In this document: positions 1-64,000 of the stretch, one piece after another
How positions within the stretch are numbered: position 1 is the first letter of the stretch
Layout of the letters: each line of letters opens with the position of its first letter
From: Gemmatimonadales bacterium
Lineage (GTDB): Bacteria; Gemmatimonadota; Gemmatimonadetes; Gemmatimonadales; GWC2-71-9
Length of the DNA: 64,000 bases
Direction of reading: 5' to 3'
NCBI GenBank assembly: GCA_036004525.1
Contig: DASYRJ010000040.1
Span: 5,810 to 69,809, forward strand
Made by a program: the position numbers and the translations under genes
The notes under the pieces: model-generated
The model's database searches: none
What the model was told of the DNA's origin: nothing
What the model saw: the letters and a program-made list of their open reading frames with translations, nothing else

Positions 1-1586
1 ATCAGCGCACCAGGTCGAATGATCCGGGCCTGGATCTCGCCCCGCGCCTGCGCAGCCGCCACGAGCTCCTCGGCGGCGCACTTCCCCCAGGTGTACGCAC
101 CGAGTCGCTCGGCGCGAGCGGCACGGGGGGTGTGCTCCCCCTGCCGCTCCCACCACCCGTGCGGCGGGCGGAGCACGGAGATGCTGCTCACGTGGAGCAG
201 CCGGTGAACATCGGCGGCGGCCATGGTGCGCAAGAGGTGGCGGGTCGTGCCCACCGTGTTGCGCTCGTGCGCCTCGAAACCGCCGGCGGTCTCAGCCGCC
301 GCGTGCACGACGACCGCGGCGCCGGCGAAAACCGCGGGCGCGACGCCGTCGGCCAGGTCGGCGCGGATCCACTCGTGCACATGCGGATCGTCGGGCCGCT
401 CCGACCTGCCGATGCCTCGGATACGGAAGCCGCGCCGCGCGAGTTCGCGACAGATGGCGCGCCCGAAGAACCCGCCGGCCCCGGTGACCACCGCGACGGG
501 ATTCGAGGATGCCGCGTCGGCGGCGCGCGCCGGCGCCGTGGCGGGCCGCGAGACGGCGCTCCGGAGATTCGCCGCGAGGTGCTCGTACATGGCGGTCACG
601 CGTCGCAGATGATCGACACTGATCGGCGAGCGATCGCCTGTGGAGGCGGCGGCATAGAAATCCCCCAACAGCTCCGCCAGCCCCGGATAATCGGCGCCGC
701 GCAGCAGCCGCCTCGCGAGGCCCGTCGCGCTGCGCCACGCGAGCTGCGCCGCCTCGACGAAGGGGTTGAGGATCTTCTCCAGGGGGCTGGTGCCCTCGTT
801 CGCCGCGCCGAGCACGATCGCGCGGACGAAATCGGCCGTCAGCGACCCGTGCGCCCCGGCGACGGTCAGCGTCGACGCGACCGGACGGGCTCGCAGGCTG
901 ATGCAGAGGCGGCCGGTCACGTCGCCCGCCCGCAGCAGCGCGTACAGCGCCGTGGGCGTCGCCGTCACGTTGACGATCTCCAGCGCCGCCGCCGGGCCGA
1001 ACGTCTCGAGCACCGCCACGAGCGTGTACAACGGGTGGGGAAGCACATCCAGCAACTGCTCCGCGAGGGCGCGACCGGTCGACCGGTAGGGGTCGAGTCG
1101 TGGGGGCCGAAACGCAAACGTGCTGTCGACCAGCGTGACCGGCTTCAGCGCCGCGGCGCCGTCGATCAACCGGCGGAATGCGGGGTCCCGGACCAGCTGG
1201 TGCCCGGCGCAGATGAGCACGCCCTGCTGGCGCGCGAGCGCGAAGAGCGTCTCGGCTTCCTGCGGCGTCTCGACGAACGGCTTCTCGACGTACACATGCG
1301 CCCCGGCGAGCAGCGCCTGCCGTGCCGGCTCGAAGTGCGTCCCCGCGGGGGTGCAGATGTGCACGAGGTCCGGCCGCGCCTCTTGGAGCAAGTCGGAGAC
1401 GGTAGCATAGGCCCGGGCGCCGGCACGCCGGGCAAAGGCCTGCGCCGCGGCGTCCCTCGTGTCCTGAACGCCGACCACGCTGTGCGCCGTCGAGACACGT
1501 CGCAGCGCGTCGAGATGGTGGCCGGCCATCGCGCCGGCGCCGATGAATGCAATTCGCAGGGGTCGTGAGCCGCGGATGCCGGTCAT
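1..1586 (-). CDS. Gfo/Idh/MocA-type oxidoreductase fused to an NAD-dependent epimerase/dehydratase (SDR) domain; the 3' end runs off the window
   Basis: Not in the ORF track because it is open to the window edge. My translation from the ATG (complement of 1584..1586) reads MTGIRGSRPLRIAFIGAGAMAGHHLDALRR...AHVYVEKPF, giving a Rossmann GxGxxG plus the EKP motif of Gfo/Idh/MocA. Further on it reads ...NPVAVVTGAGGFFGRAICRELARRG, the SDR GxxGxxG motif. I saw no stop codon in this frame. Confidence 0.7.
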   Translation of the reverse strand, partial: MTGIRGSRPLRIAFIGAGAMAGHHLDALRRVSTAHSVVGVQDTRDAAAQAFARRAGARAYATVSDLLQEARPDLVHICTPAGTHFEPARQALLAGAHVYVEKPFVETPQEAETLFALARQQGVLICAGHQLVRDPAFRRLIDGAAALKPVTLVDSTFAFRPPRLDPYRSTGRALAEQLLDVLPHPLYTLVAVLETFGPAAALEIVNVTATPTALYALLRAGDVTGRLCISLRARPVASTLTVAGAHGSLTADFVRAIVLGAANEGTSPLEKILNPFVEAAQLAWRSATGLARRLLRGADYPGLAELLGDFYAAASTGDRSPISVDHLRRVTAMYEHLAANLRSAVSRPATAPARAADAASSNPVAVVTGAGGFFGRAICRELARRGFRIRGIGRSERPDDPHVHEWIRADLADGVAPAVFAGAAVVVHAAAETAGGFEAHERNTVGTTRHLLRTMAAADVHRLLHVSSISVLRPPHGWWERQGEHTPRAARAERLGAYTWGKCAAEELVAAAQARGEIQARIIRPGAL

Positions 1587-1757
1587 GTGTCCTCTCCCGT
1601 GCAAGACTGGCGCCACAGGCCAAAGCCGGGGGATGTGCCGCGCCCGGCCCCACCTGTTGCGTCGTCGCCATGCCCCCACGGGCTAGCCGGCCCGCGGCGG
1701 GCAGGTGAGGGCCAGGGGCCGACCGGCCCGCATGTTGCACCGACGCAGGGGAGAGTC

Positions 1758-2987
1758 ATGCGCATACTGATCACCGACGGGAACGAGCGGGCGGCGCTCG
1801 CCACCGCTCGATCCCTGGTACGGGCGGGACACGACGTCTGCGTGGCGGCTCCGACGCGGGTGTCCCTCGCGGGCGCGTCGCGCGCCGTGCGGCCGCTTCC
1901 GCTCGCCACCGATCCCCTCAGCGACCCGGCGGCGTACGCGGCGGAGGTGGGCCGGCTCGTCGCGTGGGAGAGCGCGGATGTGCTGCTGCCGATCACCGAC
2001 CCGTCACTCGAGGCGGTGCTCGAGCACCGGGCCTCGCTCCCGGCCGGCGTCGCCGTCCCGTTTCCCGATCTTGGCACGTACCGGGCCGCGTCCGACAAAG
2101 CGCGGATCCTCGCGCTGGCGCGGGAGTGCGGGTTCGGCGTGCCCGAGACGCGGATCCTCTCGGAGCCACGGAGCGCGCTTCCCGAGGCCGGCTTCTTCCC
2201 CGCGGTCGTGAAACCACACCGCTCCGTCGTCACCGCCGGCCGCGCCCGACGCAAGCTCGCCGTGATGCCGGCCGCCGACGCCGCTGCGTGTCGCCGAGCG
2301 TTGGCCGCCCTTCCTGCGGCGGCGTTCCCGGTCTTGCTGCAGCGGTGGGTCGCCGGTGTCGGCGAGGGATTCTTCGCGCTGCGCTGGGGGGGGCGGACGG
2401 TCGCCACGTTCGCGCATCGGCGCTTGCGGGAGAAGCCGCCCTCGGGCGGCGTCAGCGTGTACCGGGAAAGCATCCCCCTCGATGAGGCACTGGTCGGTCC
2501 CGGACTCCGGCTCCTCGACGCGCTCGGGTGGCAGGGCGTCGCCATGATCGAGTGCAAGCGGGAGGCGGCCACGGGCCGCCAGATCATCATGGAGGTCAAC
2601 GGTCGATTCTGGGGCTCGCTGCAGCTGGCCATCGATGCGGGCGTCGACTTCCCTGCGTTGCTCGTGCGCTGCGCGGCGGGGGAGACGCTCCCCGACAGCC
2701 GTCACTACCGCGTGGGGGTTCGGAGTCGCTGGTTCTGGGGGGACGTGGACCATCTGTACCTGCGCCTGCGTGACGGGAGGGGAGTGATCTCACGCCTCCA
2801 CGCCGTGCTCGCATTCCTGCGTGTTTCCCGCCGCGACGCGAGCGAGGTGTGGCGCTGGCGTGATCCGGCGCCGTTCCTCGTGGAGACCCTGCAGCGGCTC
2901 GGCGTGTTCACTCAACGTACAGGCGATGCCAGGTCGAGAAGCAGAGCAGCGCCCATAGAATCCGCTCCTGATTCTGGCGCCCTGTGA
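1758..2987 (+). CDS. ATP-grasp domain protein (carboxylate-amine ligase type)
   Basis: Lies in ORF 1587..2987. The likely start is the ATG at 1758 (MRILITDGNERAAL), preceded by GGGGAGAG. The GVAMIECK...IMEVNGRFWGSL block is typical of the ATP-grasp fold. Confidence 0.7.
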   Translation: MRILITDGNERAALATARSLVRAGHDVCVAAPTRVSLAGASRAVRPLPLATDPLSDPAAYAAEVGRLVAWESADVLLPITDPSLEAVLEHRASLPAGVAVPFPDLGTYRAASDKARILALARECGFGVPETRILSEPRSALPEAGFFPAVVKPHRSVVTAGRARRKLAVMPAADAAACRRALAALPAAAFPVLLQRWVAGVGEGFFALRWGGRTVATFAHRRLREKPPSGGVSVYRESIPLDEALVGPGLRLLDALGWQGVAMIECKREAATGRQIIMEVNGRFWGSLQLAIDAGVDFPALLVRCAAGETLPDSRHYRVGVRSRWFWGDVDHLYLRLRDGRGVISRLHAVLAFLRVSRRDASEVWRWRDPAPFLVETLQRLGVFTQRTGDARSRSRAAPIESAPDSGAL

Positions 2988-4794
2988 GGTGCTGCCGGAG
3001 CAACGTCTCCACTGCGGACGGCTCGAAGTAGCCCAGGCGGCGCTGCCGCTCGGGCGAGAGTTCCTCCGCCAGCATGTCGCGGAGCTCGTGCCGCAGCCAG
3101 GACGACGTGGGGCCGACAAATCCGCGCTTCGGCGCCCGGAACAGCGGGGCCGGCAGCCGGGAGCGCAGCGCGCGCCGCAGCAGCCGCTTGCCCTGCCACC
3201 ATGCGCCGATCTTCACGCGCTGAGGAATCGGGAAGATGGCCTCGACCAGGACGTGGTCCACGAACGGCACCCGTACCTCGAGCGAATGCGCCATCGCCAG
3301 CCGGTCGCTCAGCGCGAGGACGTCGTCGGGGAGAAACGTCGTGTAATCCAGGTACAGGCCGGCGGCCAGCCCGGTGTAGCGGCCCTGGGCCCCGAACAGG
3401 TCGCGAAAACGGGCAGTAGCCGCGCCGCCCGTGACGCGCACCCGCAGCTCCGGAGTGTAGAGCGACAGGCGCTCGTCGTTCGAGAGCCGGCTCATCATCC
3501 CGAGGAATCGGTCTGGCACGGCGCCGTTGCCGGTGCGGAGGAAGCGTTTCAGACGGTCGACGCCGAGCGTGCCGTTCCGCGGCTCGGGGATCAGCCGGCT
3601 GGCGGCGCCGGCGAGGCGCCGCAGCCCCGGCGGCAGCTTGGCGTAGTGCTCGGCGGCGAGCAGGCCGATGTGCCGCCGGTACCCGGCGAACAGCTCGTCG
3701 CCCCCGATGCCGGTCAACGCCACCTTGTAGCGGCTTGCCACCGCCTGCGAGAGCAGCCAGGTGGGGATCGCGGAGTCGTCGGCGTGCGGCTCGTCGAGGG
3801 CTCTGACGATCGGCTCGAAGGTGTCCTGAATCTCCGGGCGGATGTCGATCAGCGTGAGCTCCGCGCCGTGCCGCGCCGCCAGGGCACGGGCGAGATCCGT
3901 CTCGTCGGCGGCGTCCGCCCCTGTTCCCGCGTATCGCGCCGTGAAGGCGTGCGGCGTCTCCCCCGCGAGCGCCATGCTCGCCACGACCGCGGAAGAATCG
4001 AGACCGCCGCTCAAGAACGCGGCCACGGGCACGTCGCTCACCAGGTGTGCGGCGACCGACTCGTCGAGCAACTCCCGCACGCGGCCCTCCGGATCGGGCG
4101 GACTGGGAAGGGTGTGCGGCGGGAACTGCCAGTACCGGCGCGTCGTGACGCCCCCGTTTCGCCGCCAGACGAGGGTATGCCCGGGCTCGAGTTTGCGCAC
4201 GTCCACGAACGGCGATGCGGGGGCGGGGATGTAGCCGAGCTGGAAGTACGCGTCGAGCGCCTCCCAGTCGAGCTCGCGCGACGTCAGGCCTGCGGCGTGC
4301 AGCGCCTTGAGCTCCGAGGCGAACGCGATGCCCCACGGGGCGGTGACGACGTAGAGCGGCTTGATCCCGAAGCGGTCGCGGGCCAAGAAGAGCGTCTCCG
4401 CCGACGCATCCCAGATCGCGCAGGCGAACATGCCGCGCAGGGGCGTGACGCAGTCGGCGCCCTGCTCCTCGTACAGGTGCAGGACGGTCTCGGTGTCGCC
4501 CGACGAGCGGACCGTGTGGCCGCGGGCCACGAGGCCGCGGCGCAGGTCCTGGTAGTTGTAGATCTCGCCGTTGAAGACGATCACCTTCGACCCGTCTTCG
4601 TTGAAAATCGGCTGCCTGCCGCCGCTCAGGTCGATGATGCTGAGACGCCGCATCCCCAGCCCGACGGCCCCGTCCACGTGGAGTCCTTCGTCGTCCGGGC
4701 CACGGTGCCGCAGGGCGTCACACATCTGCCGCACCAACGCCTCCGGCACCGGGCGCTCCCGGTCGCGGTACACGATGCCTGCGATGCCGCACAT
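2908..4794 (-). CDS. asnB: Asparagine synthase (glutamine-hydrolysing) family amidotransferase
   Basis: Lies in ORF 2908..4860. The N-terminal nucleophile motif MCGIAG starts at 4794. RGPDD, FNGEIYNY and the SGGLDSS PP-loop are present. Confidence 0.9.
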   Translation of the reverse strand: MCGIAGIVYRDRERPVPEALVRQMCDALRHRGPDDEGLHVDGAVGLGMRRLSIIDLSGGRQPIFNEDGSKVIVFNGEIYNYQDLRRGLVARGHTVRSSGDTETVLHLYEEQGADCVTPLRGMFACAIWDASAETLFLARDRFGIKPLYVVTAPWGIAFASELKALHAAGLTSRELDWEALDAYFQLGYIPAPASPFVDVRKLEPGHTLVWRRNGGVTTRRYWQFPPHTLPSPPDPEGRVRELLDESVAAHLVSDVPVAAFLSGGLDSSAVVASMALAGETPHAFTARYAGTGADAADETDLARALAARHGAELTLIDIRPEIQDTFEPIVRALDEPHADDSAIPTWLLSQAVASRYKVALTGIGGDELFAGYRRHIGLLAAEHYAKLPPGLRRLAGAASRLIPEPRNGTLGVDRLKRFLRTGNGAVPDRFLGMMSRLSNDERLSLYTPELRVRVTGGAATARFRDLFGAQGRYTGLAAGLYLDYTTFLPDDVLALSDRLAMAHSLEVRVPFVDHVLVEAIFPIPQRVKIGAWWQGKRLLRRALRSRLPAPLFRAPKRGFVGPTSSWLRHELRDMLAEELSPERQRRLGYFEPSAVETLLRQHLTGRQNQERILWALLCFSTWHRLYVE

Positions 4795-5013
4795 GTCGGG
4801 CGGTTCTAGAGCAAGAGTGGCGCCACGGAGAGTGTGGCTTCCATGCAACACATGTAGCACGGCGTGGCTCTTGCAACGCCCGGCTCACATCACACCGATC
4901 GAATCGAGAGGAAGGCCGGAGTGGAAGGTCTGCCGCTGACGATGGGGCTCGCTGCTCCCGGAGGCGACGTCCGTAGCGCCGAGCACCCAGGTGTCAGCTC
5001 GCGAATCGGCGTG

Positions 5014-6093
5014 ATGCGGATGTCGCTGTCGGAGGCCCTCGGGCTTGGCTCCGCCGCCTGGGATGCGCTCCAGGCGGGTTCCGCATCGCCCTCGCCATTC
5101 ATGACGTGGGCGTGGCATCGCTCGTGGGCGGACTCCGCCCCGCGGGAGGAGGTGCAGGCGAGCGAAGCTCTGGCGCTTTGCGGCGCGGACGGGTCGCTCG
5201 AGGCCCTGCTGCCCATCCGTCTGGGCCGCGTGCGGTTTCGTCGGGTCTGGGTGCGGGCGCTGACGTGGGCGATCGGGGATACCGGCTGCCCGGATGAGCT
5301 CGAGGTGCCCGGCCTCGCCAACGCCGATTGGCCGGCGCTCGCGGCGGCGGTCGAAAGGTTGCCGTGGCAGGTGATCATCCTGAGCAACCTCGCGGCAGGC
5401 GCGCCGAATATGGAGCGGCTGAGCGCCGCCCTGGTCGAACGCGGGCACGCGGCGCGACAGCGTGCCTTGTGGCCCTGCCCGCGGCTCGATCTTCCCGCCT
5501 CGTGGGATGCCTACCTCGGCACGCTCAGCGCCAACCGCCGCCAGATCGTCCGCCGCAAAGAGCGGAGTCTGCGCAGCAGTCACGCGGTGGCGGTCACCGA
5601 CTACGCCGCCGAGCGGCTCGACGAGGGGTGGGCGCACCTGATGGCGTTGCATCAGCAACGATGGGAGGCGGCGGGGGGAGGGGCGTTCCGTGATCCGCGC
5701 ACCGTGCACCTGCAACTCCAGTTCGCGCGCGACATGGCGCAGCGGCAGCGGTTGTGGCTCACCACCCTGGACCTGGACGGGCAGCCTGCGGCGGCGTGGT
5801 ACGGCTTTGCGTCGGGCGACACGGTGTACTTCTACCAGGGCGGGCGCGACCCACGCTGGGAGCGGGAAAGTGTCGGGCTCGTGTTGATGGGCATCATGAT
5901 CCGGCGCGCGATCGAGCGGGGGTACCGCGCGTTCAACTTCCTGCGCGGGGACGATCCCTACAAACAGCAGTGGACGTCGTCCCGGCGCATGACGAGTGAG
6001 ACGGTGGTCTTCCGATCGGGGTGGGGAGGCCGCTGGTTGCGCGCGCTGGATGCGGTGGCGGCGCTTCGCCGGAGCGGGCCGGACGATGCCTGA
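5014..6093 (+). CDS. CelD/BioF2-like GNAT-superfamily acyltransferase
   Basis: Lies in ORF 4864..6093, with an internal ATG at 5014 (MRMSLSEALG). The C-terminal FNFLRGDDPYKQQW block is characteristic of the CelD-like family. Confidence 0.6.
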   Translation: MRMSLSEALGLGSAAWDALQAGSASPSPFMTWAWHRSWADSAPREEVQASEALALCGADGSLEALLPIRLGRVRFRRVWVRALTWAIGDTGCPDELEVPGLANADWPALAAAVERLPWQVIILSNLAAGAPNMERLSAALVERGHAARQRALWPCPRLDLPASWDAYLGTLSANRRQIVRRKERSLRSSHAVAVTDYAAERLDEGWAHLMALHQQRWEAAGGGAFRDPRTVHLQLQFARDMAQRQRLWLTTLDLDGQPAAAWYGFASGDTVYFYQGGRDPRWERESVGLVLMGIMIRRAIERGYRAFNFLRGDDPYKQQWTSSRRMTSETVVFRSGWGGRWLRALDAVAALRRSGPDDA

Positions 6094-7066
6094 GGACGGC
6101 GTGCTGCTCCTCGTGTCGCTCGACACCGAGGAGGACAACTGGCATCGCAGCCGCGACGGCGTCACCGTCGAGAACATCGGCGAGGTCCGCCGTCTGGCGG
6201 CGCTGTTCGACCGCCTCGGCGTGCGCCCGACCTACTTCACGACCTATCACGTCGCGACGGAGCCGCGGGCGGCGGACGTGCTGCGCGAGGCCTGTGACGG
6301 GGGTCGCGGCGAGATCGGGGCGCACTTGCACCCCTGGAACACTCCTCCCCTCACCGAGGCGTTCGTTCCTCGCAACTCGATGCTCAAGAACCTGCCGGCC
6401 GAACTGCAGCTCGCCAAGCTCCGGCACCTCACGGCCGCGCTGGAGGAGGCGTTCGATCGCGCGCCGCGCTCGTTTCGGGCCGGGCGGTACGGCCTAGGTC
6501 CCGACACCGTCGCGTCGCTGGTCGCTTGCGGATACCGTGTGGACAGCAGCGTCAGCCCGTTCATCAACTTGGAGACCGTGGACGACGGCCCGACGTTCGT
6601 GGGCGCGCCGATCGTGCCGTACCGGCTCGGTCCGGAGCGCGACATCCGGCAGCCCGACCCGGACGGACCGGTGCTCGAGATTCCCCTCTCCTACGGGTTC
6701 AACCGCAACCCGTTCGGCTTCTGGGATCCTGCGCGTCGCCTGCTCGAGGCGGCGCCGTTCCGGTGGCTGCATCTGGCCGGAGTCGCGGACCGCGCCGGCC
6801 TGCTCAAGCGTCTGTCCTTGAGTCCGGAGCTCCAGACGGTCGCCGACATGCTGACGCTGTCGCGGCGGTTGCTCGACCAGGGAGTTCCCTACCTGCAGCT
6901 GTCCTGGCACACGCCCAGTCTCAAGCCGGGGCTGAGCCCGTTCGCCGCCACGGCCGCCGATGTAGAGCGTCTGTACGGCGCGGTCGAGTCGTATCTCGAG
7001 GGGCTGTCCCGGCTGACCCGGCTCACGTTTGCCACGGTGAGCGAGGCAGCCGCTGTGTTGGGGTGA
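6086..7066 (+). CDS. Polysaccharide deacetylase-like protein (CE4/WalW-like)
   Basis: Lies in ORF 5996..7066. The ATG at 6086 overlaps the upstream stop. The motifs LLVSLDTEEDNW and GAHLHPWNTP are present. Confidence 0.55.
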   Translation: MPEDGVLLLVSLDTEEDNWHRSRDGVTVENIGEVRRLAALFDRLGVRPTYFTTYHVATEPRAADVLREACDGGRGEIGAHLHPWNTPPLTEAFVPRNSMLKNLPAELQLAKLRHLTAALEEAFDRAPRSFRAGRYGLGPDTVASLVACGYRVDSSVSPFINLETVDDGPTFVGAPIVPYRLGPERDIRQPDPDGPVLEIPLSYGFNRNPFGFWDPARRLLEAAPFRWLHLAGVADRAGLLKRLSLSPELQTVADMLTLSRRLLDQGVPYLQLSWHTPSLKPGLSPFAATAADVERLYGAVESYLEGLSRLTRLTFATVSEAAAVLG

Positions 7067-7079
7067 CGCAACACCGCCC

Positions 7080-7094
7080 TGGCACAACACGTGC
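7080..7094 (+). promoter_or_regulatory. Candidate sigma-54 (-24/-12) promoter for the flippase/SGNH genes
   Basis: Reads TGGCAC-aacac-GTGC with the correct GG-N10-GC spacing. It lies in the 76-nt gap between 7066 and 7143, about 49 nt before the GTG start. Confidence 0.4.
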
Positions 7095-7142
7095 GCTCCG
7101 CGGGGACCTGCGGGAGCGATCCCTCACTCCGGGTGGTGAGCT

Positions 7143-8651
7143 GTGATCAAGAACGTCGGCAGCAACTGGATTGTGACCCTGGTGACCGTGGTCGCGGTCT
7201 ATTTCCTCACGCCGTTCACCATCCATAAACTCGGCGACGCCGGCTACGGGACCTGGAATCTCATCAATTCGATCACCGGGTACCTGGGCCTCCTCGTGTT
7301 GGGCGTGCCGATGGCCTCGGTGCGGTACTTCGCGCAACACGTCGCCACGGGCGACGTGCGCAAGCTGAACGAAGCGATCGGCAGCTGCACGGCGCTGTAC
7401 TTGTTACTGGGCGCGATCGCCTTCGTCGTAGGCGCCGGCCTGTACGTCTTCTTCCTGCGCACATACGACATCCCCGCGAACCTGCACGCCGACGCCCGGT
7501 GGGCCTTCGGACTGACGGTGCTCTTCGTGTCCGTGGGGTTCGTCGCGCTCCTCCCCAACGCGGTCCTGGCGGCGCACGACGATTTTGTCCCGCGCAATAT
7601 CGTCCGGTTGTGGGGTGTGCTGCTCCGTCTCGGGCTCACGTTCGGGCTGCTGGCCCTCCAGGCGTCGCTCACGGCGCTGGCCGTGGTGCAGCTGGCGTGT
7701 ATGCTGTTCGACTTCGCCCTGTGCTGGCTGCTGGTGCGGCGCCGGTATCCGGCGACGCGGATGCGCCTGGCGGACTTCGACTGGGGGATGACGCGCGCGA
7801 TCTTCGCGTTCAGTCTCTACGTCCTGGTGTTGAACGCCGGCGCCCGGCTCTCGTTCGAAACGGACTCGGTCGTGATCGGTGCGTTCATGAACGTCGGTTC
7901 GATTCCCTACTTCACCGTCGCCAACAGCTTCATCATCTATCTCATGGAGTTCCTGATCGCCATTGCCGCCGTCGTGATGCCGACCGCCACCCGGCTGCAG
8001 ACGCAGGGAAACAGCGCGGCCCTGCGGGAGATCTTTCTCAAGTGGTCCAAGATCGCGCTGTCGTTGACCATGGCGGCGGGCCTGTTTCTGATCGTGCTGG
8101 GGCCGAGATTCATCGCGTGGTGGGTCGATCCGACCTTCGAGCGGCCCGCGGGTGAGGTGCTCCAGATCCTGATGGTGTCGTACCTCATCTTCCTGCCCGT
8201 GCGCGGCGTCGCCCTCCCGATTCTCATGGGGCTGGGCAAGGCGGGTCTGCCGACGATCGGCTTCCTCGTCGCCGGCGTCGTGAACCTCGGCTTGAGCATC
8301 CTGCTGGTGCGCCCCCTCGGGCTGGCCGGGGTCGCGCTCGGCACCGCCATCCCGAATGTGCTGTTCGCCGGGGCCGTGTTCCTGCAGGCGTGCCGCGAGC
8401 TGGACGTATCGGTAGTGCAGTTCCTGCGGTACGTCGTGCCGCGCGCCGTGCTGGGGGCGCTGCCCGTCCTGGCGCTGCTGCTGTGGTTCAAGCTCCAGCT
8501 CGATGTTCGTGGCCTGGCCGCGCTGGTCGGGGCGGGAATCGCCATGGTGTTGGTGTTCGCCGTGACCTGGGTCTTCTTCGTCTATCGGAACGACCCGTAC
8601 GTCGATCTGCGGGGGTGGCTGCCGCGGTTGCGGGCACGGGTGCGCGTATGA
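7143..8651 (+). CDS. Wzx-type (MOP superfamily) oligosaccharide/polysaccharide flippase
   Basis: A 502-aa polytopic membrane protein with a GTG start. The N-terminus MIKNVGSNWIVTLVTVV...GYGTWNLI is typical of polysaccharide flippases. Confidence 0.7.
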   Translation: MIKNVGSNWIVTLVTVVAVYFLTPFTIHKLGDAGYGTWNLINSITGYLGLLVLGVPMASVRYFAQHVATGDVRKLNEAIGSCTALYLLLGAIAFVVGAGLYVFFLRTYDIPANLHADARWAFGLTVLFVSVGFVALLPNAVLAAHDDFVPRNIVRLWGVLLRLGLTFGLLALQASLTALAVVQLACMLFDFALCWLLVRRRYPATRMRLADFDWGMTRAIFAFSLYVLVLNAGARLSFETDSVVIGAFMNVGSIPYFTVANSFIIYLMEFLIAIAAVVMPTATRLQTQGNSAALREIFLKWSKIALSLTMAAGLFLIVLGPRFIAWWVDPTFERPAGEVLQILMVSYLIFLPVRGVALPILMGLGKAGLPTIGFLVAGVVNLGLSILLVRPLGLAGVALGTAIPNVLFAGAVFLQACRELDVSVVQFLRYVVPRAVLGALPVLALLLWFKLQLDVRGLAALVGAGIAMVLVFAVTWVFFVYRNDPYVDLRGWLPRLRARVRV

Positions 8652-9841
8652 CCCACTGGATCCTCGTCGCCGGACTCGTGGCCTCGGCCCTCCTGGTCGC
8701 CGCCGAGATCGGCAGTCGCTGGTGGATCCGCCGGCGCAGCCGCTACTACGTATGGCCGCCGGGGATGCGGTACGAGGTGCGGCAGGACCCCGAGGTCTTT
8801 CCCGAGGTGGAGCCGCGCGTGCGCTTCGAGATCAACTCCGACGGCGAGCGGGGCGGCGAGGCGCCCGGTGACAACGAGGGGCTGTATCGAATCCTGGTGG
8901 CCGGGGGGAGCTCCGTCGAGTGCTACGCGCTCGACCAGCCCACCAGTTGGCCCGGAGCGCTGGAGCGTCTCCTCAACCGGCCGGAAGGCCTCGACGTCCT
9001 GCGGGCCCGCCGCGTGCACGTGGGCAACATCGGTCACTCCGGTGTCGGCGCGGCCGATCTCGACTGCATCCTGGAGCGTGTGCTCCCGCAATACCGTCGT
9101 CTCGATGCGATCATCATCATGGTCGGGGCCAGCACCGTGTACCACTGGCTGGAGGATGGCGCCCCGCCGTCGCAACCCCCGTCGGTGGTGCCCGAGCTGT
9201 TGCTGTTCTCCTGCCACCCCGGACGGCCGTTCAGGTGGACGCCGCGGGGGTGCGCGCTGAGGGAGGTGGCCCGGCGGCTGCACCGCGCGCTGCTCCATCC
9301 GGTGGACGTGAAGGAGCACGCTGGGTCCTGGCTCGTGGCGGGGCGCAAGATGCGCGCGCAGGCCAAGGAGCTCCGCACCACGGCCCCCGATCCGACCACC
9401 GTGCTGGACCACTTCGAGCATCACTTCCGGCGGCTCCTGCGCCGTGCCCTGGCGCATGCCGACCGCGTGCTCGTCGTGCGGCAGCCGTGGTTCGAGAAGG
9501 ACTACACGCCCGAGGAGGCCGCGCGCTTCTGGCATGGCGGGGTCGGCAAGCCCTGGAAGGAAGCGGTCACCGTCTATTTCAGCCTGGAGGCCGTGAACCG
9601 GCTCCTGAGGCTCGTCGATGCCCGGGCGGTTCAGGTCGCGGACGCGATCGGCGTCGAGCACATGAACCTGCGCACGCTGTTGAGCCAGGGCCTACACCAC
9701 TACTACGACCACGACCATTTTACCCCCGACGGCGCGGCGGTTGTGGCGCAGGCCGTGGCGGACGCCCTGCTGCAGCGACCCGCGCGATCAGCGGAACCTC
9801 CTCCAGTGTCCCGCGCCTCCGGCTCCCTCGCCGTGTTCTAA
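8648..9841 (+). CDS. Membrane-anchored SGNH/GDSL-like hydrolase (probable polysaccharide esterase/acyltransferase helper)
   Basis: Lies in ORF 8390..9841. The ATG at 8648 forms an ATGA overlap with the flippase stop. It has an N-terminal TM helix, ILVAGGSSVE (block I-like) and DHDHFTPDG (block V DxxH-like). Confidence 0.5.
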   Translation: MTHWILVAGLVASALLVAAEIGSRWWIRRRSRYYVWPPGMRYEVRQDPEVFPEVEPRVRFEINSDGERGGEAPGDNEGLYRILVAGGSSVECYALDQPTSWPGALERLLNRPEGLDVLRARRVHVGNIGHSGVGAADLDCILERVLPQYRRLDAIIIMVGASTVYHWLEDGAPPSQPPSVVPELLLFSCHPGRPFRWTPRGCALREVARRLHRALLHPVDVKEHAGSWLVAGRKMRAQAKELRTTAPDPTTVLDHFEHHFRRLLRRALAHADRVLVVRQPWFEKDYTPEEAARFWHGGVGKPWKEAVTVYFSLEAVNRLLRLVDARAVQVADAIGVEHMNLRTLLSQGLHHYYDHDHFTPDGAAVVAQAVADALLQRPARSAEPPPVSRASGSLAVF

Positions 9842-10848
9842 CGGTCGCAATCCAGATCGGTGATCTCCCAGTCTTTCACCGAGCGCACGCACTCCTCGCC
9901 CAGCGGTGTGAGCGGGAGGGCGACCAGAGGAGCCGTGTCGTTCCTGGGCACGAAGCCACCGCGCCGCAGCGCCCGGCCGAGCGCCGATTCGGCGACGGTC
10001 GTGACCTGAAGCCGCTCGCACCCGCGGCGGCGCAACTCGGCGATCAAGCCCGGGAGGAACGACGCCAGGGCGACGCCCGGAGCCCCGCGCAGGGCATGCA
10101 GCGCCGCCAGGCCGGACGCGTCCGGGCCCCGGACCAGCACGGCCGCTCGCGGACTCCGCGCCGTGCCGTTCCCGTCCCAGGTAAGCCACCAGTCCTGCTC
10201 AGCGGGGTAGTCCTTCAAGCGGCTCAGGTAGAGCGCTCGGTCATGATATGGGGCGAGGCGGGGCGACCGCTCGGGCGGCACGCCGAAGGTGTCCGCCGCG
10301 AACCCCGCGGCAGGGTGCGAAACCACCTTCCCGCGCCGCGGAGCCCCATTGGCGGCTCGCACGAGCCCGTGGAACAGGCGGAGGCCGAGGTCGACGTAGC
10401 GGCGCCGGTCGCGGACGGGCAGCACGTAGCGCCGCAGCGTTCCCACTCTCACAAAGCGCGTCCCGCGCACCAGCGTGCGTGATCCCTCGTTCGGGTCTGC
10501 GTAGAGGAAGTCGATGAGGCCCCGCGCCTGCGAGTCCCGCACCAGCCGATTGACGAGCGCCAGGCCCGGGAAGAACGAGCGATACGCCGGTGCCACGATG
10601 AGATTCGCCAGGAGTCCGGCGACCACCTCGCTGCCCGCGAACCGGTACCGCCGGGGCAAACAGGCGATGTGCATCACGAGTCGCCCGTCGGCGTCGCGGC
10701 CGAGCCAGCTCGTGGCGCCGTTGGCGAACGCGGGCGGGTAGGTGCGATCGAAGAAGTCCGGGAACTCCGGGCGGTCGTGAGCCAGGAACAGGTCTTTGAT
10801 CTCTCGAGCGTATTCGGGCCCGTGCACGGCTTCGATCGTGACCGTCAC
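9838..10848 (-). CDS. GNAT-like acyltransferase, long form (about 336 aa)
   Basis: Lies in ORF 9838..11070. The GTG at 10848 overlaps the upstream stop (GTGA). GRLVMHIACLPRRYRFAGSEVVAGLLANLIVAPAYR resembles a GNAT core. Confidence 0.45.
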   Translation of the reverse strand: MTVTIEAVHGPEYAREIKDLFLAHDRPEFPDFFDRTYPPAFANGATSWLGRDADGRLVMHIACLPRRYRFAGSEVVAGLLANLIVAPAYRSFFPGLALVNRLVRDSQARGLIDFLYADPNEGSRTLVRGTRFVRVGTLRRYVLPVRDRRRYVDLGLRLFHGLVRAANGAPRRGKVVSHPAAGFAADTFGVPPERSPRLAPYHDRALYLSRLKDYPAEQDWWLTWDGNGTARSPRAAVLVRGPDASGLAALHALRGAPGVALASFLPGLIAELRRRGCERLQVTTVAESALGRALRRGGFVPRNDTAPLVALPLTPLGEECVRSVKDWEITDLDCDR

Positions 10849-11363
10849 GGCTCCTGCCTCATCGCCGGAGGCTGCTCGTCGGCCAGGAGGTCGAACAACA
10901 GGCGATCGTACGGTCGCCCGTCGATGTAGTGGCAGCGGCGCTGCCGCCCGAGGTAGGTAAAGCCCAGGCTCTCGAGGACGCGCCGGGCGGCGACGTTGAT
11001 CTCGACTGTCCAGGCGTTGATTGCGGACAGGCCCAGCTCCGTGAAGCCGAGCGTGACCAGTCTCGCGCACGCCTCCCGGGTGCAGCCGCCGTAGCGCTTG
11101 TTGCCGAGGACGGCCCAGAGCGTCGCCGTCTTGAACTTGCGATCGACGTTGCTCAGCCCGACCACGCCCGCGGGCTCATCCTCGGGCCCCGCCGTATAAA
11201 TGTGGAGCACGTGGAGACCGCGCTGCGTCATGATCCGCAGCATCGCCGGGGCGAGCGCCTGGACGCCGTTGCCGAAGTCGAGCCATTTGTAGTTCTCTTC
11301 CTTGCCGAGCCACCGTCCCACCAGCTCGAGACGCTCCGTCGTGTCGAGGGGCAGCAGCTTCAT
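10845..11363 (-). CDS. GNAT family N-acetyltransferase (RimJ/RimL-like)
   Basis: 172 aa. VVGLSNVDRKFKTATLWAVLG...ARRVLESLGFTYLGRQR is typical of RimJ/L-type GNATs. Confidence 0.7.
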   Translation of the reverse strand: MKLLPLDTTERLELVGRWLGKEENYKWLDFGNGVQALAPAMLRIMTQRGLHVLHIYTAGPEDEPAGVVGLSNVDRKFKTATLWAVLGNKRYGGCTREACARLVTLGFTELGLSAINAWTVEINVAARRVLESLGFTYLGRQRRCHYIDGRPYDRLLFDLLADEQPPAMRQEP

Positions 11364-11608
11364 CTCGGCTGTTTGGTGGCGAGAAAGTCCGCGATCCGCG
11401 ACAGGTTGCGAAAATCGTCGATCTCGAGCTCCTCGACCGAGACGCGAATCCCGAAGGCCTCCTCGAGCGCGGCGAGGAGCTGCACGAATCGCAGCGAATC
11501 GAGGATGCCCGTTTCGAACAGGTCCGTGTCCGCCGCCGGCACCTCCGTGTTGAGCCGGTCGATGAACAGCTGCGCGATCCGCCTCGTGAGCACCTTCCCG
11601 TTCTGCAC
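11360..11608 (-). CDS. Acyl/peptidyl carrier protein
   Basis: 82 aa with the phosphopantetheine attachment motif GILDSL. Confidence 0.75.
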   Translation of the reverse strand: MQNGKVLTRRIAQLFIDRLNTEVPAADTDLFETGILDSLRFVQLLAALEEAFGIRVSVEELEIDDFRNLSRIADFLATKQPR

Positions 11609-11609
11609 C

Positions 11610-13235
11610 TCAGGCCTCCCGCTGTTCCGAAGCGAGCGAGCCGGCCGGCTGTTCGCGATCCCACTCGTCCCTGATGCGCGCGCGATCGATCTTCCCGTTC
11701 GCGTTCCGCGCGAGGCGGCCGTACGCCCTCCACTCCGTCGGGAGCATGTACGCGGGGAGCAGCCGGCCCAGCGCGTTACGCAGGGTCATGGGAGTGACGG
11801 CGGCGCCGGGGCGGGGGACGTACGCGCAGCAGATCGTCGTGCCCTCGAACCCCGCGGCCCGGCGTGCCACGACGGCACTCTCCTCGAGCTCCGGCAGGGT
11901 CTGCAGGGCCGCCTCGATCTCACCCAGCTCGATGCGGTACCCGCGCGCCTTGATCTGCGAATCGGCGCGGCCGAGGAAGTAGACCAGGCCGTCCTCGCCC
12001 AGCCGCGCGAGGTCACCGGTGCGATAGAGGCGGTCGTCGGGACCGGCCGGACCCGGAAGGAACACGGCCCGCGTCTTCTCCGGGTCGCGCCAATACCCGG
12101 GGCTCACGCCCACACCCCGGATGTACAGGTCGCCGACCGCGCCGGGCGCGACGGGACGCTGAGCGTCGTCGAGCACCAGGAGCTCCTCGCCCGCACAGGG
12201 CCGGCCAATGGGCACGGGCTCCGCGTCGTCCGCCGGACAGCGGGGCACGGTGTAGTAGCTGCTCGCGATCGTGGCCTCCGTGGGCCCGTACAGATTCGTG
12301 AACGCGACGTGCGGCAGGCGGGTCATCCAGTAGCGCAGCGCCCGGGTCGGGAACACCTCGCCGCACCACAGCAACCGCTTGAGGGTGGGGAAGTCTCCCG
12401 GCCGGACCACATCGAGCTGCGCCATCAGCGCCAACACCGACGGGACGGAGAACCACTGCGTCAGGTGTGCCTCGCGGATGAAGTGGGCGAGGCGGTGGGG
12501 CACGACGTTCAGCTCCGGCGGCACGAGGTGGAGCTGGGCGCCCGCCGCGAACGTCCCGAACAAGTCGAAGGTGGAGAGGTCGAAGTGGAACGGGGAATGT
12601 CCCGACATGCGGTCGCTCGCCGTGAGACCGAAGTACCCCTTCGCCCATTGGACGAAGTGGATCACGCTGGAATGGATGATCGCGACGCCCTTCGGCGTAC
12701 CCGTGGATCCCGACGTGTACAGGATATGAGCGCGATCGGTGGGCGTGTTGGCGTATGCGAGCGGCGCGGCGGGCCTCCGGCGGACGTCGTCGAGCGTGAA
12801 CGTCGGTTGGCACGGCGCGCCGGCACCGCCGTCCGCCTCGAGCCAGCCGATCCGCACCGAGTTGCGCAGGCGACCGTCTTCGAGCAGCAGGCGCAGCGTC
12901 GTGGCCCCGCGCGCTCCGGTGAGAATCAGGCGCGGCTGGGCCGACTCGACGATCTTGGCGATGCGCGGGGCGGGGCTCAACGTGTCGAGCGGCACGTAGC
13001 AGGCGTCCGCCTTGAGGGCGCCCAGGAGGCTCACGACCGTCATCGGGGACTTGGGAAGCAAGAGGGCGACGCGGTCGCCGCGCTCGCAGCCGGCCTCCCG
13101 CAGCGCGTGCGCGAGCATGTTGCTGTACGTGTCGAGCTGGCCATAGGTGTACCGCTCGCCACCCAGCACGACGGCCGTGGTGTCGGGCCGGCGCTCCGCC
13201 TCCCGGGTCACCCATTCCTGGAGCAGACGGATCAC
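11610..13235 (-). CDS. Adenylate-forming enzyme (amino-acid adenylation / DltA-like AMP-binding protein)
   Basis: 541 aa with YTSGSTGTPKG (AMP-binding core A3), YRTGDL and GKIDR motifs. Confidence 0.85.
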   Translation of the reverse strand: MIRLLQEWVTREAERRPDTTAVVLGGERYTYGQLDTYSNMLAHALREAGCERGDRVALLLPKSPMTVVSLLGALKADACYVPLDTLSPAPRIAKIVESAQPRLILTGARGATTLRLLLEDGRLRNSVRIGWLEADGGAGAPCQPTFTLDDVRRRPAAPLAYANTPTDRAHILYTSGSTGTPKGVAIIHSSVIHFVQWAKGYFGLTASDRMSGHSPFHFDLSTFDLFGTFAAGAQLHLVPPELNVVPHRLAHFIREAHLTQWFSVPSVLALMAQLDVVRPGDFPTLKRLLWCGEVFPTRALRYWMTRLPHVAFTNLYGPTEATIASSYYTVPRCPADDAEPVPIGRPCAGEELLVLDDAQRPVAPGAVGDLYIRGVGVSPGYWRDPEKTRAVFLPGPAGPDDRLYRTGDLARLGEDGLVYFLGRADSQIKARGYRIELGEIEAALQTLPELEESAVVARRAAGFEGTTICCAYVPRPGAAVTPMTLRNALGRLLPAYMLPTEWRAYGRLARNANGKIDRARIRDEWDREQPAGSLASEQREA

Positions 13236-14251
13236 GGCGTCGCCCGCTCGAGGGCCAACTGGAACGCGGCGCGCGTGTGCCGTAGCTCATCCTCCGCCGG
13301 CGGAATGTCCAGAATGACGGAGCGGTAGCCGAGGGCGAGGTAGCGGGCGAGCTCCTCCCCGACCCGCTGGTAGCTGCCGACAAGGTACGGGCACATGGTC
13401 TTGTAGTTCTCGAAGGGGACGAGCCAGTAGGGGTGCTCCGCCGAGGGGGCGGTGCGGGCCAGGCCGGCGAGCTGGCGGTGCCACACGGAGTCCGAGACTT
13501 TCATGGCGAGTTGATGCGTCAACTGGCCGCGCCGGTCCTCCGGGAAGCGGGCGCGCGCGATCGCCCAAGCTTCGTCCCCGTCCTCCCGCGTGATCACGCC
13601 GACGCGCACCCCCGCGCCGACGCCCTCGTCGGGCTCGGCCTCCTCGTGCGGGGCGCGCGGGTACTTCACGGCCGTGGCGCCGATCGCTTGGGCCGCGCCC
13701 CGCCCGGCCTCCGACGAACCCGACACGAAGATGCCGGGGAACAGCTCGCGCGGCACCGCGGGCGTGAGCTGCAGGCCCTTCACGGCGTAAAACGCGCCAT
13801 CGAACGTGACGGGCCCTGCTCCCTCGAGCAGTCGCCGCACGATGAGCGCGTACTCGATGAGGCGGTCATAGCGCCGGTCGTGGGGCGTGGAGTCACTCAG
13901 CGCCGTCAAGTCGTTCTTGAACCCGCCCGCCACCAGGTTCAGGTAGACGCGCCGCCGGTGAAGCTGCGCGAACGTGGCCACCATCTTCGCGACGGCGTAG
14001 GGGTGCGTGTAGACCGGCTGCACCGCGACCAAGGGGCAGAGCGCCTCCGTGTGCTGCACAATCAGGTGCGAGACCAGCCACGGGTCCAGCTGGCGGTTGT
14101 CGCTGTAGACCAGAATGCCGCTGCACCCGTGGCGTTCGCTCCAGCGCGCAACATCGATCACCCGCTGGGCGTACGACGGCCCGGCGAAGTCGGCGACCTG
14201 CGGACAGGTGGAAAAGACCTCGAGTGCGAGGTCGGCGTGGTTATTGTGCAT
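13232..14251 (-). CDS. LLM-class (luciferase-like) flavin-dependent oxidoreductase
   Basis: Lies in ORF 13232..14332, with an ATG at 14251 (MHNNHADLALEVF). The TIM-barrel LLM-like blocks LNLVAGG and FVSGSS are present. Confidence 0.6.
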   Translation of the reverse strand: MHNNHADLALEVFSTCPQVADFAGPSYAQRVIDVARWSERHGCSGILVYSDNRQLDPWLVSHLIVQHTEALCPLVAVQPVYTHPYAVAKMVATFAQLHRRRVYLNLVAGGFKNDLTALSDSTPHDRRYDRLIEYALIVRRLLEGAGPVTFDGAFYAVKGLQLTPAVPRELFPGIFVSGSSEAGRGAAQAIGATAVKYPRAPHEEAEPDEGVGAGVRVGVITREDGDEAWAIARARFPEDRRGQLTHQLAMKVSDSVWHRQLAGLARTAPSAEHPYWLVPFENYKTMCPYLVGSYQRVGEELARYLALGYRSVILDIPPAEDELRHTRAAFQLALERATP

Positions 14252-14437
14252 GGGCGATCGTCTCCCCACCGGGCCGGCGTACGGCGACGTGATGCGAACC
14301 CGCTCGGCAGCCCACACTCCACCGCAAATCACATTCCGCGGTCACGGAGGTGTTGCGCCCGTGCATCGGCTGACGCTCGCACCCAGCGGCACGCAGGCGA
14401 TTTCCCTGAGGCACTCAACCTGCAGTGGGGGAGCGGC

Positions 14438-14926
14438 ATGATCGCCGGGATCGGACTCGACATCGTCGAAACGGAGCGGTTCGCGCACGCCCTCGGCTCC
14501 CTGGAGGGGCTGAGAAAGGGGGGGGGAGGGCACTTCGCGGAACGGGTTTTCACCCCCCGCGAACTGGAGGCCTGCGCGACCCGGGCGGACCGCATCCAGG
14601 CGCTCGCCGCGCGGTTTGCCGCCAAGGAAGCGTGCCTCAAGGCCCTGGGCTCGGGACTCCTCGGGAGCGCACTCCACGACGTGGAGATCCTGTCCAGCCG
14701 GTCGGGTGCGCCGCAACTCCGGCTCACGGGTGCGCTCGCCGAGCGCGCGCGGGCGCGTGGCGTTCGGAGTGCGCACGTCAGCCTGACTCACCAGCCGGGC
14801 CTCGCCGCCGCCGTGGTCATTCTGGAGGGGACGCGGATGCGCGCCGCGTCCCGGCCTCCGCGCCGCCGCGGCGGTCGGGGGGCTGCGAGGTGGACACTGG
14901 AAACGGTGTCGAGCGGCACATGGTGA
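14438..14926 (+). CDS. acpS: Holo-[acyl-carrier-protein] synthase (4'-phosphopantetheinyl transferase) with an Arg-rich C-terminal tail
   Basis: Has the canonical AcpS N-terminus MIAGIGLDIVE, plus FAAKEACLKALG and SLTHQPGLAAAVVILE. The tail overlaps the next gene's start. Confidence 0.8.
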   Translation: MIAGIGLDIVETERFAHALGSLEGLRKGGGGHFAERVFTPRELEACATRADRIQALAARFAAKEACLKALGSGLLGSALHDVEILSSRSGAPQLRLTGALAERARARGVRSAHVSLTHQPGLAAAVVILEGTRMRAASRPPRRRGGRGAARWTLETVSSGTW

Positions 14927-16041
14927 TCGTCCACGTGGTCGCGCCCGCCGGGTTCGGCGGCCTCGAGCGCGTGGTGCAGATGCTGGGCCGGGGGCTGCGC
15001 GGCGTGGGCCACGAGGTGCACGTGATGGCCGTCGAGGTGGGCCCGGCACCCGTCGGCTCGTTCCTGGCGCCCCTCGCGGACGCCGGCGTGCACACACACA
15101 CACTCGTCGTGCGGGGCCGGGCGTATCTGCGGGAACGCGCCGCCATCGGCGAGCTGTGCCGTCGCGTGTGTCCCGACGTCGTCCACACGCACGGCTACCG
15201 GCCGGATGTGCTCGACGCGGGCGTCGCCCGGCGCTTGGGGATTCCCGTCGTCACGACGGTGCACGGGTTCACCGGCGGTGGGTGGAAGAACCGGCTGTAC
15301 GAGCGGCTGCAGCGCCGGGCCTTCCGGCGGTTCGATGCCGTGGTGGCCGTGTCGCGGCCGCTCGTGGAGCATCTGGCAGGCGCCGGCGTGCGTCGATCGC
15401 GCATCCACGAGGTGCCCAACGCGTGGCGGCAGATGGCCCCGCCGCAGAGCCGCGAAGCCGCCCGGCGCACCCTCGGCATTCCGGCGGATGACTTCACCAT
15501 CGGTTGGGTGGGCCGGCTGAGTTACGAGAAAGGGCCGGACGTGCTGCTCGAGGCGCTCCGCCGCGTCGGGGACTTACCCTGCGCCGTTTCCGTCCTGGGG
15601 GACGGCAACATGCGCGTCCCGCTGGAGGCGAGGGCGAATGGCCTTGGGCTGGACGGGCGGGTGCGGTGGCACGGTGCGGTCCCCGACGCCGGTCGCCTGT
15701 TTGCCGCCTTCGATGTATGCGTGCTGAGCTCGCGCACCGAAGGCACGCCGATGGTGCTGTTCGAGGCGATGGCTGCCGGAGTTCCCATCATCGCGGCTCG
15801 CGTGGGCGGCGTACCCGACGTCGTGTCGCCCGCGGAGGCTGCACTCGTCGCGCCCGAGGATCCGGGTGCCCTGGCCGCGGCGATTCGCGGCGTGCACCAG
15901 GACCCCGCGGCGGCGCAGCGCCGGGCTCAGGCTGCGCGCGCTCATCTGGATCGTGCCTTCGGCGTCGCCCCGTGGCTCGACCGCTACGAGGCGATCTACC
16001 GGCTCGTCAGCCACGGCGTCCAGGCGCCGGCCCCGGTCTGA
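14920..16041 (+). CDS. GT4-family glycosyltransferase
   Basis: Lies in ORF 14425..16041, with an ATG at 14920 (MVIVHVVAPAGFGGLERVV). The C-terminal EGTPMVLFEAMAAGVPIIA block (E-x7-E region) is present. Confidence 0.85.
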   Translation: MVIVHVVAPAGFGGLERVVQMLGRGLRGVGHEVHVMAVEVGPAPVGSFLAPLADAGVHTHTLVVRGRAYLRERAAIGELCRRVCPDVVHTHGYRPDVLDAGVARRLGIPVVTTVHGFTGGGWKNRLYERLQRRAFRRFDAVVAVSRPLVEHLAGAGVRRSRIHEVPNAWRQMAPPQSREAARRTLGIPADDFTIGWVGRLSYEKGPDVLLEALRRVGDLPCAVSVLGDGNMRVPLEARANGLGLDGRVRWHGAVPDAGRLFAAFDVCVLSSRTEGTPMVLFEAMAAGVPIIAARVGGVPDVVSPAEAALVAPEDPGALAAAIRGVHQDPAAAQRRAQAARAHLDRAFGVAPWLDRYEAIYRLVSHGVQAPAPV

Positions 16042-17234
16042 TGCTCCTGCCCCGGCTGCTGTTCGCCCTGGCGATCGTCCTCTGCCTCTATGCCTATGTC
16101 GGGTATCCCGCGATTCTGAAACTGCTGACCGTGCTCCGCCCCGCCCCCGGGCCGCGCGCCAAGCCGCTCCGGTGGGCTTCGCCCCTCCCCCGGATCAGCA
16201 TCGCGCTCCCCGTCTACAACGAGGCGGACGTGATTGCGGTCACGCTCGAACGGATTCTCGCCGTCGACTATCCCGCCGATCGGCGCCAGATCCTGGTGGT
16301 GTCGGACGCGTCCACCGACCGGACCGATGAGATCGTCTCCCGCTTTGCGGACCGCGGCGTCGAGCTGCTGCGGTTGGCGCGGCGCCAGGGCAAGACCGCC
16401 GCCGAGAACGCGGCTCGCCGGTACCTCACCGGCGAGATCGTCATCAACACCGACGCCTCGGTGCGCATCCACCCCGCAGCCGTCAAACACCTCATCGCCG
16501 CGTTTGACGACCCCTCGGTCGGTGTGGCCTCGGCGCGAGACGTGAGCGTGACGAACCTCGAGCAGCGTGCCAACAGCGGAGAGGGTACGTACGTCGGGTA
16601 CGAGATGTGGATACGCGACATGGAGACGGCCGTGGGCGGGATCGTCGGTGCCTCCGGCTGCCTGTACGCGATCCGCGCGGAACTGCACCTGCATCCGGTT
16701 CCCGAGGGGCTCAGCCGCGACTTCGCGGCAGCGCTCACGGCGCGCGAGCACGGGTGGCGAGCGGTGTCGGTCCCCGAGGCGCTCTGTTACGTGCCCCGCG
16801 GCACGTCGTTGCACCAGGAGTACCGGCGGAAGGTGCGGACCATCACCCGCGGCCTCGCCACGCTGGCGCACAAGCGCGCGCTCCTGAACCCGCTGCGCTA
16901 CGGTGCGTTTGCGTGGATGCTCGTGAGCCACAAGGTCTGCCGCTGGCTCGTCCCGTGGGCGTTGGTGGCGTTGCTGGCCGCCCTCACCGCCCTGGCCGTC
17001 ACGTCCGGGTGGGCCCGGGCGCTGCTCGCGGGCGTGGGGGCGGTGGGCGCGGTGGCCGCGATCGCCTGGGTGTGGCCGGAGCGTCGGCCCCTGCCGCGGT
17101 TGCTGGCGCTGCCGGCGTACGTCGCGGCTGGGAACGTCGCCGTGCTGCAAGCGTGGCTGCGGGTCTTTGCGGGCCGACCCGCGCCCGTGTGGGAGCCGAC
17201 GCGGCGCGGCACTCCCCCCCTGCCCTCGAGCTAA
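16041..17234 (+). CDS. GT2-family glycosyltransferase (membrane-associated)
   Basis: Lies in ORF 15504..17234, with an ATG at 16041 overlapping the upstream TGA. ISIALPVYNEADVI, VVSDASTDRT and NTDAS (DxD-type) are present, plus C-terminal TM helices. Confidence 0.85.
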   Translation: MLLPRLLFALAIVLCLYAYVGYPAILKLLTVLRPAPGPRAKPLRWASPLPRISIALPVYNEADVIAVTLERILAVDYPADRRQILVVSDASTDRTDEIVSRFADRGVELLRLARRQGKTAAENAARRYLTGEIVINTDASVRIHPAAVKHLIAAFDDPSVGVASARDVSVTNLEQRANSGEGTYVGYEMWIRDMETAVGGIVGASGCLYAIRAELHLHPVPEGLSRDFAAALTAREHGWRAVSVPEALCYVPRGTSLHQEYRRKVRTITRGLATLAHKRALLNPLRYGAFAWMLVSHKVCRWLVPWALVALLAALTALAVTSGWARALLAGVGAVGAVAAIAWVWPERRPLPRLLALPAYVAAGNVAVLQAWLRVFAGRPAPVWEPTRRGTPPLPSS

Positions 17235-17506
17235 TCCCCGCTGCCCCGCCCGTTGCCGCGCTTGCCGGCGACGTACCGCGCGATGTCCGCCAGCGTCCCC
17301 AGGTTCTGCTCCGTGATCTCCTCGTCCGCGACGACCACGCCGAATTCGCTCTTGAGGAAGCCGATCAGCTCCATCACGCCCATCGAGTCGATGACGCCCC
17401 GTTGCAGCAGACGGTCGGCGTCTCCGAGCGCAAACCCGGGCCGCATGTAGAGAAACGTGTCGCGCACGTAGGCGCGGGTGCGCGCCAGGATCGCCGGTTC
17501 GTCCAT
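17231..17506 (-). CDS. Acyl carrier protein (second copy)
   Basis: The last 91 codons of ORF 17231..18529, from the ATG at 17506 (MDEPAILART...). The attachment motif is GVIDSMGVMELI. Confidence 0.7.
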   Translation of the reverse strand: MDEPAILARTRAYVRDTFLYMRPGFALGDADRLLQRGVIDSMGVMELIGFLKSEFGVVVADEEITEQNLGTLADIARYVAGKRGNGRGSGD

Positions 17507-17535
17507 GCGAGGCTCGACCTCCGATGAGGGCACGG

Positions 17536-19512
17536 TCAGCTCAGCGCCGCGACGCCGTCTTCCAGGGCGACGTCGGGTTGTGGGAGCGGCGCGAGCGGCC
17601 CAAGGGGCGGGGCCGTGCTGGCGATGAACTGCCGGTGCCACAGTTCTGCCGAAACGATGGCCACCAGGGCCTGGCTCTCCCGAAAGCCCGTCGCCGCGCC
17701 CGCCCGGCAGCGCTGCACCAGGGCCGCCACGGCCTGCGGCTCGAACAACCCGCTCCGCGCCGGGCTCCGGGGGTCCAGGAGCTCGCGCACGTAGTCGACC
17801 GGCTCGGGAGAAAAAAAGGCGGGAACGTCGGGCGCCCGGTACGGCTGCTTCGGTCGCTGCCGCACCGCCGGGGGGACGACGTGACGCGCCCAGCGCCGCA
17901 GGATGGCCTTCTCGCGGAGGCCCCGGAGCTTGCTCTGGGTCGGCAGGCGGGCCGAGAACTCGAACAGGCGGTGATCGAGAAACGGGTACCGGCCTTCGAC
18001 CCCGTGGGCGAGGGACATCCGGTCGCCCTGCGCGCTCAGCAGGTACGGGGAGAGGAGCGTGACCATCTCGAGGTACGCGGCCCGGTTGAGGGGCGACCAC
18101 GCCGCGAACCGGGGCGGCAGCGCGGCGCGCAGCTCCTGGAGCGGATCCGCGTCGGCGAGCGTGGTCCGCAGGTCGGCCGAATAGAAGTCCTTGATCCGCG
18201 ACGTGAGCAGGAACCGCGGGAGGTGCGAGAAGAGCGGATCGTCGGGCGCCCCGGCCTCGAGGAACGAGCGCCGCCAGAAGTCGCCCCGCCGGCCGCGCGG
18301 ATCGAGGTACGGATAGAGGCGGTCGAAGAGCCGTGGCCGGGAGCGCGACTGCGGCTGGCGCAGGCAAAATAGGCGCAGCGCCGTCTCCTTGAATAGATCG
18401 TATCCGAGGAACAACTCGTCCGAGCCTTCGCCGGTGAGCACCACCTTGATGTGGTGCTCCCGCGTGAGTCGGGCGAGCAGGTACATCGGCGCCGGGGCGG
18501 TGCGCACCAGGGGCGACTCGGCGTGCCACACGACGCTGGGGAACACCGCGGCCACGTCGCCGGGCCCGATGGCGCGCACGAAGTGCCGGCTGTTCAGCTG
18601 CCCGGCCACCAGCAGCTGGAATTGCCGTTCGTCGAGCTGCGGGTCGTCGAACGTCACCGAGAAGGTGCGGAGCGCGAAGGGCGACTCGCGCGCCGCGAGC
18701 GCGCAGCTGATCGACGAATCCAACCCGCCGCTCAGGTACCCTCCGACCGGAACGTCGGATCGCAGGCGCAGCGCGACACTGCTCCCGAGCAGGCCGTCGA
18801 GGGTCGGGACGGCGTCGGGTGATTCGTCACGCGCCTCAGGGTAATCGAGCTCGTAGTACCGGCCGTGGCGCAACGCGCCGTCCCGCCAGACGGCGAAGCA
18901 GCCGGGCTCGAGGGCGTGGACCCCGCGGAAGACGGTGCGCGGCGGTCGCGCGGCCCAGAAGGTGAATACCTGGTCGAGGCCGACCGGATCGGGCGCCGCC
19001 TCGACTTCGCCGCTCGCGAACAGGGCCTTCGCCTCGGAGGCGAAGAACAGGTCGCCGTGCGCCACGCTGTAGAACAGCGGGCGCACGCCGAACCGATCCC
19101 GCGCCAGCAGGACCGTTTCTGTGCGGCGGTCGTAAATCGCGAACGCGAACTGCCCGTTCAAGCGGTCGAGCATCGCCGTGCCCCATTCCTCGTAGGCGTG
19201 CACGAGGACTTCCGTATCGCTGCGCGTGCGGAAGCGATGGCCGGCGGCCGCCAACTCGACCTGCAGCTCGAGGTAGTTGTACACCTCGCCGTTGTACACG
19301 ACGAGGACGGACCCGTCTTCATTGCCGAGCGGCTGCGCGCCGCCGGCGACGTCGATGATGCTGAGGCGCACGTGGGCCAGGCCCACCCGCAGCCCGGCGT
19401 ATCGCCCGCAGCCGTCGGGGCCCCGATGCCGCAGCACCGCCGCCATGCGGTCGAGCGTCTCCACGGAGACGCCGCGCGGCTCGTGGCGAGCCACCCCCGC
19501 CAGCCCGCACAT
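17536..19512 (-). CDS. asnB: Asparagine synthase (glutamine-hydrolysing) family amidotransferase, second copy
   Basis: 658 aa with N-terminal MCGLAG, plus RGPDG, YNGEVYNY and SGGLDSS. Confidence 0.9.
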   Translation of the reverse strand: MCGLAGVARHEPRGVSVETLDRMAAVLRHRGPDGCGRYAGLRVGLAHVRLSIIDVAGGAQPLGNEDGSVLVVYNGEVYNYLELQVELAAAGHRFRTRSDTEVLVHAYEEWGTAMLDRLNGQFAFAIYDRRTETVLLARDRFGVRPLFYSVAHGDLFFASEAKALFASGEVEAAPDPVGLDQVFTFWAARPPRTVFRGVHALEPGCFAVWRDGALRHGRYYELDYPEARDESPDAVPTLDGLLGSSVALRLRSDVPVGGYLSGGLDSSISCALAARESPFALRTFSVTFDDPQLDERQFQLLVAGQLNSRHFVRAIGPGDVAAVFPSVVWHAESPLVRTAPAPMYLLARLTREHHIKVVLTGEGSDELFLGYDLFKETALRLFCLRQPQSRSRPRLFDRLYPYLDPRGRRGDFWRRSFLEAGAPDDPLFSHLPRFLLTSRIKDFYSADLRTTLADADPLQELRAALPPRFAAWSPLNRAAYLEMVTLLSPYLLSAQGDRMSLAHGVEGRYPFLDHRLFEFSARLPTQSKLRGLREKAILRRWARHVVPPAVRQRPKQPYRAPDVPAFFSPEPVDYVRELLDPRSPARSGLFEPQAVAALVQRCRAGAATGFRESQALVAIVSAELWHRQFIASTAPPLGPLAPLPQPDVALEDGVAALS

Positions 19513-20516
19513 CAGACCGGCTCGCGCTCGAGGTCGGTCGTCACCTCGGGGACGGGCTCGACCAGGAGCGGGGGAAGGTGCAGGTAGCGCGTCGTCGCCC
19601 GCTTCTGATCGATGTCTCGCAGCGCCCGCGCCGCTTCGTCCGGCGTCCGGCCCAGCTCCGCGGCGACGGACGCGGGATCGCGGCCGAGGTTGTGAGCGAA
19701 GAGGACCAGGTCGAGCGTGGCGGCCGGGAGGGTGAAGTAGAACTCCTCCTGCGTCTGCGGCAGGGAATACGTGTCGGTGGTGGGCGGGCGCGACCGGATC
19801 GCCGCCGGAACGCCCAGGAACTCAGCCAGCTCGTACACTTGAGACTTGTACAAGTGGGCGATGGGCTTGACGTCGGCGAGCCCGTCGCCGCCCTTGACGA
19901 AGAACCCCTGATCGTACTCGAGGCGGTTCGGCGTGCCGACGACGGCGTAATGCAGCCGGTCGGCGTGGAAGTATTCCACCATCTTCCGGATGCGCTGCTT
20001 GAAGTTTGTCGCGGCGACGATCTCGCGGTACTCGGCCGCCGGCAGCCGGACCTGGCGAACCTCGCGGCCGGGCTCCTCGACCGCCAGATACGACACGTTC
20101 AGACGATCGGTATCGAGCCGGCCGCCCGGGAGCACGACCTTGCATCGCCACTCATCCTGGAAATCGGGCAGGACGCGGCGGATGGCCGCGTTGCGCCGTT
20201 GGTAACACCCCACGGCCGTGAGCATCGGCGTGATGTCCTCGACGGCATACGCGATCCCGAGCGCCTGCGCCCACCGCGTGGCGAGATCGAGACTCTGGCG
20301 ATCGGACTCGCGCTCGGGCATCATCAGCCCGAACACATGGGCAGGCCCCACGGCGCGGACGGCCAGCGCGGCGCACACGGAGCTGTCGATCCCGCCGCTC
20401 ATCCCAACCACGAGCCCCCGCCGGTTCAACACCTCGCCGACTTGCTGGCGCAGCGTCGCGGCAATCTTCTCGGCGGTCTCCACCTGATTGAGCTGCAGCT
20501 CCTTCGCCAGGTTCAC
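19512..20516 (-). CDS. NAD+ synthase (NadE)-family ATP pyrophosphatase/amidoligase
   Basis: Lies in ORF 19512..20621. It has the PP-loop GMSGGIDSS and FFVKGGDGLADVKPIAHLYKSQV. The start is proposed at the GTG at 20516, which has GAGGG 6 nt upstream. The longer 20621 start cannot be excluded. Confidence 0.7.
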   Translation of the reverse strand: MNLAKELQLNQVETAEKIAATLRQQVGEVLNRRGLVVGMSGGIDSSVCAALAVRAVGPAHVFGLMMPERESDRQSLDLATRWAQALGIAYAVEDITPMLTAVGCYQRRNAAIRRVLPDFQDEWRCKVVLPGGRLDTDRLNVSYLAVEEPGREVRQVRLPAAEYREIVAATNFKQRIRKMVEYFHADRLHYAVVGTPNRLEYDQGFFVKGGDGLADVKPIAHLYKSQVYELAEFLGVPAAIRSRPPTTDTYSLPQTQEEFYFTLPAATLDLVLFAHNLGRDPASVAAELGRTPDEAARALRDIDQKRATTRYLHLPPLLVEPVPEVTTDLEREPV

Positions 20517-20547
20517 GTCGGCCCTCGGGTTCGCTTGCAGCCTTCTA

Positions 20548-20563
20548 TGCAAGGATGGCGCCG
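20548..20563 (-). promoter_or_regulatory. Candidate sigma-54 promoter for the NadE-like/AsnB/ACP operon
   Basis: The minus strand reads CGGCGC-catcc-TTGCA with the correct GG-N10-GC spacing. It lies about 30 nt upstream of the GTG at 20516, inside the divergent intergenic region. Confidence 0.35.
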
Positions 20564-20683
20564 TGGGGTCACCGCACTGGGCGCGCGGCGCTCGGTCCCG
20601 CCTGGTGCGCGGGCGCAACACCTGGGGTCGACGAAGGCTGCGCCACCGTGTGGCACAGGTGATGCGATGGGGGTGAGGCGGAG

Positions 20684-22195
20684 GTGTCCCTGGTTCCCAA
20701 CGTCGCCAACCTACTGTGGATGACCGCCGAGGCCGGTCCCGCGCGACCCGCGGTGATCGAGCCGGGGCGGGTCACGGACTACGCTTCCCTCCAGCGCCGG
20801 GCGGCCGCCATCGCTACCGCGCTCAGGGAAGCGGGAATCAAGGCCCACGACCGGGTCGGGATCTTCCTCGACCCGGGCGCCGATGCCGTCGCGGCGTTCT
20901 TCGGTGCAGCGGCGGCGGGCGGGATCGCCGTGGTCATCAACGAATCGTTTCGTCCGCGCCAGGTCGAGCACATGCTGGAAAGTGCGGGCGCGGCCGCGCT
21001 GATGACGTCCCCGGACCTGCTCGGCCGGCAACCTCGCCCGATCGAGACGTCCAGCCGGGTGCTGTTGGTTCGAGACCTCGAAGCGTCCGGGGAGTTTGGT
21101 CCCGTGCCGCGCGTGGGCATGGATCCCGCCCAGATCGTCTACACCTCCGGTTCGACCGGCCTCCCCAAAGGGGTGACCGTCACGCACGCGAATCTCCTCG
21201 CCGCGGCGCAGACCGTGATCGAGTACCTGGGCATCGTGGCCGCGGACCGGATCGCGAGCGTGCTTCCCTTCAGCTTCGTCTATGGGATGAGCCAGGTCTT
21301 GTGTGCGGTCGGCAGCGGAGCCGCGCTGGTGGTGGAGCGCTCGCCGCTGGCGCCGCAGCTCGTCGCCAGCCTGCGCGCGCAGCAGGTCACCGTCTTGGCG
21401 GCTGTGCCGCCCCTGTGGCAGCAGCTGCTCAACGTGGCGGCGTTTCGTGACGAGCCGATCGCATCCCTGCGGATTGCGACGAACGCCGGCGGCCACCTCC
21501 CCGTGCCGGTGGTGCGCGCGCTGCGCCGGGCCCAGCCGGGGGCCCGGCTCTTCCTGATGTACGGGTTGACGGAGGTGCTGCGGAGCACCTTTCTCCCCCC
21601 GGAGGAGGTGGATCGGCGGCCCGATTCGATCGGGCGGGCGATCCCCGGGGCCGAGGTGCTGGTCCTGCGGGAGGATCTCACCCTCTGCGCGCCGGGGGAG
21701 GTGGGAGAGCTGGTGCATCGGGGGCCCACGGTCACGCTCGGGTACTGGAACGACCCCGAGGCCACCGCCCGGGTGTTTCGCGCGCATCCCCTGCGAGCCG
21801 CCGGCGCCCCGGACGCCGAGCGCGTCGTGTTCTCCGGCGATCTCGTGCGGCAGGACGCCGAGGGCTGGTTGTATTTCGCGGGGCGCCGCGATCGGATGAT
21901 CAAGACGCTGGGCTATCGGGTGAGTCCCGACGAGATCGCCACGGTGCTGTACGCCTCGGGCGAAGTCGCGGAGTGCATCATCACCTCCGAGCCGGACGAC
22001 GCGCGCGGGGAGCGCGTCGTGGCCTTCGTGGTGCTGGCCGGTGGAGGATCGCTCGAGCGATTAAAGGTGTACGCCGGTACCGAACTCCCCCGGCACATGC
22101 AACCCGCCAGGTTCGAGGTCCGGGACGCGCTGCCGCGCCTGCCGAGTGGCAAGCACGACGTCGCCGCCCTGCGTGGAGACCCGAAGCCCGCCTGA
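20684..22195 (+). CDS. AMP-dependent synthetase/ligase (acyl-CoA/ACP ligase type)
   Basis: 503 aa with YTSGSTGLPKG, FSGDLV and SGKHD motifs. Confidence 0.85.
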   Translation: MSLVPNVANLLWMTAEAGPARPAVIEPGRVTDYASLQRRAAAIATALREAGIKAHDRVGIFLDPGADAVAAFFGAAAAGGIAVVINESFRPRQVEHMLESAGAAALMTSPDLLGRQPRPIETSSRVLLVRDLEASGEFGPVPRVGMDPAQIVYTSGSTGLPKGVTVTHANLLAAAQTVIEYLGIVAADRIASVLPFSFVYGMSQVLCAVGSGAALVVERSPLAPQLVASLRAQQVTVLAAVPPLWQQLLNVAAFRDEPIASLRIATNAGGHLPVPVVRALRRAQPGARLFLMYGLTEVLRSTFLPPEEVDRRPDSIGRAIPGAEVLVLREDLTLCAPGEVGELVHRGPTVTLGYWNDPEATARVFRAHPLRAAGAPDAERVVFSGDLVRQDAEGWLYFAGRRDRMIKTLGYRVSPDEIATVLYASGEVAECIITSEPDDARGERVVAFVVLAGGGSLERLKVYAGTELPRHMQPARFEVRDALPRLPSGKHDVAALRGDPKPA

Positions 22196-23265
22196 TGGAA
22201 GCGATTCGGGCGTTCCGCCGGGAGGACATTCCTCAGGTCCTGGACCTTTTCCGGACGGCGTTTCTGCAGACCGGGAAGACTGCTCCCGCGGGGCTCGAAA
22301 CGTATTTCGACCGGGTGTTTTTCGAGAGCCCGTGGCGCGACGAGGACCTGCCGTCGTTCGTGCACCTCAATGCCACCGGAGCCGTCATCGGCTTCGTCGG
22401 CGTCCAGCCGAGGCCGCTGCTGCTGCACGGACGGCGCCTGCGCGCCGCGGTCGCCACGAAGCTCATGGCTTCACCCTCCGCCGGAGAGCCCCTCGCGGCC
22501 GTCCGTCTCCTCAGTAAGGTGTTTGCCGGACCCCAGGACGTGCTGCTGTCCGATCTGAGCAATGACGCGGGCCGCCGCATCTGGGAGGGCCTCGGCGGCG
22601 CCACGGCCTTGTTGTACAGCTTCCAATGGCAGCGGCCGGTGCGACCGGCGCGTCATTCACTCGCGTGGCTGCGGGCGCGGGGTGTGCCCCACGTGATCAC
22701 CTGGGGGCTCCGGCCGATGGGCTCGGTCGCCGATGCCCTCGTGGCCCGGCTGGGCGCCGGTCGGTTCCGCGACTCGTTTGCCGGTTACACGACGGAAGAC
22801 CTCGCGCTGGACGTGCTGGCCGCGCGGGTGGGGGAATTGTGCTCCGATCGCGCGCTGCGTCCGGAGTATGACGAGCGGTCGTTGCAATGGCTGCTGGGTG
22901 TGGCGCAGCAGAATGACCCGCACCGCGTCCTGCGTCGCCGCCTGGTGCGCGATGCGCGCGGCGACGTGGCCGGGTGGTTTCTCTATTTTCTCGAGCCGGG
23001 CGGTGCGAGTGAGGTGGTGCAGCTCCTGGCGCGGAAGGGCGCTGCCGACGCCGTGTTACACGCGCTCCTCGCCGACGCCTGGACCGGCGGGACGGTGATG
23101 CTGTCGGGTCGTCTGGAGCCCACCATGGTGCGGGAGATGTCGGCGCGCCACTGCTACTTCAGGCAGGTGGGCCACTGGTCGTTGGCGCACTCCAAGCAGC
23201 CCGACGTCTTGCAGGCAATCCTGACCGGCCAGGCGTTCTTGAGTCGGCTGGAGGGGGAGTGGTGA
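22195..23265 (+). CDS. GNAT-like acyltransferase, long form (about 356 aa)
   Basis: Lies in ORF 21973..23265, with an ATG at 22195 overlapping the upstream TGA. The N-terminus MEAIRAFRREDIPQVLDLFRTAF...GAVIGFVGVQPRPLLL has a GNAT-like layout. Confidence 0.45.
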   Translation: MEAIRAFRREDIPQVLDLFRTAFLQTGKTAPAGLETYFDRVFFESPWRDEDLPSFVHLNATGAVIGFVGVQPRPLLLHGRRLRAAVATKLMASPSAGEPLAAVRLLSKVFAGPQDVLLSDLSNDAGRRIWEGLGGATALLYSFQWQRPVRPARHSLAWLRARGVPHVITWGLRPMGSVADALVARLGAGRFRDSFAGYTTEDLALDVLAARVGELCSDRALRPEYDERSLQWLLGVAQQNDPHRVLRRRLVRDARGDVAGWFLYFLEPGGASEVVQLLARKGAADAVLHALLADAWTGGTVMLSGRLEPTMVREMSARHCYFRQVGHWSLAHSKQPDVLQAILTGQAFLSRLEGEW

Positions 23266-23276
23266 GGTGAGCCGGG

Positions 23277-23972
23277 TTACCAGGCGCCCCGCCGGCCGAG
23301 CATCACGGCGGGCGTGAGCAGCATGATCTTCAGGTCCTCGAGCGCCGAGCGGTGGCGGATGTACTCGAGGTCGTAATTGAGCTTGTCTCGCACGTCGTCC
23401 ACGCTGCTGTCGTAGGCCCGGTTGATCTGGGCCCAGCCGGTGATGCCCGGCAGCACTCGCTGGCGCCGCTGGTATTCCTGAATCTGCTCGCGCAGGTAGA
23501 CGAAGATCGTGGGCTGCTCGGGTCGCGGCCCCACGACGTTCATGTCGCCCATCAACACGTTCCAGAGCTGCGGCAGCTCGTCGAGCCGCAGCCGGCGCAA
23601 GACACGCCCGACCGCGGTCACACGCGGATCGTCGGGCTGCGCCCAGACCTGCCGCGTCGGGGCGTCGTCCACCCGCATCGTCCGGAACTTGTACATGGTG
23701 AACGGCCGGCCCCCGTGGTCGAAGTGCCGCCGCGTGTTGCCGCCGGCCCGCGTGAGCGCGCGGCGGTCGAGCCCGATCCGCTCCTGGGCGAACAACACCG
23801 GCCCGCGGGAGGTGAGCTTGATCAGCACCGCGATCACGATTATGAGCGGGAGCATGAGCACGAGACCCAGCGTCGCAATCGCGACGTTGAGCCAGCGCCG
23901 GTTCTGATCGCGATGTCTCCGCGGAGAGACGGCGCGAGCGCGCGTGAGTGGCAGCGGCCAAGGGAGCGTCAT
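23277..23972 (-). CDS. Polyprenyl-phosphate glycosyl-1-phosphate transferase (bacterial sugar transferase, priming enzyme)
   Basis: Has PVLFAQERIG, YKFRTM, DELPQLWNVLMGDMNVVGPRP and GITGWAQI. The ORF track starts at a TTG at 23990; the ATG at 23972 is preferred. Confidence 0.85.
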   Translation of the reverse strand: MTLPWPLPLTRARAVSPRRHRDQNRRWLNVAIATLGLVLMLPLIIVIAVLIKLTSRGPVLFAQERIGLDRRALTRAGGNTRRHFDHGGRPFTMYKFRTMRVDDAPTRQVWAQPDDPRVTAVGRVLRRLRLDELPQLWNVLMGDMNVVGPRPEQPTIFVYLREQIQEYQRRQRVLPGITGWAQINRAYDSSVDDVRDKLNYDLEYIRHRSALEDLKIMLLTPAVMLGRRGAW

Positions 23973-24119
23973 GCCCCCAGGGAAGTGCAAGCCGCGTGCG
24001 CTGATTTCTGGTTGGCGTGATGCTGCGTAACTGACGTGCGGACAAACGGTTAGCGTGTTGCGGTATGGCTGCTACGTGGCGCCCTTACCCCGCTTGTTGG
24101 GGGGTTGCGACGTCGCTCG

Positions 24120-24914
24120 TCAGGGCTCGACGAAGACCGGCACGGCGGGCAGTTCCAGCGCGAACGTGAATCGCGTCCCGCGCCCGGGGCGCGTGGTGAC
24201 CTCGAGCTGCGACCCCAGAGCGGTGACGAGCTTGTTGCAGATGGCGAGCCCGAGGCCCGAGCTCGAGAAGTGGTGCCGCGCCGTGGTGGGGGCCTTCCGG
24301 AACGGCTGGTACAACGTGCGCACGGTCTCGGGATCGAGGCCGGGGCCGGTGTCGCTCACCGAGAATTCGATGTACGCACCGTCCCGCTCGCGCGCGACCA
24401 CCTCGACGGAGCCCTGCTCGGTGAACTTCAGGGCGTTCGTGGTCAGGTTGAGCAGCACGCGCGACAGCGCCCGCTCGTGGCCGAACCGCCGGTCGCGCTC
24501 GGGCCCCTCGAACCGCAGCGCGAGCCGCTTTTCCTCGGCGAGCGGTGTCACGACGTCGCGCACGGCCCCGAACAGGTCGCGAATTGAGAACGACGCGGCC
24601 TCGCGCTCCGCCAGCCGATCGCCGCCGCGCGCCAGCTCGAGCACGTCGCTCGCCGCGGCGCAGAGGCACAGGGCGGCGCTGCGGATCAATCCGAGTTGCC
24701 GGCGCTGCCGGTCGTTGATGGGACCGCTGCGCTCGCGCTGGATGGTCTCGGCGAGGAAGAGGATCGACGTCAGCGGGGAGCGCAGGTCGTGCGCCATCTC
24801 TACCACGAGGTCCAAACCGCGCGGTCCCGCGAGGCAGGCGGCGAGGTCCGCCGGCTCCGTCTCCGGCCGGCTCGGCCGACTGCGCGGCAGGTGCTCCGCG
24901 GCGTTCGTCTTCAT
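24120..24914 (-). CDS. Soluble histidine kinase (HisKA + HATPase only, no sensor or TM domain)
   Basis: Has the H-box EMAHDLRSPLTSI, the N-box LLNLTTNALKF, and DTGPGL and GLGLAI G-boxes. The start overlaps the stop of the upstream regulator gene (ATGA). Confidence 0.85.
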   Translation of the reverse strand: MKTNAAEHLPRSRPSRPETEPADLAACLAGPRGLDLVVEMAHDLRSPLTSILFLAETIQRERSGPINDRQRRQLGLIRSAALCLCAAASDVLELARGGDRLAEREAASFSIRDLFGAVRDVVTPLAEEKRLALRFEGPERDRRFGHERALSRVLLNLTTNALKFTEQGSVEVVARERDGAYIEFSVSDTGPGLDPETVRTLYQPFRKAPTTARHHFSSSGLGLAICNKLVTALGSQLEVTTRPGRGTRFTFALELPAVPVFVEP

Positions 24915-26473
24915 ACCGCTTCGTGCTCCGCCTCGACCGTCTCACGCTCCACCACCCAGGCGGCATTCGGGCTGCGCTGCAGGCCGTGCCGCTCCATCAG
25001 GCGGTACAACGTCGTCCGGTCGACGCCGGCGATCCGCGCGGCCTTGGACATGTTCCCGGCCGCCCGGGAGAGCAGCCAGGTCAGGTACTGCAGCTCGAAC
25101 TGCGCGATCACGCGCTCCCGCGCGACGTGATAGCTCTCCTCGAGCATCGTGGAGATCAGCGATGCCGGGTTGGCGCCGACGCCGGGCCGCGCCTCCACGG
25201 TGAGCGCCAGATCTTCGGGGCGGATCACCACACCCGGCTCCGCGAGGACGGCCACGTGCTCGATCACATTCTGCAGCTCGCGCACGTTCCCGCGCCACGG
25301 ATGCGTGCACAGCGAGCGGATCGCCCCCTCGGACAGCTTCGGGAAGGCCTCGCCCTTCTTCCGGTGGCGCACCCAGTACGTCGAGAGGAAGTACTCCGCC
25401 AGGAGCGGAATGTCCTCGGGTCGCTCGCGCAGCGGCGGTACGTGGATCGGCACCACGCGCAGCCGGTAGTACAGATCCTCGCGCAAGGTGCCCGCCTGCA
25501 CCGCAGCCTCGGCGTCCCCGTTGGTCGCGGCGACGAATCGGACGTTCACGACGGCGTCGGTGGTCTCGCTGCCGACGCGGCGCACCACGCCGTCCTGGAT
25601 GACGCGCAACAGCTTCGCCTGGATCGGCTTGGACATCTCGATCAGCTCGTCCAGGAACAGCGTGCCGCCGTTGGCCGCCTCGAGCAGGCCCGCCTTGTCG
25701 CGGACCGCGCCCGTGAAGGCGCCCTTGCGGTGGCCGAACATTTCCGACTCGAGCAGCGCCTCGGGGAGGGCGGCGCAGTTGACCGCCACGAACGGCCGGC
25801 TGGACCGACGGCTGTGCTGGTGGATGAATTGGGCGATCAGCTCCTTGCCCGAGCCGCTCTCGCCCGTGATGAACACCGAGGCGTCCGTCGGGGCAACCTT
25901 GCGCGCCAGCTCGATCGCCGCGCGAAACGCCGCCGAGGTGCCGAGCAGCGTGACCTTGTCGCCGGGCGCGGGCTGCCGCTCGAGCACCGCTTCCTGCTCG
26001 CGGGTCTCCTGGCCGACCAGCACCGTGTGCACGGCCCGTCCGACGGCGATCTGCAGATGCTGCGCCGTGAACGGCTTCGGAAGGTAGTCCCACGCGCCCT
26101 GCCGCAGCGCTTCGATGCTCGACTCGACGCTGGGGTTCCCCGTCATCACGATCACGATCGTGTCGGGGTTCGCCGCCAGCGCGGCCCGCAGCAGCGCGAG
26201 CCCGTCGACTTGCGACATGTAGAGGTCGGCGAGCACGATGTCGAAGGGCCGGCGCTTCAGCAGCTCGAGCGCTTCCTGGCCGCGCCCGCTCACCGTTACG
26301 TCGTACCCTTCCCCGCCGAGCACACTAGCGCAGCTCTCGCGCAACGTGCGCTCATCGTCGACGACCAGAATGCGGATCCGGGACTTGGCCTCCGGTCCGA
26401 TCTGCAGCAGTGCACTCACGCCGGCCGGGTCGGCTGTGCTGCCAGCGCTGTTCGATGCGATCGAAGTGGTCAT
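24911..26473 (-). CDS. NtrC-family sigma-54-dependent response regulator (REC + AAA+ + HTH)
   Basis: Lies in ORF 24911..26518, with an ATG at 26473. It has a canonical receiver (VVDDE...VLADLYM...MTG...LPKPF), Walker A GESGSGKE, GAFTGA and a C-terminal Fis-type HTH. Confidence 0.9.
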   Translation of the reverse strand: MTTSIASNSAGSTADPAGVSALLQIGPEAKSRIRILVVDDERTLRESCASVLGGEGYDVTVSGRGQEALELLKRRPFDIVLADLYMSQVDGLALLRAALAANPDTIVIVMTGNPSVESSIEALRQGAWDYLPKPFTAQHLQIAVGRAVHTVLVGQETREQEAVLERQPAPGDKVTLLGTSAAFRAAIELARKVAPTDASVFITGESGSGKELIAQFIHQHSRRSSRPFVAVNCAALPEALLESEMFGHRKGAFTGAVRDKAGLLEAANGGTLFLDELIEMSKPIQAKLLRVIQDGVVRRVGSETTDAVVNVRFVAATNGDAEAAVQAGTLREDLYYRLRVVPIHVPPLRERPEDIPLLAEYFLSTYWVRHRKKGEAFPKLSEGAIRSLCTHPWRGNVRELQNVIEHVAVLAEPGVVIRPEDLALTVEARPGVGANPASLISTMLEESYHVARERVIAQFELQYLTWLLSRAAGNMSKAARIAGVDRTTLYRLMERHGLQRSPNAAWVVERETVEAEHEAV

Positions 26474-26731
26474 GTTGGGTTCACGCTCCGGCCCACTGCT
26501 ACGCAGGGATCGGGCCACAGTGTCGCACTATCGCAGCAGTGACCGAAACATGCGGAAAAACCGGTGGTTGCGCCTCGCAAACCCCCTGTTACGCCCCGCG
26601 TTTCTTGCACCAACCTGCATCCGCCGGAATCCCTTGGTGCACCGATTTGCGACATCGCGGAGGCGCAACAGGAGGCACGGTAGCGGCCGCCGAACTGCCA
26701 CACGGTATCGGACTTGCTACAAGCAGGCGCG

Positions 26732-29158
26732 ATGATTCCTAAACACCTTCCGGCGATTCGCGCCCAATCCGCCGCTGCCGCGGCCGTGCGGCGCGCGACC
26801 CCGCCGCATTCCCCGAGTCTGGCCGACGAAGACACCGGCCCCGATTGGCGGCGCATCGCGAGCGCGTTGTGGCGCTTCAAATGGGTAGTGATCCTCATGG
26901 CGGCCGCGGGCCTCGGGGCGGCCGTGGCCGCGACGCGCGTCCTGCGCCCCCTATACGTGGCCCAGGCGAACATCGTCATTGACGTTCCGGATCGCCGCGG
27001 CGGCACGGGCACCGATGCCCGAGGCCCGATCCGCTCGGGCGCGCTGCTCGACGCGGATGCCTGGGTCGAGCTGCTCCGGTCGTACGTCGTGCTCGACCAG
27101 GTCGTGCGTGATCTGCGCCTGTACTTGGAGGTCAAGGGGCCGGGGGACCGAGCGGGGTTCGCGAGCTTCGGCGTGAACGACGACTTCCGCCCGGGTGACT
27201 ACCGTCTGAGTGTGAGCCCCTCCGGTCGGGAGTACACTCTGTCCTCCGCCGGTGGTATTACGCTCGAGCGGGGGAGTGTCGGCGACTCGGTGGGCGGCCG
27301 GTTCGGCTTCCGCTGGGTTCTGGCGGCGGGCACCTTCGCGGCCGGCCGCACGGTCGAGTTCTCCCTGGTGCCGCCGCGCGACGCTGCGCTGCGACTCGGC
27401 GAGCAGCTCGATGTCCGAAAAGACTTGAACGGCAGCTTCCTGGCCGTGGAACTCCGGGGGACGAATCCGGTTCTGATCTCCAACATTCTGAACGCGGTGA
27501 CCAAGCGCTATGTGGACGTCGCGGCCCAGCTCAAGCGCGAAAAACTCACCGAGCTGACGAAGATCCTCGACGATCAGCTCACGACCGCGCAGCGGAACCT
27601 CGATGATGCCGAGACCGCACTCCAGGCATTCCGCACCCGCACCATCACCCTGCCGACCGATCAACCGGTGGGGGGTGGCGGCCCCGATGCGCGTGATCCG
27701 GTCCGCACGAGCTTCTTCGATATGCAGGTCGAGCGCGACCAGCTGCGCCGCGACCGCGACGCGATCGGGCAGCTGCTCGCTCAACCGGGAGACTCCGGCC
27801 TGCCCGTCGACGCGTTGTCGGCCATCGGCTCGGTCGCACACGCCCCGGAGCTGTCGAATGCCCTGAAAGAGCTGAGCGACAAGCAGGCGCAGCTGCGCGC
27901 GCTCCGGTACCACTACACGGATACCTATCCCCCGTTGCAGCGGCTCGTCGCCGAGATCGCCGTGCTCGAGCAGCGCACCATCCCGACGTTGGCGCAGGCC
28001 CTGATGGCGCAGCTCGCGACGCGGGAGACGGAGCTGGGGAGACAGGTGGGCGCCACCTCCCGCGATCTCCAGCAGATTCCCAGCCGTTCGATCGAGGAGG
28101 CTCGGCTACGCCGCAACGCCGACCTGACGGAGCAGTTGTACAGGACCGTAAAGGAGCGTTTCGACCAGGCCCGGCTCTCCGCCGAGGCGACGGTTCCGGA
28201 CGTCCAGATCCTCGACCCCGCGATCGTTCCGCAGCGCCCGGTCAAGAACACGGCGCCGCGGCTGCTGTTCATGGGGCTCCTCGCCGGCCTCGGGCTGGGG
28301 GTGGTGGGCGCGATCGTGCTGGACCGTGTCGACCCCCGGGTGCGCTACCCGGAGCAGGTGTCGCGCGACCTCGGCCTGCCGATCCTCGGCGCCGTACCGC
28401 ACCTCCACACCAAGGACGACCCGGCGGAGGTGGTCGAAGCGCTGCGCGGCGTGTGCCTCAACCTGGTGCACGCGCACGGCACGGCGGGACCGGGGCCGCT
28501 GCTCTTCACCCTCACGAGCCCCGGCCCGGGCGACGGGAAATCGTTCCTCGCGGCCAACCTGGCCCTCACCTTCGCCGATGGCGGCCACCGCACACTGCTG
28601 CTGGACGGCGATATCCGCCGTGGCGTGCTGCACCGCCGGTTCAACGGCAACCGGCAGCCGGGCCTGGTCGATTTCCTGCGTGGGGACGTGGGGCGCGACC
28701 AGATCGTCCAGCCGACGCCGTATCCCGGGCTCTCACTCATCGGCTGCGGGACGCGGACTCAGCGCGCGCCCGAGGTACTCGGTTCTCCGGCAATGGGCGA
28801 GCTGGTCGCGGGCCTGCGGCCGGACTACGACGTGATCGTGGTCGATAGCCCCCCCCTCGCTGCGGGGGTCGATCCGTTCATCCTGGGAACGGTGACGGGC
28901 GCGTTGGTCCTGGTGCTGCGCACCGGGCACAGCCACCGTGACGTGGCGGGCGCCAAGCTCGAGGTGCTGGAGCGCTTGCCGGTCCGGATGCTCGGCGCCG
29001 TGTTGAACGACGTCCCGCGCGGCGCCGCCTACGGGTACTACGCGTACTACTCGTACTATCTGCCCGGTTATGAGGCGGTGGACGAGAGCGACGGCCGGGG
29101 CGGCGGGGTGGAGGCGGGAGCGGGAACCGGGCGTCGGTCGGGCCCGCGCGTCGTCTAG
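26732..29158 (+). CDS. Polysaccharide co-polymerase (Wzz/GumC-like) fused to a BY-type tyrosine autokinase
   Basis: The ORF track starts at a TTG at 26714; the ATG at 26732 is preferred. It has a TM helix, a long coiled periplasmic region and a second TM. Walker A is SPGPGDGKS, A' is LLLDGDIRR and Walker B is VIVVDSPP. The tail is Tyr-rich (YGYYAYYSYYLPGY). Confidence 0.85.
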   Translation: MIPKHLPAIRAQSAAAAAVRRATPPHSPSLADEDTGPDWRRIASALWRFKWVVILMAAAGLGAAVAATRVLRPLYVAQANIVIDVPDRRGGTGTDARGPIRSGALLDADAWVELLRSYVVLDQVVRDLRLYLEVKGPGDRAGFASFGVNDDFRPGDYRLSVSPSGREYTLSSAGGITLERGSVGDSVGGRFGFRWVLAAGTFAAGRTVEFSLVPPRDAALRLGEQLDVRKDLNGSFLAVELRGTNPVLISNILNAVTKRYVDVAAQLKREKLTELTKILDDQLTTAQRNLDDAETALQAFRTRTITLPTDQPVGGGGPDARDPVRTSFFDMQVERDQLRRDRDAIGQLLAQPGDSGLPVDALSAIGSVAHAPELSNALKELSDKQAQLRALRYHYTDTYPPLQRLVAEIAVLEQRTIPTLAQALMAQLATRETELGRQVGATSRDLQQIPSRSIEEARLRRNADLTEQLYRTVKERFDQARLSAEATVPDVQILDPAIVPQRPVKNTAPRLLFMGLLAGLGLGVVGAIVLDRVDPRVRYPEQVSRDLGLPILGAVPHLHTKDDPAEVVEALRGVCLNLVHAHGTAGPGPLLFTLTSPGPGDGKSFLAANLALTFADGGHRTLLLDGDIRRGVLHRRFNGNRQPGLVDFLRGDVGRDQIVQPTPYPGLSLIGCGTRTQRAPEVLGSPAMGELVAGLRPDYDVIVVDSPPLAAGVDPFILGTVTGALVLVLRTGHSHRDVAGAKLEVLERLPVRMLGAVLNDVPRGAAYGYYAYYSYYLPGYEAVDESDGRGGGVEAGAGTGRRSGPRVV

Positions 29159-30108
29159 CCGACCGAGGGGCCGGTGCCCTCGTCGTAGCGCCGAATCCAG
29201 GACGCACCGCCCACGGGCGTGCCGCGGCGCAACGCGGCGCTCGCGCGGATCAAGAGGTCCACGGGCTGAATCGGCGCATGCCCTACGTTGGTCACCGCCT
29301 CATAGCCGACCCGCACGCCGCGCAGCGGCAATGGCGGCCGGGCAGCTCGTACGCCGTCCTGGACCGCGTGGAGCAGCCGTTCGGCGAGCTTCATGGCGCC
29401 GGCCGCGTCGGTCGCCGGCGCGATCACGGCGAACTCGGTGGGGCCGAGGCGGCCGACGGCATCGGAGAGCCGCGGCGCCGCTTTGAGGACCTGCACGCAC
29501 CGCAGGATCGTCCCCGCGGCGGCATCCGCGGCCGCGGCCGCGCCGGGCTCGAGATCGAGGGCGAACGCGACGCACGCGAGCGCGCCGTGCTGGCGGAACG
29601 CCTGCGAGCCCAGCTCGCGCGCCCGGCGCGCCATGCCCTGGCGGTTGTACAGCCCCGTCGCGGGGTCGAGCAGGCCCTCCGCCCGCGCCCGGTCGGCGTC
29701 CAGCTTGGCCCGCATGTAGGCCTGGACTTTGAGCACCAGCTCCTCCGCATCCATCGAACGGCCGACGCACTCCCACGCGCCCGCTCGCATCGCGGCGACA
29801 CGCTGCTCCAGCGTCGGCGCGTGCGGCGTCGTCACGAGGATGGGCGTACTCTCCCACACGCGAGGATCTTGTCGCAGCAGACGACACAGCTCGAGCCCGC
29901 TCATGTCCGTGAGCACGGCGTCGATGAGAATCGCGTCGGGCTGCGTCCCGCGGGCGCGCAGGAGCGCGTGTCGCGCGTCGGAGGCTTGGAGCACGGCGAA
30001 GCCGTTGGGCGCGAGGATCTCGTCGAGCCAACGGGCGGTCCCAGTGGGATCGCCGACCACGAGGATGAGTGGTAGGCTGGCTGGTCGCGGTCCTTCGGGC
30101 TCGGTCAT
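29155..30108 (-). CDS. Response-regulator receiver + degenerate GGDEF domain protein
   Basis: The REC-like N-terminus reads LILVVGD...ILIDAVLTDMSG...ILVTT. The GGDEF-fold start reads DPATGLYNRQG. The signature motif is replaced by RLGPTEF. Alternative GTG start at 30117. Confidence 0.7.
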   Translation of the reverse strand: MTEPEGPRPASLPLILVVGDPTGTARWLDEILAPNGFAVLQASDARHALLRARGTQPDAILIDAVLTDMSGLELCRLLRQDPRVWESTPILVTTPHAPTLEQRVAAMRAGAWECVGRSMDAEELVLKVQAYMRAKLDADRARAEGLLDPATGLYNRQGMARRARELGSQAFRQHGALACVAFALDLEPGAAAAADAAAGTILRCVQVLKAAPRLSDAVGRLGPTEFAVIAPATDAAGAMKLAERLLHAVQDGVRAARPPLPLRGVRVGYEAVTNVGHAPIQPVDLLIRASAALRRGTPVGGASWIRRYDEGTGPSVG

Positions 30109-30526
30109 GAATTGCACGGTGTGGACGCCGGCCGTGGGCGCAAGCCGTGTGCCGCCGGTGCGGCTTGCGTCGGTCGGGCGCTGCGCGGGCGCCGTGCGGT
30201 CCGGCGCGGGCTGCCGCGCCGGCGCAACGCGCCTCCAGCGGGCGGGCCGCCTGCCACGCGCCCGCCCGCGCGGTCTAACCTCTTGTGAAGTAGCACTCTA
30301 GGCGTGGTGTCAGGCGCCGTCGCGACAGTCTGGGCCCCAATCTTGAAGTACGGTCCGGCGTGCGCATCACACGCTCTACGCAACACACCACGGCCGACGT
30401 CAAGGCGCCGCCGGCGCCCCACGCCGCGGACGAGGTGATGCTCGAGACCTTGGCGGAGCTCGCCCAGTTCGGTCTCGACGCCGAAGCTCGCACGCTGCTC
30501 GAGCGCAGCGACGAGGGCCGCTGACC

Positions 30527-32356
30527 ATGTGCGGCATCGTCGGCTACGTGGGACGGCGCGAAGCGACGCCCATTCTACTCGACGGATTGGCGCGGCTCGA
30601 GTACCGTGGGTACGACTCGGCGGGGGTCGCGGTGCAGAACGGCCGGGGCATCGTTACCCGGAAGCTGGCGGGCCGGGTGCCCGGCCTCGCTGCGCTCGTC
30701 GACCGGGAGCCGGTGCACGGCGCGTGCGGCATCGCGCACACGCGCTGGGCCACACACGGCGCCCCGACGGACGGGAACGCCCACCCGCACGCGGATTGCC
30801 GGGGCGACGTGGCGCTGGTCCACAATGGGATCGTGGAGAACGCCGACGTCCTCCGCACGCGGCTCGAGCGCGCGGGCCATCGCTTCACGACGGAAACCGA
30901 CACCGAAGTCGTCGCACACCTGATCGAGGACGCCAAGGGCGCCACGCTCGAGGAGCGGGTGATCGCCGCGCTGGCGCCCGTCGAGGGCACCTACGGCCTC
31001 GCGGTGTTGAGCGCCGCCGAGCCACGGAAGATCGTGGTCGCGCGGCGCGGGTCGCCGGTGCTGCTCGGGCTGGGCGCCGGGGAGTACTTCGTCGCCTCGG
31101 ATGCGAACGCCGTCCTGGCTCATACCCGCTCCGTCGTCTACCTGAACGACGGCGACCTCGCCGTGCTGACGCCCGATGGGTACCGCGTCCTGGACGGCGA
31201 CGCGCGGGAGCAGGAGCGCGCGGTCGCCGACATCGAGTGGGATCTCGAGGCGATCGCGCTCGGGCCCTACCCGCATTTCATGCTCAAGGAGATCTGCGAG
31301 CAACCGGAGTCGGTGCGCAACACGCTGCGGGGCCGCCTCGTGCCCGCCGACGGCACGGCCCGGCTCGGCGGCCTCAATCTCACGCCGGGGGAATGCGGGC
31401 GGATCCGGCGGATCGTCATCGTCGGGTGCGGCACGTCATGGCACGCGGGCCTCGTCGGTCGCCACGCCCTCGAAGAGCTGGCCGGCATGCCCGTGGAAGT
31501 CGAGTACGCGTCCGAATACCGCTACCGCCGACAGCTGAGGATCCCGGGCACGCTCACGATCGCGATCTCGCAGTCCGGCGAAACCGCCGACACGCTCGAA
31601 GCGCTACGCGCCGCGCGGGCCGCCGGATCGCGGGTGCTCGGCATCGTGAACGTCGTGGGCAGTACCATCGCGCGCGAGGCGGACGGCGGCATTTACCTGC
31701 ACGCGGGCCCGGAGATCGGTGTCGCCTCGACCAAGGCGTTCACCTCCCAGGTCGTCGCCCTCCTGCTGCTCGCCCTGTTCCTGGGCCGCCAGCGCGGGCT
31801 GCTGACCCTGGAGGAGGGCCGCCGGATGACGTCGGAGCTGGCCCGGCTGCCCGAGCTGGTCGCGGAGACGCTGGAGCTGGAGCCCCAGGTGCGGCGGGTC
31901 GCCGAGCAATTCGGCGGCGTCGGCAACGCCCTCTACCTCGGGCGAGGCATGAACTACCCCGTCGCGCTCGAGGGGGCGCTCAAGCTCAAGGAAATCTCCT
32001 ACATCCACGCCGAAGGCTATCCCGCGGCGGAGATGAAGCACGGGCCGATCGCGCTGATCGACGAGAATATGCCCGTCGTCTGCATCGCGCCCAAAGACCC
32101 GGTATTTGCCAAGGTGGTTTCCAACATGCAGGAGGTGCGGGCGCGGCGCGGCCGGATCATCGCGATCACGAGCGCCGGAAACGGCGATTTGGGGCCGCTC
32201 GCCGAGCACCAGCTGCGCGTGCCGGCGAGCGATCGGCTGCTCTCGCCGGTCCTGACGGTCGTTCCGCTGCAACTGCTCGCGTATCACGTCGCAGTGCAGC
32301 GCGGGTGCGATGTGGATCGCCCCCGTAACCTGGCAAAGAGTGTGACGGTCGAATGA
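30527..32356 (+). CDS. glmS: Glutamine--fructose-6-phosphate aminotransferase (isomerising)
   Basis: 609 aa with MCGIVGYVG, two SIS domains and the canonical C-terminus KSVTVE. Confidence 0.95.
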   Translation: MCGIVGYVGRREATPILLDGLARLEYRGYDSAGVAVQNGRGIVTRKLAGRVPGLAALVDREPVHGACGIAHTRWATHGAPTDGNAHPHADCRGDVALVHNGIVENADVLRTRLERAGHRFTTETDTEVVAHLIEDAKGATLEERVIAALAPVEGTYGLAVLSAAEPRKIVVARRGSPVLLGLGAGEYFVASDANAVLAHTRSVVYLNDGDLAVLTPDGYRVLDGDAREQERAVADIEWDLEAIALGPYPHFMLKEICEQPESVRNTLRGRLVPADGTARLGGLNLTPGECGRIRRIVIVGCGTSWHAGLVGRHALEELAGMPVEVEYASEYRYRRQLRIPGTLTIAISQSGETADTLEALRAARAAGSRVLGIVNVVGSTIAREADGGIYLHAGPEIGVASTKAFTSQVVALLLLALFLGRQRGLLTLEEGRRMTSELARLPELVAETLELEPQVRRVAEQFGGVGNALYLGRGMNYPVALEGALKLKEISYIHAEGYPAAEMKHGPIALIDENMPVVCIAPKDPVFAKVVSNMQEVRARRGRIIAITSAGNGDLGPLAEHQLRVPASDRLLSPVLTVVPLQLLAYHVAVQRGCDVDRPRNLAKSVTVE

Positions 32357-32985
32357 AACACTACCTGCTGTCGCTGACCATCGCGGCCGGGCTGCTCGCG
32401 GCCGGCCGGGCGGGCGCCCAGGCGCCCGCCGCGGACTTCCAGGCGGGCGACCGCATCCTCCTCCGCGTGGAGGGGGATTCGGTGCTGTCGGACACGTTCA
32501 CCGTGGTGGCCGGCCCCGCGCTGCGGCTGCCCTCGGTCGGCGAGATCTCACTCGCCGGCGTGCACCGCGCCGACCTCGAGACCTATCTGACCCGCGAGCT
32601 GAGCCGCTACCTCAAGGATCCGGTCGTGCATGCGCGCGCCCTGATCCGGGTCGCGGTGCTCGGCGAAGTGCTGCACCCGGGATTCTATGCCGTGCCGCTC
32701 GACCTGGTGCTCGCCGACGCGCTCATGGTGGCGGGTGGGCCCACCCAGGATGCCAAGGTGGACAAGCTGCGCATCGTGCGCAGCGGGGCCTCGGTATGGA
32801 GTGGGAGCAGGCTGCAAACGGCCATCGCCCGGGGCTCGACACTCGAGGACCTGCGGCTCCGGGCCGGCGACCGGATCGAGGTACCGGGGGGACGCCGCGA
32901 TCCGGAGTCCAAGTGGCGGACCGTCGGGATGATCGTCACGACCGTGGCGACGGCGGTCACCATCATCACGGTCACCAGCCGGTGA
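32353..32985 (+). CDS. Polysaccharide export protein (Wza-like Poly_export + SLBB), C-terminally TM-anchored
   Basis: Has a signal peptide (MKHYLLSLTIAAGLLAAGRAGAQA), LRLPSVGEISLAGV, VAVLGEV..PG.Y and a terminal hydrophobic helix. Confidence 0.75.
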   Translation: MKHYLLSLTIAAGLLAAGRAGAQAPAADFQAGDRILLRVEGDSVLSDTFTVVAGPALRLPSVGEISLAGVHRADLETYLTRELSRYLKDPVVHARALIRVAVLGEVLHPGFYAVPLDLVLADALMVAGGPTQDAKVDKLRIVRSGASVWSGSRLQTAIARGSTLEDLRLRAGDRIEVPGGRRDPESKWRTVGMIVTTVATAVTIITVTSR

Positions 32986-32995
32986 GCGCGCTCCG

Positions 32996-34045
32996 ATGAA
33001 GATCGTCTCGGTGGCCGGCTCCTCGTCCGACGTCGTGACGCTGGCGGCGATGCACCGCGCACTCGAGCAGCGGCCGGCGGTGGATCACGTGATCGTCCAC
33101 ACCGGCCGCGACGACGCGGAGATCGCCGCCCTCTTCGAGGAGTTGGAGATCCCGGGCCCGGCTCACCGCCTGGACGTCGGCGATGCGCCCCACGGCGTCG
33201 AGACGGGCCTGATCATGCAGCGAGTCGAGCCCATGCTGGCGGACCTCGGGCCGGACGTCGTGCTGGTGTACGGCGCGGCCAACGCCGCAGTGGCGGTCGC
33301 GCTGGTCGCGGCGAAACTGGGGAGCCAGCTGGGACATGTGGAAGCGGGGCTGCGCGGCGGCGCCCGTACGTCCGAGATCAACGAGGCGGTGACCGACCGG
33401 CTGGCCGATCCGCTGTTCGTGCCGGCGCGCGACTCGATCGACAACCTGCGCGCAGAAGGGATCGCCGAGGAGCGGATCCACTTCGTCGGCAGCCTCCCGA
33501 TCGACACGCTGCGCCGAGTCCTGCCGCGGGCCGAGGCGCTCGATCCGGCGGGCCGGCGCGGGCTCGCGGCTGGGGGCTACGCCGTCGCCGCGCTGCAGCC
33601 ATCGGCGACGGTGAAGGAGGCCCTGACCGAGCTGAGCCGCCACCTGCCGGTCGTCGACCTGCCGCCATCCCAGTCACACGGTTACCTCGAGACGGTGGGC
33701 CTCGTCGCGGCGGCGGCGCTCGTCGTGACCGATGTCGCCGCATTGCAGGAAGCGACGAGCTACCTCGGCGTCCCCTGTTTGACGGTGGGGTCGAGCACCG
33801 ACCGTCCCGCCACCTGCCGGCACGGAACCAATCGGCTGGTGGCCGCGGAGCGGGCGACGATCGTCGCGGCCGCGAACCGGGCGCTGACGCGCCGTGCCCC
33901 CGCCCACCCCGTGCTCGAACGCTGGGATGGGAACGCCGCCGAGCGCGTCGCGCGTGTCTTGTGTGATGGTGCGGCCTTCCCCGCGGATGGCGCACCCGCT
34001 GAGCCTTGGGCCGCGGCGAGCCCCGAGCCGGCGCTCATCACCTGA
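32996..34045 (+). CDS. wecB: UDP-N-acetylglucosamine 2-epimerase-like protein (divergent)
   Basis: GHVEAGLRGG and NEAVTDRLADPLFVPARDSIDNLRAEGI match the epimerase_2 family. The N-terminus is less canonical. Confidence 0.65.
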   Translation: MKIVSVAGSSSDVVTLAAMHRALEQRPAVDHVIVHTGRDDAEIAALFEELEIPGPAHRLDVGDAPHGVETGLIMQRVEPMLADLGPDVVLVYGAANAAVAVALVAAKLGSQLGHVEAGLRGGARTSEINEAVTDRLADPLFVPARDSIDNLRAEGIAEERIHFVGSLPIDTLRRVLPRAEALDPAGRRGLAAGGYAVAALQPSATVKEALTELSRHLPVVDLPPSQSHGYLETVGLVAAAALVVTDVAALQEATSYLGVPCLTVGSSTDRPATCRHGTNRLVAAERATIVAAANRALTRRAPAHPVLERWDGNAAERVARVLCDGAAFPADGAPAEPWAAASPEPALIT

Positions 34046-34071
34046 ACCTCTTTTCCAGAGGAGATCCGACT

Positions 34072-35508
34072 ATGCGACTGGAACGCAGGCTTGGCGTAGC
34101 GGTGGTCGTGCTGGGGGCCCTCGGCCTCGGCGGTGGCTGTGGCGAGCCGGTGGACCCCGGGCGGCACGTGGTCGCGCCGTCTCTGGCCGCGAGACTCGCC
34201 GCCGCGTCCGCGTCGGACACGTCGTTCGTCGTGGTCAGATACGACGAAGCGGCGACTACCGGCGCTGCCGTCGCCGCCCGCATCAAGGATCTGGGCGCGG
34301 GTGCCCGCGCGCTCATTCAGCTGCCGTTCGTGGGCGCCCTGGCGACGAAGGAGCAGGTAAGCGCCATCGCGGCGATCCCCGGCGTGCTGCGGGTGACGGA
34401 GAACCGGCAACTGCGCTGGCTGTCGCTCGGCCGATCGGCGACGGCGGCCCTGCTCGACGAGAGCGTGCCGACGATCAAGGCCGACCAGGCGCGCGTGCGG
34501 TACGGCGTCAGCGGGCGCGGGATCGGCGTGGCGATCCTGGACAGCGGCATCGACGGGTTCTACCAGCACGACGTGGCGTACCCCACGCGCACCGTGCAGA
34601 ACCTCAAGGTCATCGCCAACGGCCGGGATCTCGTGTGCTTCAAGGATGCGCCGTGCCCCGGCTCGATCTACATCGAGAACCTCGCCAACAGCGAGACGTC
34701 GGTCGGGCATGGCACGCACGTCTCGGGCATCGCGGGCGGGAACGGCACGATGTCGAACGGGCTGTACACGGGCGTCGCACCCGGCGCGAATCTCATCGGG
34801 ATCGGCACGGGCGACGTCCTGTTCGTCTTCTGGGCGCTGGCGGGCTTCGACTACATCCTCCAGAACCAGGACCGCTACAACATCAAGGTCGTGAACAATT
34901 CGTGGGGCTCGAGCGGCCCCTTCGATCCCGATGATCCCGTGAGCGTGGCGTCGAAGCGCGCCCACGACCGCGGCATCACGGTCGTCTTCGCCGCCGGAAA
35001 CGACGGCCCGGACCAGAATACGTTGAATCCCTACAGCGTCGCGCCCTGGGTAATCGGGGTGGCGGCGAGCTGCTCGGTGACCGATTCCCTCGGGCGGGCG
35101 AACCAGTGTGGTGGCGGCAGGATGCTGGCCGACTTCTCGTCGCGCGGCATCCCCGGCGACGCCCTCTACCATCCCACGGTGACGGCGCCCGGCGTGTACG
35201 TGAACTCGACGCGCGCCTCGAGCGGCGCGGTGCTGACCGGTCTGGACGCGCCCAAGGACATGCAGGGGACCTGCGGACTGCGGCAGGAATACATCGCCTA
35301 CTACACCTGCGCCAGCGGCACGAGCATGGCGACGCCGCACGTCACCGGCGTGGTGGCCCTGATGCAGGAACGCGCGGGCGGACGGCTGACGCCGGATCAA
35401 GTGCGCAGCATTCTCGTGCAGTCGGCGGATCCGCTGGCCGGGTACGCAACGTTCGAAGTGGGCGCGGGCCTTGTGAATGCGCTCGCGGCGGTGGGACGCT
35501 CACGCTGA
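34072..35508 (+). CDS. Subtilisin-like (S8) serine peptidase, lipoprotein
   Basis: Lies in ORF 34006..35508, with an ATG at 34072 after GGAG. It has the lipobox LGGGC and the catalytic triad blocks AILDSGID, HGTHVSG and SGTSMATPHV. Confidence 0.85.
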   Translation: MRLERRLGVAVVVLGALGLGGGCGEPVDPGRHVVAPSLAARLAAASASDTSFVVVRYDEAATTGAAVAARIKDLGAGARALIQLPFVGALATKEQVSAIAAIPGVLRVTENRQLRWLSLGRSATAALLDESVPTIKADQARVRYGVSGRGIGVAILDSGIDGFYQHDVAYPTRTVQNLKVIANGRDLVCFKDAPCPGSIYIENLANSETSVGHGTHVSGIAGGNGTMSNGLYTGVAPGANLIGIGTGDVLFVFWALAGFDYILQNQDRYNIKVVNNSWGSSGPFDPDDPVSVASKRAHDRGITVVFAAGNDGPDQNTLNPYSVAPWVIGVAASCSVTDSLGRANQCGGGRMLADFSSRGIPGDALYHPTVTAPGVYVNSTRASSGAVLTGLDAPKDMQGTCGLRQEYIAYYTCASGTSMATPHVTGVVALMQERAGGRLTPDQVRSILVQSADPLAGYATFEVGAGLVNALAAVGRSR

Positions 35509-35537
35509 CGGCGATCCACGAGGACGCGTGCGGTGCA

Positions 35538-35570
35538 GGCCCGGGCTCCCCGCCCGGGCCTGTTGGTTTT
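35538..35570 (+). terminator. Rho-independent terminator after the S8 peptidase gene
   Basis: Stem GGCCCGGGC / GCCCGGGCC with loop TCCCC, followed by TGTTGGTTTT. Confidence 0.65.
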
Positions 35571-35680
35571 GGTGCATGCGCGCGGCGACTGCGGCCCGCG
35601 AGTGAGGCGCCTGAGCGCTGCGGCATCGCTGCTACGATTTCTAGTGCCTTCAGGCGCAAGCAGATGCGCGCCGGAGGAAG

Positions 35681-35695
35681 TGGCACTGCGTTTGC
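35681..35695 (+). promoter_or_regulatory. Consensus sigma-54 (-24/-12) promoter
   Basis: Reads TGGCAC-tgcgt-TTGC, an exact match to TGGCAC-N5-TTGC. It is intergenic and lies about 53 nt upstream of the ATG at 35748. Confidence 0.65.
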
Positions 35696-35747
35696 CTTCG
35701 ACGTGGGCAGGCCCTCGGGCCACACCATTACTCACGGAGGCGACGTC

Positions 35748-36392
35748 ATGTTCAAACTGAGAACCCTCGCGGTGCTGGCGGCACCGGTGGGGATCGCGCT
35801 GGTCGCGTGGAGCTGCGATCGCGGGACCCCGGCCAGCCCGCGTATCGACCGCCCGAATTTTTGGGCTGGGGGAGAGCAGTGTCCCGGTGGCAAATTCACC
35901 GGCGGCGGTCGCATCGATCCTCCAGACCACCAGGATGCGGAAGATCAAGAGGACGGCCCGAGCGGCCCGCAGATGAGCGGGAAGGTCACATTCGGGTTCA
36001 ACGTCCACCTCGGCTCCGATGGCAACGGCGGCTGCGTCGTGGAGAAGGGTGAGATCCAGGTCGTCCATCATCAGCCGCTGTTCCCGTTCCAAGTCACCTG
36101 GCACGTGTCCATCCACAGCGGCGCAAACGACATCGACGGCACCGCCGTGCCGGCGCGCACGTACTTCAGCTCGCGCGGAGGCCTGTGCGTCGTCGTGGGA
36201 CCGACGGCAGCGCGCACGCACGCCGTCACCCTCCAGCAAGAGGGGACGGAGCAGACGCGCATGACCGCCTGCGACAACGGCGAGCCGGGCTCGAGCCCGG
36301 GGTTCGGACCCGATGCGTTCCGGTGGGAGAGTGCGAACTTCGGCGATACGCAGCTGCAGTTCTTGACGGGCGGCAACATCCAAGCGCACTGA
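35748..36392 (+). CDS. Hypothetical lipoprotein (214 aa)
   Basis: Lies in ORF 35106..36392, with an ATG at 35748 after GGAGG. It has the lipobox VAWSC. I recognise no domain. A GKFTGGGRI...KVTFGFNV pattern is present. Confidence 0.5.
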   Translation: MFKLRTLAVLAAPVGIALVAWSCDRGTPASPRIDRPNFWAGGEQCPGGKFTGGGRIDPPDHQDAEDQEDGPSGPQMSGKVTFGFNVHLGSDGNGGCVVEKGEIQVVHHQPLFPFQVTWHVSIHSGANDIDGTAVPARTYFSSRGGLCVVVGPTAARTHAVTLQQEGTEQTRMTACDNGEPGSSPGFGPDAFRWESANFGDTQLQFLTGGNIQAH

Positions 36393-36412
36393 GCAAACGA
36401 GGAGGCTGAGCG

Positions 36413-37123
36413 ATGAAACGCATACACACGCAGTGGGCGCGCCGGGTGGCCGCTCTCGGTCTGGTTGTCGGACTGACCGCGGGGCTTCAGGCAGCGGGCG
36501 TCGCCCAATCGGTGAGTGGCCGGGCGTACGGGGCGTACGCCAGCACGCCACTCGGCTCCACGGCCCAGGCGCCGCTGGCCGTGCTGCCCTACGGCTCGGG
36601 AACGGACGGCAATGTGGCGCACGCCGAATCCGACGGATTGAGCGCCGGGAGCGCGCTGTCGGCGGACTTCCTGAACAGCATCACGTCGGGGGCCACCGGG
36701 AGGTGGGGCGATGCCTCGGCCGGGGGCGCGCAGAGCGTCGCCTCGGTGGGGACCGTCAACATCCTGAGCGGGCTCATCACGGCGACGGGAGTGATCGCCA
36801 ACGTGGCCAGCACGCGCACGGCGAGCGGGGCGGTGAGTGACGCCAACGGCTCGAGCTTCTCGAACCTGGTGGTGGCCGGCACGCCGGTGACCTCGGGCGA
36901 GGGCACCGTCGCTCCCAACACGCGCATGAATCTGCCCAACGTCGGCTACGTCGTGTTGAACGAGCAGACGCTCACGGGCGACGGCGTGACGTCGAGCGGC
37001 ATCACCGTGAACATGATTCACGTGGTCATGCAGCAACCCATCCTGGGGCTGTTGGGCCAGGTGATCGGCTACCAGACGGTCGGCAACATCATCGTGGGGT
37101 CGGCCTCGAGCGGCGTGAACTAG
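36413..37123 (+). CDS. Hypothetical secreted Gly/Ser/Thr/Ala-rich protein (236 aa)
   Basis: Has a signal peptide (MKRIHTQWARRVAALGLVVGLTAGLQAAGVAQS). It may resemble 'choice-of-anchor'-type secreted proteins, but this is unverified. There is no C-terminal sorting signal. Confidence 0.5.
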   Translation: MKRIHTQWARRVAALGLVVGLTAGLQAAGVAQSVSGRAYGAYASTPLGSTAQAPLAVLPYGSGTDGNVAHAESDGLSAGSALSADFLNSITSGATGRWGDASAGGAQSVASVGTVNILSGLITATGVIANVASTRTASGAVSDANGSSFSNLVVAGTPVTSGEGTVAPNTRMNLPNVGYVVLNEQTLTGDGVTSSGITVNMIHVVMQQPILGLLGQVIGYQTVGNIIVGSASSGVN

Positions 37124-37166
37124 CTCGAGCAGCCGGCCGAGCAAACGATGCTGAGGAATACCCGTG

Positions 37167-37195
37167 CCCCGGCGGCGCCGTGCGCGCCGCCCGGG
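37167..37195. terminator. GC-rich hairpin between convergent genes (possible bidirectional terminator)
   Basis: CCCCGGCGGCGC ... GCGCCGCCCGGG forms an imperfect stem, followed by GGGTTTCTC. Confidence 0.35.
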
Positions 37196-37216
37196 CGCGG
37201 GTTTCTCACTGGGCGG

Positions 37217-38092
37217 TCAGCCCTCGAAGGGTCGGATCCAGCCGAGGCGGGAATCGACGTCGGCGTCGAGCGAGGCCCGGCGCGCCCGCACCAGCAGGTC
37301 CCGCGCGCTGACGGGGGCGTACGCCAGATTGCCGACCGCATCGTACCCGGCGCGCAGCCGGAACGAGGGGACGGACCCGGCGGCTTCCTGCGAGCGCCGC
37401 CGCATCTCGCCGGCCAGGCGTTGCGCCAGCCGGATCGCCCCTTGCGCGCCGGTCGCCGGTGCGACCACCGCGAATTCAGCGGCCGCGACCCGGCCGGACA
37501 CGTCGGAATGCCGCACGCCGCGCCGAATCGTCTGGGCGCAGAACGCGGTGACCTCGGGGCGCGCCGCATCGTCTACGAGCTCGGGGGCGAGCACCACGCA
37601 CGCCAGCGCGGCGCGCGCCCGCACGGCGAGGGCGCCGAGCTGGTCGAGGTGCCGAGCCACGCCTTGCAGATTGTAGAGCCCGGTCTCGGGGTCCACGAGG
37701 CTGCTCGACTCCGTTCGCTCGGCCAAGGTCTTGCGCTGCGCGAAGGTCTCAAGCTTGAGGAGCAGCTCCTCGATGTCGAGGGGCTGGTCCAGAATGTCCC
37801 ACGCGCCGGCGCGGAGCGCGGCGAGCCGCGCGTCCCGAGGCGCCGGGCCGCCCGTGACGAGGATCGCCGTATGCGGGCCGACGTGCGGCTCCTGACGCAG
37901 TCGGCTGCACAGTTGGACGCTCTCGTGCAGCGCGGCGTCGACGAGAATCGCATCGGGGTGGGCGTGTCGTACCGCCTCGACCGCCTCGTCCCCCGACGTC
38001 GCCGGCAGCACCGTGGTGCCGCTGGCCTCGAGTTTGCCGGCGACGTGGTGCACGAGCGGCTCGTGCGGGCTGGCGACCAGGACGAGTGCCAT
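37217..38092 (-). CDS. Receiver-like + degenerate GGDEF protein (paralogue of 29155..30108)
   Basis: Lies in ORF 37217..38158. The likely start is the ATG at 38092 (MALVLVASPHE). It has DPETGLYNLQG, and the GGDEF position reads RVAAAEF. It shares C-terminal WIR..EG with the paralogue. Confidence 0.65.
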   Translation of the reverse strand: MALVLVASPHEPLVHHVAGKLEASGTTVLPATSGDEAVEAVRHAHPDAILVDAALHESVQLCSRLRQEPHVGPHTAILVTGGPAPRDARLAALRAGAWDILDQPLDIEELLLKLETFAQRKTLAERTESSSLVDPETGLYNLQGVARHLDQLGALAVRARAALACVVLAPELVDDAARPEVTAFCAQTIRRGVRHSDVSGRVAAAEFAVVAPATGAQGAIRLAQRLAGEMRRRSQEAAGSVPSFRLRAGYDAVGNLAYAPVSARDLLVRARRASLDADVDSRLGWIRPFEG

Positions 38093-38198
38093 TGTGGTAG
38101 CGCATGATGCCGCAAGATCCGGTCCGAACAGTTCCGTGCGGGGCAGGGATTCCCTCAAGCGGGTATGGGAATTGCCCCAAGACCCGGGGAGGTGGTGA

Positions 38199-38852
38199 AT
38201 GCCGCTCCGCGTGATCCTGGCCGACGATCAGGAGATGGTGCGCCAAGGCATCAAGCTCCTGCTCGAGCGCGAAATGGGAGACCTGCGGATCGTCGGCGAG
38301 GCGTCCGATGGCCGCGAAGCGGTGCGGCTGGCGCAAGAGCTCCGCCCCGACGTCGCTGTGCTCGATCTGGCGATGCCGGTGTTGAACGGCCTCGACGCCG
38401 CGCGCGAGATCCGCCGCCACGTCCCGCTCACGAAAACCATCCTGTTGACCGTGCACGCCGAGGACCGGCGCGTGATGGACGCGCTGCGCGCGGGCATCAA
38501 CGGCTACGTGCTGAAGACCCAGCCCCCCAGTGAATTGGCCCAGGCGATCCAGGAGGTCGCCCGCGGCGCGGTCTACCTGAGCCCGGCAGTGTCGCGGGCC
38601 GTGGTCGACGCGTATCTCGCGGCGGAGCAGTCGCCCGCCGGGCGCCTGCCGGGCGAGCGGCTTACCCCCCGCGAGCGGCAGGTGCTGCAGCTCGTGGCGG
38701 AGGGGAAGACGACCAAGGAGATTGCGACGATCCTCGGGGTGAGCGTGAAGACGAGCGAATCGCATCGCACGCGGGTGATGCACAAGCTGGGGATTCACAC
38801 GGCCGCGGGGCTGGTGCGTTACGCGATTCGCGAAGGGCTCGTCAATCCGTGA
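38199..38852 (+). CDS. NarL/FixJ-family response regulator (REC + LuxR HTH)
   Basis: Has ILADDQEMV, VAVLDLAMPVLNG, LTVH and a LuxR-type HTH (LTPRERQVLQLVAEGKTTKEIA). Confidence 0.9.
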   Translation: MPLRVILADDQEMVRQGIKLLLEREMGDLRIVGEASDGREAVRLAQELRPDVAVLDLAMPVLNGLDAAREIRRHVPLTKTILLTVHAEDRRVMDALRAGINGYVLKTQPPSELAQAIQEVARGAVYLSPAVSRAVVDAYLAAEQSPAGRLPGERLTPRERQVLQLVAEGKTTKEIATILGVSVKTSESHRTRVMHKLGIHTAAGLVRYAIREGLVNP

Positions 38853-38920
38853 CGCCTCATTTTGGTGCATCGCGAACAGCGGAAACGCCCCACTGTGTGG
38901 CGGAACCAGGAGGAGGCTCG

Positions 38921-38963
38921 TTTACGTAAAGCACAACACGTTGTGTGACAATACGTTGCGCAA
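38921..38963. promoter_or_regulatory. Cluster of palindromes upstream of the rsbR promoter (candidate activator/operator sites)
   Basis: TTTACGTAAA (38921..38930) and TTGCGCAA (38956..38963) are perfect palindromes. CACAAC-ac-GTTGTG (38932..38945) is an inverted repeat. Confidence 0.35.
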
Positions 38964-38982
38964 GCGCAGCAGTACCATGTCG

Positions 38983-38998
38983 TGGCACTAGCCTTGCT
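38983..38998 (+). promoter_or_regulatory. Consensus sigma-54 (-24/-12) promoter of the stressosome operon
   Basis: Reads TGGCAC-tagcc-TTGCT, an exact match to TGGCAC-N5-TTGCW. It is intergenic and lies about 56 nt upstream of the ATG at 39054. Confidence 0.7.
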
Positions 38999-39053
38999 GT
39001 TGCGGCGACACAACATTCGTCTCCGTTCCCTCACCCGGCGAGGTATCGTGTCC

Positions 39054-39959
39054 ATGGGTAAGAAAGACGTGCAGCCGCCACCGCCGCAGGATCCCCAGGC
39101 CACGCCCGAATCGACGCAAGCGCTGCTGCGGGAGCTCGTGGCGCACTTGCGGCAAAACCGCACCCAGCTGCGCGAGGAGTGGGCCCGGCGCATCACGAAG
39201 GCGCAATTGCTGACGGCGATGACCGAGGAGGAGATCTTCGCCGAGGCGACATCGGTGTACGACAACTACGTCGAGGCGCTGGAGACGGGGACGTTCGAGG
39301 CGCTGCAGGCATATGCGCGCAACCTGTCGGAGCGCATCATTCCGCGCGGCGTCGAGACGCACGAAGTCGTCGGCATCGTGCTGCTGCTGCGTGACGTGCT
39401 CGCCCGCTCACTGTTCGCCAAGTACCACGAAGACTTCACCAAGCTCAACCGCATTCTCGACGCCTACGAACCCGCCGCCAACCGGATCGCGAATACGGTG
39501 GCGGTGGGTTTCGTGCAGGAGCGCGAGCGCATCATCCGGCAGCAGCAGGAGGCGATCCGCGAGCTGTCGACCCCGGTGCTCCAGGTGCGCGAACGCTTGC
39601 TCATCCTTCCCATCATCGGCGTGATCGATCCGCAGCGCGCCCGCCAGCTCACCGAGCAGCTGCTGAGGGCGATCCGCACCAACCGCGCGAAGGTGGTCGT
39701 GATCGACATCACCGGCGTGGCGGCGATGGACTCGAACGTGGCGAACCACCTGGTGCAGACGGTCGAGGCGTCCCGCCTGCTCGGAGCGACGGTCATCGTC
39801 ACCGGGTTGTCCCCCGAGATCGCGCAGACGCTCGTCACCATCGGCGTGGACCTGAGCGAGATGGCGACGGTGGGCGACCTGCAGGGCGGCATCGAAGAAG
39901 CTGAACGGCTGCTGGGGTACAAGGTGATTCAACTGGCGGAGGCTACACAGCAAGCCTAA
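39054..39959 (+). CDS. rsbR: RsbR-like stressosome sensor (N-terminal non-haem globin-like domain + C-terminal STAS)
   Basis: Lies in ORF 38982..39959, with an ATG at 39054. The STAS block LLILPIIGVID...VVVIDITGVAAMDSNVANHL has the conserved DITGV threonine. Confidence 0.8.
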   Translation: MGKKDVQPPPPQDPQATPESTQALLRELVAHLRQNRTQLREEWARRITKAQLLTAMTEEEIFAEATSVYDNYVEALETGTFEALQAYARNLSERIIPRGVETHEVVGIVLLLRDVLARSLFAKYHEDFTKLNRILDAYEPAANRIANTVAVGFVQERERIIRQQQEAIRELSTPVLQVRERLLILPIIGVIDPQRARQLTEQLLRAIRTNRAKVVVIDITGVAAMDSNVANHLVQTVEASRLLGATVIVTGLSPEIAQTLVTIGVDLSEMATVGDLQGGIEEAERLLGYKVIQLAEATQQA

Positions 39960-39970
39960 GGGGGCGCGTC

Positions 39971-40342
39971 GTGGAAGTTCCCATTCTGAAGCAGGGCCAC
40001 TACCTGATCGCGTCGATCCAGTCGGCCCTGTCCGACGCCGACCTCTCCCAGCTCCGCGAGAAGCTGATCGAGCGCGTCGGGAAGTTCCGGGCCCGCGGCG
40101 TGATCGTGGACGTCACGGCGCTCGACGTGATGGACTCGTTCGCGGTCCGCACGCTGCGCGACATCGCGCACATGGCGCGGTTGCGCGGCTCCGAGACGGT
40201 GATCGTCGGCATCCAGCCGGAGGTCGCCTTTGCGATGGTGCAGCTCGGGCTCACGCTGAAAGGCGTCGCCACCGCTCTCGATCTGGAAGAAGGCCTCGCC
40301 TTCCTCGACCTCCAGGCAAAGGGGCGCATCGACCGTGGCTGA
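39971..40342 (+). CDS. rsbS: RsbS-like STAS-domain stressosome scaffold
   Basis: 123 aa with a GTG start. VPILKQGHYLIASIQ...VIVDVTALDVMDSF has the conserved Ser in DSF. Confidence 0.8.
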   Translation: MEVPILKQGHYLIASIQSALSDADLSQLREKLIERVGKFRARGVIVDVTALDVMDSFAVRTLRDIAHMARLRGSETVIVGIQPEVAFAMVQLGLTLKGVATALDLEEGLAFLDLQAKGRIDRG

Positions 40343-40745
40343 AGAGCTGCGCTGTCCGATCGCCGCAGACGTCGACATCGTGCAGGCCCGCCAGATGGGG
40401 CGCGAGCTGGCCGCCGGCCTCGGCTTCTCGGCCGGCGACCAGACGGTCATCGCGGCCGCCATCTCGGAGATCGCGCGCAACATCCTCATGTATGCCAAGC
40501 GCGGTGAGATGCGGCTGCGTACCGTGAACGACGGGTCCCGGCACGGCCTGGTCGTGGTCGCCGAGGACGACGGTCCCGGCATCCGCGACGTGCCGCGCGC
40601 GCTCCAGGACGGCTACTCCACCTCCGGAGGACTCGGGCTCGGCCTGCCCGGCGCCCGCCGGCTGATGGATGAGTTCGAGGTCGTCTCGGAGCTGGGCCAC
40701 GGCACGCGCGTCACGATGAAAAAGTGGACGCGGATCCATGGGTAG
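40335..40745 (+). CDS. rsbT: RsbT-like serine/threonine kinase (GHKL ATPase)
   Basis: 136 aa with N-box EIARNILMYA, G1 DDGPGI and G2 GLGLGLPG. It overlaps rsbS by 8 nt. Confidence 0.8.
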   Translation: MAEELRCPIAADVDIVQARQMGRELAAGLGFSAGDQTVIAAAISEIARNILMYAKRGEMRLRTVNDGSRHGLVVVAEDDGPGIRDVPRALQDGYSTSGGLGLGLPGARRLMDEFEVVSELGHGTRVTMKKWTRIHG

Positions 40746-41361
40746 GCCCCTGCGTGATACGACGTCCGTCGTTCACTGGGGGGTCGCCACCCTGGCGCTC
40801 GCGGGCCAGAGGGAATCGGGTGACCTCCACCTCGTGGTGCCGGTGGAGGACGGCGTGCTGGTGGCGGTCGTGGACGGCCTCGGCCACGGCGAAGACGCCG
40901 CCGCCGCCGCCAAACTCGCCGTCCACACCCTGGAGCGGTTCGCGGACGAGCCGCCCTTGTCGCTGGTGCAGCGCTGCCACGCGGCGCTCCGGGGGACCCG
41001 CGGGGTCGTGATGAGCCTGGCCCGTTTCGACGCGCACCGCGGCGCGATGACCTGGCTCGGCGTGGGGAACGTGGAAGGGTACCTGCACCACGCGCAGTGG
41101 GCCGACCGCTCGGGGCGCGCCAGCCTGGTCACGCGCGGCGGCATCGTCGGGTCGGACCTCCCCGCCGTGCAGGCAGCCGTGGTCCCTGTCGAGCCCGGAG
41201 ACACGCTGGTCCTCGCCACCGATGGCATCCGGAGCGGGTTCGCCGACGACATCACGATCGGCGACGAGCCCCAGCGGCTCGCCGACGAAGCGCTCTCCCG
41301 CTACGGCAAGGGCACGGATGATGCACTCGTGCTCGTCGCGAGGTACCTCGGACGCAAGTGA
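40738..41361 (+). CDS. rsbX: RsbX-like PP2C-type phosphatase
   Basis: 207 aa with [12 protein letters not shown] and LATDGI metal-binding motifs. It overlaps rsbT by 8 nt. Confidence 0.7.
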
Positions 41362-42791
41362 CGCGAAGCCTGACCGATTCCGCCCAGCAGCCGTCCGGCG
41401 GACCGACGCCTCCGGCGGCCCGCGGGGGAGCGATGCGCGCCCTGCGCGTGCTCGCGGTCGGCGGCGAGGGCGGCGCGGGGGCGCTGCAGAGCCTGCGGCA
41501 GTGGGCGGCCGAGCTGCGGGTCGAGCTGGAATGCGCGGCCGACCTGCCGCGCGCCACGCGGCTGCTGGCCGGCGGCCGGTGGGACGTCGTGATCGCGGTC
41601 CTCGGCGAGCGGGCCGACGAGGAGCTGACGTGGTGGATGGACACGCTCCGGGCGGCGCCCGCTCCCCCGCCTCCCCGGCTCGTCGCCATCGCCGACCGGC
41701 CTTCCATGGGTCTGGTGCTGCGCGCCGAGAAGCTCGGCGTGCTGGATCTGCTGACGATCCCGCTGCGCCGCAGCGACGTGGCCCACGCGCTCGACAGCGT
41801 GCGCTCCGCCGTCACCGAGCTGCCGGTCCCTCTGCCCTCGGTGGAGTTGAACGCGGTGGGGCAGTACGCCCTGGTCGGGCAGAGCCCGGCGATGCTGGAC
41901 GTCTACAAACTGATGGCGCGCGTCGCCAACAGCGCCGCGACGGTCCTCATTCAGGGGGAGTCGGGCACCGGCAAGGAAGTGGTCGCCCGGGCGATTCACC
42001 TGCACGGGCCGGCGGCCGCGGGGCCGTTCGTGGCGGTCAACTGCGCCGCGATCCCCGAGAACCTGCTCGAGAGCGAGCTGTTCGGCCACGAGAAGGGCGC
42101 GTTCACCGGCGCGGTGGCCCGGAAGATCGGACGCTTCGAGCAGGCCGGCGGGGGCACGCTGTTTCTCGACGAAGTGGCCGACATGAGCCTGGCGCTCCAG
42201 GCGAAGATTCTGCGCGCGGTGCAGGAGCGCGAGATCGAACGCGTCGGCGGCACCGAAACGCTTCCCGTGACCGTGCGCCTCATCGCGGCGACCAATCGCA
42301 ACCTGCGGGACGCGATCGCGGACGGGAAATTCCGCGAGGATCTCTACTACCGCCTGGCGGTGGTGGTCATCGACCTGCCCCGCCTCGCGGACCGTGGTGA
42401 CGACCTCCTCCTCTTGATCTCGCACTTCGCGCAGCAGTTCGGGGAGCGCTCGGGGAAGCGCATCACCGCGATCTCCGATCGGGCGCTCGAGCTGCTGCGC
42501 AGCCGGCAGTGGGTGGGCAACGTGCGGGAGCTGCGCAACGTGATGGAGCGCGCCGTCATCCTGGCCAACGACGCCGCGCTGCGCACCGAGCATCTGCCCG
42601 AAGAGATCCGCGGCGAGGAAGCGAGCCTGCCCGAGCGCGGACAGGGGACCCTGGCCACGCTCGCCGAGCTCGAGGCCCGGCACATCGCGCGCGTGCTGGC
42701 GCACACCGGCGGCCAGATCGGCGCGGCGGCCGAGATCCTGGGCATCCATCGCAACACGCTGACGCGCAAGATGAAGGAGTACGGCCTGTGA
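41358..42791 (+). CDS. Sigma-54-dependent transcriptional activator with a degenerate (pseudo-)receiver N-terminal domain
   Basis: The GTG at 41358 overlaps the rsbX stop (GTGA). It has Walker [30 protein letters not shown] and a Fis HTH ([21 protein letters not shown]). The receiver-like region reads VLAVGGEGG...VVIAVLGE and shows no clear acidic pocket. Confidence 0.9.
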
Positions 42792-44068
42792 AGGTCGAGC
42801 AGGCGCTGCGCCTGTTGCCCGATCTCGAGGCCCTGATGCCGCTGCGCGGCCTGCTGCTCGCGAGCGCCCGTCCGGACCAGCGCCTGCAGTGGGGCAGCGG
42901 CGGGCCCTACCTGACGGTCGGCAAGCACGCCGTCGAGCCCGGCGAGCTGACGCGTGGGATGGCGCCCGTGCTGAGCCTCATCACCGAGCACATCGGCGCG
43001 CTGTATCGGGCGTACGTGGAGGCCCTCGAAGCGCAGGAGCGCGGCGAGCCCGCCGACGCCGTGGCGGCGTTGCTGGGCGCGGGGCGGCTGGAAGCGCGCG
43101 TGGGGCGGCTCGAGCAAGCCAGCGCCTGGTATGAAGTCGCCCTCGCGCTGGCGGAGGGCCTGCAGGACCGGCGGCCGGAGATCGAGACGCTCCTGGCGCT
43201 CGGGGGCGTGTGCCTCGCGCACGGCTGGTATGCCGAGGGCGCCCGGCACTACCAGCGCGCACTCGTGCTGGCGGAGGCGGAATTCGATCAGGGGGGCGCG
43301 ATCGACGCCTGCGTCGGGCTGGGGTGCGTCGCCTTCGAGCGGGCCGAATGGGCGGGAGCGCAGGCGTGGTACGGCCGTGCCCTGCGCCTCGTCGAGACCG
43401 GCGGCGACCGGCTCCGCCTGGGGCGCATCGAGCACCAGCTGGGACTGCTCGCGCGCCGCCAGGGCGACCTCGCCGCGGCCGGCGAGCACCTGCGCCGCGC
43501 CCGGGAGTGCTTCGAGGCCCTCGCCGCGGGCCGGGAGATGGCCCTGGTGCTGGACGCGCAGGGCGAGCTCGACGCCGCGCTGGGGCGTGCCGAGTCGGCG
43601 GCGGCGGCGTACCGCGAGGCGCTGGCGTGGCTGCGCCGCGAGGGGCGGGATGTGGAGCTGGACGTCACCATTCGCCTCCATCTTGCCGAGCTGCTGCTCG
43701 AGGCCGGTCGGGCGCTCGAGGCGGAGGAAGAGATGCGCCGCGCCGAGCAGCTCGCGATCAGCTCCAACCTTGCCCACCGCCTGGTGCAGATCTACGCCCG
43801 GCTCGGCACGCTGCGCGGCGGCCAAGGCGACGAGACGGGGTTCGTCTTTTTCGAGCAGGCGATCGAGCTGTGCCGCGCCCTGGGGTGCCCGCCGGCGGAA
43901 GAAGCGCGCGTGTATCACGCGTACGGCCTGTTCCGCAGCCGGTTCGGGGGGGCGGGGCGGGATGAGGCCCGCGCCTACCTCGAACGGGCGAGGGAGATCT
44001 TCCAGTCGCTGGGCGTGGAGGCCGAGGTCGAGCGCGTGCGGGCGGAGCTGCAGGAGCTGACGGCGTAA
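42788..44068 (+). CDS. TPR-repeat protein
   Basis: Lies in ORF 42509..44068. The GTG at 42788 overlaps the activator stop. It has repeated A/L/E/R-rich 34-residue helical pairs (W/YxxALxLAE...). Confidence 0.6.
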
Positions 44069-44237
44069 CGCACGTCAGGGCGCCGGCCGGGCGTTCCCCG
44101 CATCCGCCACGAATCGCCACGTGCCATCCGCCGCGCGCTGACGTGCTTCCCGGCGGCTCTTGGGCACGGCGGTGGATTCGCCCAGATTTCCGAAAAGGGG
44201 CGACCCCATGAAGACGCGAAGTAGCGCGGCACGCTGA

Positions 44238-45428
44238 GTGCGCCCGCTGCTCTACGGGGCGGCGGCCGTCCGGTCGTTCACGACCGGCCTGGTGGGTGTG
44301 CTGCTGGGACTCTACCTGGCCGAGTTGGGATTCGCTCCGGCGGCCGTGGGGCTGGTCGTCGGCGCGGGACTCGCCGGGAACGCTGCCGGCACCGCGCTGG
44401 TTGCGGCGCGTGGCGAGCGGTGGGGCCGGCGCCGGACGCTGCTCGCGAGCGGCGCACTCTCCGCATTGGGGTTAGCGGCCACCGCGTTGATCACGACATC
44501 GCTCGCGGCGCTGGCGCTGGCGGCCCTCGTCGGCATGGTGAACGGGATGGGCCGCGACCGCGGACCGGCGCAGACGCTCGAGCAGAGCCTACTGGCGGAT
44601 GCCGCCGGCGACAGCGAGCACACCGCCGTGTTCGTGCGCTACACCTTTCTCCAGGATGTGGTCGGGGCGTGCGGCTCGCTCGCCGCCGCGCTTCCCGCGC
44701 TGGTGGCGCGGCTCGGTACCGTTCCTCCCGTTCCCGCCTATCGGGCAACCCTGGGGGGCGCCGCGGTGGTGTCACTCGCCGCGATCTGGCTGTACGCGCG
44801 CCTCCCGCGCGACGCGCCTCCTTCCCCCCGCGGCACGCCGCGGCCGGCGCTCAGCCCGACATCACGACGTCGCATCGGGGGGCTGACCGCTCTGTTCGCG
44901 CTCGACAGCCTGGGCGGTGGGCTGCTGGCAGGATCGATCCTCTCGTACTGGTTCTTCCGTCGATTCGGGCTGGGCCCCGAAGCGCTCGGGCCGATCTTCT
45001 TCGCGGCGCGGGCGCTCAACGCCCTGTCGTACTTCGCGGCCGAATGGCTCGCCCGTCGCATCGGGCTGCTCCGGACGATGGTGTTCACCCATCTGCCGTC
45101 GAGCCTGTTGCTCGTCGCGCTCCCGTTCGTGCCGGGTGCCGCGGCGGCCGTCGCGCTCTTTCTCCTGCGGGAGGCGCTGGTGCAGATGGACGTTCCCACG
45201 CGACAGGCGTACGTCGCGCAGGTGACGGCGCCGGGCGAGCGCACGGCGGCGCTGGGCATCACGGGCCTGGTGCGGAACGTGGGGTGGGCGCTCGGGCCGC
45301 CGCTCGCCGGCGTGGGGATGGCGGTAGGGGGCCTTGCCGCGCCGCTCCTCGCGGGCGCGGGCCTCAAGGCCGTCTACGACGTGGCGCTTTACGCCTCGTA
45401 TCACCGAACCAGTAGGAACACATCATAG
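44238..45428 (+). CDS. MFS transporter
   Basis: 396 aa with about 12 predicted hydrophobic helices and a GERWGRRRTLL loop motif between TM2 and TM3. Confidence 0.7.
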   Translation: MRPLLYGAAAVRSFTTGLVGVLLGLYLAELGFAPAAVGLVVGAGLAGNAAGTALVAARGERWGRRRTLLASGALSALGLAATALITTSLAALALAALVGMVNGMGRDRGPAQTLEQSLLADAAGDSEHTAVFVRYTFLQDVVGACGSLAAALPALVARLGTVPPVPAYRATLGGAAVVSLAAIWLYARLPRDAPPSPRGTPRPALSPTSRRRIGGLTALFALDSLGGGLLAGSILSYWFFRRFGLGPEALGPIFFAARALNALSYFAAEWLARRIGLLRTMVFTHLPSSLLLVALPFVPGAAAAVALFLLREALVQMDVPTRQAYVAQVTAPGERTAALGITGLVRNVGWALGPPLAGVGMAVGGLAAPLLAGAGLKAVYDVALYASYHRTSRNTS

Positions 45429-46165
45429 AGGGAGTGGGTCCACGCGGTGATCCCGAAGCCGCGTACCAGATAGAGGGCGCTGAAGAACAGCCCTCCGATG
45501 GTGCGGTAGACGAACGAGTAGACATCCAGGGGGTCGCCGTAGGGTCCTATATAATGAAAGGCGGAAAAGAGCAGCGCGCCGGCGAGCGCCGCCGCGGCGC
45601 CGGCGACGGGCGGGCGCCACCCGGCGACGCGGTGGGCCAGCCACGCAAACGCGCTCACGAGCACGACGCGGAACAGCAGCTCCTCGTAGATCCCCGCGCC
45701 CAGCGAGAGCATGAGCACCGTCCAGCCGCCGAGCCGCTCGGCCAGGGCAGGGGACGAGGGAGCGGCGAGCACCCCGGGAGGCTGCCCCAGGACGAGCGCG
45801 GTCAGTCCCCCGACGATCACGCCGAATGCGAGTGCGAGGCCGACCGACTCGGCGAGCATCACGCCGAAGACACCGGGGGACAACCGCTCTCCGTGGGCCC
45901 GCATGTCCTTGGCCACGAGCCACAGCCCGACTCCGATGAGGCAGATCATGAACACGAGGGGCCCGCGCGGTCCCGCCACCCAGGTGAAGGCGCTCTCGAG
46001 CAGCACGTCGGCGCCGTTGCGTACGCCGCCTCGCGGCCCCGGGGGCACCGTGGCGGCCAGCGTCTGGTAGAACACGAGGAGGGGCAACGCGAAGAGCAGG
46101 CTGTAGCGGGGGGCGCGGCTCGCCTGCCAGTAGGCGCGGGTCATGGCCTGAATCTTATCCTTCAC
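45401..46165 (-). CDS. CPBP-family intramembrane glutamic endopeptidase (CAAX protease-like)
   Basis: Has EELLFR, FSAFH and HSLYD motifs in a polytopic membrane protein. Confidence 0.8.
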   Translation of the reverse strand: MKDKIQAMTRAYWQASRAPRYSLLFALPLLVFYQTLAATVPPGPRGGVRNGADVLLESAFTWVAGPRGPLVFMICLIGVGLWLVAKDMRAHGERLSPGVFGVMLAESVGLALAFGVIVGGLTALVLGQPPGVLAAPSSPALAERLGGWTVLMLSLGAGIYEELLFRVVLVSAFAWLAHRVAGWRPPVAGAAAALAGALLFSAFHYIGPYGDPLDVYSFVYRTIGGLFFSALYLVRGFGITAWTHSLYDVFLLVR

Positions 46166-46188
46166 CTGGTTCCGTAGAGAGCCCTTAC

Positions 46189-48384
46189 GTGATCGTCGCG
46201 CCGCTCGTTGCGCTCATTCTCGCCGCGCAGAGTTCCTCCGCGGACAGCACCGCCTACCTCGACCCCACGGCGCGCCGGCTGGTCGCGGCCGCGCGGGCGC
46301 GGCGCGAGACGATCGATCGCTCCATCACGAGCTACCGAGCGACCATGAAGGAGCGGATCGGGGCGGGCATCCGCGCCCTCCGCCGCGACCGCATGCTCTA
46401 CCGGCGCGAGCTGGCGCTGCGGATCGACTGGCGCCGCGACTCCGTGGGCCGGATCGAGGTACTCGGCGCCCGCCAGACCGTCCCCGCGGCAAAACCCAAA
46501 GCGGAAGTGCCGGAAGACCTCACCGACGACGTGATAGACTACGCGTTCGATCCGGCCGCGGACCGGCTGACGATCGGATTCGGCGGGCCGTCAGAGCGCC
46601 GGACGGACGATGAGGGAAAGCCGGAGCGGCGGCGGCGCGCACGAATCCGATACCCGCTCGCTGCCGGGAGCGAGAGCGACTACCGGTTCGCGGCGGGAGA
46701 TTCGAGCGTCCTCGTGTTCCCCAACGGTCGGACGGTCCGGCTGCGCGAGCTGCGGGTCATCCCGCGGCGGCTCGAATTCCACCTCGTCTCGGGGTCTCTG
46801 TGGATCGACGAAGGATCACACGCCGTCGTCCGCGCCCTGTTCAGGCCCGCCCGGCCGTTCGATCTCGACGAGGACCTGGGGGACGGGGAGGGGGGCGGGG
46901 GCGGGGGCGACAAAGACATTCCCGGTTTCGTGAAGCCGATCCGGGTCGAGGTGCGCTTCATCACCATCGACTACGGGCTGTGGGATGGCCGCTGGTGGCT
47001 GCCGCGGCTGATCGCGTTCGACGGCGTGGCGACGGCGGGCTCGTGGCTCCAGATGCCGATGCGGTATGAACGCGTGTACGGGGACTACGAGGTCACCGGC
47101 GACACCGCCGCCCGGCCGGTACCCCGGCCCCCCCGTGCGACGGCAGCGGACGACTCGCTCGCCCGCGTGCGGTGCCGCGCGCAGGGCGACGTGGCATGCG
47201 CCTGCGGGAACGGTGCCTGCGTCGCGTTCCGGGTACACGTGCCGCGCGACAGTGCCGCGCTGGTTCGCAGCGTCGAGCTACCTCCGCCGTTCGCCGGCAC
47301 CGAGCAAGGGAGAGGGGGAGGGGACACGCTGATCTCCACGGCCGAGCTCGAGGACCTGACCCGGGGCCTGGGGCGGCTCCCCGCGGCGCCGTGGCAGGTG
47401 CGCGCGCGGCCGCCCCGCTGGGGACTGGGCCGGTTCAATCGCGTGGAGGGGCTGTCGCTGGGTGCCCGTGCAGGCGTCGACTTCGGCCGCGCGGCCCTCG
47501 AGGGATCGGGCCGGGTCGCGCTGGCCGACGGGGCGCTCGACGTCGAGGCGGGACTGCTCCGCCGGACGGGCACGGCTCGACTCCGCTTGGCCGGCTACCG
47601 CCGGCTCGCGGCCGCCAATCCAGCGGAGCGCCCGCTCGGGGTCGGGAACTCGCTGGCCGGCCTCCTGCTCGCCCGCGACGACGGGGACTACTTCCGAGCG
47701 ACGGGTGTGGAGCTGACCGGTGCGCCGGCGGTCACGTCGGTACAGGCCTATACGTGGCGCGTCTACGCCGAGCGCCAGCGCCGCGCGCCGAGCCGGACCG
47801 ATTTCTCCCTTCCACACCTGGTCGATGGGGACCAAGTGTTTCGGCCCAACATCGCCGCGGACTCGGCCGACCAGCTGGGCGTCGCCGTCACGTTTCGGGC
47901 GGCGCGGGGCGTCGATCCCGACGCCGCCAGATGGGGGAGCGAGGTCACGCTCGACGGCGGCGCAGGGACCTTCGGTTTCGGGCGCGCGAGCGTCGGCGTG
48001 AGCCTCGCCGGTCCGCTCGGACCGCGGCTGGCGGGCGCCGTGGAGCTCGCCGCCGGAACGTCGGCCGGCCGGGTACCGGTGCAGAGCCGCTGGTCCCTCG
48101 GAGGGCCGGCGACGCTCCGCGGCTACGGGGGAGGCGCCCAGACCGGCGACGCGTTCTGGCGCGCGCGCGTCGAGGTCGCCAATCGGTCTCCTGCGGCCCG
48201 GCTCGCGCTCTTCGCCGATGTGGGCCGGGCGGGGGCACGCGACCGCTTGTCGCTCCGGCGGCCGCTCGTCGGAGCGGGAATCGGCGCGAGCTTCGTAGAC
48301 GGGCTGCTGCGCGTGGACCTCGCGCGCGCCCTGCGGTCCCCGACGGGCTGGCGCCTCGACTGCTACGTGGACGGCGCGCTCTGA
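46189..48384 (+). CDS. Outer-membrane protein with an Omp85/surface-antigen-like C-terminal beta-barrel
   Basis: 731 aa with a signal peptide. The C-terminal alternating barrel-like strands read GGPATLRGYGGG...GAGIGASFVDGLLRVDLARAL. Confidence 0.5.
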   Translation: MIVAPLVALILAAQSSSADSTAYLDPTARRLVAAARARRETIDRSITSYRATMKERIGAGIRALRRDRMLYRRELALRIDWRRDSVGRIEVLGARQTVPAAKPKAEVPEDLTDDVIDYAFDPAADRLTIGFGGPSERRTDDEGKPERRRRARIRYPLAAGSESDYRFAAGDSSVLVFPNGRTVRLRELRVIPRRLEFHLVSGSLWIDEGSHAVVRALFRPARPFDLDEDLGDGEGGGGGGDKDIPGFVKPIRVEVRFITIDYGLWDGRWWLPRLIAFDGVATAGSWLQMPMRYERVYGDYEVTGDTAARPVPRPPRATAADDSLARVRCRAQGDVACACGNGACVAFRVHVPRDSAALVRSVELPPPFAGTEQGRGGGDTLISTAELEDLTRGLGRLPAAPWQVRARPPRWGLGRFNRVEGLSLGARAGVDFGRAALEGSGRVALADGALDVEAGLLRRTGTARLRLAGYRRLAAANPAERPLGVGNSLAGLLLARDDGDYFRATGVELTGAPAVTSVQAYTWRVYAERQRRAPSRTDFSLPHLVDGDQVFRPNIAADSADQLGVAVTFRAARGVDPDAARWGSEVTLDGGAGTFGFGRASVGVSLAGPLGPRLAGAVELAAGTSAGRVPVQSRWSLGGPATLRGYGGGAQTGDAFWRARVEVANRSPAARLALFADVGRAGARDRLSLRRPLVGAGIGASFVDGLLRVDLARALRSPTGWRLDCYVDGAL

Positions 48385-48441
48385 TTTGCGCGGGGGGACG
48401 GGAGGTGCCATCCTAGTCCCCTCGATGACGGCGCCCGCCGC

Positions 48442-49758
48442 GTGACCGAGCTCAAACGCGAGCTCGGCCTCCTCGACACCACGATGATCAACGTGGGGAC
48501 GATGATCGCCTCCGCGATTTTCATTGTGCCCGCCACCATTGCGGCACGGGTGCCCGGGTCGGCCCTGATGATCCTCGTGTGGGTCGTCGGGGGCGTCGTC
48601 TCGCTGCTCGGCGCCCTCTCGGTGGCGGAGCTGGGCGCCGCCTACCCGGAGGCAGGCGGGCAGTACGCTTACCTGCGGGAGGCGTACGGACCGCCGTGGG
48701 CGTTTCTGTACGGGTGGGCGAACTTCCTGGTAATCAATCCCGCCTCGATCGCCGCCATCGCGGTGGGGTTCGCGCGCTACCTCGGCTTTTTCGTCCCGAT
48801 GTCACCGGGTGCGATCCAAGGGATCGCGGTGTTGTCGATCGCAGGGCTGACGGTGCTCAATTGTCTGGGCGTCCGCCCCGGGGCCACGACGCAAAACGTG
48901 CTCACCCTGCTCAAGATGGGCGCTCTCGCGGCGCTCATCGGGACGGCTTTCATTCTGCCTGGGGGCTCGGCCGCGAACTTCCAGCCGCTGTGGCCCGCCG
49001 GCACGGTGGGGCAGTGGGTCGGGCCGTTCGGAGTGGCGATGGTGGGCGTCCTGTGGGCGTACGACGGGTGGATCGAGACGACCTACGTCGGGAGCGAGAT
49101 TAAGGATCCCGGCAGGACCCTGCCTCGGTCCATCATCCTGTCGACATTGATCGTGATCGCGTTCTACGTGCTCGCGAGCGTCGCCTACTCGTACGTGCTG
49201 TCGCCCGCCCGCATGGCGGGCTCGACGCTCGTGGCGTCCGACGCGGCCAAGGTCCCGCTGGGTGCCGTGGGCGCGGGGTTCGTCGCAGCGGCGATCCTCG
49301 TGTCGACGCTGGGAGCCAACAACGGGATCGTCCTCACGGCCGCACGCATTCCCTATGCGATGGCCCGGGGCGGCCTGTTCTTCCGGTCGCAGGGGATCGT
49401 GCACCCGCGCTTCGCGACCCCGGTGGTAGCGCTGCTGACGCAAGGCGTGATCTCGTCGCTGCTCGCCCTCTCGGGGACGTACGACCAGCTCTTCACCTAC
49501 GTCATCTTCGCGCAGTTCGTGTTCTACGCGCTTTCGGCGGGAGCGGTGATCGTGCTGCGACGCCGAGCGCCGCAGGTCGCGCGCCCGTACCGCACCTGGG
49601 GATATCCCATCACGCCGCTGGTCTTTATCGCATTCGCGCTGTGGCTGGTCGCGAACACGATCGCGGAGTCGCCACGAGAATCGGCGGTGGGCGCGGGGCT
49701 TATACTGCTCGGGCTGCCGGGATATTGGTACTGGAACAGAGACGGTAAGGGACGGTAA
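48442..49758 (+). CDS. APC-superfamily amino-acid permease
   Basis: 438 aa with 12 TM helices and the N-terminal block LGLLDTTMINVGTMIASAIFIVP ... AELGAAYPEAGGQYAY. Confidence 0.85.
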   Translation: MTELKRELGLLDTTMINVGTMIASAIFIVPATIAARVPGSALMILVWVVGGVVSLLGALSVAELGAAYPEAGGQYAYLREAYGPPWAFLYGWANFLVINPASIAAIAVGFARYLGFFVPMSPGAIQGIAVLSIAGLTVLNCLGVRPGATTQNVLTLLKMGALAALIGTAFILPGGSAANFQPLWPAGTVGQWVGPFGVAMVGVLWAYDGWIETTYVGSEIKDPGRTLPRSIILSTLIVIAFYVLASVAYSYVLSPARMAGSTLVASDAAKVPLGAVGAGFVAAAILVSTLGANNGIVLTAARIPYAMARGGLFFRSQGIVHPRFATPVVALLTQGVISSLLALSGTYDQLFTYVIFAQFVFYALSAGAVIVLRRRAPQVARPYRTWGYPITPLVFIAFALWLVANTIAESPRESAVGAGLILLGLPGYWYWNRDGKGR

Positions 49759-49843
49759 CGGACGGTAAGGGACGGTAGGGGTCGAAGGGAGTAGCCCCTA
49801 CCGTCCCTTACCGTCTCCTACCGTCCCCTACCGTCTGCCTCTG
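49736..49843. repeat. Long imperfect hairpin built from tandem decamers (GACGGTAAGG-like x4 on each arm); probable bidirectional terminator
   Basis: The left arm (49741..49781) is gacggtaagg gacggtaacg gacggtaagg gacggtagggg. The loop is 13 nt. The right arm (49795..49835) is cccctaccgtc ccttaccgtc tcctaccgtc ccctaccgtc. Both convergent genes terminate inside the arms, at 49758 and 49828. Confidence 0.7.
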
Positions 49844-50907
49844 TAGTTGACCAGCTCCACCAGTGCCGGCGGTGCGCGCATTCCCCACACGTCGCGCATC
49901 GGGACGGTGACGATCTGGGGACGGTTGCCGGGCAGGCCGTCCCGGCCGTCGGGGCCACGGACACCGGCGCGGCCGGCGGGTCCGGCGGCGCCCGCGGTGC
50001 AGCGGGGGTCGCTCGCGGGCGACGCGGCGCCGCCCTTGCCGCCGGCGCCGCCCTTGCCCCCCGCGCCGCCGCTCCCGCCCTCACCGCCCGGCGTGCGCGC
50101 GTCCACGAGCCCGGCGAGGAACGGCTCTTCGGCGGGGGCGATGATGGTGATCTGGCCGCCGCGCCCGCCGGGGCCACCGGGGCTGCCGTTGCCGCCCGCT
50201 CCGCCGGGCCCGCCGGCGCCCCCGGGGCAGCCGGCGGTGCCTGCCGCGCCGGCGGTGCCGTTCTGCCCGTCGTCGCCGCGCACGCCGCGTGCCCCCCGCG
50301 CCTCGATGACCAGCCAGTCGGACGGCGGCACCGCCTGCGCATCGGCAAACACATAGAAAGGCGGGGCATCTTCGACTTCCACGCCCGCCACGAGCAAGCG
50401 CGAGTAGAACGGGGACCGCAAAATGCCGAGCCGCACGGTCACCTGCGGGCCGCTGGCGCCGGCGCCCGCGCCGCGGAACCCGAAGGCGTGCGGCATGCAG
50501 GCGTAGTCCGGCGTCAGCACGGTCGTCGTGGTGATTGAGGGCTTGGCCTTGAGCGTCGCGGTCAGCCGGAAGCCGGTGACCGCGCTCGTGAGCGCATCGG
50601 GGTCGGCGGCCCAACCGCCGCCCTCGAGGGGCGTCGCCTCCTGGCTGGTGCGCTCGAGAAACGTCATGTGGAGCCGGGGCGGCCGCTTGGCGTCGTAGCG
50701 CGATTCGAACGGGACGAGGGCGCCGTCGTTCAGGACGGCGGTGTATTGCGCGCCGAATGTCTCGCCGGGACAGCCCCGAGTGTTCGTGACCATCCTGATC
50801 TCGCGGATCTGCTCCACGAGCCCCGGGTCGGGAGCGAAGTCGGGGGGCGGCCCTTTCGGGCCGCACGCCGCCGTCAGGAAAACCGCTGCCGCGACCACCC
50901 GCTTCAT
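49828..50907 (-). CDS. Lipoprotein with collagen-like G-X-Y runs and a Gly-rich region
   Basis: Lies in ORF 49828..51138, with an ATG at 50907 after GGAG. It has the lipobox LTAAC. The G-X-Y runs are GARGVRGDDGQNGTAGAAGTAG and GAAGPAGRAGVRGPDGRDGLPG. Confidence 0.6.
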   Translation of the reverse strand: MKRVVAAAVFLTAACGPKGPPPDFAPDPGLVEQIREIRMVTNTRGCPGETFGAQYTAVLNDGALVPFESRYDAKRPPRLHMTFLERTSQEATPLEGGGWAADPDALTSAVTGFRLTATLKAKPSITTTTVLTPDYACMPHAFGFRGAGAGASGPQVTVRLGILRSPFYSRLLVAGVEVEDAPPFYVFADAQAVPPSDWLVIEARGARGVRGDDGQNGTAGAAGTAGCPGGAGGPGGAGGNGSPGGPGGRGGQITIIAPAEEPFLAGLVDARTPGGEGGSGGAGGKGGAGGKGGAASPASDPRCTAGAAGPAGRAGVRGPDGRDGLPGNRPQIVTVPMRDVWGMRAPPALVELVNYRGRR

Positions 50908-52355
50908 GGATTCTCCTCGCGCAGGAGACGCTTCGACTCGATGTCGAAGACCTGGACGCGGATCACGACGCCGGCACGGCGGGCGTCGACTACCCGCACG
51001 TGCACGACACTCCGGTCCTGACCGGGCCGATAGAGAATCCAGCTTCCCGCCGGTGCTGCGGCCGCTACTCCGGCACAGGGGCGGGACTTGGGCTTCGGCT
51101 GCTGGCCGGGGGGCGTGCCGGGGATCCACACGCGACACTCGCCGGGGTCGGGCAGATGGCCCGGCGGGACGTCGAGCGTCACCGCCGTGTTCGGCCCCGG
51201 CGGCTGCTCCGGCGGCCGCTGGTCCGGACGCGGTTGTTCCGGGGGCTTATTCTCGGGCGGCCGCTGCTCGGGCGGCCGTTGCTCTGGCGGCCGCTGCTCG
51301 GGCGGCCGTTGCTCCGGAGGGCGCTGCTCCGGCGGCCGCTGTGCCGGAGGTGGTTGCTCCGGGGGCTTATTCTCGGGCGGCCGCTGCTCTGGAGGGCGTT
51401 GCTCCGGCGGCTTGTTCTCCGGGGGCGGCTGCTGCGCCGGCGGCCGCGGCTCAGGCGGTCTTCCGATCGGCGGCTGGATGTCGGGCCGCTGGTCCAGAGG
51501 CCGGGGCCGCTCCTCGTTTTGCGGCGGTTCCTCTTCGCGGACCAGCTGCTCCGAAGCGATGTCGAAGATCCGAATGCGGGTGACGATGCCCGGCCGGCGT
51601 GCGTCCACCACGCGTACATGCACGACCCTGAGGTCCTCCCCGGGGCGGTAGACGATCCAGCTGCCCGCTGGTGCGACGGCAGCGATGCCCTCGCAGGGAC
51701 GCGACCTGGGCGGCGGCTGCTGGCCGGGCGGAGCGCCCGGGATCCAGACGCGGCACTCTCCCGGGTCGGGGAGGTGGCCGGGTGGGACGCCGAGTCTCCC
51801 GGCGTCGTCACGCGGTCTGTACTCGGGTGGACGCTGGTCCTCAGCAGGGGGCGGGCGGCGCTCCTCCCGAGGCCGGTCGTCGCGACGCTGCTCGTCCTGC
51901 GGCTCCTCTTCGCGGACCAGCTGCTCCGAAGCGATGTCGAAGATGCGGATGCGGATGACGAACCCCGGGCGCCGTTCGTCTACCACGCGAACGTGCACCA
52001 CTCTCCGGTCGTCGCCGGGGCGATAGATGATCCAGCTGCCCGCGGGTGCGACGGCCAGGATGCCCGTGCAGGGGCGTGACCGGGGTCTGGGCTGCCGCCC
52101 GGGCGGCGTTCCCGGGACCCACACGCGGCACTCGCCGGGATCGGGGAGGTGGCCGGGCGGGACGCCGAGCAGCACCGCGGTGTTAGGGGGAGGGGGATTC
52201 GGGTTGGGCCGCTCGGGCTCGGGGTAGCTGCGGGGTGGGGGTCTCGAGCCCCGGCGGTCCGTGTCCGGTGCCGGCTCGCGCACGATGATCGTTCTGGTGC
52301 ACCCGGCGAGCAGCAGCAGCCCGCCCAGGGTGAGGACCGTGGTGCCCTTGCGCAT
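50904..52355 (-). CDS. Lipoprotein with three copies of an uncharacterised ~95-aa domain separated by Pro-rich (PPEQR)n linkers
   Basis: Lies in ORF 50904..52415, with an ATG at 52355 (MRKGTTVLTLGGLLLLAGC lipobox). The repeated core is VPPGHLPDPGECRVW.PG.PPG.QP.P.SRPC...APAGSWI.YRPG.D..VVHVRVVD.RR.G.V.R..FDI.S..L.REE. Confidence 0.65.
   Translation of the reverse strand: MRKGTTVLTLGGLLLLAGCTRTIIVREPAPDTDRRGSRPPPRSYPEPERPNPNPPPPNTAVLLGVPPGHLPDPGECRVWVPGTPPGRQPRPRSRPCTGILAVAPAGSWIIYRPGDDRRVVHVRVVDERRPGFVIRIRIFDIASEQLVREEEPQDEQRRDDRPREERRPPPAEDQRPPEYRPRDDAGRLGVPPGHLPDPGECRVWIPGAPPGQQPPPRSRPCEGIAAVAPAGSWIVYRPGEDLRVVHVRVVDARRPGIVTRIRIFDIASEQLVREEEPPQNEERPRPLDQRPDIQPPIGRPPEPRPPAQQPPPENKPPEQRPPEQRPPENKPPEQPPPAQRPPEQRPPEQRPPEQRPPEQRPPEQRPPENKPPEQPRPDQRPPEQPPGPNTAVTLDVPPGHLPDPGECRVWIPGTPPGQQPKPKSRPCAGVAAAAPAGSWILYRPGQDRSVVHVRVVDARRAGVVIRVQVFDIESKRLLREENP
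50907..52184 (-). repeat. Three intragenic ~285-nt direct repeats (50907..51191, 51525..51803, 51900..52184)
   Basis: The protein-level triplication is visible in the ORF translation. It is mirrored at the DNA level, for example gatccacacgcgacactcgccgg / gatccagacgcggcactctcccgg / gacccacacgcggcactcgccgg. Confidence 0.75.
51205..51444 (-). repeat. About 16 tandem 15-nt units encoding PPEQR/PPENK pentapeptides
   Basis: The plus strand reads ctgctccggcggccg / ctgctcgggcggccg / ttgctctggcggccg and so on, in frame with CDS 50904..52355. A 120-nt higher-order duplication is visible (ttgttccgggggcttattctcgggcggccgctgctc occurs twice). Confidence 0.8.
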
Positions 52356-52480
52356 GATCAAGCTCCCTCGAGGACGGGCTCCAATGTAGTGTTTGGAGTC
52401 CGTGCCGTGGGTCACCCGAGCTTTCCCGCCGCTTCCGGCGCGATTAAGTTTGTGTTTCTTAGCGTCTTAGCGTCTGTCGT

Positions 52481-52555
52481 GGTGGCTGTAGCTCAATCGG
52501 TTAGAGCGCCGGACTGTGGCTCCGGAGGTTGCGGGTTCGATTCCCGTCAGCCACC
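52481..52555 (+). tRNA. tRNA-His: tRNA-His (anticodon GTG) with genome-encoded G-1
   Basis: Hand-folded cloverleaf: G-1, acceptor GTGGCTG/CAGCCAC, anticodon stem CCGGA/TCCGG, loop CTGTGGC, T-arm GCGGG-TTCGATT-CCCGT, discriminator C. No encoded CCA. Confidence 0.85.
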
Positions 52556-52606
52556 CTAACTACTAGACGCCGAGACGCCGGAGACGCCAAGATGCCGAGG
52601 TCTTAG

Positions 52607-52632
52607 ACGGCGGGTCCATGCGGGCCCGCCGT
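52607..52632 (+). terminator. Hairpin downstream of tRNA-His
   Basis: ACGGCGGG / CCCGCCGT stem with a 10-nt loop, followed by TCTTGTGG (a weak U-tract). Confidence 0.4.
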
Positions 52633-53029
52633 TCTTGTGGTCAGTCGGCGCCCTCCACGACCGCCAAATCTCTCCAAGTTCATCCCGGACCGGTTCCATC
52701 GTTTCTTCCATCGTCACCTGTCAGCCTCGTGCGCCGCGACCGCCGCCCAATCAAAGGCTCGAAGGACCCCAGAATGCATCAATGGCCGAGCGCGAGTCGA
52801 AGTGCGGCGAGGCTTACCCCAGGGTGGAGCGAGTCGCAAGGCTTTGCGCTGCCGAGCACGAACAGGTCGTTTCCGCCTGCGCCCCATGATGGGGTGACAA
52901 CAGTCACAGCCTACTCTGGCCCAAACGAGCAAGGTCTAGGGCCTCACGATCCGGTCACAACGTACCGCCTAAAGCAGAAAAGTCCTGCGCCCTCAAGAAC
53001 GAACATGATGCCCAAAGAGGAGGGCAACC

Positions 53030-53878
53030 ATGCCATACCAGGCCGAAATCAGTCGTAAGAACCCGGGCTGTTTCCTGTTTCTGGTCGACCAGTCCGAGTC
53101 AATGGAAGACCCCTTTGCCGGCGGAGACAATGGCAAAAAGAAGGCCGAGGAGCTGGCGACCATCCTCAACAAGCTCATTCATAATCTGTCCATCCGTTGC
53201 GCCAAATCGGACTCGATTTACGACTACTTCCACGTCGGTGTGCTGGGCTACAGCGAAGACAGCTGTAAACCGGCGCTCGGCGGTGAGCTGAGCGGCCGCT
53301 CGTTGGTGCCGATCAGTGAATTGGCCGGCAAGCCGTTGCGCATCGAAGAACGAGCCAAGCAATCGGACGATGGCGCCGGCGGGGTGATGGAGCAAACGGT
53401 GAAATTTCCGGTCTGGTTCGACGCCTATGCGAAGGGCGGCACTCCGATGTGCGCCGCGCTCAAGGACGCAACCAAGATTGTCGAGACGTGGTGCCAGGAG
53501 CATCCGCAGGGATTCCCGCCAATCGTCATCAACATCACCGACGGCGAGGCGACGGATGGAGATCTCGTTGCCGCGGCGCGGAAGCTGACGGAGGTCAGCG
53601 GCGCCGACGGTGAGGTGTTGCTGTTCAACATCCATCTTTCGTCGACGGCCGGGCCATCGATCGAATTGCCGTGCAACGCCGCCAAGCTTCCGGATCAGTA
53701 TGCCAAAGCGCTGTTTGAAGCCTCATCGACGCTCACACCGTTCATGGTTGCACGCGCGAAGGAGCTGGGTTTGCCGGCCGCGGACGACTCGCGCGGATTC
53801 ATCTTCAACGCGCAACCGTTGCACGTCATCCATTTTCTCGATATCGGCACGCGGCCGGCGAATGTGCGCCTGCGCTGA
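53030..53878 (+). CDS. von Willebrand factor A (vWA) domain protein, TerY-like
   Basis: Has the MIDAS motif LVDQSESM (DxSxS), GGTPM and TDGEATDG. A strong SD (GAGGAGGG) lies 5 nt before the ATG. Confidence 0.85.
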   Translation: MPYQAEISRKNPGCFLFLVDQSESMEDPFAGGDNGKKKAEELATILNKLIHNLSIRCAKSDSIYDYFHVGVLGYSEDSCKPALGGELSGRSLVPISELAGKPLRIEERAKQSDDGAGGVMEQTVKFPVWFDAYAKGGTPMCAALKDATKIVETWCQEHPQGFPPIVINITDGEATDGDLVAAARKLTEVSGADGEVLLFNIHLSSTAGPSIELPCNAAKLPDQYAKALFEASSTLTPFMVARAKELGLPAADDSRGFIFNAQPLHVIHFLDIGTRPANVRLR

Positions 53879-53885
53879 GCACTAG

Positions 53886-54713
53886 TTGGCCGCTCCTGCA
53901 GTGAGCCACGCCTCGGCGGCCAACACGTACGACATCAAGGCCTTTTGCTGCCCCAAGTCGGGCAACAGCGTGGAGGAGTACGAGGATGCATGGGCGCAGC
54001 GGCAAACTCGCACCGCCCCCCCCGCCCCCCCGGCCCCCCCGGGGGGGGGCATGCGCGTGGCGGTGGCCGATGGCGCCACCGAAAGCAGTTTCGCCAAGCT
54101 CTGGGCGGTGCTGCTCGCCGAAAGCTATGTGCGCAGTGAGCTCACCGGGGCGGAGTTTTTCGCGCGGCTTGGGGCCGCGCGACGCCTCTGGCGGCGCAGA
54201 TTGGCGGGACGCCCGCTCCCCTGGTTCGCCAGCGAGAAGGCCGAGCAGGGCGCGTTCGCGGCGTTGCTCGGCGTCCAGATCGACGCTCACCAGAACCGGT
54301 GGACGGCGCTGGCCGTTGGTGACTGTTGCCTCATGCAGGTCGATGACGTCGGTAAAGGGATGCGGGTGCTCAAAGCGTTCCCCTTGCAGCAATCGTCGCA
54401 ATTCACCATGAGCCCGTATCTGATCGGCTCCAGGTCGGACGGCGAACCACCGCACGAACGGATCCAAGTCAGCACGGGCAGCCTGCGCGATGGCGATATG
54501 CTTCTGCTCGCGAGCGATGCGATGGCTGCCTGGCTGCTCAAACGGCATGAAGACGGGCGACCATTGTGGAGGTGGCTGTACCGGAAGCTGAGTACGCCAG
54601 AGAACTTTGCCGCGATGGTCGCCTACGGCCGCAAGCATGGATTGCGCAACGACGACTTTACCCTGGTCCGCGTCATTCATCACGATGCACCGGTCGAAGC
54701 GAAGGAGAGATAG
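53886..54713 (+). CDS. PP2C-family serine/threonine phosphatase
   Basis: Has the motifs EEYEDAW, VAVADGATES, VGDCC and LASDAM. The start is the TTG at 53886 or the GTG at 53901. Confidence 0.75.
   Translation: MAAPAVSHASAANTYDIKAFCCPKSGNSVEEYEDAWAQRQTRTAPPAPPAPPGGGMRVAVADGATESSFAKLWAVLLAESYVRSELTGAEFFARLGAARRLWRRRLAGRPLPWFASEKAEQGAFAALLGVQIDAHQNRWTALAVGDCCLMQVDDVGKGMRVLKAFPLQQSSQFTMSPYLIGSRSDGEPPHERIQVSTGSLRDGDMLLLASDAMAAWLLKRHEDGRPLWRWLYRKLSTPENFAAMVAYGRKHGLRNDDFTLVRVIHHDAPVEAKER
54016..54049 (+). repeat. Homopolymer cluster C8-G-C7-GG-C7-G9 inside the phosphatase gene
   Basis: Read directly from the sequence as ccccccccgcccccccggcccccccggggggggg. It encodes APPAPPAPPGGG and is followed by an in-frame ATG at 54051. 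Confidence 0.95.
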
Positions 54714-54715
54714 CG

Positions 54716-55741
54716 ATGGGGGCTTGGCCGGACCTGACCGAATACCATGAGGCGGTTCAGCACCCGCAGAAGGCTTTTGCTGACCCAGGATTGAGAGCGG
54801 TCGCCCTCGAGCTCGATCGGTTCGGGATGCCCAAGCCGGCCACCGGCGCCAACGCCGTGGTCTACAAAGGCACGAAACCGGGCGGGTTCTTCTCGTTCAG
54901 GAAGACCTGGGCGATTCGCTGCTTCCTGCGGCCCATCAGCGACCATGCCGAAAGGTATGAGGCGATTTCCAGACATCTTCACAAGGTCAGCCTGCGCTAC
55001 GACGTGGATTTTCGGTTTCTCAAGCAGGGTATCCAAATCGGCTCCCGCTGGTTCCCGATCGTCAAAATGCAATGGGCGGAGGGGGACCTGCTGCACAGTT
55101 ATATCGAAAAGCAGCTCCCCTATCCCTGGTTACTGGCGACATTGCGAGCAAAGTGGGTAACACTCGTTCGCGACCTCGAAGCCGCTCGGGTCGCGCACGG
55201 CGATTTGCAGCAGGGCAATATCCTGGTGCGTGGCGGATCGTTTCAGTTGGTCGACTACGACGGCATGTGGGTGCCGGCCTTGAAGGGCCGCCACGCCACG
55301 GAAACCGGCCACCGCGCCTACCAGCATCCCGAACGGAGCGAGCAAGACTACGGGCCGGAGATCGATCGTTTTTCAGCGCTCGTCATCTATCTATCGCTGG
55401 CGGCGCTGGAGGAGGATGCCACCCTCTGGGAAAATTTTCATACCGGCGACAATCTGATCTTCGTGCGCGAAGATTTCCAGCAGGTGGGTCGGTCGGCGAT
55501 TTGGCAACAATTACGTCGTATCAGATCGCCGCAGATCGACCAACTCGCCGCTGCCCTGGCGACCATGCTGCAGCAGCATCCGATGAAGGTCGGCAATCTC
55601 GATAGCGTTCTCCAGAATCTGGCGAGCTTCAAATTCCCCACCTCGACTCCGGCGTCGACTCCGGCCCAGCGAGTCGCTCCCAAGCCGGCGCCCGTGCCGA
55701 GTTGGATAAAAGGGAGCGGTTATCGTAATTCGGATGACTGA
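54716..55741 (+). CDS. Ser/Thr protein-kinase-like protein
   Basis: Lies in ORF 54566..55741, with an ATG at 54716 after GAAGGAGAGA. It has the catalytic loop HGDLQQGNILV and the DFG-equivalent VDYDGM. Confidence 0.75.
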   Translation: MGAWPDLTEYHEAVQHPQKAFADPGLRAVALELDRFGMPKPATGANAVVYKGTKPGGFFSFRKTWAIRCFLRPISDHAERYEAISRHLHKVSLRYDVDFRFLKQGIQIGSRWFPIVKMQWAEGDLLHSYIEKQLPYPWLLATLRAKWVTLVRDLEAARVAHGDLQQGNILVRGGSFQLVDYDGMWVPALKGRHATETGHRAYQHPERSEQDYGPEIDRFSALVIYLSLAALEEDATLWENFHTGDNLIFVREDFQQVGRSAIWQQLRRIRSPQIDQLAAALATMLQQHPMKVGNLDSVLQNLASFKFPTSTPASTPAQRVAPKPAPVPSWIKGSGYRNSDD

Positions 55742-55794
55742 GGAGCCTTCCACGGCCGCCCCGGATTCTGTAACTTCCAGCCGCAGCACATCCT

Positions 55795-55867
55795 AGGTCC
55801 GTAGCTCAATTGGTAGAGCACCGGTCTCCAAAACCGGGGGTTGCAGGTTCGATTCCTGCCGGGCCTG
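55795..55867 (+). tRNA. tRNA-Trp: tRNA-Trp (anticodon CCA)
   Basis: Hand-folded: acceptor AGGTCCG/CGGGCCT, anticodon stem CCGGT/ACCGG, loop CTCCAAA, T-arm GCAGG-TTCGATT-CCTGC, discriminator G. Confidence 0.85.
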
Positions 55868-55887
55868 TGTGAATTACAACGACTTAC

Positions 55888-55919
55888 GCGCGAGGGCACT
55901 CACCCTCGCGCTGCTTTTT
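55888..55919 (+). terminator. Rho-independent terminator after tRNA-Trp
   Basis: GCGCGAGGG / CCCTCGCGC stem with loop CACTCA, followed by TGCTTTTT. Confidence 0.7.
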
Positions 55920-55955
55920 GTGTCCAATTCGCGTCCATTACCGAGGGGCTAAGCA

Positions 55956-57257
55956 ATGACACACCTCAGGCCTCTTGCCGCGGCGTTCTGGGCCGCCCTC
56001 ACCGTAGCGTCAGCTCCACTATTCGGTCAGACCGCAATCCCGAACACCCCCGCCGGAAAGGTGCTACGTGCCTGGGTCGACGCGTACAACAGCGGCGACT
56101 CCGCGCGCGTGGCGACGTTCTTCCGCACCTACTCTGTGGAAGACGCCCTTCGCGGTGCATTCGCATTCCGCAAGATGACGGGGGGGCTTGACCTGCTCAG
56201 CGTCCAGGTGAGTGAGCCGAGGCACGTTGAATTCATGACCCGATTCCGCCTCGGGCCGATGGTAGGCTACGGGGCGCTCGACGTGTCGGCGGCCGACACG
56301 AGTCGCGTGAGCGGCTACTTCTTCCCGCTCGGCATGAACGTCTCCGTGGACGACATTCGGATCGACGCGCCCACTCGCGAGCGCGTAGTCGGTCGTCTGG
56401 CCGCGCTCCTCGATTCGTTCTACGTGTCCCCCGAAGTCGGGAAGCGCATGAGCGACTCTCTGCACGCGCGCCTCAAGCGAGGTGTCTATGACAGGTACAC
56501 GAACGGCGCGACCTTCGCGATCCACCTCAGGGCGGATCTCGATGACATCGCTCACGACAAGCACCTGCAAATTCTCTACAGCCTGTTACCCCGAGGTCCG
56601 GAACCGCAACCGGATACGGTCACTCAACACCGGCGCGAGCGCGAAGCCGACTGCCCGGTCTGGGTGACCGAGCGGCTCGAGGGGAACGTCGGGTACCTAC
56701 GGTTCGACGGGTTTGTCGATCCGGCAGAGTGCGGGTCGACCATCGTCACGGCGATGACCGCCTTGGCCGAAACGAAAGCGCTCATCATTGACCTGCGGGA
56801 AAACGCGGGCGGCGGTAAAGCCGGCTCAACTCCTCTCCTCGAGTCGTACTTGTTTGACCGCCGTACTCATCTCAGTGACGTGCGGTTCCGTTATACCGGC
56901 GAAACACGGGAGCGCTGGACATTGGACTCCGTTGCCGGTGCGCGCTTCGGCGGGGAGAAGCCTGTCTATGTGCTTACTTCCGCGCATACGCTTTCGGCAG
57001 GTGAGGAATTGGCGTACGACCTGCACGCGCTCAAGCGCGCCACGATCGTGGGCGAGACGACGTCCGGCCAAGCCCATGCGACATTTGAAGCCCGCATTGA
57101 AAACCACTTTGCCATCCTGCTGCCCACCGGAAAGACGCTCAACCCGGTGACCGGTGCAGATTGGGAGGGCGTGGGAGTAGTGCCGGACGTGAAGGTGCCT
57201 GCGAGCGACGCACTAATCACGGCGCAGAGGCTGCTCCGCGAGAAGCTGCCGCATTAG
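55956..57257 (+). CDS. S41-family peptidase (tail-specific protease / IRBP-like)
   Basis: Has a signal peptide, LIIDLRENAGGG and TSAHTLSAGEE (Ser nucleophile region). Confidence 0.75.
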   Translation: MTHLRPLAAAFWAALTVASAPLFGQTAIPNTPAGKVLRAWVDAYNSGDSARVATFFRTYSVEDALRGAFAFRKMTGGLDLLSVQVSEPRHVEFMTRFRLGPMVGYGALDVSAADTSRVSGYFFPLGMNVSVDDIRIDAPTRERVVGRLAALLDSFYVSPEVGKRMSDSLHARLKRGVYDRYTNGATFAIHLRADLDDIAHDKHLQILYSLLPRGPEPQPDTVTQHRREREADCPVWVTERLEGNVGYLRFDGFVDPAECGSTIVTAMTALAETKALIIDLRENAGGGKAGSTPLLESYLFDRRTHLSDVRFRYTGETRERWTLDSVAGARFGGEKPVYVLTSAHTLSAGEELAYDLHALKRATIVGETTSGQAHATFEARIENHFAILLPTGKTLNPVTGADWEGVGVVPDVKVPASDALITAQRLLREKLPH

Positions 57258-57895
57258 CGCCTTCTCACTCGAGCCCTACGGCCGATCCCCGGGAACAACC
57301 GCTACCGTGCCGCTCCACTCACGAGGTTCACCGGGCCGCCGCCGCGCACATCGTGGGCCGGTCGGCAGCGAAGCAGCACCGTCCACACGAGCGGGCCGAG
57401 CGACGCGCGGAGCATGGGCGGACTAAGGGTTTCGTAAATCGTTGCTGCGCCGACGAGGTCCAAGTCCTCGTCCGGCGGGGGCTGGACGGGTTGATGCTGG
57501 ATTGACGGTTTTTTTCGGTGTCGAGATTGTGTGAGCGGCGCTTCAAGTAAGGCCGCGCTTGCCGCAGGGCTCGTGAGGCACACCAGCCTTACGCTCCGCC
57601 TTTGTGAACGCGAGCAGGAGCGAGTCTTGACGATAGGTCGCTTGAGGGTCGGCCCCGAGGGCCCGCTTATGCTGATGCGACGAGTAATGCACCCACTACC
57701 AGCGTAGCGGTCGCGCTCCGTCACAAGTTCGGGATTCACGGATGGGGCAAGGGTCTGGATCTCGCGACCGGAAAACGCTATCGGTTCATGCTCAACAGGC
57801 TCGGGATCTAGCGGGTTCCAGACCGGCACGTGAGAATAGTTGCTGGGTGGCCGCGGTTGCCGTTCCGCCACCATACCCGACACCCCAGGAGCCCC

Positions 57896-58801
57896 ATGCC
57901 CCGTCCCTCCATGGTTCTCGCGCTCACCGCGTTCGCCCTCAGCACGTCCGTCGCGCAGGCGCAGATCCCCAATCTCCGCCGGAAGGCGAAAGAAGCCGGC
58001 CGACAGGCCGTCACAGGCCAGCAGGCGCAACAGCAGCGCCGCCCGCCGCCGAAGTTCGACAACACGATGCTCGAGCTGAATTCGCAAGTCGTCGCGCGGC
58101 TGATCACCGGTCTCGAAACCCGCAGCAGGATGCGCGGCGCCGGTGGCCAGACCGCGGCTGAGCTCCGGCGGCGGTCGTCCGCCGCCTCTGACGAGGCGAT
58201 GAACATCAACAATCAGTACAGCGACGACCGCGCGCAGTGGGTGAACGCGAACGAGGCGGCTGAGAGCTGTGTGAGCGAAGAGCTCAACAACGTGGAGCAG
58301 CGGCACGCCCAGGAAATGCAGCAGCGCTTCGCGGGCATGACGGGCGTGAACACTGCCGACAAGATGAAATTCATGCAGGAATGGACCGCGGCGTCGCAGG
58401 AAGTCCAGCACGCGGCGATGGCGAACGACACGGCGGCAATGCGCCGCGCACAGGAAAAGCTGAATAAGCTGATGGGGGTGGACGCGCGCGCCGACAGTGC
58501 CAAGGCGCGCGCCACGTGCCATGTGCCCCCGGTGCCGGCGTGGATGCGCCGCGCCGACTCGCTCTCCGCGATCTCTGACACGCTGGCTGTTCGGGCGCGC
58601 GATGCGGAAGTCGCCGGGAACGCCGGCGCCGCCCGCGCGGCCGGGATGACGCCCGAGCAATTCGCGATGGCAGCCGAGCGCGCCGAGGGGTTCGTGGCGC
58701 TCCAGGCCGCGGGGAACGTCGGCAGCGGCTGGGTGTTCACCCCGATCGAAGAGCAGGCGCTCACTGCGCGACTCGTCGACCTGAAGAAATACTTCGCGTG
58801 A
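57896..58801 (+). CDS. Hypothetical secreted, helix-rich protein
   Basis: Lies in ORF 57830..58801, with an ATG at 57896 after AGGAG. The signal peptide is MPRPSMVLALTAFALSTSVAQAQ. I recognise no domain. Confidence 0.5.
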   Translation: MPRPSMVLALTAFALSTSVAQAQIPNLRRKAKEAGRQAVTGQQAQQQRRPPPKFDNTMLELNSQVVARLITGLETRSRMRGAGGQTAAELRRRSSAASDEAMNINNQYSDDRAQWVNANEAAESCVSEELNNVEQRHAQEMQQRFAGMTGVNTADKMKFMQEWTAASQEVQHAAMANDTAAMRRAQEKLNKLMGVDARADSAKARATCHVPPVPAWMRRADSLSAISDTLAVRARDAEVAGNAGAARAAGMTPEQFAMAAERAEGFVALQAAGNVGSGWVFTPIEEQALTARLVDLKKYFA

Positions 58802-59727
58802 TCGGACGGGCGGCGGGCAGCCTCATAGCGGTCGCGCTCTGCGCGGCGGCCGCTGGACCGGTCGGTCACGAAGACGAAGGGCTGGCAGTCCGGCTCCCTT
58901 CCGGAGCGTCGCGTCTCTTCTGGCGAGCGTCACGCGCGCCCGTCCAATGGACTGCGGCCGACGTGGGGCTCATCGGGCTCGTCACCTGGCATGCGGGACG
59001 GCCGGGCGTCGAATGGGCGACGCTCCCGATCGCGGGACAAGGCGAAGCGCACGCGCTCATGCTCGTGCTCGCGCGCATCGATCCTCAGGCGGTGTCCTTT
59101 CATCTGGTGTGGGACATCGAGCGCGACCGGCCCGCCTGGACCGTCGATCGGGCGGGCGACGCGGCGCTTGCCCTCAACGCCGGGATGTTCGTGGAGCGGC
59201 TGCCTTGGGGTTGGGTCGTCATGGACGGCCGGGAGCGCCTCGCACCTGGCCACGGGCCGCTTTCATCGGCGCTCGTCGGCCTCGCGGACGGCCGGCTCGT
59301 TTGGATCGACGGTGATGATGTTTCGAAATGGCGCGGCCGCACGGGGGGGAACCTGCGCTTCGCGTTTCAGTCGTATCCCACCCTGCTCGCGGGCGACGGC
59401 GCGGTACCGGCGGCGCTGCGCAACGGCGCGATCAACGACACTCATCGGGACGCGCGACTGGCGCTCGGCCTCGATCGCCGGGGGCGCCTCCTGGTCGCCA
59501 TGACGCGGTTCGACGTCCCCATCCCCGGCGCGGACCGCGTACCGTTTGGGCTCACGGTCCCTGAGATGGCGGCGGTGATGGGCGCGCTCGGCGCACAGCA
59601 TGCGATGCTGCTCGACGGGGGAATCTCGGCGCAACTGACCATCTCAGACTCGACGGGTCTGACGAGAGTCTGGAAGGGACTGCGCAAGGTGCCGCTCGCG
59701 CTCGTGGCCGGCGCCGGGCCGGAGTAG
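58798..59727 (+). CDS. Phosphodiester glycosidase family protein (NAGPA/DUF2233-like)
   Basis: The GTG start overlaps the upstream stop. NAGMF, FQSYPTLL, RLALGLDRRGRLLV and LLDGGISAQL blocks are present. Confidence 0.6.
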   Translation: MIGRAAGSLIAVALCAAAAGPVGHEDEGLAVRLPSGASRLFWRASRAPVQWTAADVGLIGLVTWHAGRPGVEWATLPIAGQGEAHALMLVLARIDPQAVSFHLVWDIERDRPAWTVDRAGDAALALNAGMFVERLPWGWVVMDGRERLAPGHGPLSSALVGLADGRLVWIDGDDVSKWRGRTGGNLRFAFQSYPTLLAGDGAVPAALRNGAINDTHRDARLALGLDRRGRLLVAMTRFDVPIPGADRVPFGLTVPEMAAVMGALGAQHAMLLDGGISAQLTISDSTGLTRVWKGLRKVPLALVAGAGPE

Positions 59728-59764
59728 ACGCGATAACAGAACCTGAAGCCTCGTAAGCGTCGGC

Positions 59765-62700
59765 TCAGAAGCGCCGGCGCCAGAAGTCCGCGGCGGTCGG
59801 GAAGAGTTTCTCGGTGAGCGCCGCCGAGACCGTCACGAACGTGCCGTGCCCGCCCCGCACCGAAAAGTCCGGATCGCTCAGATGGCCGAACCGATACCCG
59901 GTGGCGACTTCGAGCCCATTTACCGGGCGGACGACCAGGGCGGGCGCTCCGTCCCACGCCGTGGCGCCGCTCGTCCGCTCCACCACCCACCGTCCGTCGG
60001 CGCGCAGGCTCAGCCACGGGCTCAGCGCGACGTTCACGCGGCTGCCGACGTAATCGGCCCACGCCGTCAGCGTCCGGGGGGTCCCGTCGGGGTAGACGCC
60101 GTCCGCGTGCGTCCGGCGCATCGCGTAGCGCGTGCCGATCTCGAGCGTCGGGACGGGGTTCCAGATCAGCTCGGCCGCCCCGATCGCCTTGCGCTCCGCG
60201 CCCTGCGACACCAGCAGACCGGCCCCCAACGGATTGCGTTCGTCGGTCCACTGGAATTTCGCGAGCACGTTGAGCCGGTCCGTGTGCGCGGGCCGGAAGG
60301 CGAGGCCCCATAGGCTCGACAGCTGGCGCGACAGCGGCGCGCCGGCCCGGGCGTCCTGCGAGAACACCTGCCGCGTCAGCAGAGCGAGCGACGCGTCGAA
60401 CGCCACGTCGCCGGCCACGGTCGCGAGCCGGGTGGACTGGAGCGCGCCGTCCTTGTACTCACCCCGGACGCTCAACCGGTACGGTGCGCCTTTCGGGAGC
60501 AGCTCCAGCCCGGCCCCCGCGGACCAGTAGTCGCCCTCGGTCTGTAGGAACGGGAGCGCGCGCACGGGATCCGCGATCGAGGCGCCGCTCACGCCCACGC
60601 GCCGCTCGAACAGCAGGTTGACCGTGAGGTCGGACGAAAGCTGCATCCGGTTGCGGAGTCCGATGACGGCCGCGTTGGTGGCGCCGCTGGCGCCGCCGAT
60701 CAGCTGATAGTTGCCCCACGCCTGGGTCCCGTGCCCCATGTCGGTGCGCAGGCCGATGCTCGAGATCGAGTAGTTGGCCAGGCTGTCGGCGCGCGAGACG
60801 TAACGCTGGCTCGCCTCGAGGGCGACACCGGGCGCGAGCTGAAATGCCCCACCGACGCCCAAGGCGTCGGGCGAGATGTCCGGGCCGGTCTGGCTGAAGT
60901 GGCGCCGGGCCTCGGCCCAGAACCGGAGCTTCGCGGTCGCCCCCCACGTCGCCTTCAGCTCGCCGGCCGTCACGTCGCTGGGCGTGGGGCCGCTGCCCGA
61001 CACGTGATCGTTCGCTAGCCCCGCGTCCATTCGCACCGTCGAGCCCACGGTCTCGACGATGCCGACCCGCGTGTGCCGGCGGCCGATACCCAGCAACTCG
61101 AAGTCCTGACGGGAGTGCTCCGCCCGCAGCTCGGTCCCGCCCAGCCTTAGCCCGCCCCGCAGGTTCTCCTCGAGGAGACCGGGCTGAAGCGCCACGTTGG
61201 AGGGGTTCGTGAACTCGCGGCCGACCCGCATATAGCCCGCCCCGAGGCTCAGAGCCCCGTCGAACAGGCTGTAGCTCGCCTTCGCGGAGGCGGCGACGCC
61301 CGTGGAATCGCCCTGCTCCGCGTAAGCGATCTCGGCGCCCACGTCCAGGCCGCCGAACCGCATGACCCGCACGTCTCCCCCGACCAGGCGGTAGCTGTTG
61401 ATCGCCTGTGCGGCATTCACGGCCGTGATGCCGATCCGCAATGAGTCCACGCGCAGCCCGGTGGCGAGCTGTTGCAGGTCCAGCGCCGCCCGGGCGCCCG
61501 CCACGAGGCGCTGGTCGCCGCCGGCACCCGCCTCGAAGGTGGCGACGATGAACACCGGGTTGCCGTAGGCGTCGGCGGCGGGAATCGGCTGCTTGAAGAG
61601 GACGACCCCGCTGGTATAGTCGATCTCGTAGTCCACGAACCGGATCAGGGACTGCGTGGCCACGGCGCGCTCGGGGTTCAGCACATCCCGCGTCTCGACG
61701 CGCAGGTATTCGGTCCCCGGCAGCATGGCCGCGGCCACCTGGTAGGGGCCGGCGATGCCGGCGCCGCGGATCTGCAGCTGGCGCAGCGACTGCGACGTCA
61801 GGCTGCCGAAGCCGCTCAGGGTGACCGCACCGGCGGTGACGTGCGCGGCGAGCCCCGTCACCGCCCGCCGGTACTGCGCCAGGCTCAGGCCGGTCGCGAA
61901 GTCCGTGGTGGAGAGGTCGCCGAACGAGGCCCAATTGAAGCCGCGCTCGAGCCGGGCCGAGACCCAGGTCTGGGACGCCGTGCGCGTCTGGAGCTGGCTC
62001 GCATCCCCGAGGATCGGGTACTGCGCCTCCGCCAACGGATCAGTGCTGCGGCCGAAGGCCGCCTGTCCGTCGTTGAGCCGGCGGGAGTCCACCCCCAGCG
62101 TGAGCGCGGTCCGGGTGTCCAGCCGGCCGCGCGCGGTGATCGCGCCGTACGCGTCGGGGCTCGCCCCGACCCCCACCATCCCCGACCCGGTGACCGTCAA
62201 CGGCCGCACCTCGGGGAAGATCTCGAGCGGCACCGTGGCTCTCGCGTCGCCCGACTTGAGCTCAAGCACGCCGCGCCGCACTTCGCGGCCCGGCCGCAGG
62301 CTCACGGCGAGCCAGCCGGTGGAGTCCGACAGCCGCTGCAGCCCCACCGAGGACGCGTCGGCGTCCGGCCCCACCGGCTCCGCGCCCTTGGCGCTCAGCG
62401 TCACGTAGGCCGGCTGGACGACGGGCACGCCCCAGGCATCGAGCACGCGCACCTTGGTGGCGACCACCGCGCGGCCGTCCGCCACGAGCGTGAGGTGACT
62501 GGTGCTCACCGCGAACGTGGCCGGCAGACCCGTCACGTGCACGGCGATGCTGTCCCAGCGCTCGGTGCCCCAGGAATTCTTCAGCCGCGCCCGCAGCCGA
62601 TGCGGGCCGCGGGTCAAGGGCACGGCGATGAAGTCGACGACGCCATCGATCCGGACCGGTGCGCTGTCGATGGGTGCCGCGCCGTCGTACAGCACGACCA

Positions 62701-64000
62701 TCGCGTCGCGCTCACCCCTCACGCCCACGTACACGCGATCGGCTCCGAGCACGGTGCCGTCGGCGGGCGTGAGGATCTCAACGCCGGAGCCCCGCACGAG
62801 TGACGTCCTGCCCTCGGCCGCCCGATCGGCCGCCGTGCGCGCGGGGGCGACGACGACGGCCTCGGGCGCCGCCGCGGGCGTCGTGTCGGCCGTTACCGCG
62901 CTGGCGACCGGCGCTGCGGCGGGCGGCAGCTCGCGCAGGTCGGCGTCCCGCCACGCCGAGAGAACCACGGGCCGGGTCGGGTTGTGAACGACAGCACGAG
63001 CCACCCGCACCGGCCGGCTGACGTGCGGCCACGCGATAGTCGAGTCGCGCCCGACGATGACGTACAGCCACATCGCCGCCGAGTCGCGGCGCTCCGACGA
63101 CCACGCGACGATGCGGATCTCGGCGCCCGGGCGCGCGGGCGGGATCGGAATTGCCTCGCCGCCCACCCAGCTGTAGCGCGTGAACTGCACACCGTCGCGA
63201 TACACGATGGCAGAATCGGCGACCGGAGTGAACGCCACGAGCGCGTCCAGCGGCGTCCCGAGCGGTTGCCGGACGGTCACTTCGTACCGGACGGCCGCAT
63301 GCCGCACGCCGACGAGACGACGCGTGGTGGAATCGCCCGCCGTCGCGACCGGCGCCGCAAAGAACTGGAAGTCCGCTGGCGCGCGCACCGCGCTGGGTTG
63401 GCGCACGTCAGCGGGCCGACGCGGCTCAATAGGCGGGCGCGGTTCAGGAGGCTGACCCGCCGCGGCACGACCCGCCGCGTCCGGAACGACCCGGAAATCC
63501 ACGCGGGGCGTCGTCCACCCGCTGGCCTCGACCGTCTGGATGTCCTCGCCTGCGATCCGATAGCCGGAGGGCAGCGTCCGCGGGTCGAGGCGGAGCGCGT
63601 GCCAACCCGGCCGCAGGTTCGCGAACGAGAACTTGCCGGTGGAGTCGGTCGTCACGACCTGGCCGTCCTCCGTCCAGATGTCGATGCCCGCCAGGCCACC
63701 GTCGGTCGGTCGCTGCGCGCCGGTACCGTCCCGGTCGATCCACACCTGCCCAATCGCCGCTCGGGTCTCCATCGGCCAGGCGCGCCGCACCCGCACCCAC
63801 GCCGCGGCCTGCGGGGAGACGGGCTGCAGCGGTCCGGCGCTTGCGCTGGCGATCGCCCGGACCTCGACCCTCGTCCCCGACGCCGAGGCCAGCGCCACCG
63901 CGTAGTGCAGCGTCCGCGTCGCGCCGGGGGCGAGGGGCGCCGTGGTCACGAGGATCAGGTGGCCCCCGGCCACCAGCACGGAATCCGCGCCAATGGCGGT
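59765..64000 (-). CDS. Very large outer-membrane protein: N-terminal DUF11/SdrD-B-like Ig-fold repeats + C-terminal beta-barrel; the 5' end is outside the window
   Basis: ORF 59765..63979 stays open upstream to position 64000. IDRDGTGAQRPTDGGLAGIDIWTEDGQVVTTDSTGKFSFANLRPGWH is an SdrD-B/CnaB-like repeat. The barrel-like C-terminus ends in the aromatic residue ...FWRRRF. Confidence 0.65.
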   Translation of the reverse strand, partial: TAIGADSVLVAGGHLILVTTAPLAPGATRTLHYAVALASASGTRVEVRAIASASAGPLQPVSPQAAAWVRVRRAWPMETRAAIGQVWIDRDGTGAQRPTDGGLAGIDIWTEDGQVVTTDSTGKFSFANLRPGWHALRLDPRTLPSGYRIAGEDIQTVEASGWTTPRVDFRVVPDAAGRAAAGQPPEPRPPIEPRRPADVRQPSAVRAPADFQFFAAPVATAGDSTTRRLVGVRHAAVRYEVTVRQPLGTPLDALVAFTPVADSAIVYRDGVQFTRYSWVGGEAIPIPPARPGAEIRIVAWSSERRDSAAMWLYVIVGRDSTIAWPHVSRPVRVARAVVHNPTRPVVLSAWRDADLRELPPAAAPVASAVTADTTPAAAPEAVVVAPARTAADRAAEGRTSLVRGSGVEILTPADGTVLGADRVYVGVRGERDAMVVLYDGAAPIDSAPVRIDGVVDFIAVPLTRGPHRLRARLKNSWGTERWDSIAVHVTGLPATFAVSTSHLTLVADGRAVVATKVRVLDAWGVPVVQPAYVTLSAKGAEPVGPDADASSVGLQRLSDSTGWLAVSLRPGREVRRGVLELKSGDARATVPLEIFPEVRPLTVTGSGMVGVGASPDAYGAITARGRLDTRTALTLGVDSRRLNDGQAAFGRSTDPLAEAQYPILGDASQLQTRTASQTWVSARLERGFNWASFGDLSTTDFATGLSLAQYRRAVTGLAAHVTAGAVTLSGFGSLTSQSLRQLQIRGAGIAGPYQVAAAMLPGTEYLRVETRDVLNPERAVATQSLIRFVDYEIDYTSGVVLFKQPIPAADAYGNPVFIVATFEAGAGGDQRLVAGARAALDLQQLATGLRVDSLRIGITAVNAAQAINSYRLVGGDVRVMRFGGLDVGAEIAYAEQGDSTGVAASAKASYSLFDGALSLGAGYMRVGREFTNPSNVALQPGLLEENLRGGLRLGGTELRAEHSRQDFELLGIGRRHTRVGIVETVGSTVRMDAGLANDHVSGSGPTPSDVTAGELKATWGATAKLRFWAEARRHFSQTGPDISPDALGVGGAFQLAPGVALEASQRYVSRADSLANYSISSIGLRTDMGHGTQAWGNYQLIGGASGATNAAVIGLRNRMQLSSDLTVNLLFERRVGVSGASIADPVRALPFLQTEGDYWSAGAGLELLPKGAPYRLSVRGEYKDGALQSTRLATVAGDVAFDASLALLTRQVFSQDARAGAPLSRQLSSLWGLAFRPAHTDRLNVLAKFQWTDERNPLGAGLLVSQGAERKAIGAAELIWNPVPTLEIGTRYAMRRTHADGVYPDGTPRTLTAWADYVGSRVNVALSPWLSLRADGRWVVERTSGATAWDGAPALVVRPVNGLEVATGYRFGHLSDPDFSVRGGHGTFVTVSAALTEKLFPTAADFWRRRF

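Follow-up and report, generated by a model that had tools for sequence, protein, structure and literature searches.

Stressosome genes, the gene for a sigma-54 enhancer-binding protein (EBP) and the gene for a TPR protein form one conserved operon in Gemmatimonadales, behind a conserved sigma-54 promoter. The operon lies in a 64-kb stretch of DNA (the window) from a Gemmatimonadales MAG, and its six proteins are HEV8304172-77. This arrangement suggests a route of stressosome output for which no description was found in the literature. The output partner is probably the EBP together with its dedicated TPR protein, both encoded after rsbX, rather than sigma-B partner switching.

Open reading frames and Pfam domains place RsbR, RsbS, RsbT, an RsbX-type PP2C phosphatase, the EBP and the TPR protein on the same strand between positions 39054 and 44068 (Table 1). 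An 11-nt gap separates the first two genes, and the following junctions overlap by 8, 8, 4 and 4 nt. The initial annotation had described a six-gene unit with this spacing, which the coordinates and domains bear out.

Table 1. Features of the operon, its upstream region and the neighbouring sigma-54 promoter, in window coordinates.
Feature	Position	Strand	Description
second local sigma-54 promoter TGGCACTGCGTTTGCC	35681 (element 35568..35696)	+	TTTGGTGCA 113 nt upstream
candidate upstream activator site 1, TTTGGTGCA	38861..38869	+	~120 nt 5' of the -24 element
candidate upstream activator site 2, TGTGGC	38896..38901	+	TGKTGC half-site variant, ~87 nt 5' of the -24 element
AT-richer spacer with three short palindromes	38921..38968	+	palindromes verified
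sigma-54 promoter TGGCACTAGCCTTGCT	38983..38998	+	-24 GG, -12 GC; exact consensus
conserved dyad TGTTG-N8-CAACA	38998..39015	+	family form TGTTGC-N6-GCAACA; ~-11 to +7 of the predicted start
rsbR	39054..39959	+	N-terminal sensor domain and C-terminal STAS domain
rsbS	39971..40342	+	single STAS scaffold protein
rsbT	40335..40745	+	GHKL serine kinase, switch protein; HATPase_c_2
rsbX-type PP2C phosphatase	40738..41361	+	SpoIIE/PP2C
sigma-54 EBP	41358..42791	+	pseudo-receiver (~residues 28-153), AAA+ with GAFTGA, Fis-type HTH
TPR protein	42788..44068	+	Pfam TPR_12; residues 51-426 form a TPR superhelix

The first four genes had been called clear homologues of stressosome components, and matches to Listeria RsbR and RsbS and to B. 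subtilis RsbT agree. RsbR carries a STAS domain (Pfam, 1.3e-15) and a weak RsbRD_N match, and aligns over its full length with the RsbR of Listeria stressosome structures (E 9e-35; residues 28-292 on 5-274). Its phospho-site motifs, ELSTPV and DITGVAAMDS, align with those of Listeria RsbR, the second site being Ser. Similarly, RsbS matches Listeria RsbS (E 2e-27), with DVMDSF aligned to the phospho-serine motif DFIDSF. Identity is 88-98% for RsbR, over 51 species loci, and 81-94% for RsbS; conservation this high fits a constrained assembly into a large, pseudo-icosahedral complex that sequesters RsbT, which is itself predicted.

The gene directly 3' of rsbS encodes a GHKL serine kinase of the RsbT type, in which the N-box, DxGxG and GLGLGLPG motifs are all intact. 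Its identity to B. subtilis RsbT is 50% across 133 residues. A search of the PDB gave no RsbT sequence closer than SpoIIAB; the JGI label for one cluster member is RsbT. The fourth product is a single-domain protein of 207 aa that matches Pfam SpoIIE (4e-14) and PP2C_2, and its translation shows the motifs DGLGHG, ATDG and DD. Encoded after rsbT, it is predicted to be the PP2C feedback phosphatase and a putative RsbX orthologue. With all four proteins recognisable by sequence, the stressosome module appears complete, comprising the RsbR sensor, RsbS scaffold, RsbT switch kinase and RsbX reset phosphatase.

In characterised stressosomes, RsbR-RsbS complexes sequester RsbT in unstressed cells. 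On a signal, RsbT phosphorylates Ser/Thr sites of RsbS and RsbR and departs from the complex, and RsbX later resets the system. In B. subtilis and Listeria, this RsbR-RsbS-RsbT-RsbX module controls sigma-B via RsbU-RsbV-RsbW. The stressosome of B. subtilis and L. monocytogenes shares with the present one its four proteins, their order and the aligned phospho-Thr/Ser motifs. However, EBP and TPR genes here follow rsbX, no RsbU, RsbV, RsbW or sigma-B gene occurs in the operon or the window, and the promoter is of the sigma-54 type, whereas sigma-A or sigma-B promoters serve those species. The absence of RsbU/V/W and sigma-B-like genes from the window, already noted in the initial annotation, was upheld by domain and tblastn searches within it: no further STAS, RsbT/RsbW-like or PP2C paralogue was found in the 64 kb, and tblastn detected no sigma-70-family gene there (a weak test, with SigB and RpoE queries). 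None of these genes was found in the flanks of related loci either. A linked sigma-B output, made up of RsbU with RsbU_N, RsbV/RsbW and SigB, was rejected for both the window and the relatives' flanks.

Stressosomes with other outputs offer further parallels. Quin et al., in 2012, reportedly described MtR-MtS-MtT-MtX of Moorella thermoacetica with the diguanylate cyclase MtG (cited in PMC4976288). There too the module is followed directly by the gene of a non-sigma-B output protein: MtG, encoded after the RsbX homologue, is a direct target of the RsbT homologue (PMC4976288). MtG is a GGDEF enzyme, whereas the predicted output here consists of an AAA+ activator and a TPR protein. The stressosome of Vibrio vulnificus is also Gram-negative and free of sigma-B, with co-transcribed signalling proteins after rsbX (D1 and D2, of two-component type) (PMC9237108). 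In contrast to V. vulnificus, RsbR here is not haem globin-coupled by sequence match, its best match being the non-haem RsbR of Listeria. In proteobacterial stressosome output proteins, an RsbU_N-like N-terminus marks the targets of RsbT (PMC9237108), whereas Pfam detects no such domain on the EBP or the TPR protein, which counts against an EBP-TPR output. A literature search returned no paper linking a stressosome to sigma-54, in keeping with the initial annotation, which knew of no characterised sigma-54 EBP output.

A scan of species-representative genomes found 63 loci, all of them in Gemmatimonadales or Gemmatimonadaceae. All six genes are present in the same order in 45 loci; 16 are cut by contig ends, and two retain only RsbT-EBP-TPR. 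Flanks vary among loci while the six-gene order stays. The initial annotation had made its reading depend on co-conservation of the EBP with rsbRSTX in relatives, and these counts speak for it, since every incomplete locus but two ends at a contig boundary. In the two exceptions, L060 and L064, which belong to one lineage, R, S and X are absent and RsbT still adjoins EBP-TPR, which ties RsbT to the EBP and the TPR protein and not solely to R and S. The members that carry the operon are soil bacteria, all of them uncultured.

The EBP matches Pfam Sigma54_activat (PF00158, 241 bits), AAA_lid_14 and HTH_8, and has the features of a sigma-54 activator, namely an AAA+ domain with Walker A (GESGTGKE), Walker B and GAFTGA motifs, and a C-terminal HTH. 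An AlphaFold2 model of its N-domain (pLDDT 83) has a (beta-alpha)5 fold, which Foldseek matches to the receivers of CheY, XynC and NtrC1 (target-normalised TM-scores of at most 0.8). The EBP has no Pfam Response_reg match, and all five receiver residues are replaced in 107 of 107 relatives (Asp57 by V/A/L/I, Thr87 by A, Lys109 by L/V/I and Asp12/13 by G/A). The original description as an NtrC-type activator thus stands for the AAA+ sigma-54 activator with its Fis-type HTH and fails for the receiver, which is degenerate and does not accept a phosphoryl group on Asp; a phosphorylatable NtrC-type response regulator was rejected on these grounds. Since the phospho-acceptor Asp, the Thr and the Lys are absent, the usual histidine-kinase/two-component input is excluded, and the EBP therefore needs some protein partner. 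Invariant surface-type residues of the N-domain are W75, W92, W93 and PSMG. The last of these, which includes S116, is found in 105-107 of the 107 relatives and lies at the beta4-alpha4 loop, a region that moves upon receiver activation.

Identification with named regulators was also considered. The EBP scores 342.9 bits against a cut-off of 502.6 for PrsR (PEP-CTERM regulator, TIGR02915), which was rejected, and each of the other equivalog models scores below its own cut-off. Pseudomonas FleQ is an EBP with a degenerate receiver that is controlled by its partner FleN and linked to exopolysaccharide genes. The present EBP resembles it in having a receiver-like N-domain that is non-phosphorylatable on Asp, in its presumed control by a partner and in an exopolysaccharide link. 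However, RsbT and the TPR protein are the candidate partners in the present case, in place of a MinD-like ATPase. Pfam FleQ has no match, and identity with FleQ was rejected on this score.

The TPR protein was modelled by AlphaFold2 with a pLDDT of 85, its closest folds being peptide-binding TPRs of the LGN/Pins type. Conservation is high in residues 1-50, for which the model has low confidence, and the invariant residues of this N-terminus include W35, S37, G39, P40, Y41 and T43. The family is small (591 matches) and, in the loci examined, is met only alongside this EBP. In HrpS-HrpV-HrpG and PspF-PspA, an EBP without an N-terminal regulatory domain is kept off by a binding protein of its own until a third protein frees it. 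This logic would fit the EBP, the TPR protein and RsbT as a functional analogy only, the proteins having no sequence relationship.

The exact TGGCAC-N5-TTGCT that had been reported upstream of rsbR is indeed there, as the single exact match in the 64-kb window (0.02 expected from shuffles), and apart from TGGCACTAGCCTTGCT that window contains a single further consensus sigma-54 promoter. Among the relatives, 49 of 53 testable regions have a sigma-54 promoter 5' of rsbR, in most cases identical to the letter, spacer included, and 57-92 nt from the rsbR ATG (137 in one locus). It is invariant in a five-locus alignment, and is the best-conserved, highest-information stretch of an otherwise variable upstream gap. 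A GG-N10-GC element, a suitable distance and conservation are thus found together, and transcription of the operon is predicted to start near 39009. No sigma-70-like promoter was found in 38700-44400. A sole promoter that depended on the operon's own EBP would need a source of basal expression, a point against an EBP-TPR output.

The window has only two copies of TTTGGTGCA, at 38861 and 35568, each upstream of one of the two consensus sigma-54 promoters, at distances of 122 and 113 nt. Related loci keep a T-run and then G(G/T)TGC at the position of site 1. When the positions of TGKTGC in 47 distinct upstream regions are plotted as a histogram, the maxima fall at -90 to -86 and -125 to -121. 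The TGTGGC of site 2 is part of a block, CGCCCCACTGTGTGGCG, that the alignment shows to be conserved. These two sites are better enhancer candidates than the palindromes closer to the promoter, to which the initial annotation had drawn attention. Those palindromes exist (TTTACGTAAA at 38921-38930, CACAAC-AC-GTTGTG at 38932-38945 and TGCGC-AA-GCGCA at 38957-38968), but their arms are only 5-6 bp and they are not conserved as palindromes. A repeat finder set to a seed of 6 bases and a minimum of 10 did not report any, and only a loose GTAA...TTAC dyad occurs at about -50 and -28 in about a quarter to half of the loci. The AT-richer spacer may serve in DNA bending or have an architectural role.

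At 24911-26518, 12.5 kb upstream of the operon, lies the gene for a second EBP, whose receiver is intact, and its own divergent intergenic region contains the inverted pair TGCACCAA-N20-TTGGTGCA. This protein could bind the upstream TTGGTGCA-type sites, which weighs against an EBP-TPR output, and the positive autoregulation by the operon's EBP that the initial annotation suggested is therefore only a candidate reading. The six genes might be co-transcribed without signal coupling. In that case the operon would be under sigma-54 control by a different activator, such as the second EBP with a histidine kinase as its input, RsbT would signal to a partner from another part of the genome, and an unrelated input would reach the EBP and TPR protein of the operon. 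The intact receiver of the second EBP and the inverted pair beside its gene are consistent with this, as are the same half-site upstream of the rsbR promoter, a further EBP within 8 kb in L002, L060, L064 and other loci, and the EBP and TPR protein lacking an RsbU_N-like domain. We nonetheless consider it unlikely, given that the gene order and overlapping stop/start codons are kept in 45 complete species loci despite changing flanks, that the pseudo-receiver calls for a protein partner in place of the usual kinase, and that the reduced RsbT-EBP-TPR variant retains exactly the switch kinase.

The dyad that overlaps the predicted transcription start is kept in about 30 of 47 distinct sequences, with exact TGTTGC/GCAACA arms in 22, and is a possible operator. 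An RNA hairpin at this position is unlikely because transcription is predicted to start only after the 5' arm. The EBP could act here as a repressor-like or autoregulatory binder that limits rather than activates the operon. The dyad has a TGKTGC half-site in common with the upstream sites, and its arms are conserved around a variable spacer and change together in three lineages (both arms altered, TGTGGC..GCCACA, in L065, L017 and L061). Such a role is very improbable as an explanation in its own right: the EBP has the full set of activator motifs (Walker A, Walker B and GAFTGA), any other regulator could be the one that uses the dyad, and limitation of this kind is compatible with the main explanation without replacing it.

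Output through the EBP and the TPR protein is supported by the Moorella precedent, the homology of the first four proteins to stressosome parts, the conserved operon, the reduced variant, the pseudo-receiver, the small TPR family met only alongside this EBP, the promoter and the shared TTTGGTGCA. For its mechanism, we tentatively suggest a partner switch that ends on sigma-54 in place of a sigma-70-family factor, in which stress-released RsbT would bind or Ser/Thr-phosphorylate the pseudo-receiver EBP or a TPR anti-activator. A receiver fold that once served His-Asp phosphotransfer would thereby have come under the control of a GHKL serine kinase, and the EBP would turn on a local envelope/exopolysaccharide regulon and its own operon. 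In the preferred version, freed RsbT would dock on the pseudo-receiver, which otherwise keeps the AAA+ ring off, with the TPR protein as co-regulator or anti-activator; RsbT working via the TPR protein is about equally likely. The active EBP hexamer would then drive sigma-54 RNA polymerase wherever a promoter has upstream sites of the TTGGTGCA type, proposed targets being the operon's own promoter and the neighbouring promoter of two secreted proteins. We infer the signal flow from RsbT to the EBP from gene order only, and the protein-protein steps and the occupant of the upstream sites are likewise our inference. If true, this would add a fourth type to the known stressosome outputs and a new class to the inputs of enhancer-binding proteins.

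A narrower alternative is that RsbT phosphorylates S116 in the PSMG loop of the EBP, or S37/T43 at the TPR N-terminus, and that RsbX resets the mark, the pseudo-receiver being a Ser-phosphorylated mimic of a receiver. The intact kinase motifs of RsbT, the near-invariance of PSMG at the beta4-alpha4 loop, and the invariance of S37 and T43 in a conserved, low-confidence segment would accord with this. It is unlikely, however, as B. subtilis RsbT activates RsbU through binding, not phosphorylation, and conserved Ser/Thr residues can be structural.

The TGGCACTGCGTTTGCC promoter precedes two secreted proteins with no assigned function (35748-36392 and 36413-37123). In many related loci this gene pair likewise adjoins the operon and has a sigma-54 promoter. 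Exopolysaccharide and c-di-GMP genes are found in the operon's neighbourhood.

The operon encodes RsbR, RsbS, RsbT, an RsbX-type phosphatase, a sigma-54 enhancer-binding protein (EBP) and a TPR protein. All six open reading frames of the initial annotation are present on the plus strand, and their tight packing is as it described, with an 11-nt gap followed by overlaps of 8, 8, 4 and 4 nt. The corresponding public NCBI records are consecutive (HEV8304172.1 to HEV8304177.1) and belong to a 76-kb contig in a Gemmatimonadales metagenome-assembled genome. There, the first four genes are named STAS domain-containing protein (twice), anti-sigma regulatory factor and SpoIIE family phosphatase, the EBP is a sigma-54 dependent transcriptional regulator, and the TPR protein is a hypothetical protein. 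JGI names for cluster members are RsbR, RsbS, RsbT, PrpC, NtrC family response regulator and TPR protein. In NCBIfam, none of the six proteins receives a family-level name, as every match falls under the curated cut-off. Single genes are therefore already annotated, and we could find no published interpretation of the six-gene combination.

Features of the operon and its surroundings (window coordinates; identity is that of proteins in related loci to the window protein)
Feature	Position	Strand	Match or sequence	Identity
Second EBP	24911-26518	-		
Paired sites, divergent intergenic region of second EBP	26605-26640		TGCACCAA-N20-TTGGTGCA	
Weaker sigma-54-like promoter	26703		CGGTATCGGACTTGCT	
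Receiver-GGDEF protein	29155-30117	-		
Further copy of upstream motif	35568		TTTGGTGCA	
Other consensus sigma-54 promoter	35681			
Secreted/lipoprotein-like protein	35748-36392		No Pfam match	
Secreted/lipoprotein-like protein	36413-37123		No Pfam match	
Receiver-GGDEF protein adjoining operon	37217-38158	-	GGDEF match partial, weak (24 bits)	
Weak terminator-like hairpin	38840-38869			
Candidate upstream half-site, about -122	38861-38869		TTTGGTGCA	
Candidate upstream half-site, about -88	38896-38901		TGTGGC	
Predicted sigma-54 promoter of rsbR	38983-38998		TGGCACTAGCCTTGCT	
Dyad	38998-39015		TGTTG-N8-CAACA	
RsbR	39054-39959	+	Pfam STAS; RsbRD_N match sub-threshold	88-98%
RsbS	39971-40342	+	Pfam STAS	81-94%
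RsbT	40335-40745	+	Pfam HATPase_c_2, HATPase_c	64-87%
RsbX-type phosphatase	40738-41361	+	Pfam SpoIIE/PP2C	46-76%
EBP	41358-42791	+	Pfam Sigma54_activat (241 bits), AAA_lid_14, HTH_8	60-77%
TPR protein	42788-44068	+	Pfam TPR_12, TPR_2; MalT-like TPR match weak	48-76%
tRNA gene	52482-52555	+	Rfam tRNA, 73 bits	
tRNA gene	55795-55867	+	Rfam tRNA, 73 bits	

The first four products had been called stressosome homologues, and alignments, Pfam matches and motifs agree that the defining sequence features of RsbR, RsbS, RsbT and RsbX are present. RsbR residues 28-292 align with full-length Listeria RsbR from stressosome cryo-EM entries (E 9e-35). This alignment takes in the N-terminal sensor domain. 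It also covers ELSTPV and DITGVAAMDS, the motifs that carry the two phospho-acceptor positions of RsbR, the second being Ser. RsbS and Listeria RsbS align over their whole length (E 2e-27), and DVMDSF of the former falls on the phospho-serine motif. RsbT has intact kinase boxes and shares 50% identity with B. subtilis RsbT over 133 residues. A PDB sequence search with RsbT returned SpoIIAB alone; the assignment as RsbT thus rests on the comparison with B. subtilis RsbT and the JGI name. The phosphatase is a single-domain PP2C with metal-binding motifs visible in its translation. By these sequence features, the four genes are a stressosome module.

The association of this module with the EBP and TPR genes extends well beyond the window. 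Relatives of the EBP at 72–96% identity are numerous in metagenomes, and the same six genes occur with different flanks in five contigs read in detail. The EBP N-domain alignment served as query for a scan of one genome per GTDB species. The scan, whose peptide patterns detect only relatives of this N-domain and place other phyla outside its scope, gave 63 loci, all in Gemmatimonadales or Gemmatimonadaceae metagenome-assembled genomes. Gene content was established by tblastn with the six window proteins. All six genes were found in the same order and strand in 45 of the 63 loci, and a further 16 are incomplete solely through a contig end. The EBP consequently travels with rsbRSTX, and a lack of co-conservation, which the initial annotation had said would refute its proposal, is not what these loci show. 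The remaining two loci, the closely related L060 and L064, keep RsbT, EBP and TPR, with no RsbR, RsbS or RsbX within 8 kb. This reduced variant links the switch kinase RsbT specifically to the EBP and TPR genes.

The three genes of the reduced variant lie at 6700-10711 in L060 and 6300-10329 in L064, in a Gemmatimonadaceae lineage. About 640 nt with no obvious gene, and an epimerase gene, precede them, and neither locus shows a clear sigma-54 promoter ahead of rsbT. RsbR and RsbS (39054-40342 in the window) are far more conserved across L006-L068 than the other four operon proteins, which range from 46 to 87% identity, and the cluster of RsbR at 90% identity contains 1531 members.

The central and C-terminal parts of the EBP are those of a standard enhancer-binding protein, including GESGTGKE and GAFTGA, and no curated NCBIfam equivalog reaches its cut-off for the protein. 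Residues 1-170 have no Pfam match. A profile of 25 relatives gave a weak match to the response-regulator receiver (E 0.006), and an AlphaFold2 model of the N-domain has a (beta-alpha)5 fold, with a pLDDT of 83 that exceeds 90 in the core. Foldseek matched this model to the receivers of CheY, XynC and NtrC1 and to known pseudo-receivers such as AmiR and TadZ. Across 107 relatives, the phospho-acceptor Asp is replaced by V, A, L or I, the conserved Thr by A, the conserved Lys by L, V or I, and the acidic pair by G or A. The beta4-alpha4 loop keeps a nearly invariant PSMG motif. The N-domain is not a working two-component receiver, and input from a histidine kinase is impossible, so some other partner must supply the input.

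In the stressosome cycle, RsbT is sequestered, RsbS and RsbR are phosphorylated, RsbT is released, and RsbX resets the system. The target of released RsbT would then be the pseudo-receiver EBP, the TPR protein or both. Direct action on the EBP is favoured by the position of its gene immediately 3' of rsbX, by a regulatory domain that lacks its usual input, and by the invariant surface-type residues of that domain. According to work cited in PMC4976288, the RsbT homologue of Moorella acts directly on the protein encoded after the phosphatase.

Action through the TPR protein is favoured by the strict co-occurrence of this gene and by its conserved N-terminus, which is probably partner-binding. 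The TPR family is small (591 matches at E of 1e-5 or better). The model of the protein (pLDDT 85) is an unbroken TPR superhelix from residue 51 to the end, for which a fold search returned only generic TPR superhelices of the peptide-binding LGN/Pins type. Residues 1-50 (42788-42940) are modelled at pLDDT below 50 and yet are highly conserved, with V3, P11, W35, S37, G39, P40, Y41, T43 and G45 invariant. This pattern is common for segments that fold on a partner, and we infer that residues 1-50 are such a segment. A TPR-mediated route would also resemble the anti-activator systems HrpV/HrpG and PspA. Both routes are weakened by the Pfam results, which detected no RsbU_N-like domain in the EBP or the TPR protein; in proteobacteria, this type of domain is a hallmark of RsbT targets (PMC9237108). 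Overall, coupling of the stressosome to the EBP/TPR pair is somewhat favoured, in a direct or a TPR-mediated version, neither of which is firmly preferred.

The arrangement of stressosome, EBP and TPR genes is well supported at the genomic level, and from it a molecular coupling may be proposed. Stressosomes are widespread and have modular outputs. To our knowledge, these outputs are sigma-B partner switching, one diguanylate cyclase and, tentatively, two-component proteins; we know of no others, and we regard what stressosomes control outside the Firmicutes as an open question in the field. A full-text literature search found no link of a stressosome or RsbT to sigma-54, EBPs or Gemmatimonadetes. 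A conserved link to a sigma-54 activator, if true, would join two well-studied regulatory paradigms, and a sigma-54 promoter reporter would offer a simple, reconstitutable read-out of stressosome activation. It would also represent a new mode of EBP control, in which a receiver fold that has lost phosphotransfer chemistry presumably takes its input from a serine kinase and a TPR partner. The Gemmatimonadales are a common, poorly understood soil group, and the system is present in at least 63 of their species-level genomes.

The operon itself appears to be transcribed from a sigma-54 promoter. The promoter proposed by the initial annotation is the sole exact TGGCAC-N5-TTGCW in the 64 kb, where 0.02 are expected; a looser sigma-54 pattern has two matches in the window, both on the plus strand and 3.3 kb apart. 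A search of 38700-44400 gave no sigma-70-type promoter. A GG-N10-GC match occurs upstream of rsbR in 49 of the 53 regions with upstream sequence, at 57-92 nt from the ATG in 48 and at 137 nt in one. Most of these matches are letter-identical, spacer included, and the promoter is the strongest information peak of the upstream region. This conservation is good evidence that the predicted promoter is functional; no rpoN gene was seen in the sequences analysed. In two loci, L039 (5293) and L043 (5164), the distance from rsbR to the nearest upstream match to a sigma-54 promoter is about 370 nt rather than about 65 nt, pointing to a long leader or an additional small gene ahead of rsbR.

In a five-locus alignment, conservation of the upstream gap is low outside TGGCACTAGCCTTGC(T/C)GTTGCG....CAACATT and two more distal blocks. 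An Rfam search of the gap matched no family, so its conservation is not explained by a known RNA element. Directly 3' of the -12 element, in the window and at the matching position in L001-L067, is a dyad, TGTTGC-N6-GCAACA, kept with variable spacer in about 30 of 47 distinct sequences, and with changes on both arms in the three divergent loci L017, L061 and L065. If transcription starts near 39009, as predicted, the dyad extends from about -11 to +7. This makes an operator more likely than an RNA hairpin, whose 5' arm would, by promoter geometry, lie upstream of the predicted start.

Further upstream, copies of the half-site TGKTGC concentrate at two positions relative to the -24 element, about -122 and -88. 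The palindromes noted earlier between these sites and the promoter are real when checked by script (TTTACGTAAA, CACAAC-AC-GTTGTG and TGCGC-AA-GCGCA) but short, with arms of 5-6 bp, and a repeat finder (6-base seed, 10-base minimum) found no inverted repeats in the gap. Their stretch is AT-richer and less conserved, with only a loose GTAA...TTAC dyad. The palindromes are poor candidates for the enhancer. Conservation of an IHF-type site, CAA-N4-TTG, in the central palindrome is unsupported by a positional count. The terminator-like hairpin overlaps the stop codon of the NarL-type regulator gene and shares its T-run with TTTGGTGCA. Several other loci likewise have a clear terminator hairpin that stops just ahead of GTGCA.

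The two copies of TTTGGTGCA are the only ones in the window, and the second lies 113 nt upstream of the other consensus sigma-54 promoter, which precedes the two secreted/lipoprotein-like proteins. This pair, with its own sigma-54 promoter, adjoins the operon in 15-21 related loci. The second EBP has an intact receiver and is 39% identical to the operon EBP. Beyond the paired sites in its divergent intergenic region, the weaker promoter is followed by a Wzz/GNVR tyrosine-kinase-like gene. The neighbourhood also encodes GlmS, a polysaccharide export protein, UDP-GlcNAc 2-epimerase, a subtilase, two receiver-GGDEF proteins and a NarL-type regulator. In other species, too, the operon has the secreted pair, the epimerase and a receiver-GGDEF gene beside it. 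From its sequence, the locus resembles a small sigma-54 regulon serving envelope and polysaccharide functions, for which there are two candidate activators. Either EBP is a candidate binder of the shared TTGGTGCA-type sites, and positive autoregulation by the operon's own EBP is plausible. Because polysaccharide-export and c-di-GMP genes adjoin the system, it may bear on the stress response through envelope remodelling. Homologues of the receiver-GGDEF protein adjoining the operon lie upstream of the operon in 25 loci, and the window also carries two tRNA genes.

Follow-up and report, generated by a model that had tools for sequence, protein, structure and literature searches.

A minimal variant of the TerY-P triad between the tRNA-His and tRNA-Trp genes of a soil Gemmatimonadales bacterium

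The stretch of DNA that we analyzed, 64 kb from a Gemmatimonadales genome (the window), contains only two tRNA genes according to ARAGORN and Rfam. The gene for tRNA-His (GTG; plus strand, 52482..52556; Rfam RF00005, 73 bits) forms the left border of an insertion slot, and the gene for tRNA-Trp (CCA; plus strand, 55794..55868; found with both tools) forms the right border. Exactly three ORFs lie between them, all on the plus strand, encoding a TerY-like vWA protein, a PP2C-fold phosphatase, and a Ser/Thr-kinase-like protein. The TerY and PP2C genes are separated by 7-22 nt, depending on the PP2C start codon chosen, and the PP2C and kinase genes by 2 nt. The original prediction had described just such a set of three co-directional, tightly spaced genes, and its positions for the tRNAs, genes, and motifs agree with ARAGORN, Rfam, and the ORF calls within 1 nt. 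The Shine-Dalgarno sequences it proposed are present as well, as GAGGAGGG before the TerY start at 53030 and as GAAGGAGAGA (54701-54710) before the kinase ATG at 54716.

The first gene (53030..53878, plus strand) encodes a protein of 282 aa that matched the PADLOC TerY profile over its full length (1.4e-100, positions 1-277 of 277) and Pfam VWA (1.5e-5). The MIDAS is intact (D20, S22, S24, T138, and D171) and invariant in 24 homologues, and the AF2 model (pLDDT 83) matches vWA domains in the PDB.

The second gene, on the same strand, starts at TTG 53886 or GTG 53901 and ends with the TAG stop codon at 54711-54713 (53886 or 53901..54713). The GTG, which is kept in relatives, is more likely to be the start. 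Its product matched the PADLOC PP2C profile (9.3e-27); Pfam PP2C_2 gave 1.7e-4 and 21.6 bits, under the gathering score of 24, and a sequence search of the PDB gave no match for this protein. The acidic motifs D57, D141, D206, and D251/D252 are invariant among nine homologues. An alignment of nine loci and reading of the sequence also revealed a hypervariable homopolymer tract within the gene (54017..54050, plus strand; C8-G-C7-GG-C7-G9), which constitutes an in-frame insertion of 27 nt relative to all other homologues and codes for PPAPPAPPGGG. At this site, a 97% identical contig (L001) carries C10, and L002 does not have the expansion.

The third gene (54716..55741, plus strand) encodes a minimal kinase-like protein of 341 aa, consisting of a kinase module, a disordered P/A/S/T linker, and a conserved C-terminal peptide, VPSW[IML]KxSGYR[DN]SDD. 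It matched the PADLOC STK_OB profile (4.8e-72) at positions 2-297 of 562, a match confined to the N-terminal kinase half (53% of the HMM). It ends at residue 341, without any C-terminal OB, zinc-ribbon, or WD40 domain. The AF2 model (pLDDT 89.5) adopts a protein-kinase fold, with YabT and Myt1 as its top PDB matches and residues 314-341 disordered. The motifs HGDLQxGN and DYDG are present and invariant among relatives. The beta3 position is occupied by R68 instead of the canonical Lys, Arg being usual in most of this kinase family, and we assume from the sequence that the protein could carry out phosphotransfer. Clustering at 90% identity groups the close homologues into more than 120 clusters, every one of 339-413 aa; distant members of the family mostly have 550-1378 aa. 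This short form, an unusually stripped-down version of the TerY-P kinase, is the native one in a large clade of Gemmatimonadota.

The matches to all three PADLOC profiles, which concern the component HMMs rather than system-level rules and cover 53% of the HMM in the case of the kinase, together with the vWA and kinase folds of the AlphaFold models, bear out the TerY-P identity proposed originally for the vWA, PP2C, and kinase genes; Pfam vWA, PP2C_2, and Pkinase matched weakly. TerY-P in the broad sense comprises a vWA protein with a MIDAS, an adjacent PP2C, and an adjacent kinase in one operon, all three of which are found here. We regard the triad as a genuine, minimal form of an already known system; by itself it is no new kind of system. 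The original prediction had named TerY-P as a system of Gao et al. 2020 with an unsolved mechanism, and the literature confirmed that it is such a defence system (PMC11090510; PMC7699616; bioRxiv 10.1101/2022.08.12.503731). It blocks T7-like phages (PMC7699616), and in P. aeruginosa it protects against Autographiviridae while the cells survive (bioRxiv 10.1101/2022.08.12.503731). The literature we searched contained no mechanistic paper on its sensor, target, or effector step.

The triad shares with stand-alone TerY-P (Gao et al. 2020; 'TerY-P' in PADLOC, 'Gao_TerY' in DefenseFinder) the three components and their order, vWA-PP2C-kinase, as well as the compact (~2.7 kb operon), patchy, and horizontally mobile nature. 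Unlike the validated stand-alone kinases, which bear a C-terminal OB fold (PMC11090510), the kinase in the triad has no OB fold, the feature of the STK-OB subtype, and has instead a 45-aa disordered tail with the conserved terminal peptide. The triad also differs in its host, a Gemmatimonadales soil bacterium, and in being known here from sequence. The TerY-P genes of the McrBC-related CoCoNuT systems of Type II/III-A (Bell et al., eLife 2024, PMC11090510) belong to the same vWA, PP2C, and Ser/Thr-kinase families. However, the CoCoNuT-linked kinases have a zinc ribbon at their C terminus, and their genes reside inside CnuB/C/H/E operons, whereas the tail of our kinase has no Cys and no zinc ribbon, and the triad lies outside any CnuB/CnuC operon. 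McrBC, HEPN, and helicase genes were not detected in the window by PADLOC, nor by Pfam among the flanking genes. The triads of Anantharaman, Iyer and Aravind 2012, as presented in PMC11090510, have the same vWA/PP2C/S/T-kinase architecture and predicted metal-dependent switch logic. In contrast to those triads as far as they are described there, the one reported here is not associated with ter (tellurite) or DNA-processing genes and stands alone between the tRNA genes.

The TerY gene is preceded by a leader of 473 nt, in which neither an Rfam family match nor a conserved ORF was found. A non-coding leader had indeed been predicted, albeit with a shorter length of about 400 nt. Relatives' spacers and the reading of the sequence identify its first part (52557..52640, plus strand) as what is left of the ancestral spacer between the tRNA genes (TAACTACTAGACGCCGAG...), after which comes a terminator-like hairpin. 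The start of this remnant after tRNA-His is common to two loci with an empty site (L164 and L147). The hairpin, as read from the sequence, pairs ACGGCGGG (52607-52614) with CCCGCCGT (52625-52632) and has a T-rich tail; it is absent from the terminator scan listing because of its loop of 10 nt.

Leaders from eight different genomic contexts have a sole invariant block, located here at 52874..52941 (plus strand). Its core is the palindrome GTGACAACAGTCAC (52894-52907; GTGA-N6-TCAC), 123 nt 5' of the TerY ATG. An exact GTGA-N6-TCAC palindrome occurs 87-288 nt 5' of TerY in 13 of the 14 loci, and the entire window contains three matches as opposed to 0.6 expected. No covariation support for RNA structure was found in this element, which is probably an operator/promoter region. 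The unit of transfer, an operon of ~2.9 kb that is complete in itself (roughly 52870-55746), reaches from the conserved leader block with the palindrome through the kinase stop codon. Its three genes are translationally close-packed, it contains no recombinase, and its 3' boundary is sharp, 2-5 nt past the kinase stop codon.

The composition of the triad deviates from that of its host. GC3 is 0.877 +/- 0.022 in 29 host genes, and only 0.763 in TerY (z -5.1), 0.804 in PP2C (z -3.3), and 0.728 in the kinase gene (z -6.7), with z-scores of a CAI-like index from -3.1 to -5.2. The foreign-like profile (z -3 to -7 over GC3 and the CAI-like index) supports the A/T-rich block suggested originally, although not its confinement by the tRNA genes, as the block is not bounded by tRNA-Trp and runs on through an S41 peptidase gene. 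This gene (55956..57257, plus strand; Pfam Peptidase_S41 6.8e-23) has a GC3 of 0.763 (z -5.1), and host-like values resume only at the ORF 57830-58801. It is missing 3' of tRNA-Trp in 80 permease-anchored relatives, and its dS to the syntenic relative L010 is 0.18 vs about 1.0 for the backbone. The S41 peptidase occupies a second cargo slot 3' of tRNA-Trp and is not part of TerY-P. The cassette with the triad has a GC content of 0.60-0.64 in every host, compared with 0.62-0.72 in the flanks. Between the window and L010, dS is 0.39-0.43 in the triad vs 1.0-1.08 in the syntenic flanking genes. The dN/dS ratios (TerY, 0.15-0.22; PP2C, 0.18-0.23; kinase, 0.23-0.32) indicate that all three genes are maintained by purifying selection.

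The history of the slot could be followed in relatives, that is, metagenomic loci sharing upstream synteny with the window. tRNA-His is the 5' partner in an ancestral tRNA-His/tRNA-Trp pair, and it lies 2-3 nt away from tRNA-Trp in two relatives (L170 and L171). The site is empty in 12 relatives, where the two tRNA genes are 2-199 nt apart, including the nearest informative relatives of the window (L097, L098, and L102). At least six relatives have alternative cargo at this site; the other cargos of the slot, chiefly transporters, peptidases, and EPS genes, are mostly unrelated to defence. In three relatives the triad is inverted, either between the same tRNA genes (L010) or next to tRNA-His (L126 and L140), and the inverted copies adjoin tRNA-His within 12-38 nt. 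Moreover, the same cassette (83-92% nucleotide identity) was found in at least eight unrelated contexts without tRNA genes, some of which hold IS elements, a gene for an OLD-family ATPase-TOPRIM protein, and HNH and SNF2 genes.

These empty, alternatively filled, and inverted states, together with the lower dS (~0.4 vs ~1.0) and low GC3, sustain the horizontal insertion at the tRNA pair that had been proposed. Horizontal acquisition of the triad into the tRNA-His/tRNA-Trp spacer of this soil Gemmatimonadales genome is strongly supported. One could argue instead for vertical inheritance, with the composition reflecting gene-specific constraint and the empty sites being deletions, since the triad occupies the same tRNA interval in three other lineages and purifying selection acts on each of its genes. 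However, the slot is empty in the basal and sister lineages, where the spacer can be as short as 2-3 nt; the orientation of the triad varies between lineages; the cassette also resides at many unrelated loci; and, within one and the same genome pair, dS is lower in the triad than in the adjacent backbone genes. We regard vertical inheritance as extremely improbable.

How the triad was inserted is a separate question. Its position directly 3' of a tRNA gene is the classic one for integration, and in one relative (L009) a 35-nt attR-like 3' fragment of tRNA-Trp lies directly 5' of the S41 gene, which shows that integrative elements do make use of this tRNA pair. The triad might have been left behind by a tRNA-targeting integrative element that lost its integrase and att repeats. 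Yet neither a tyrosine or serine integrase nor tRNA-3'-end direct repeats, which mark tRNA-targeting islands, were found: there is no integrase domain in or near the interval or elsewhere in the window, and the window is free of att-type direct repeats and of fragments of tRNA-His or tRNA-Trp, even with up to three mismatches allowed. The original prediction had likewise noted no integrase in the islet. The ~20 occupied versions of the slot have neither integrase nor transposase, the cassette has the same sharp boundaries elsewhere without any tRNA gene, and the inverted copies lie 12-38 nt from tRNA-His. A decayed integrative element is therefore very unlikely. Instead, recombination into flexible regions most likely spread the cassette among related genomes, and the highly conserved tRNA genes could supply flanking homology for its insertion here.

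The tRNA-His/tRNA-Trp site is a general flexible hotspot and no defence island. Integration hotspots flanked by core genes and free of mobile-element genes have reportedly been described by Oliveira et al. in Nat Commun in 2017 and in a study of the core defence hotspots of P. aeruginosa. As in those, a fixed slot with conserved flanks is empty, holds different cargo, or holds the same cargo in either orientation, without an integrase. The flanks here differ in being a pair of tRNA genes that once formed an operon, and the cargos in being mostly non-defence. The slot offers a clean example of recombinase-free exchange, with its empty, alternative-cargo, and inverted states visible in metagenomes from a little-studied phylum.

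Considering all lines of evidence, we find it likely that the locus carries a complete TerY-P triad of a known anti-phage family, horizontally acquired at the tRNA pair and, by analogy, working as a phospho-switch. A phospho-switch has been hypothesized for TerY-P (PMC11090510), and by analogy with the family the anti-phage function and mechanism would most likely be as follows. The kinase and PP2C would form an antagonistic phospho-switch, for which TerY may serve as the sensor, adaptor, or substrate via its MIDAS metal site. Phage infection would shift the balance toward phosphorylation of phage or host targets, which would block the phage while the cell survives, as in Pseudomonas TerY-P. 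Since the kinase does not have a C-terminal nucleic-acid- or protein-binding domain, signal recognition would lie in TerY, the kinase core, or the short C-terminal peptide.

Rather than defending against phages, the triad could also be a signalling module for general stress or metal sensing, with a role in host physiology, for instance under envelope or metal stress. TerY-P triads have links with tellurite resistance and have been hypothesized to be a metal-sensing switch (PMC11090510), in agreement with the intact MIDAS metal site, and the CRP-like character of the conserved palindrome suggests regulation by the physiology of the host. The kinase has no nucleic-acid-binding OB domain. PADLOC and Pfam detected no other defence gene adjoining the triad within the window, and the cargos of the hotspot are metabolic or envelope-related, so that guilt by association gives no guidance here. 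The immediate neighbours encode an Omp85-like protein, an amino-acid permease, a Pro-rich repeat protein, the S41 peptidase, and a giant surface protein, and not the EPS and regulatory functions named originally. On the other hand, neither ter genes nor metal transporters accompany the triad in any of more than ten contexts. The patchy, mobile distribution and foreign composition are typical of defence cargo, some contexts contain the IS, OLD-family, HNH, and SNF2 genes mentioned above, and the HMMs that matched best derive from defence systems. We consider a stress or metal module unlikely and favor the anti-phage phospho-switch.

A natural minimal TerY-P is abundant in soil Gemmatimonadota, as reflected by the more than 120 kinase clusters, and is kept under purifying selection. 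A kinase without an accessory domain narrows down the recognition site, and the three proteins, with ~900 residues altogether, make a convenient set for reconstitution. We also speculated on a joint reading, doubtful as a whole, in which the Gemmatimonadota triad is the minimal TerY-P core, spreads without a recombinase, and has captured tRNA-Trp. As a minimal core, it would render the C-terminal kinase domains (OB, zinc ribbon, WD40, and others) dispensable add-ons and the vWA/MIDAS protein the real infection sensor, perhaps docking the acidic C-terminal peptide of the kinase (...SGYRNSDD). Recombinase-free spread would make the cassette a promoter-plus-operon unit with a CRP-type operator that recombines into flexible slots. 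Capture would imply that the tRNA-His/tRNA-Trp operon was split and that tRNA-Trp expression became coupled to the cassette, thereby stabilizing it. Such coupling would follow from the position of tRNA-Trp, 52 nt 3' of the kinase stop codon with no terminator-like site between them in the scan (none within 55007-55888). An intrinsic-terminator-like hairpin with a T-run follows 3' of tRNA-Trp (55888..55921, plus strand), having nine pairs, eight of them G-C, and then TGCTTTTTGT.

In this Gemmatimonadales MAG, the stretch between tRNA-His(GTG) (52482-52556, + strand) and tRNA-Trp(CCA) (55794-55868, + strand) holds three co-directional ORFs, as originally predicted. ARAGORN and Rfam found no further tRNAs in the 64 kb window. 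The ORFs encode a TerY-type vWA protein (53030-53878, 282 aa), a PP2C phosphatase ending at 54713 and a kinase (54716-55741, 341 aa), and the Shine-Dalgarno strings quoted for the first and third are present in the sequence. For the PP2C gene, TTG at 53886 is the first in-frame start, and the one that relatives conserve is GTG at 53901. A PADLOC model search bore out the identity of all three proteins, with matches to TerY (1.4e-100, profile 1-277 of 277), PP2C (9.3e-27) and the kinase model STK_OB (4.8e-72). Pfam support was weak (VWA 1.5e-5; PP2C_2 and Pkinase under gathering scores), and a PDB sequence search with the three proteins gave no informative relatives. The TerY MIDAS is intact, with D20, S22, S24, T138 and D171 invariant in 24 homologues. 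Likewise, the acidic motifs of PP2C (D57, D141, D206, D251/252) are invariant in 9 homologues, and the HGDLQxGN catalytic loop and DYDG motif of the kinase in 32 diverse family members. Confident AlphaFold models were obtained for the kinase (pLDDT 89.5) and TerY (83.4). The former matched protein kinases, with B. subtilis YabT as the top match, and the latter the vWA domains of anthrax-toxin receptor, TRAP, integrin I and TFIIH p44. The dN/dS ratios of 0.15-0.32 across all three genes indicate that the module is maintained by selection.

Within the PP2C gene, we also observed the homopolymer series C8-G-C7-GG-C7-G9 at 54017-54050, a 27-nt in-frame insertion missing in all other homologues. 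The site reads C10 in the 97%-identical contig L001 and shows no expansion in contig L002. The tract could be a slippage-prone, possibly phase-variable phosphatase site or an assembly-sensitive region.

The kinase departs from the characterised forms of the system by its length. It aligns to positions 2-297 only of the 562 in STK_OB, and residues 314-341 are disordered in the AlphaFold model. When 50%-identity representatives were searched exhaustively, almost all of the 150 best relatives had 550-1378 aa with an N-terminal kinase module, and only about six full-length ones had at most 400 aa. The C-terminal parts sampled comprised WD40 propellers, a double zinc ribbon, a second kinase module or a fused TerY. 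The short form does not stem from truncation by the nearby tRNA: more than 120 clusters from soil Gemmatimonadota have 339-413 aa. In the alignment of homologues, the tail consists of a variable P/A/S/T linker followed by the conserved terminal peptide VPSW[IML]KxSGYR[DN]SDD. The lysine of the beta3 'VAIK' motif is mostly arginine in this family (WAVRCF; R68 here), with lysine in the minority. In canonical kinases, Lys-to-Arg at beta3 is a classic kinase-dead substitution. Because the canonical lysine is usually replaced in the family, kinase activity is an assumption here.

All defining features of the broad TerY-P triad were found at this locus. TerY-P kinases are described as C-terminally fused to an OB fold in the stand-alone systems that Gao et al. 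2020 reported as defensive, and to a zinc ribbon in CoCoNuT-linked triads (PMC11090510). The OB fusion of the validated subtype is missing here, as are the zinc ribbon and McrBC context of the CoCoNuT subtype, and we therefore file the triad as a minimal-kinase TerY-P. The original finding was real and essentially right in its interpretation; the triad does not constitute a novel type of system.

The triad is clearly atypical in composition. The GC content falls from about 0.71 to 0.58-0.62 across the islet. Relative to 29 host genes of the window (GC3 0.877 +/- 0.022), GC3 is 0.763 for TerY (z -5.1), 0.804 for PP2C (z -3.3) and 0.728 for the kinase (z -6.7), and a CAI-like index of the triad deviates by z -3.1 to -5.2. 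The low-GC islet proposed between the two tRNAs does not end at tRNA-Trp, however, as the drop continues through an S41 peptidase gene (55956-57257; GC3 0.763, z -5.1), and the first host-like ORF again is at 57830-58801 (GC3 0.852, z -1.1). As stated in the original prediction, there is no integrase at the islet; neither att-type or direct repeats nor tRNA fragments were found around it.

The state of the tRNA-His/tRNA-Trp interval, or slot, in relatives argues for insertion. A search anchored on the S41 peptidase identified L010 (GTDB genome, Gemmatimonadales SMAG_U13252), which is syntenic with the window and whose upstream genes share 64-72% protein identity with it. L010 carries the triad between the same tRNAs in inverted orientation, with the kinase stop codon 12 nt from tRNA-His. 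A survey anchored on the upstream permease yielded 80 metagenomic loci with the common order Omp85-like protein, permease, unknown protein, Pro-rich protein and tRNA-His. The slot was empty in 12 loci, with the tRNAs 2-199 nt apart, and held 1.6-6.1 kb of other cargo between both tRNAs in six; in several loci other genes followed tRNA-His, with tRNA-Trp not in range. Two (L126, L140) had an inverted triad abutting tRNA-His. In the basal relatives L170 (8456-8608) and L171 (8090-8241), the tRNAs lie 2-3 nt apart and thus form a tRNA operon, a pair that is split by the triad in the window. The first about 20 nt after tRNA-His in the window (TAACTACTAGACGCCGAG) match the spacer of the empty loci L164 and L147. 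In a rough NJ tree built from the anchor proteins, the sister group of the window lineage consists of L097, L098 and L102, all with empty slots. The loci with an inverted triad are dispersed over a distant clade beside empty or other-cargo loci, and the basal loci have empty slots.

Divergence from L010 points in the same direction. The backbone genes for the Omp85-like protein, permease and unknown protein have dS values of 1.0-1.08, compared with 0.43 for TerY, 0.43 for PP2C, 0.39 for the kinase and 0.18 for the S41 peptidase, so the ancestors that the triad and the peptidase share with L010 are far more recent than that of the backbone. Together with the empty sites and opposite orientations, these values show that the slot has acquired or rearranged the cassette no fewer than two times, and identify the S41 gene as a second, independently exchanged cargo after tRNA-Trp. 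The proposed horizontal insertion is backed by empty sites, alternative cargo, inverted copies, dS and atypical GC3, and we hold TerY-P identity and horizontal origin with high confidence.

The commonest alternative cargo, an ABC ATPase and ABC-2 permease, sometimes with a SAM-methyltransferase, lies just after tRNA-His in seven loci (L108, L112, L116, L124, L132, L160, L167). Other cargos include a multihaem cytochrome, a galactose-oxidase-like protein, a REC-kinase, S8-PKD subtilases, a MerR regulator with a hydrolase, EPS genes, KaiC and RCC1; no integrases or transposases were found among them. We considered whether the slot is a defence hotspot and rejected this reading, the cargos being ABC-2 transporters, peptidases, cytochromes and EPS genes. 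Their PADLOC matches were generic ATPase, kinase or methyltransferase similarities with little that is defence-specific. The slot behaves similarly to recombinase-free, core-gene-flanked hotspots of other bacteria, with general rather than defence-specific cargo.

The S41 gene was absent after tRNA-Trp in the 80 syntenic relatives, and L011 and L012 carry copies with 82-93% identity in unrelated contexts. L010 has an S8-PKD subtilase inserted between tRNA-Trp and the S41 gene. In L009 (Gemmatimonadetes bacterium 13_1_20CM_4_69_16), the S41 gene is directly preceded by a tRNA-Trp reduced to its 3' 35 nt (787-820), which follows unrelated lower-GC DNA; the contig ends 785 nt upstream. This fragment resembles the attR-type scar that an element integrated into tRNA-Trp would leave.

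The same cassette occurs at 83-92% nucleotide identity in many unrelated genomic contexts. The triad lies downstream of a Pkinase-TPR gene in L003 and an ankyrin gene in L004, and upstream of DUF3006, HNH, RNase T and SNF2 genes in L006. It is flanked by a giant protein and a serpin in L007, by ThuA and a lactonase in L008, by Uma2, DUF2779, IS3 and an OLD-type ATPase-TOPRIM in L089, by DUF302 and GGDEF in L090, and by a metallo-beta-lactamase and IS110 in L092-L095. No tRNA adjoins the triad in any of these loci. The cassette has a GC content of 0.60-0.64 everywhere, lower than every flank. In nine of nine contexts, homology starts in the leader and ends 2-5 nt past the kinase stop codon; no shared 3' terminal element (attC-like site, inverted repeat or terminator) was detected in the nine. 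Such sharp boundaries could be taken as proof of a precise mobile element. This reading is tempered because S41 homology in L011 and L012 is likewise limited to the gene, and loss of alignable non-coding DNA also contributes to the sharpness. As to carriage by plasmids or phages, there were no phage matches, and two distant (40-45%) matches both lay on cyanobacterial megaplasmids.

The surroundings of the triad in L089 (6140-16298), L092 (6784-11116) and L006 (2785-10105) look like variable or defence-type islands, with DUF2779, DUF3006, metallo-beta-lactamase (Apyc1-like), Uma2, IS3 and IS110 transposases, OLD-family ATPase-TOPRIM, HNH, RNase T and SNF2 genes as recurring neighbours. Very often, metagenome and MAG contigs (L001-L006 and many other matches) break off within the triad or at its edge, which suggests strain-level variation or multiple copies breaking assemblies.

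The 473-nt leader begins with about 80 nt of ancestral spacer and a terminator-like hairpin for tRNA-His, and the remainder is mostly lineage-specific. A block around 52874-52941 is conserved across all contexts, and within it GTGA-N6-TCAC (52894-52907) is the only invariant part of the leader in eight different genomic contexts (besides the window, at 9713 in L003, 9887 in L004, 6669 in L007, 7825 in L010, 8267 in L089, 8140 in L090 and 3966 in L092). The exact palindrome, with fixed half-sites and six variable central bases, was found 87-288 nt before the TerY ATG in 13 of the 14 loci with upstream DNA. An RNA element is not supported, since an RNAalifold analysis of five leaders showed no compensatory pairs; an Rfam search for riboswitches and other known RNAs gave only the tRNAs. 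We read the palindrome as a putative protein operator; it resembles the CRP-family consensus, TGTGA-N6-TCACA. A sigma-70 promoter scan, which is not informative for this phylum, found nothing. The distance from the kinase stop codon to tRNA-Trp is 52 nt. As no terminator-like site was found between the two and a strong one follows tRNA-Trp, the tRNA may share a transcript with the cassette.

TerY-P confers protection from T7-like phages (PMC7699616), and the P. aeruginosa system protects from Autographiviridae at both low and high MOI, with most cells surviving (bioRxiv 10.1101/2022.08.12.503731). At the present locus, the components, intact motifs, purifying selection and mobility are observed, and analogy with these systems makes an anti-phage role of the triad reasonably probable. 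The hypothesis of a metal-sensing phosphorylation switch is put forward in PMC11090510; the literature searched yielded no mechanistic work on TerY-P. Tentatively, the kinase and PP2C would set the phosphorylation state of TerY and/or phage or host targets, the TerY MIDAS might serve as a sensing or docking surface, and infection would shift the balance to phosphorylation, blocking phage development without suicide. Such specific steps are a rather doubtful guess. As the kinase of this clade lacks an accessory domain, recognition would have to be a property of TerY, of the kinase core or of the conserved C-terminal peptide. The locus offers a naturally reduced TerY-P for mechanistic work and, in a phylum that has received little study, a well-documented insertion hotspot seen in empty, alternative and inverted states.

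Upstream of the slot, the Pro-rich protein of about 500 aa (50904-52415, - strand) contains a module about 100 aa long (VPPGHLPDPGECRVWxPGxPPGxQP...SRPC...VVHVRVVD) in three internal repeats, with PEQRP-type low-complexity runs between them. The number of repeats varies between relatives.

Follow-up and report, generated by a model that had tools for sequence, protein, structure and literature searches.

A homopolymer cluster in the PP2C phosphatase gene of a TerY-P-like triad from Gemmatimonadales is probably a young in-frame slippage expansion

Background

Do four long homopolymer runs, packed into the coding sequence of one phosphatase gene, form a genetic switch, an assembly error, or something more ordinary? 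The question is raised by a stretch of 64,000 nucleotides from a Gemmatimonadales bacterium, here called the window, in which the plus strand at 54016-54049 reads CCCCCCCCGCCCCCCCGGCCCCCCCGGGGGGGGG, i.e. C8 G C7 GG C7 G9. The runs lie in the middle gene of a triad encoding a vWA protein, a PP2C-family phosphatase and a Ser/Thr kinase. The initial annotation of this DNA, whose description of the tract is exact on direct reading, proposed either a slipped-strand ON/OFF switch, in which a frameshifted phosphatase leaves the kinase unopposed, or an assembly-error hotspot.

Both switches of this kind and triads of this kind have been described. The G8 tract of pglX in the Pgl defence system of Streptomyces coelicolor phase-varies at 1e-2 to 1e-4 (PMC4365076), and homopolymer-tract phase variants, such as those of the glpK tract, are documented for Mycobacterium tuberculosis (10.1101/717272, PMC10334774). 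The TerY-P triad was first put forward as a metal-sensing phosphorylation switch, and its kinase-OB form was later shown to be anti-phage (PMC11090510, PMC7699616). In the kinase-kinase-phosphatase module (KKP) of Pf prophages, a PF13672 phosphatase is the antitoxin to toxic Ser/Thr kinases, and its inhibition triggers defence or toxicity (PMC11341870).

Methods

A protein search with the window PP2C returned more than 1,400 relatives, and the taxon-named records among them are mostly from Gemmatimonadales or other Gemmatimonadota. The DNA of 114 related loci (L numbers below) was compared. Loop length was measured from the EYED[AS] codons to the [DN]GATE codons; both flanking motifs were located in 111 of the 114 loci, and the counts of loop alleles refer to these 111. 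An exact look-up of the window PP2C protein, with either start, gave no record in the contig index, and no relatives were found in the viral contigs searched.

Results

The phosphatase gene starts with TTG at 53886, or alternatively with GTG at 53901 (Table 1). Its product scores 21.6 bits against Pfam PP2C_2, for which the curated cut-off is 24, and searching PDB sequences with its alignment profile gave no match; fold comparison was used in its place. For the AlphaFold2 model (pLDDT 73.5, pTM 0.76) the top Foldseek matches in the PDB are all PP2C phosphatases (SpoIIE, RsbX, Stp1 and PstP), with probabilities up to 1.0 and TM-scores of only 0.35-0.46. Among 48 aligned sequences E33, D34, D62 and G63 are invariant, and D211, N255, D256 and D257 are conserved in at least 90%. 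Judged by these acidic metal-binding motifs, the structural model and the fold search, the predicted PP2C assignment of ORF 53886-54713 holds.

Table 1. Features of the triad and of the homopolymer cluster in the window
Feature	Position	Strand	Basis or remark
TerY-like vWA protein gene, first of triad	53030-53878	+	PADLOC TerY 1.4e-100, full length; Pfam VWA 25.7 bits
PP2C-family phosphatase gene, middle of triad	53886-54713	+	PADLOC PP2C 9.3e-27; AF2 model; conserved motifs
Ser/Thr kinase gene, third of triad	54716-55741	+	PADLOC STK_OB 4.8e-72; Pfam Pkinase weak
Homopolymer cluster C8-G-C7-GG-C7-G9	54016-54049	+	Direct reading; four runs of at least 7 within 34 nt
Three tandem 9-nt units GCCCCCCCC GCCCCCCCG GCCCCCCCG (Ala-Pro-Pro x3)	54015-54041	+	TRF and sister-allele comparison
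C8 run	54016-54023	+	
C7 run, first	54025-54031	+	
C7 run, second	54034-54040	+	
G9 run	54041-54049	+	First G belongs to the preceding CCG codon
GGG GGG GGC (Gly3 block)	54042-54050	+	Sister allele is GGC GGC
In-frame ATG (Met56), first residue of the motif II beta-strand	54051-54053	+	Orthologue comparison

The cluster encodes an insert flanked by EYEDAW (motif I) on one side and by MRVAVADGATES / RVAVADGATES (motif II) on the other, and the alignment with orthologues agrees with the earlier placement of an insertion between the first and second PP2C metal-binding motifs. The model predicts beta-strands at residues 34-41 and 55-63, joined by a loop of residues 42-54 (RTAPPAPPAPPGG) in which the pLDDT is lower; motif I (E33-D34) starts the first strand and motif II (D62-G63) ends the second. 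The (APP)3GGG insert is thus predicted to sit in the beta-hairpin turn between the ED and DG metal-binding motifs. Because an antiparallel hairpin carries motif I at the start of one strand and motif II at the end of the other, this turn would lie at the end opposite the metal site. The position is also visible in the PADLOC PP2C profile, whose match begins at position 8-9 in insert-free orthologues and at position 30 in the window protein, so that the insert falls between profile positions 29 and 30.

The in-frame ATG directly after the cluster, which the initial annotation had pointed out, is Met56 of ORF 53886-54713. The codon is ATG only in the clade of the window (the window, L025, L035, L036, L008 and L084). 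As most orthologues have Ile (ATC) or another codon there, it is not a conserved internal start, and a product begun at this site would be without motif I (E33, D34).

The cluster itself is a tandem repeat, (GCCCCCCCS)x3, followed by G9. TRF reports a period of 9 with 3.1 copies and 94% matches at 54015-54042, with the unit GCCCCCCCG. The codons of the ORF over this region are GCC CCC CCC / GCC CCC CCG / GCC CCC CCG / GGG GGG GGC, translated as APPAPPAPPGGG, i.e. A-PP-A-PP-A-PP-GGG. The unit, with a length divisible by three, is therefore present in at least three head-to-tail copies, and the copy number differs among close relatives, as in coding tandem-repeat expansions.

The window has a GC content of 70%, and its total of 12 G/C runs of at least 7 nt is ordinary for the composition, with a mean of 11.3 expected per window under a third-order Markov model. 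Four of the 12 lie inside 54016-54049. None of 300 Markov-simulated windows had four runs within 40 nt; the highest number was two, reached in 11 of the 300. The clustering is thus non-random, and tandem repetition of the 9-nt unit accounts for it.

Isolated runs occur in ordinary-looking genes elsewhere in the window: a G9 at 14518-14526, in the region of the ACPS phosphopantetheinyl transferase domain of ORF 13286-14926, a C8 at 28849-28856 in a Wzz/GNVR/ParA-like ORF (26684-29158), and a G7 at 56180-56186 in an S41 peptidase gene. Homopolymer error or slippage could be gauged against them within the same genome.

The C7/G9 junction was said to be self-complementary, and an inverted repeat (I4) is indeed found there; however, neither the RNA fold (z -0.14) nor the DNA fold (z -0.86) predicted for the tract exceeds dinucleotide shuffles in stability. 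A terminator-like T-run 3' of the tract was not found either, and I rejected a hairpin or cruciform as a special structure at this site.

Codon pairs that build C-runs are under-used in the ORFs of the window, with 8 CCC-CCC pairs against about 19 expected and 13 CCC-CCG pairs against about 27, for an ORF set that is roughly defined. Since the insert is built of exactly these under-used pairs, it looks like a recent mutational product in which substitutions may not yet have broken up the runs.

The orthologues, which the initial annotation had suggested aligning, do differ in the length of this loop, from 45 to 78 nt, and relative to most of them the window carries an insert. In 92 of the 111 loci the loop is 51 nt long and has no run above C5, typically reading ...ACC CCA GTC GGC ATC..., i.e. 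T-P-V-G-I. The other 19 have loops of 45, 48, 57, 63, 66, 75 or 78 nt, and C-runs or G-runs abound in every one of these variant alleles (Table 2). At the level of the protein, most orthologues read T-P-[VAG]-G-I and the closest relatives T-APP-GG-M; further in-frame loop alleles among the proteins compared include PTRTRTPGG, ETPAG and PSRTG. About a dozen loci have a C8, C10 or G8 run in the loop, every one of them in frame, and all 111 loci keep the reading frame across it.

Table 2. Variant loop alleles with long homopolymer runs
Loop allele	Runs	Found in
TPPTGG	C8	L006, L037-40
PPPTGG	C10	L042
TPPPGS	C10	L046, L053
TAPPGG	C7	L035, L036, P0001 cluster
TPPAASPGG	C8	L008
TPAGGRGG	G7	L014
AHAGGGGEGGGS	G8...G6	L003, L004
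AHAGGGGGGGGG	G8-G5-G8	L033
T(APP)3GGG	C8, C7, C7, G9	window, L025

Outside the loop, the PP2C DNA of the window is nearest to L036 and L035 (95-96% identity), both of which have one APP unit followed by GGC GGC. The protein P0001 and 11 members of its cluster (12 of 12) likewise read (APP)1. The 9-nt unit is thus present once in L035, L036 and P0001 and three times in the window, in agreement with the slipped-strand origin that was first proposed for the cluster. Among the 114 fetched loci, only L025 shares the tandem 9-mer of the window.

Other pairs of relatives show the same kind of change. Outside the loop L108 shares 99% identity with L109, and it is shorter by 6 nt; the L006 group shares 97% with L051, which has the 51-nt allele, and is longer by 6 nt; L042 equals L038 at 100% but for one A-to-C change that turns C8 into C10. 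At least seven independent changes of loop length can be counted, all multiples of three. By my own calculation, the chance of seven in-frame changes would be about (1/3)^7, or 5e-4, if the frame were unconstrained. The loop is a recurrent in-frame indel or slippage hotspot in Gemmatimonadales, and selection probably keeps the phosphatase in frame.

An independent Gly-rich insert of 24 nt is present in the same loop in a different lineage (L003, L004, L024 and L033, from Gemmatimonadales SMAG_U5929 and GCA_017353795.1), which also has an AAPPAPPAPA insert near the N-terminus that contains a C7 run. Over 1,093 nt, L033 and L004 differ at seven positions (99.4% identity), three of them within the G-rich tract, the length of which is the same.

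Several database proteins could be mistaken for frameshifts at the loop. P0082, P0084 and P0085 are short (216-220 aa) and start with 'MAVADG', and I rejected them as loop frameshifts since the DNA of L001, L003 and L004 has one continuous frame; these short calls are start-site choices or contig edges. P0096 and P0088 are partly in the wrong frame and regain that of PP2C far past the loop, around ARRLWRR and SELAG, respectively. They too were rejected as frameshifts at the tract, as the shifts lie well downstream and the records are short or of low quality. Occasional frameshifted or erroneous PP2C copies thus exist, though not at the site of the tract.

The second carrier of the expanded allele, L025, is a public contig (DASXTV010000086.1) of a Gemmatimonadales metagenome-assembled genome, with the same 34 nt base for base; the k141_ in its name suggests a MEGAHIT assembly. 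Compared over window positions 52995-54419, it is 100% identical from 53708 to its end inside the PP2C gene at 54419 (712 nt), and its 40 differences are confined to 53005-53707, in the vWA gene or shortly before it. Its upstream flank is non-homologous to that of the window. Given the unrelated flank, the 40 differences and the end inside the PP2C gene, L025 is not the window's contig. Taking it for an independent strain with an invariant tract is only partly valid, as 712 nt are identical; it is one and the same allele, set in a mosaic or otherwise different context, rather than an independently diverged strain, and the expanded allele, found in these two sequences only, is effectively one allele. 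The mosaic similarity points to recombination inside the cassette or to a contig that is chimeric between strains.

These observations bear on the second of the two initial proposals, that the cluster is a sequencing or assembly artefact with other true tract lengths or another copy number. Homopolymers and GC-rich repeats are error-prone, and the L025 contig ends about 370 nt downstream of the tract. However, the tract is in frame, its 9-nt periodicity is exact, one-unit alleles of relatives offer a plausible precursor, and the finding of all 34 nt unchanged in another contig, whose upstream sequence differs, argues against an artefact. I consider this explanation highly improbable.

The vWA, PP2C and Ser/Thr kinase genes are adjacent and co-directional, as in TerY-P triads, and make up an operon of three genes, in which the kinase ATG follows the PP2C stop by 2 nt. 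In gene order and in the matches to three PADLOC models the window resembles the TerY-P triad of Anantharaman et al. (2012), Gao et al. (2020) and PADLOC, and in contrast to it, the window kinase of 341 aa covers only positions 2-297 of the 562 in the STK_OB profile, i.e. its kinase half. Two forms of the TerY-P kinase, with an OB fold or a zinc ribbon, are described in PMC11090510. At the C-terminus of the window kinase I found a Pro/Ala-rich tail, and neither the OB fold of the stand-alone defence form nor the zinc ribbon of the CoCoNuT-associated form. The kinases of the relatives L001 and L003 are similar in size (341 and 359 aa). As only the kinase half of the profile is matched, I call the triad TerY-P-like, lacking OB fold and zinc ribbon; a defence role is predicted for it.

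The triad is flanked by tRNA-His (52482-52556, +) and tRNA-Trp (55794-55868, +), and the GC content here is 63% against about 70% elsewhere. An Rfam search of 52400-56000 found nothing beyond these two tRNAs, and there is no integrase inside the cassette. Two relatives, L018 and L030, have the flanks of the window, with 94% nucleotide identity in the S41 peptidase and 95-97% in both tRNAs, and carry the triad in the opposite orientation relative to these flanks. Their cassette is just 85-87% identical to that of the window, as against 92% for cassettes in unrelated contexts (L005, L035, L036, L046). Because the flanks are shared but the cassette is reversed and less alike than cassettes from elsewhere, the triad looks as if it has been exchanged or inverted at a tRNA-flanked hotspot.

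Upstream of the triad, at 52890-52909 and 139 nt before the vWA ATG, the window has a palindrome GTGA-N6-TCAC, the half-sites of which resemble those of Crp/Fnr-type regulators. Of 65 distinct upstream regions from related loci, 38 have the motif, placed 68-201 nt upstream, against a background of 0.088 per kb in 717 kb of loci; it comes in two versions, GGTGACAACAGTCACAGC and GGTGATCGGGATCACGAC. It is probably an operator controlling the triad.

Two further ORFs of the window were recorded. A proline-rich ORF of 503 aa on the minus strand (50904-52415) has three copies of a module of about 120 aa (GVPPGHLPDPGECRVW...VVHVRVVD...FDI), runs of PPEQR/PPENK repeats, and a weak, sub-threshold match to an Extensin-like Pfam family; it has 31 PP dipeptides, yet its longest C-run is 6. 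ORF 1569-2987 (+), about 50 kb from the triad, has a borderline ATPgrasp_Ter match (28.5 bits, cut-off 29.1). ATPgrasp_Ter is the ATP-grasp of a biosynthetic pathway associated with Ter operons.

Discussion

In this study I find that the cluster is most probably a young, tolerated coding tandem repeat that arose by replication slippage in an insertion-tolerant surface loop of a TerY-P-type PP2C. An ancestral loop ...ACC CCx GTC GGC ATC... (T-P-V-G-I) would first have become the C-rich ACC GCC CCC CCG GGC GGC ATG (T-APP-GG-M), after which the 9-nt unit GCCCCCCCG would have been duplicated twice. The loss of an interruption of the G-run by one C-to-G change, together with a gain of 3 nt, could then have given T-(APP)3-GGG-M. 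The net gain is about 7 residues in the loop; all changes are multiples of three and every catalytic motif is kept. As the turn is predicted, on a model of medium confidence, to lie opposite the metal site, the enzyme with the insert would be expected to stay functional. In its pure units of a multiple of three, its copy-number differences and its place in a surface loop, the tract resembles coding microsatellites and the low-complexity loop insertions made by slippage; I see no essential difference from this category, and it is the one that the tract fits.

Alternatively, the cluster may be a true contingency locus, in which PP2C is put out of frame, reversibly, by a slip of one nucleotide in any of the four runs (G9, C8 and the two C7), giving rise to sub-populations with unopposed kinase. 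A +/-1 slip would indeed frameshift the phosphatase, as the initial annotation held: the loss of one nucleotide from G9 leads to a stop after 174 codons and the gain of one to a stop after 84. The four runs lie inside an ORF and are long enough to slip, their lengths are within the range that phase-varies in other high-GC bacteria (pglX G8 of Pgl/BREX, the M. tuberculosis tracts), slips could be frequent given the rates of the pglX G8, and the gene is part of a defence-type triad. However, none of the 111 related loci is out of frame, including the dozen or so with C8, C10 or G8 in the loop, so that length alleles of the in-frame kind are found and out-of-frame ones are not. The tract is also not conserved: it is missing from nearly all orthologues, with the tandem 9-mer kept in the window and L025 only, and this sole other carrier has it at identical length, while the (APP)1 sister allele is the same in 12 proteins. 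G9 and C8 runs are, moreover, found in ordinary genes of the window (the PPTase and the Wzz-like protein). These points speak against the ON/OFF switch, and I regard it as unlikely.

The known switches differ from the window in the gene that is affected. As in pglX (Pgl, BREX-type), a run of G8-G9 is located inside a gene of a phage-defence operon that also codes for a kinase and a protein resembling a phosphatase, and the host is GC-rich (about 70% GC here); a 1-nt slippage inactivates pglX (PMC4365076). However, ON and OFF variants have been observed for Pgl, and its tract is in a toxic methyltransferase; the tract in the window is a lineage-specific 9-nt-repeat insertion in a presumed negative regulator, with no OFF allele among 111 loci. 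The M. tuberculosis tracts are likewise short coding C/G homopolymers in a GC-rich genome and give reversible frameshifts; there, frameshifts recur across thousands of isolates, whereas the comparison with the window yields in-frame changes only.

The known defence switches are placed in an effector or specificity gene, and by analogy with KKP the loss of a kinase-restraining phosphatase would be self-harming. The KKP phosphatase belongs to the same Pfam family (PF13672) as the window PP2C; KKP differs in having two kinases and no vWA protein. Because the KKP phosphatase restrains toxic kinases, a frameshift in PP2C may be harmful rather than a neutral OFF state, which fits the in-frame-only pattern. 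Frameshifted products of the gene are probably selected against, as the phosphatase most likely restrains a toxic kinase, and I infer that the tract is a mutational liability (changes of +/-9 nt, slips of +/-1 nt) rather than an evolved switch.

A bolder version of the switch has the four tracts make an antitoxin-like PP2C stochastically switchable, with a minority of cells with unopposed kinase serving as anti-phage bet-hedging via a negative regulator. I consider this very unlikely. If true, such cells might be dormant, pre-activated or self-sacrificing, in a phylum, Gemmatimonadota, that is little-studied; and if +/-1 heterogeneity were shown in reads, the locus would be an example of phase variation on a negative regulator of a kinase-based defence.

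The insert could also have a function of its own, either as an EF-P-dependent translational brake that would reduce the output of phosphatase compared with that of kinase, through the PP/PPG motifs of (APP)3G, or as a polyproline element for docking or spacing. Ribosomes stall at PPG and PPx motifs in the absence of EF-P, and with only 2 nt between the PP2C stop and the kinase start, the translation of the two genes may be coupled. Gly- or Pro-rich inserts have appeared in the same loop of other lineages (L003, L004, L033, L014, L008); however, these are unrelated to one another in sequence (Gly-rich vs. Pro-rich) and in length, for which neutral low-complexity growth is a better fit, and the allele is rare, most orthologues being without any insert. 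I therefore think a functional insert doubtful, and return to slippage in a tolerant loop as the preferred explanation.

Read in this way, the cluster indicates that in GC-rich genomes the codons for Pro and Gly build homopolymer clusters by ordinary in-frame slippage, and that the length of a tract alone is no proof of a contingency locus. The locus also offers a natural series of loop lengths (45 to 78 nt) in a phosphatase that belongs to a defence-type triad, and this series could be used to examine how much insertion the hairpin tolerates.
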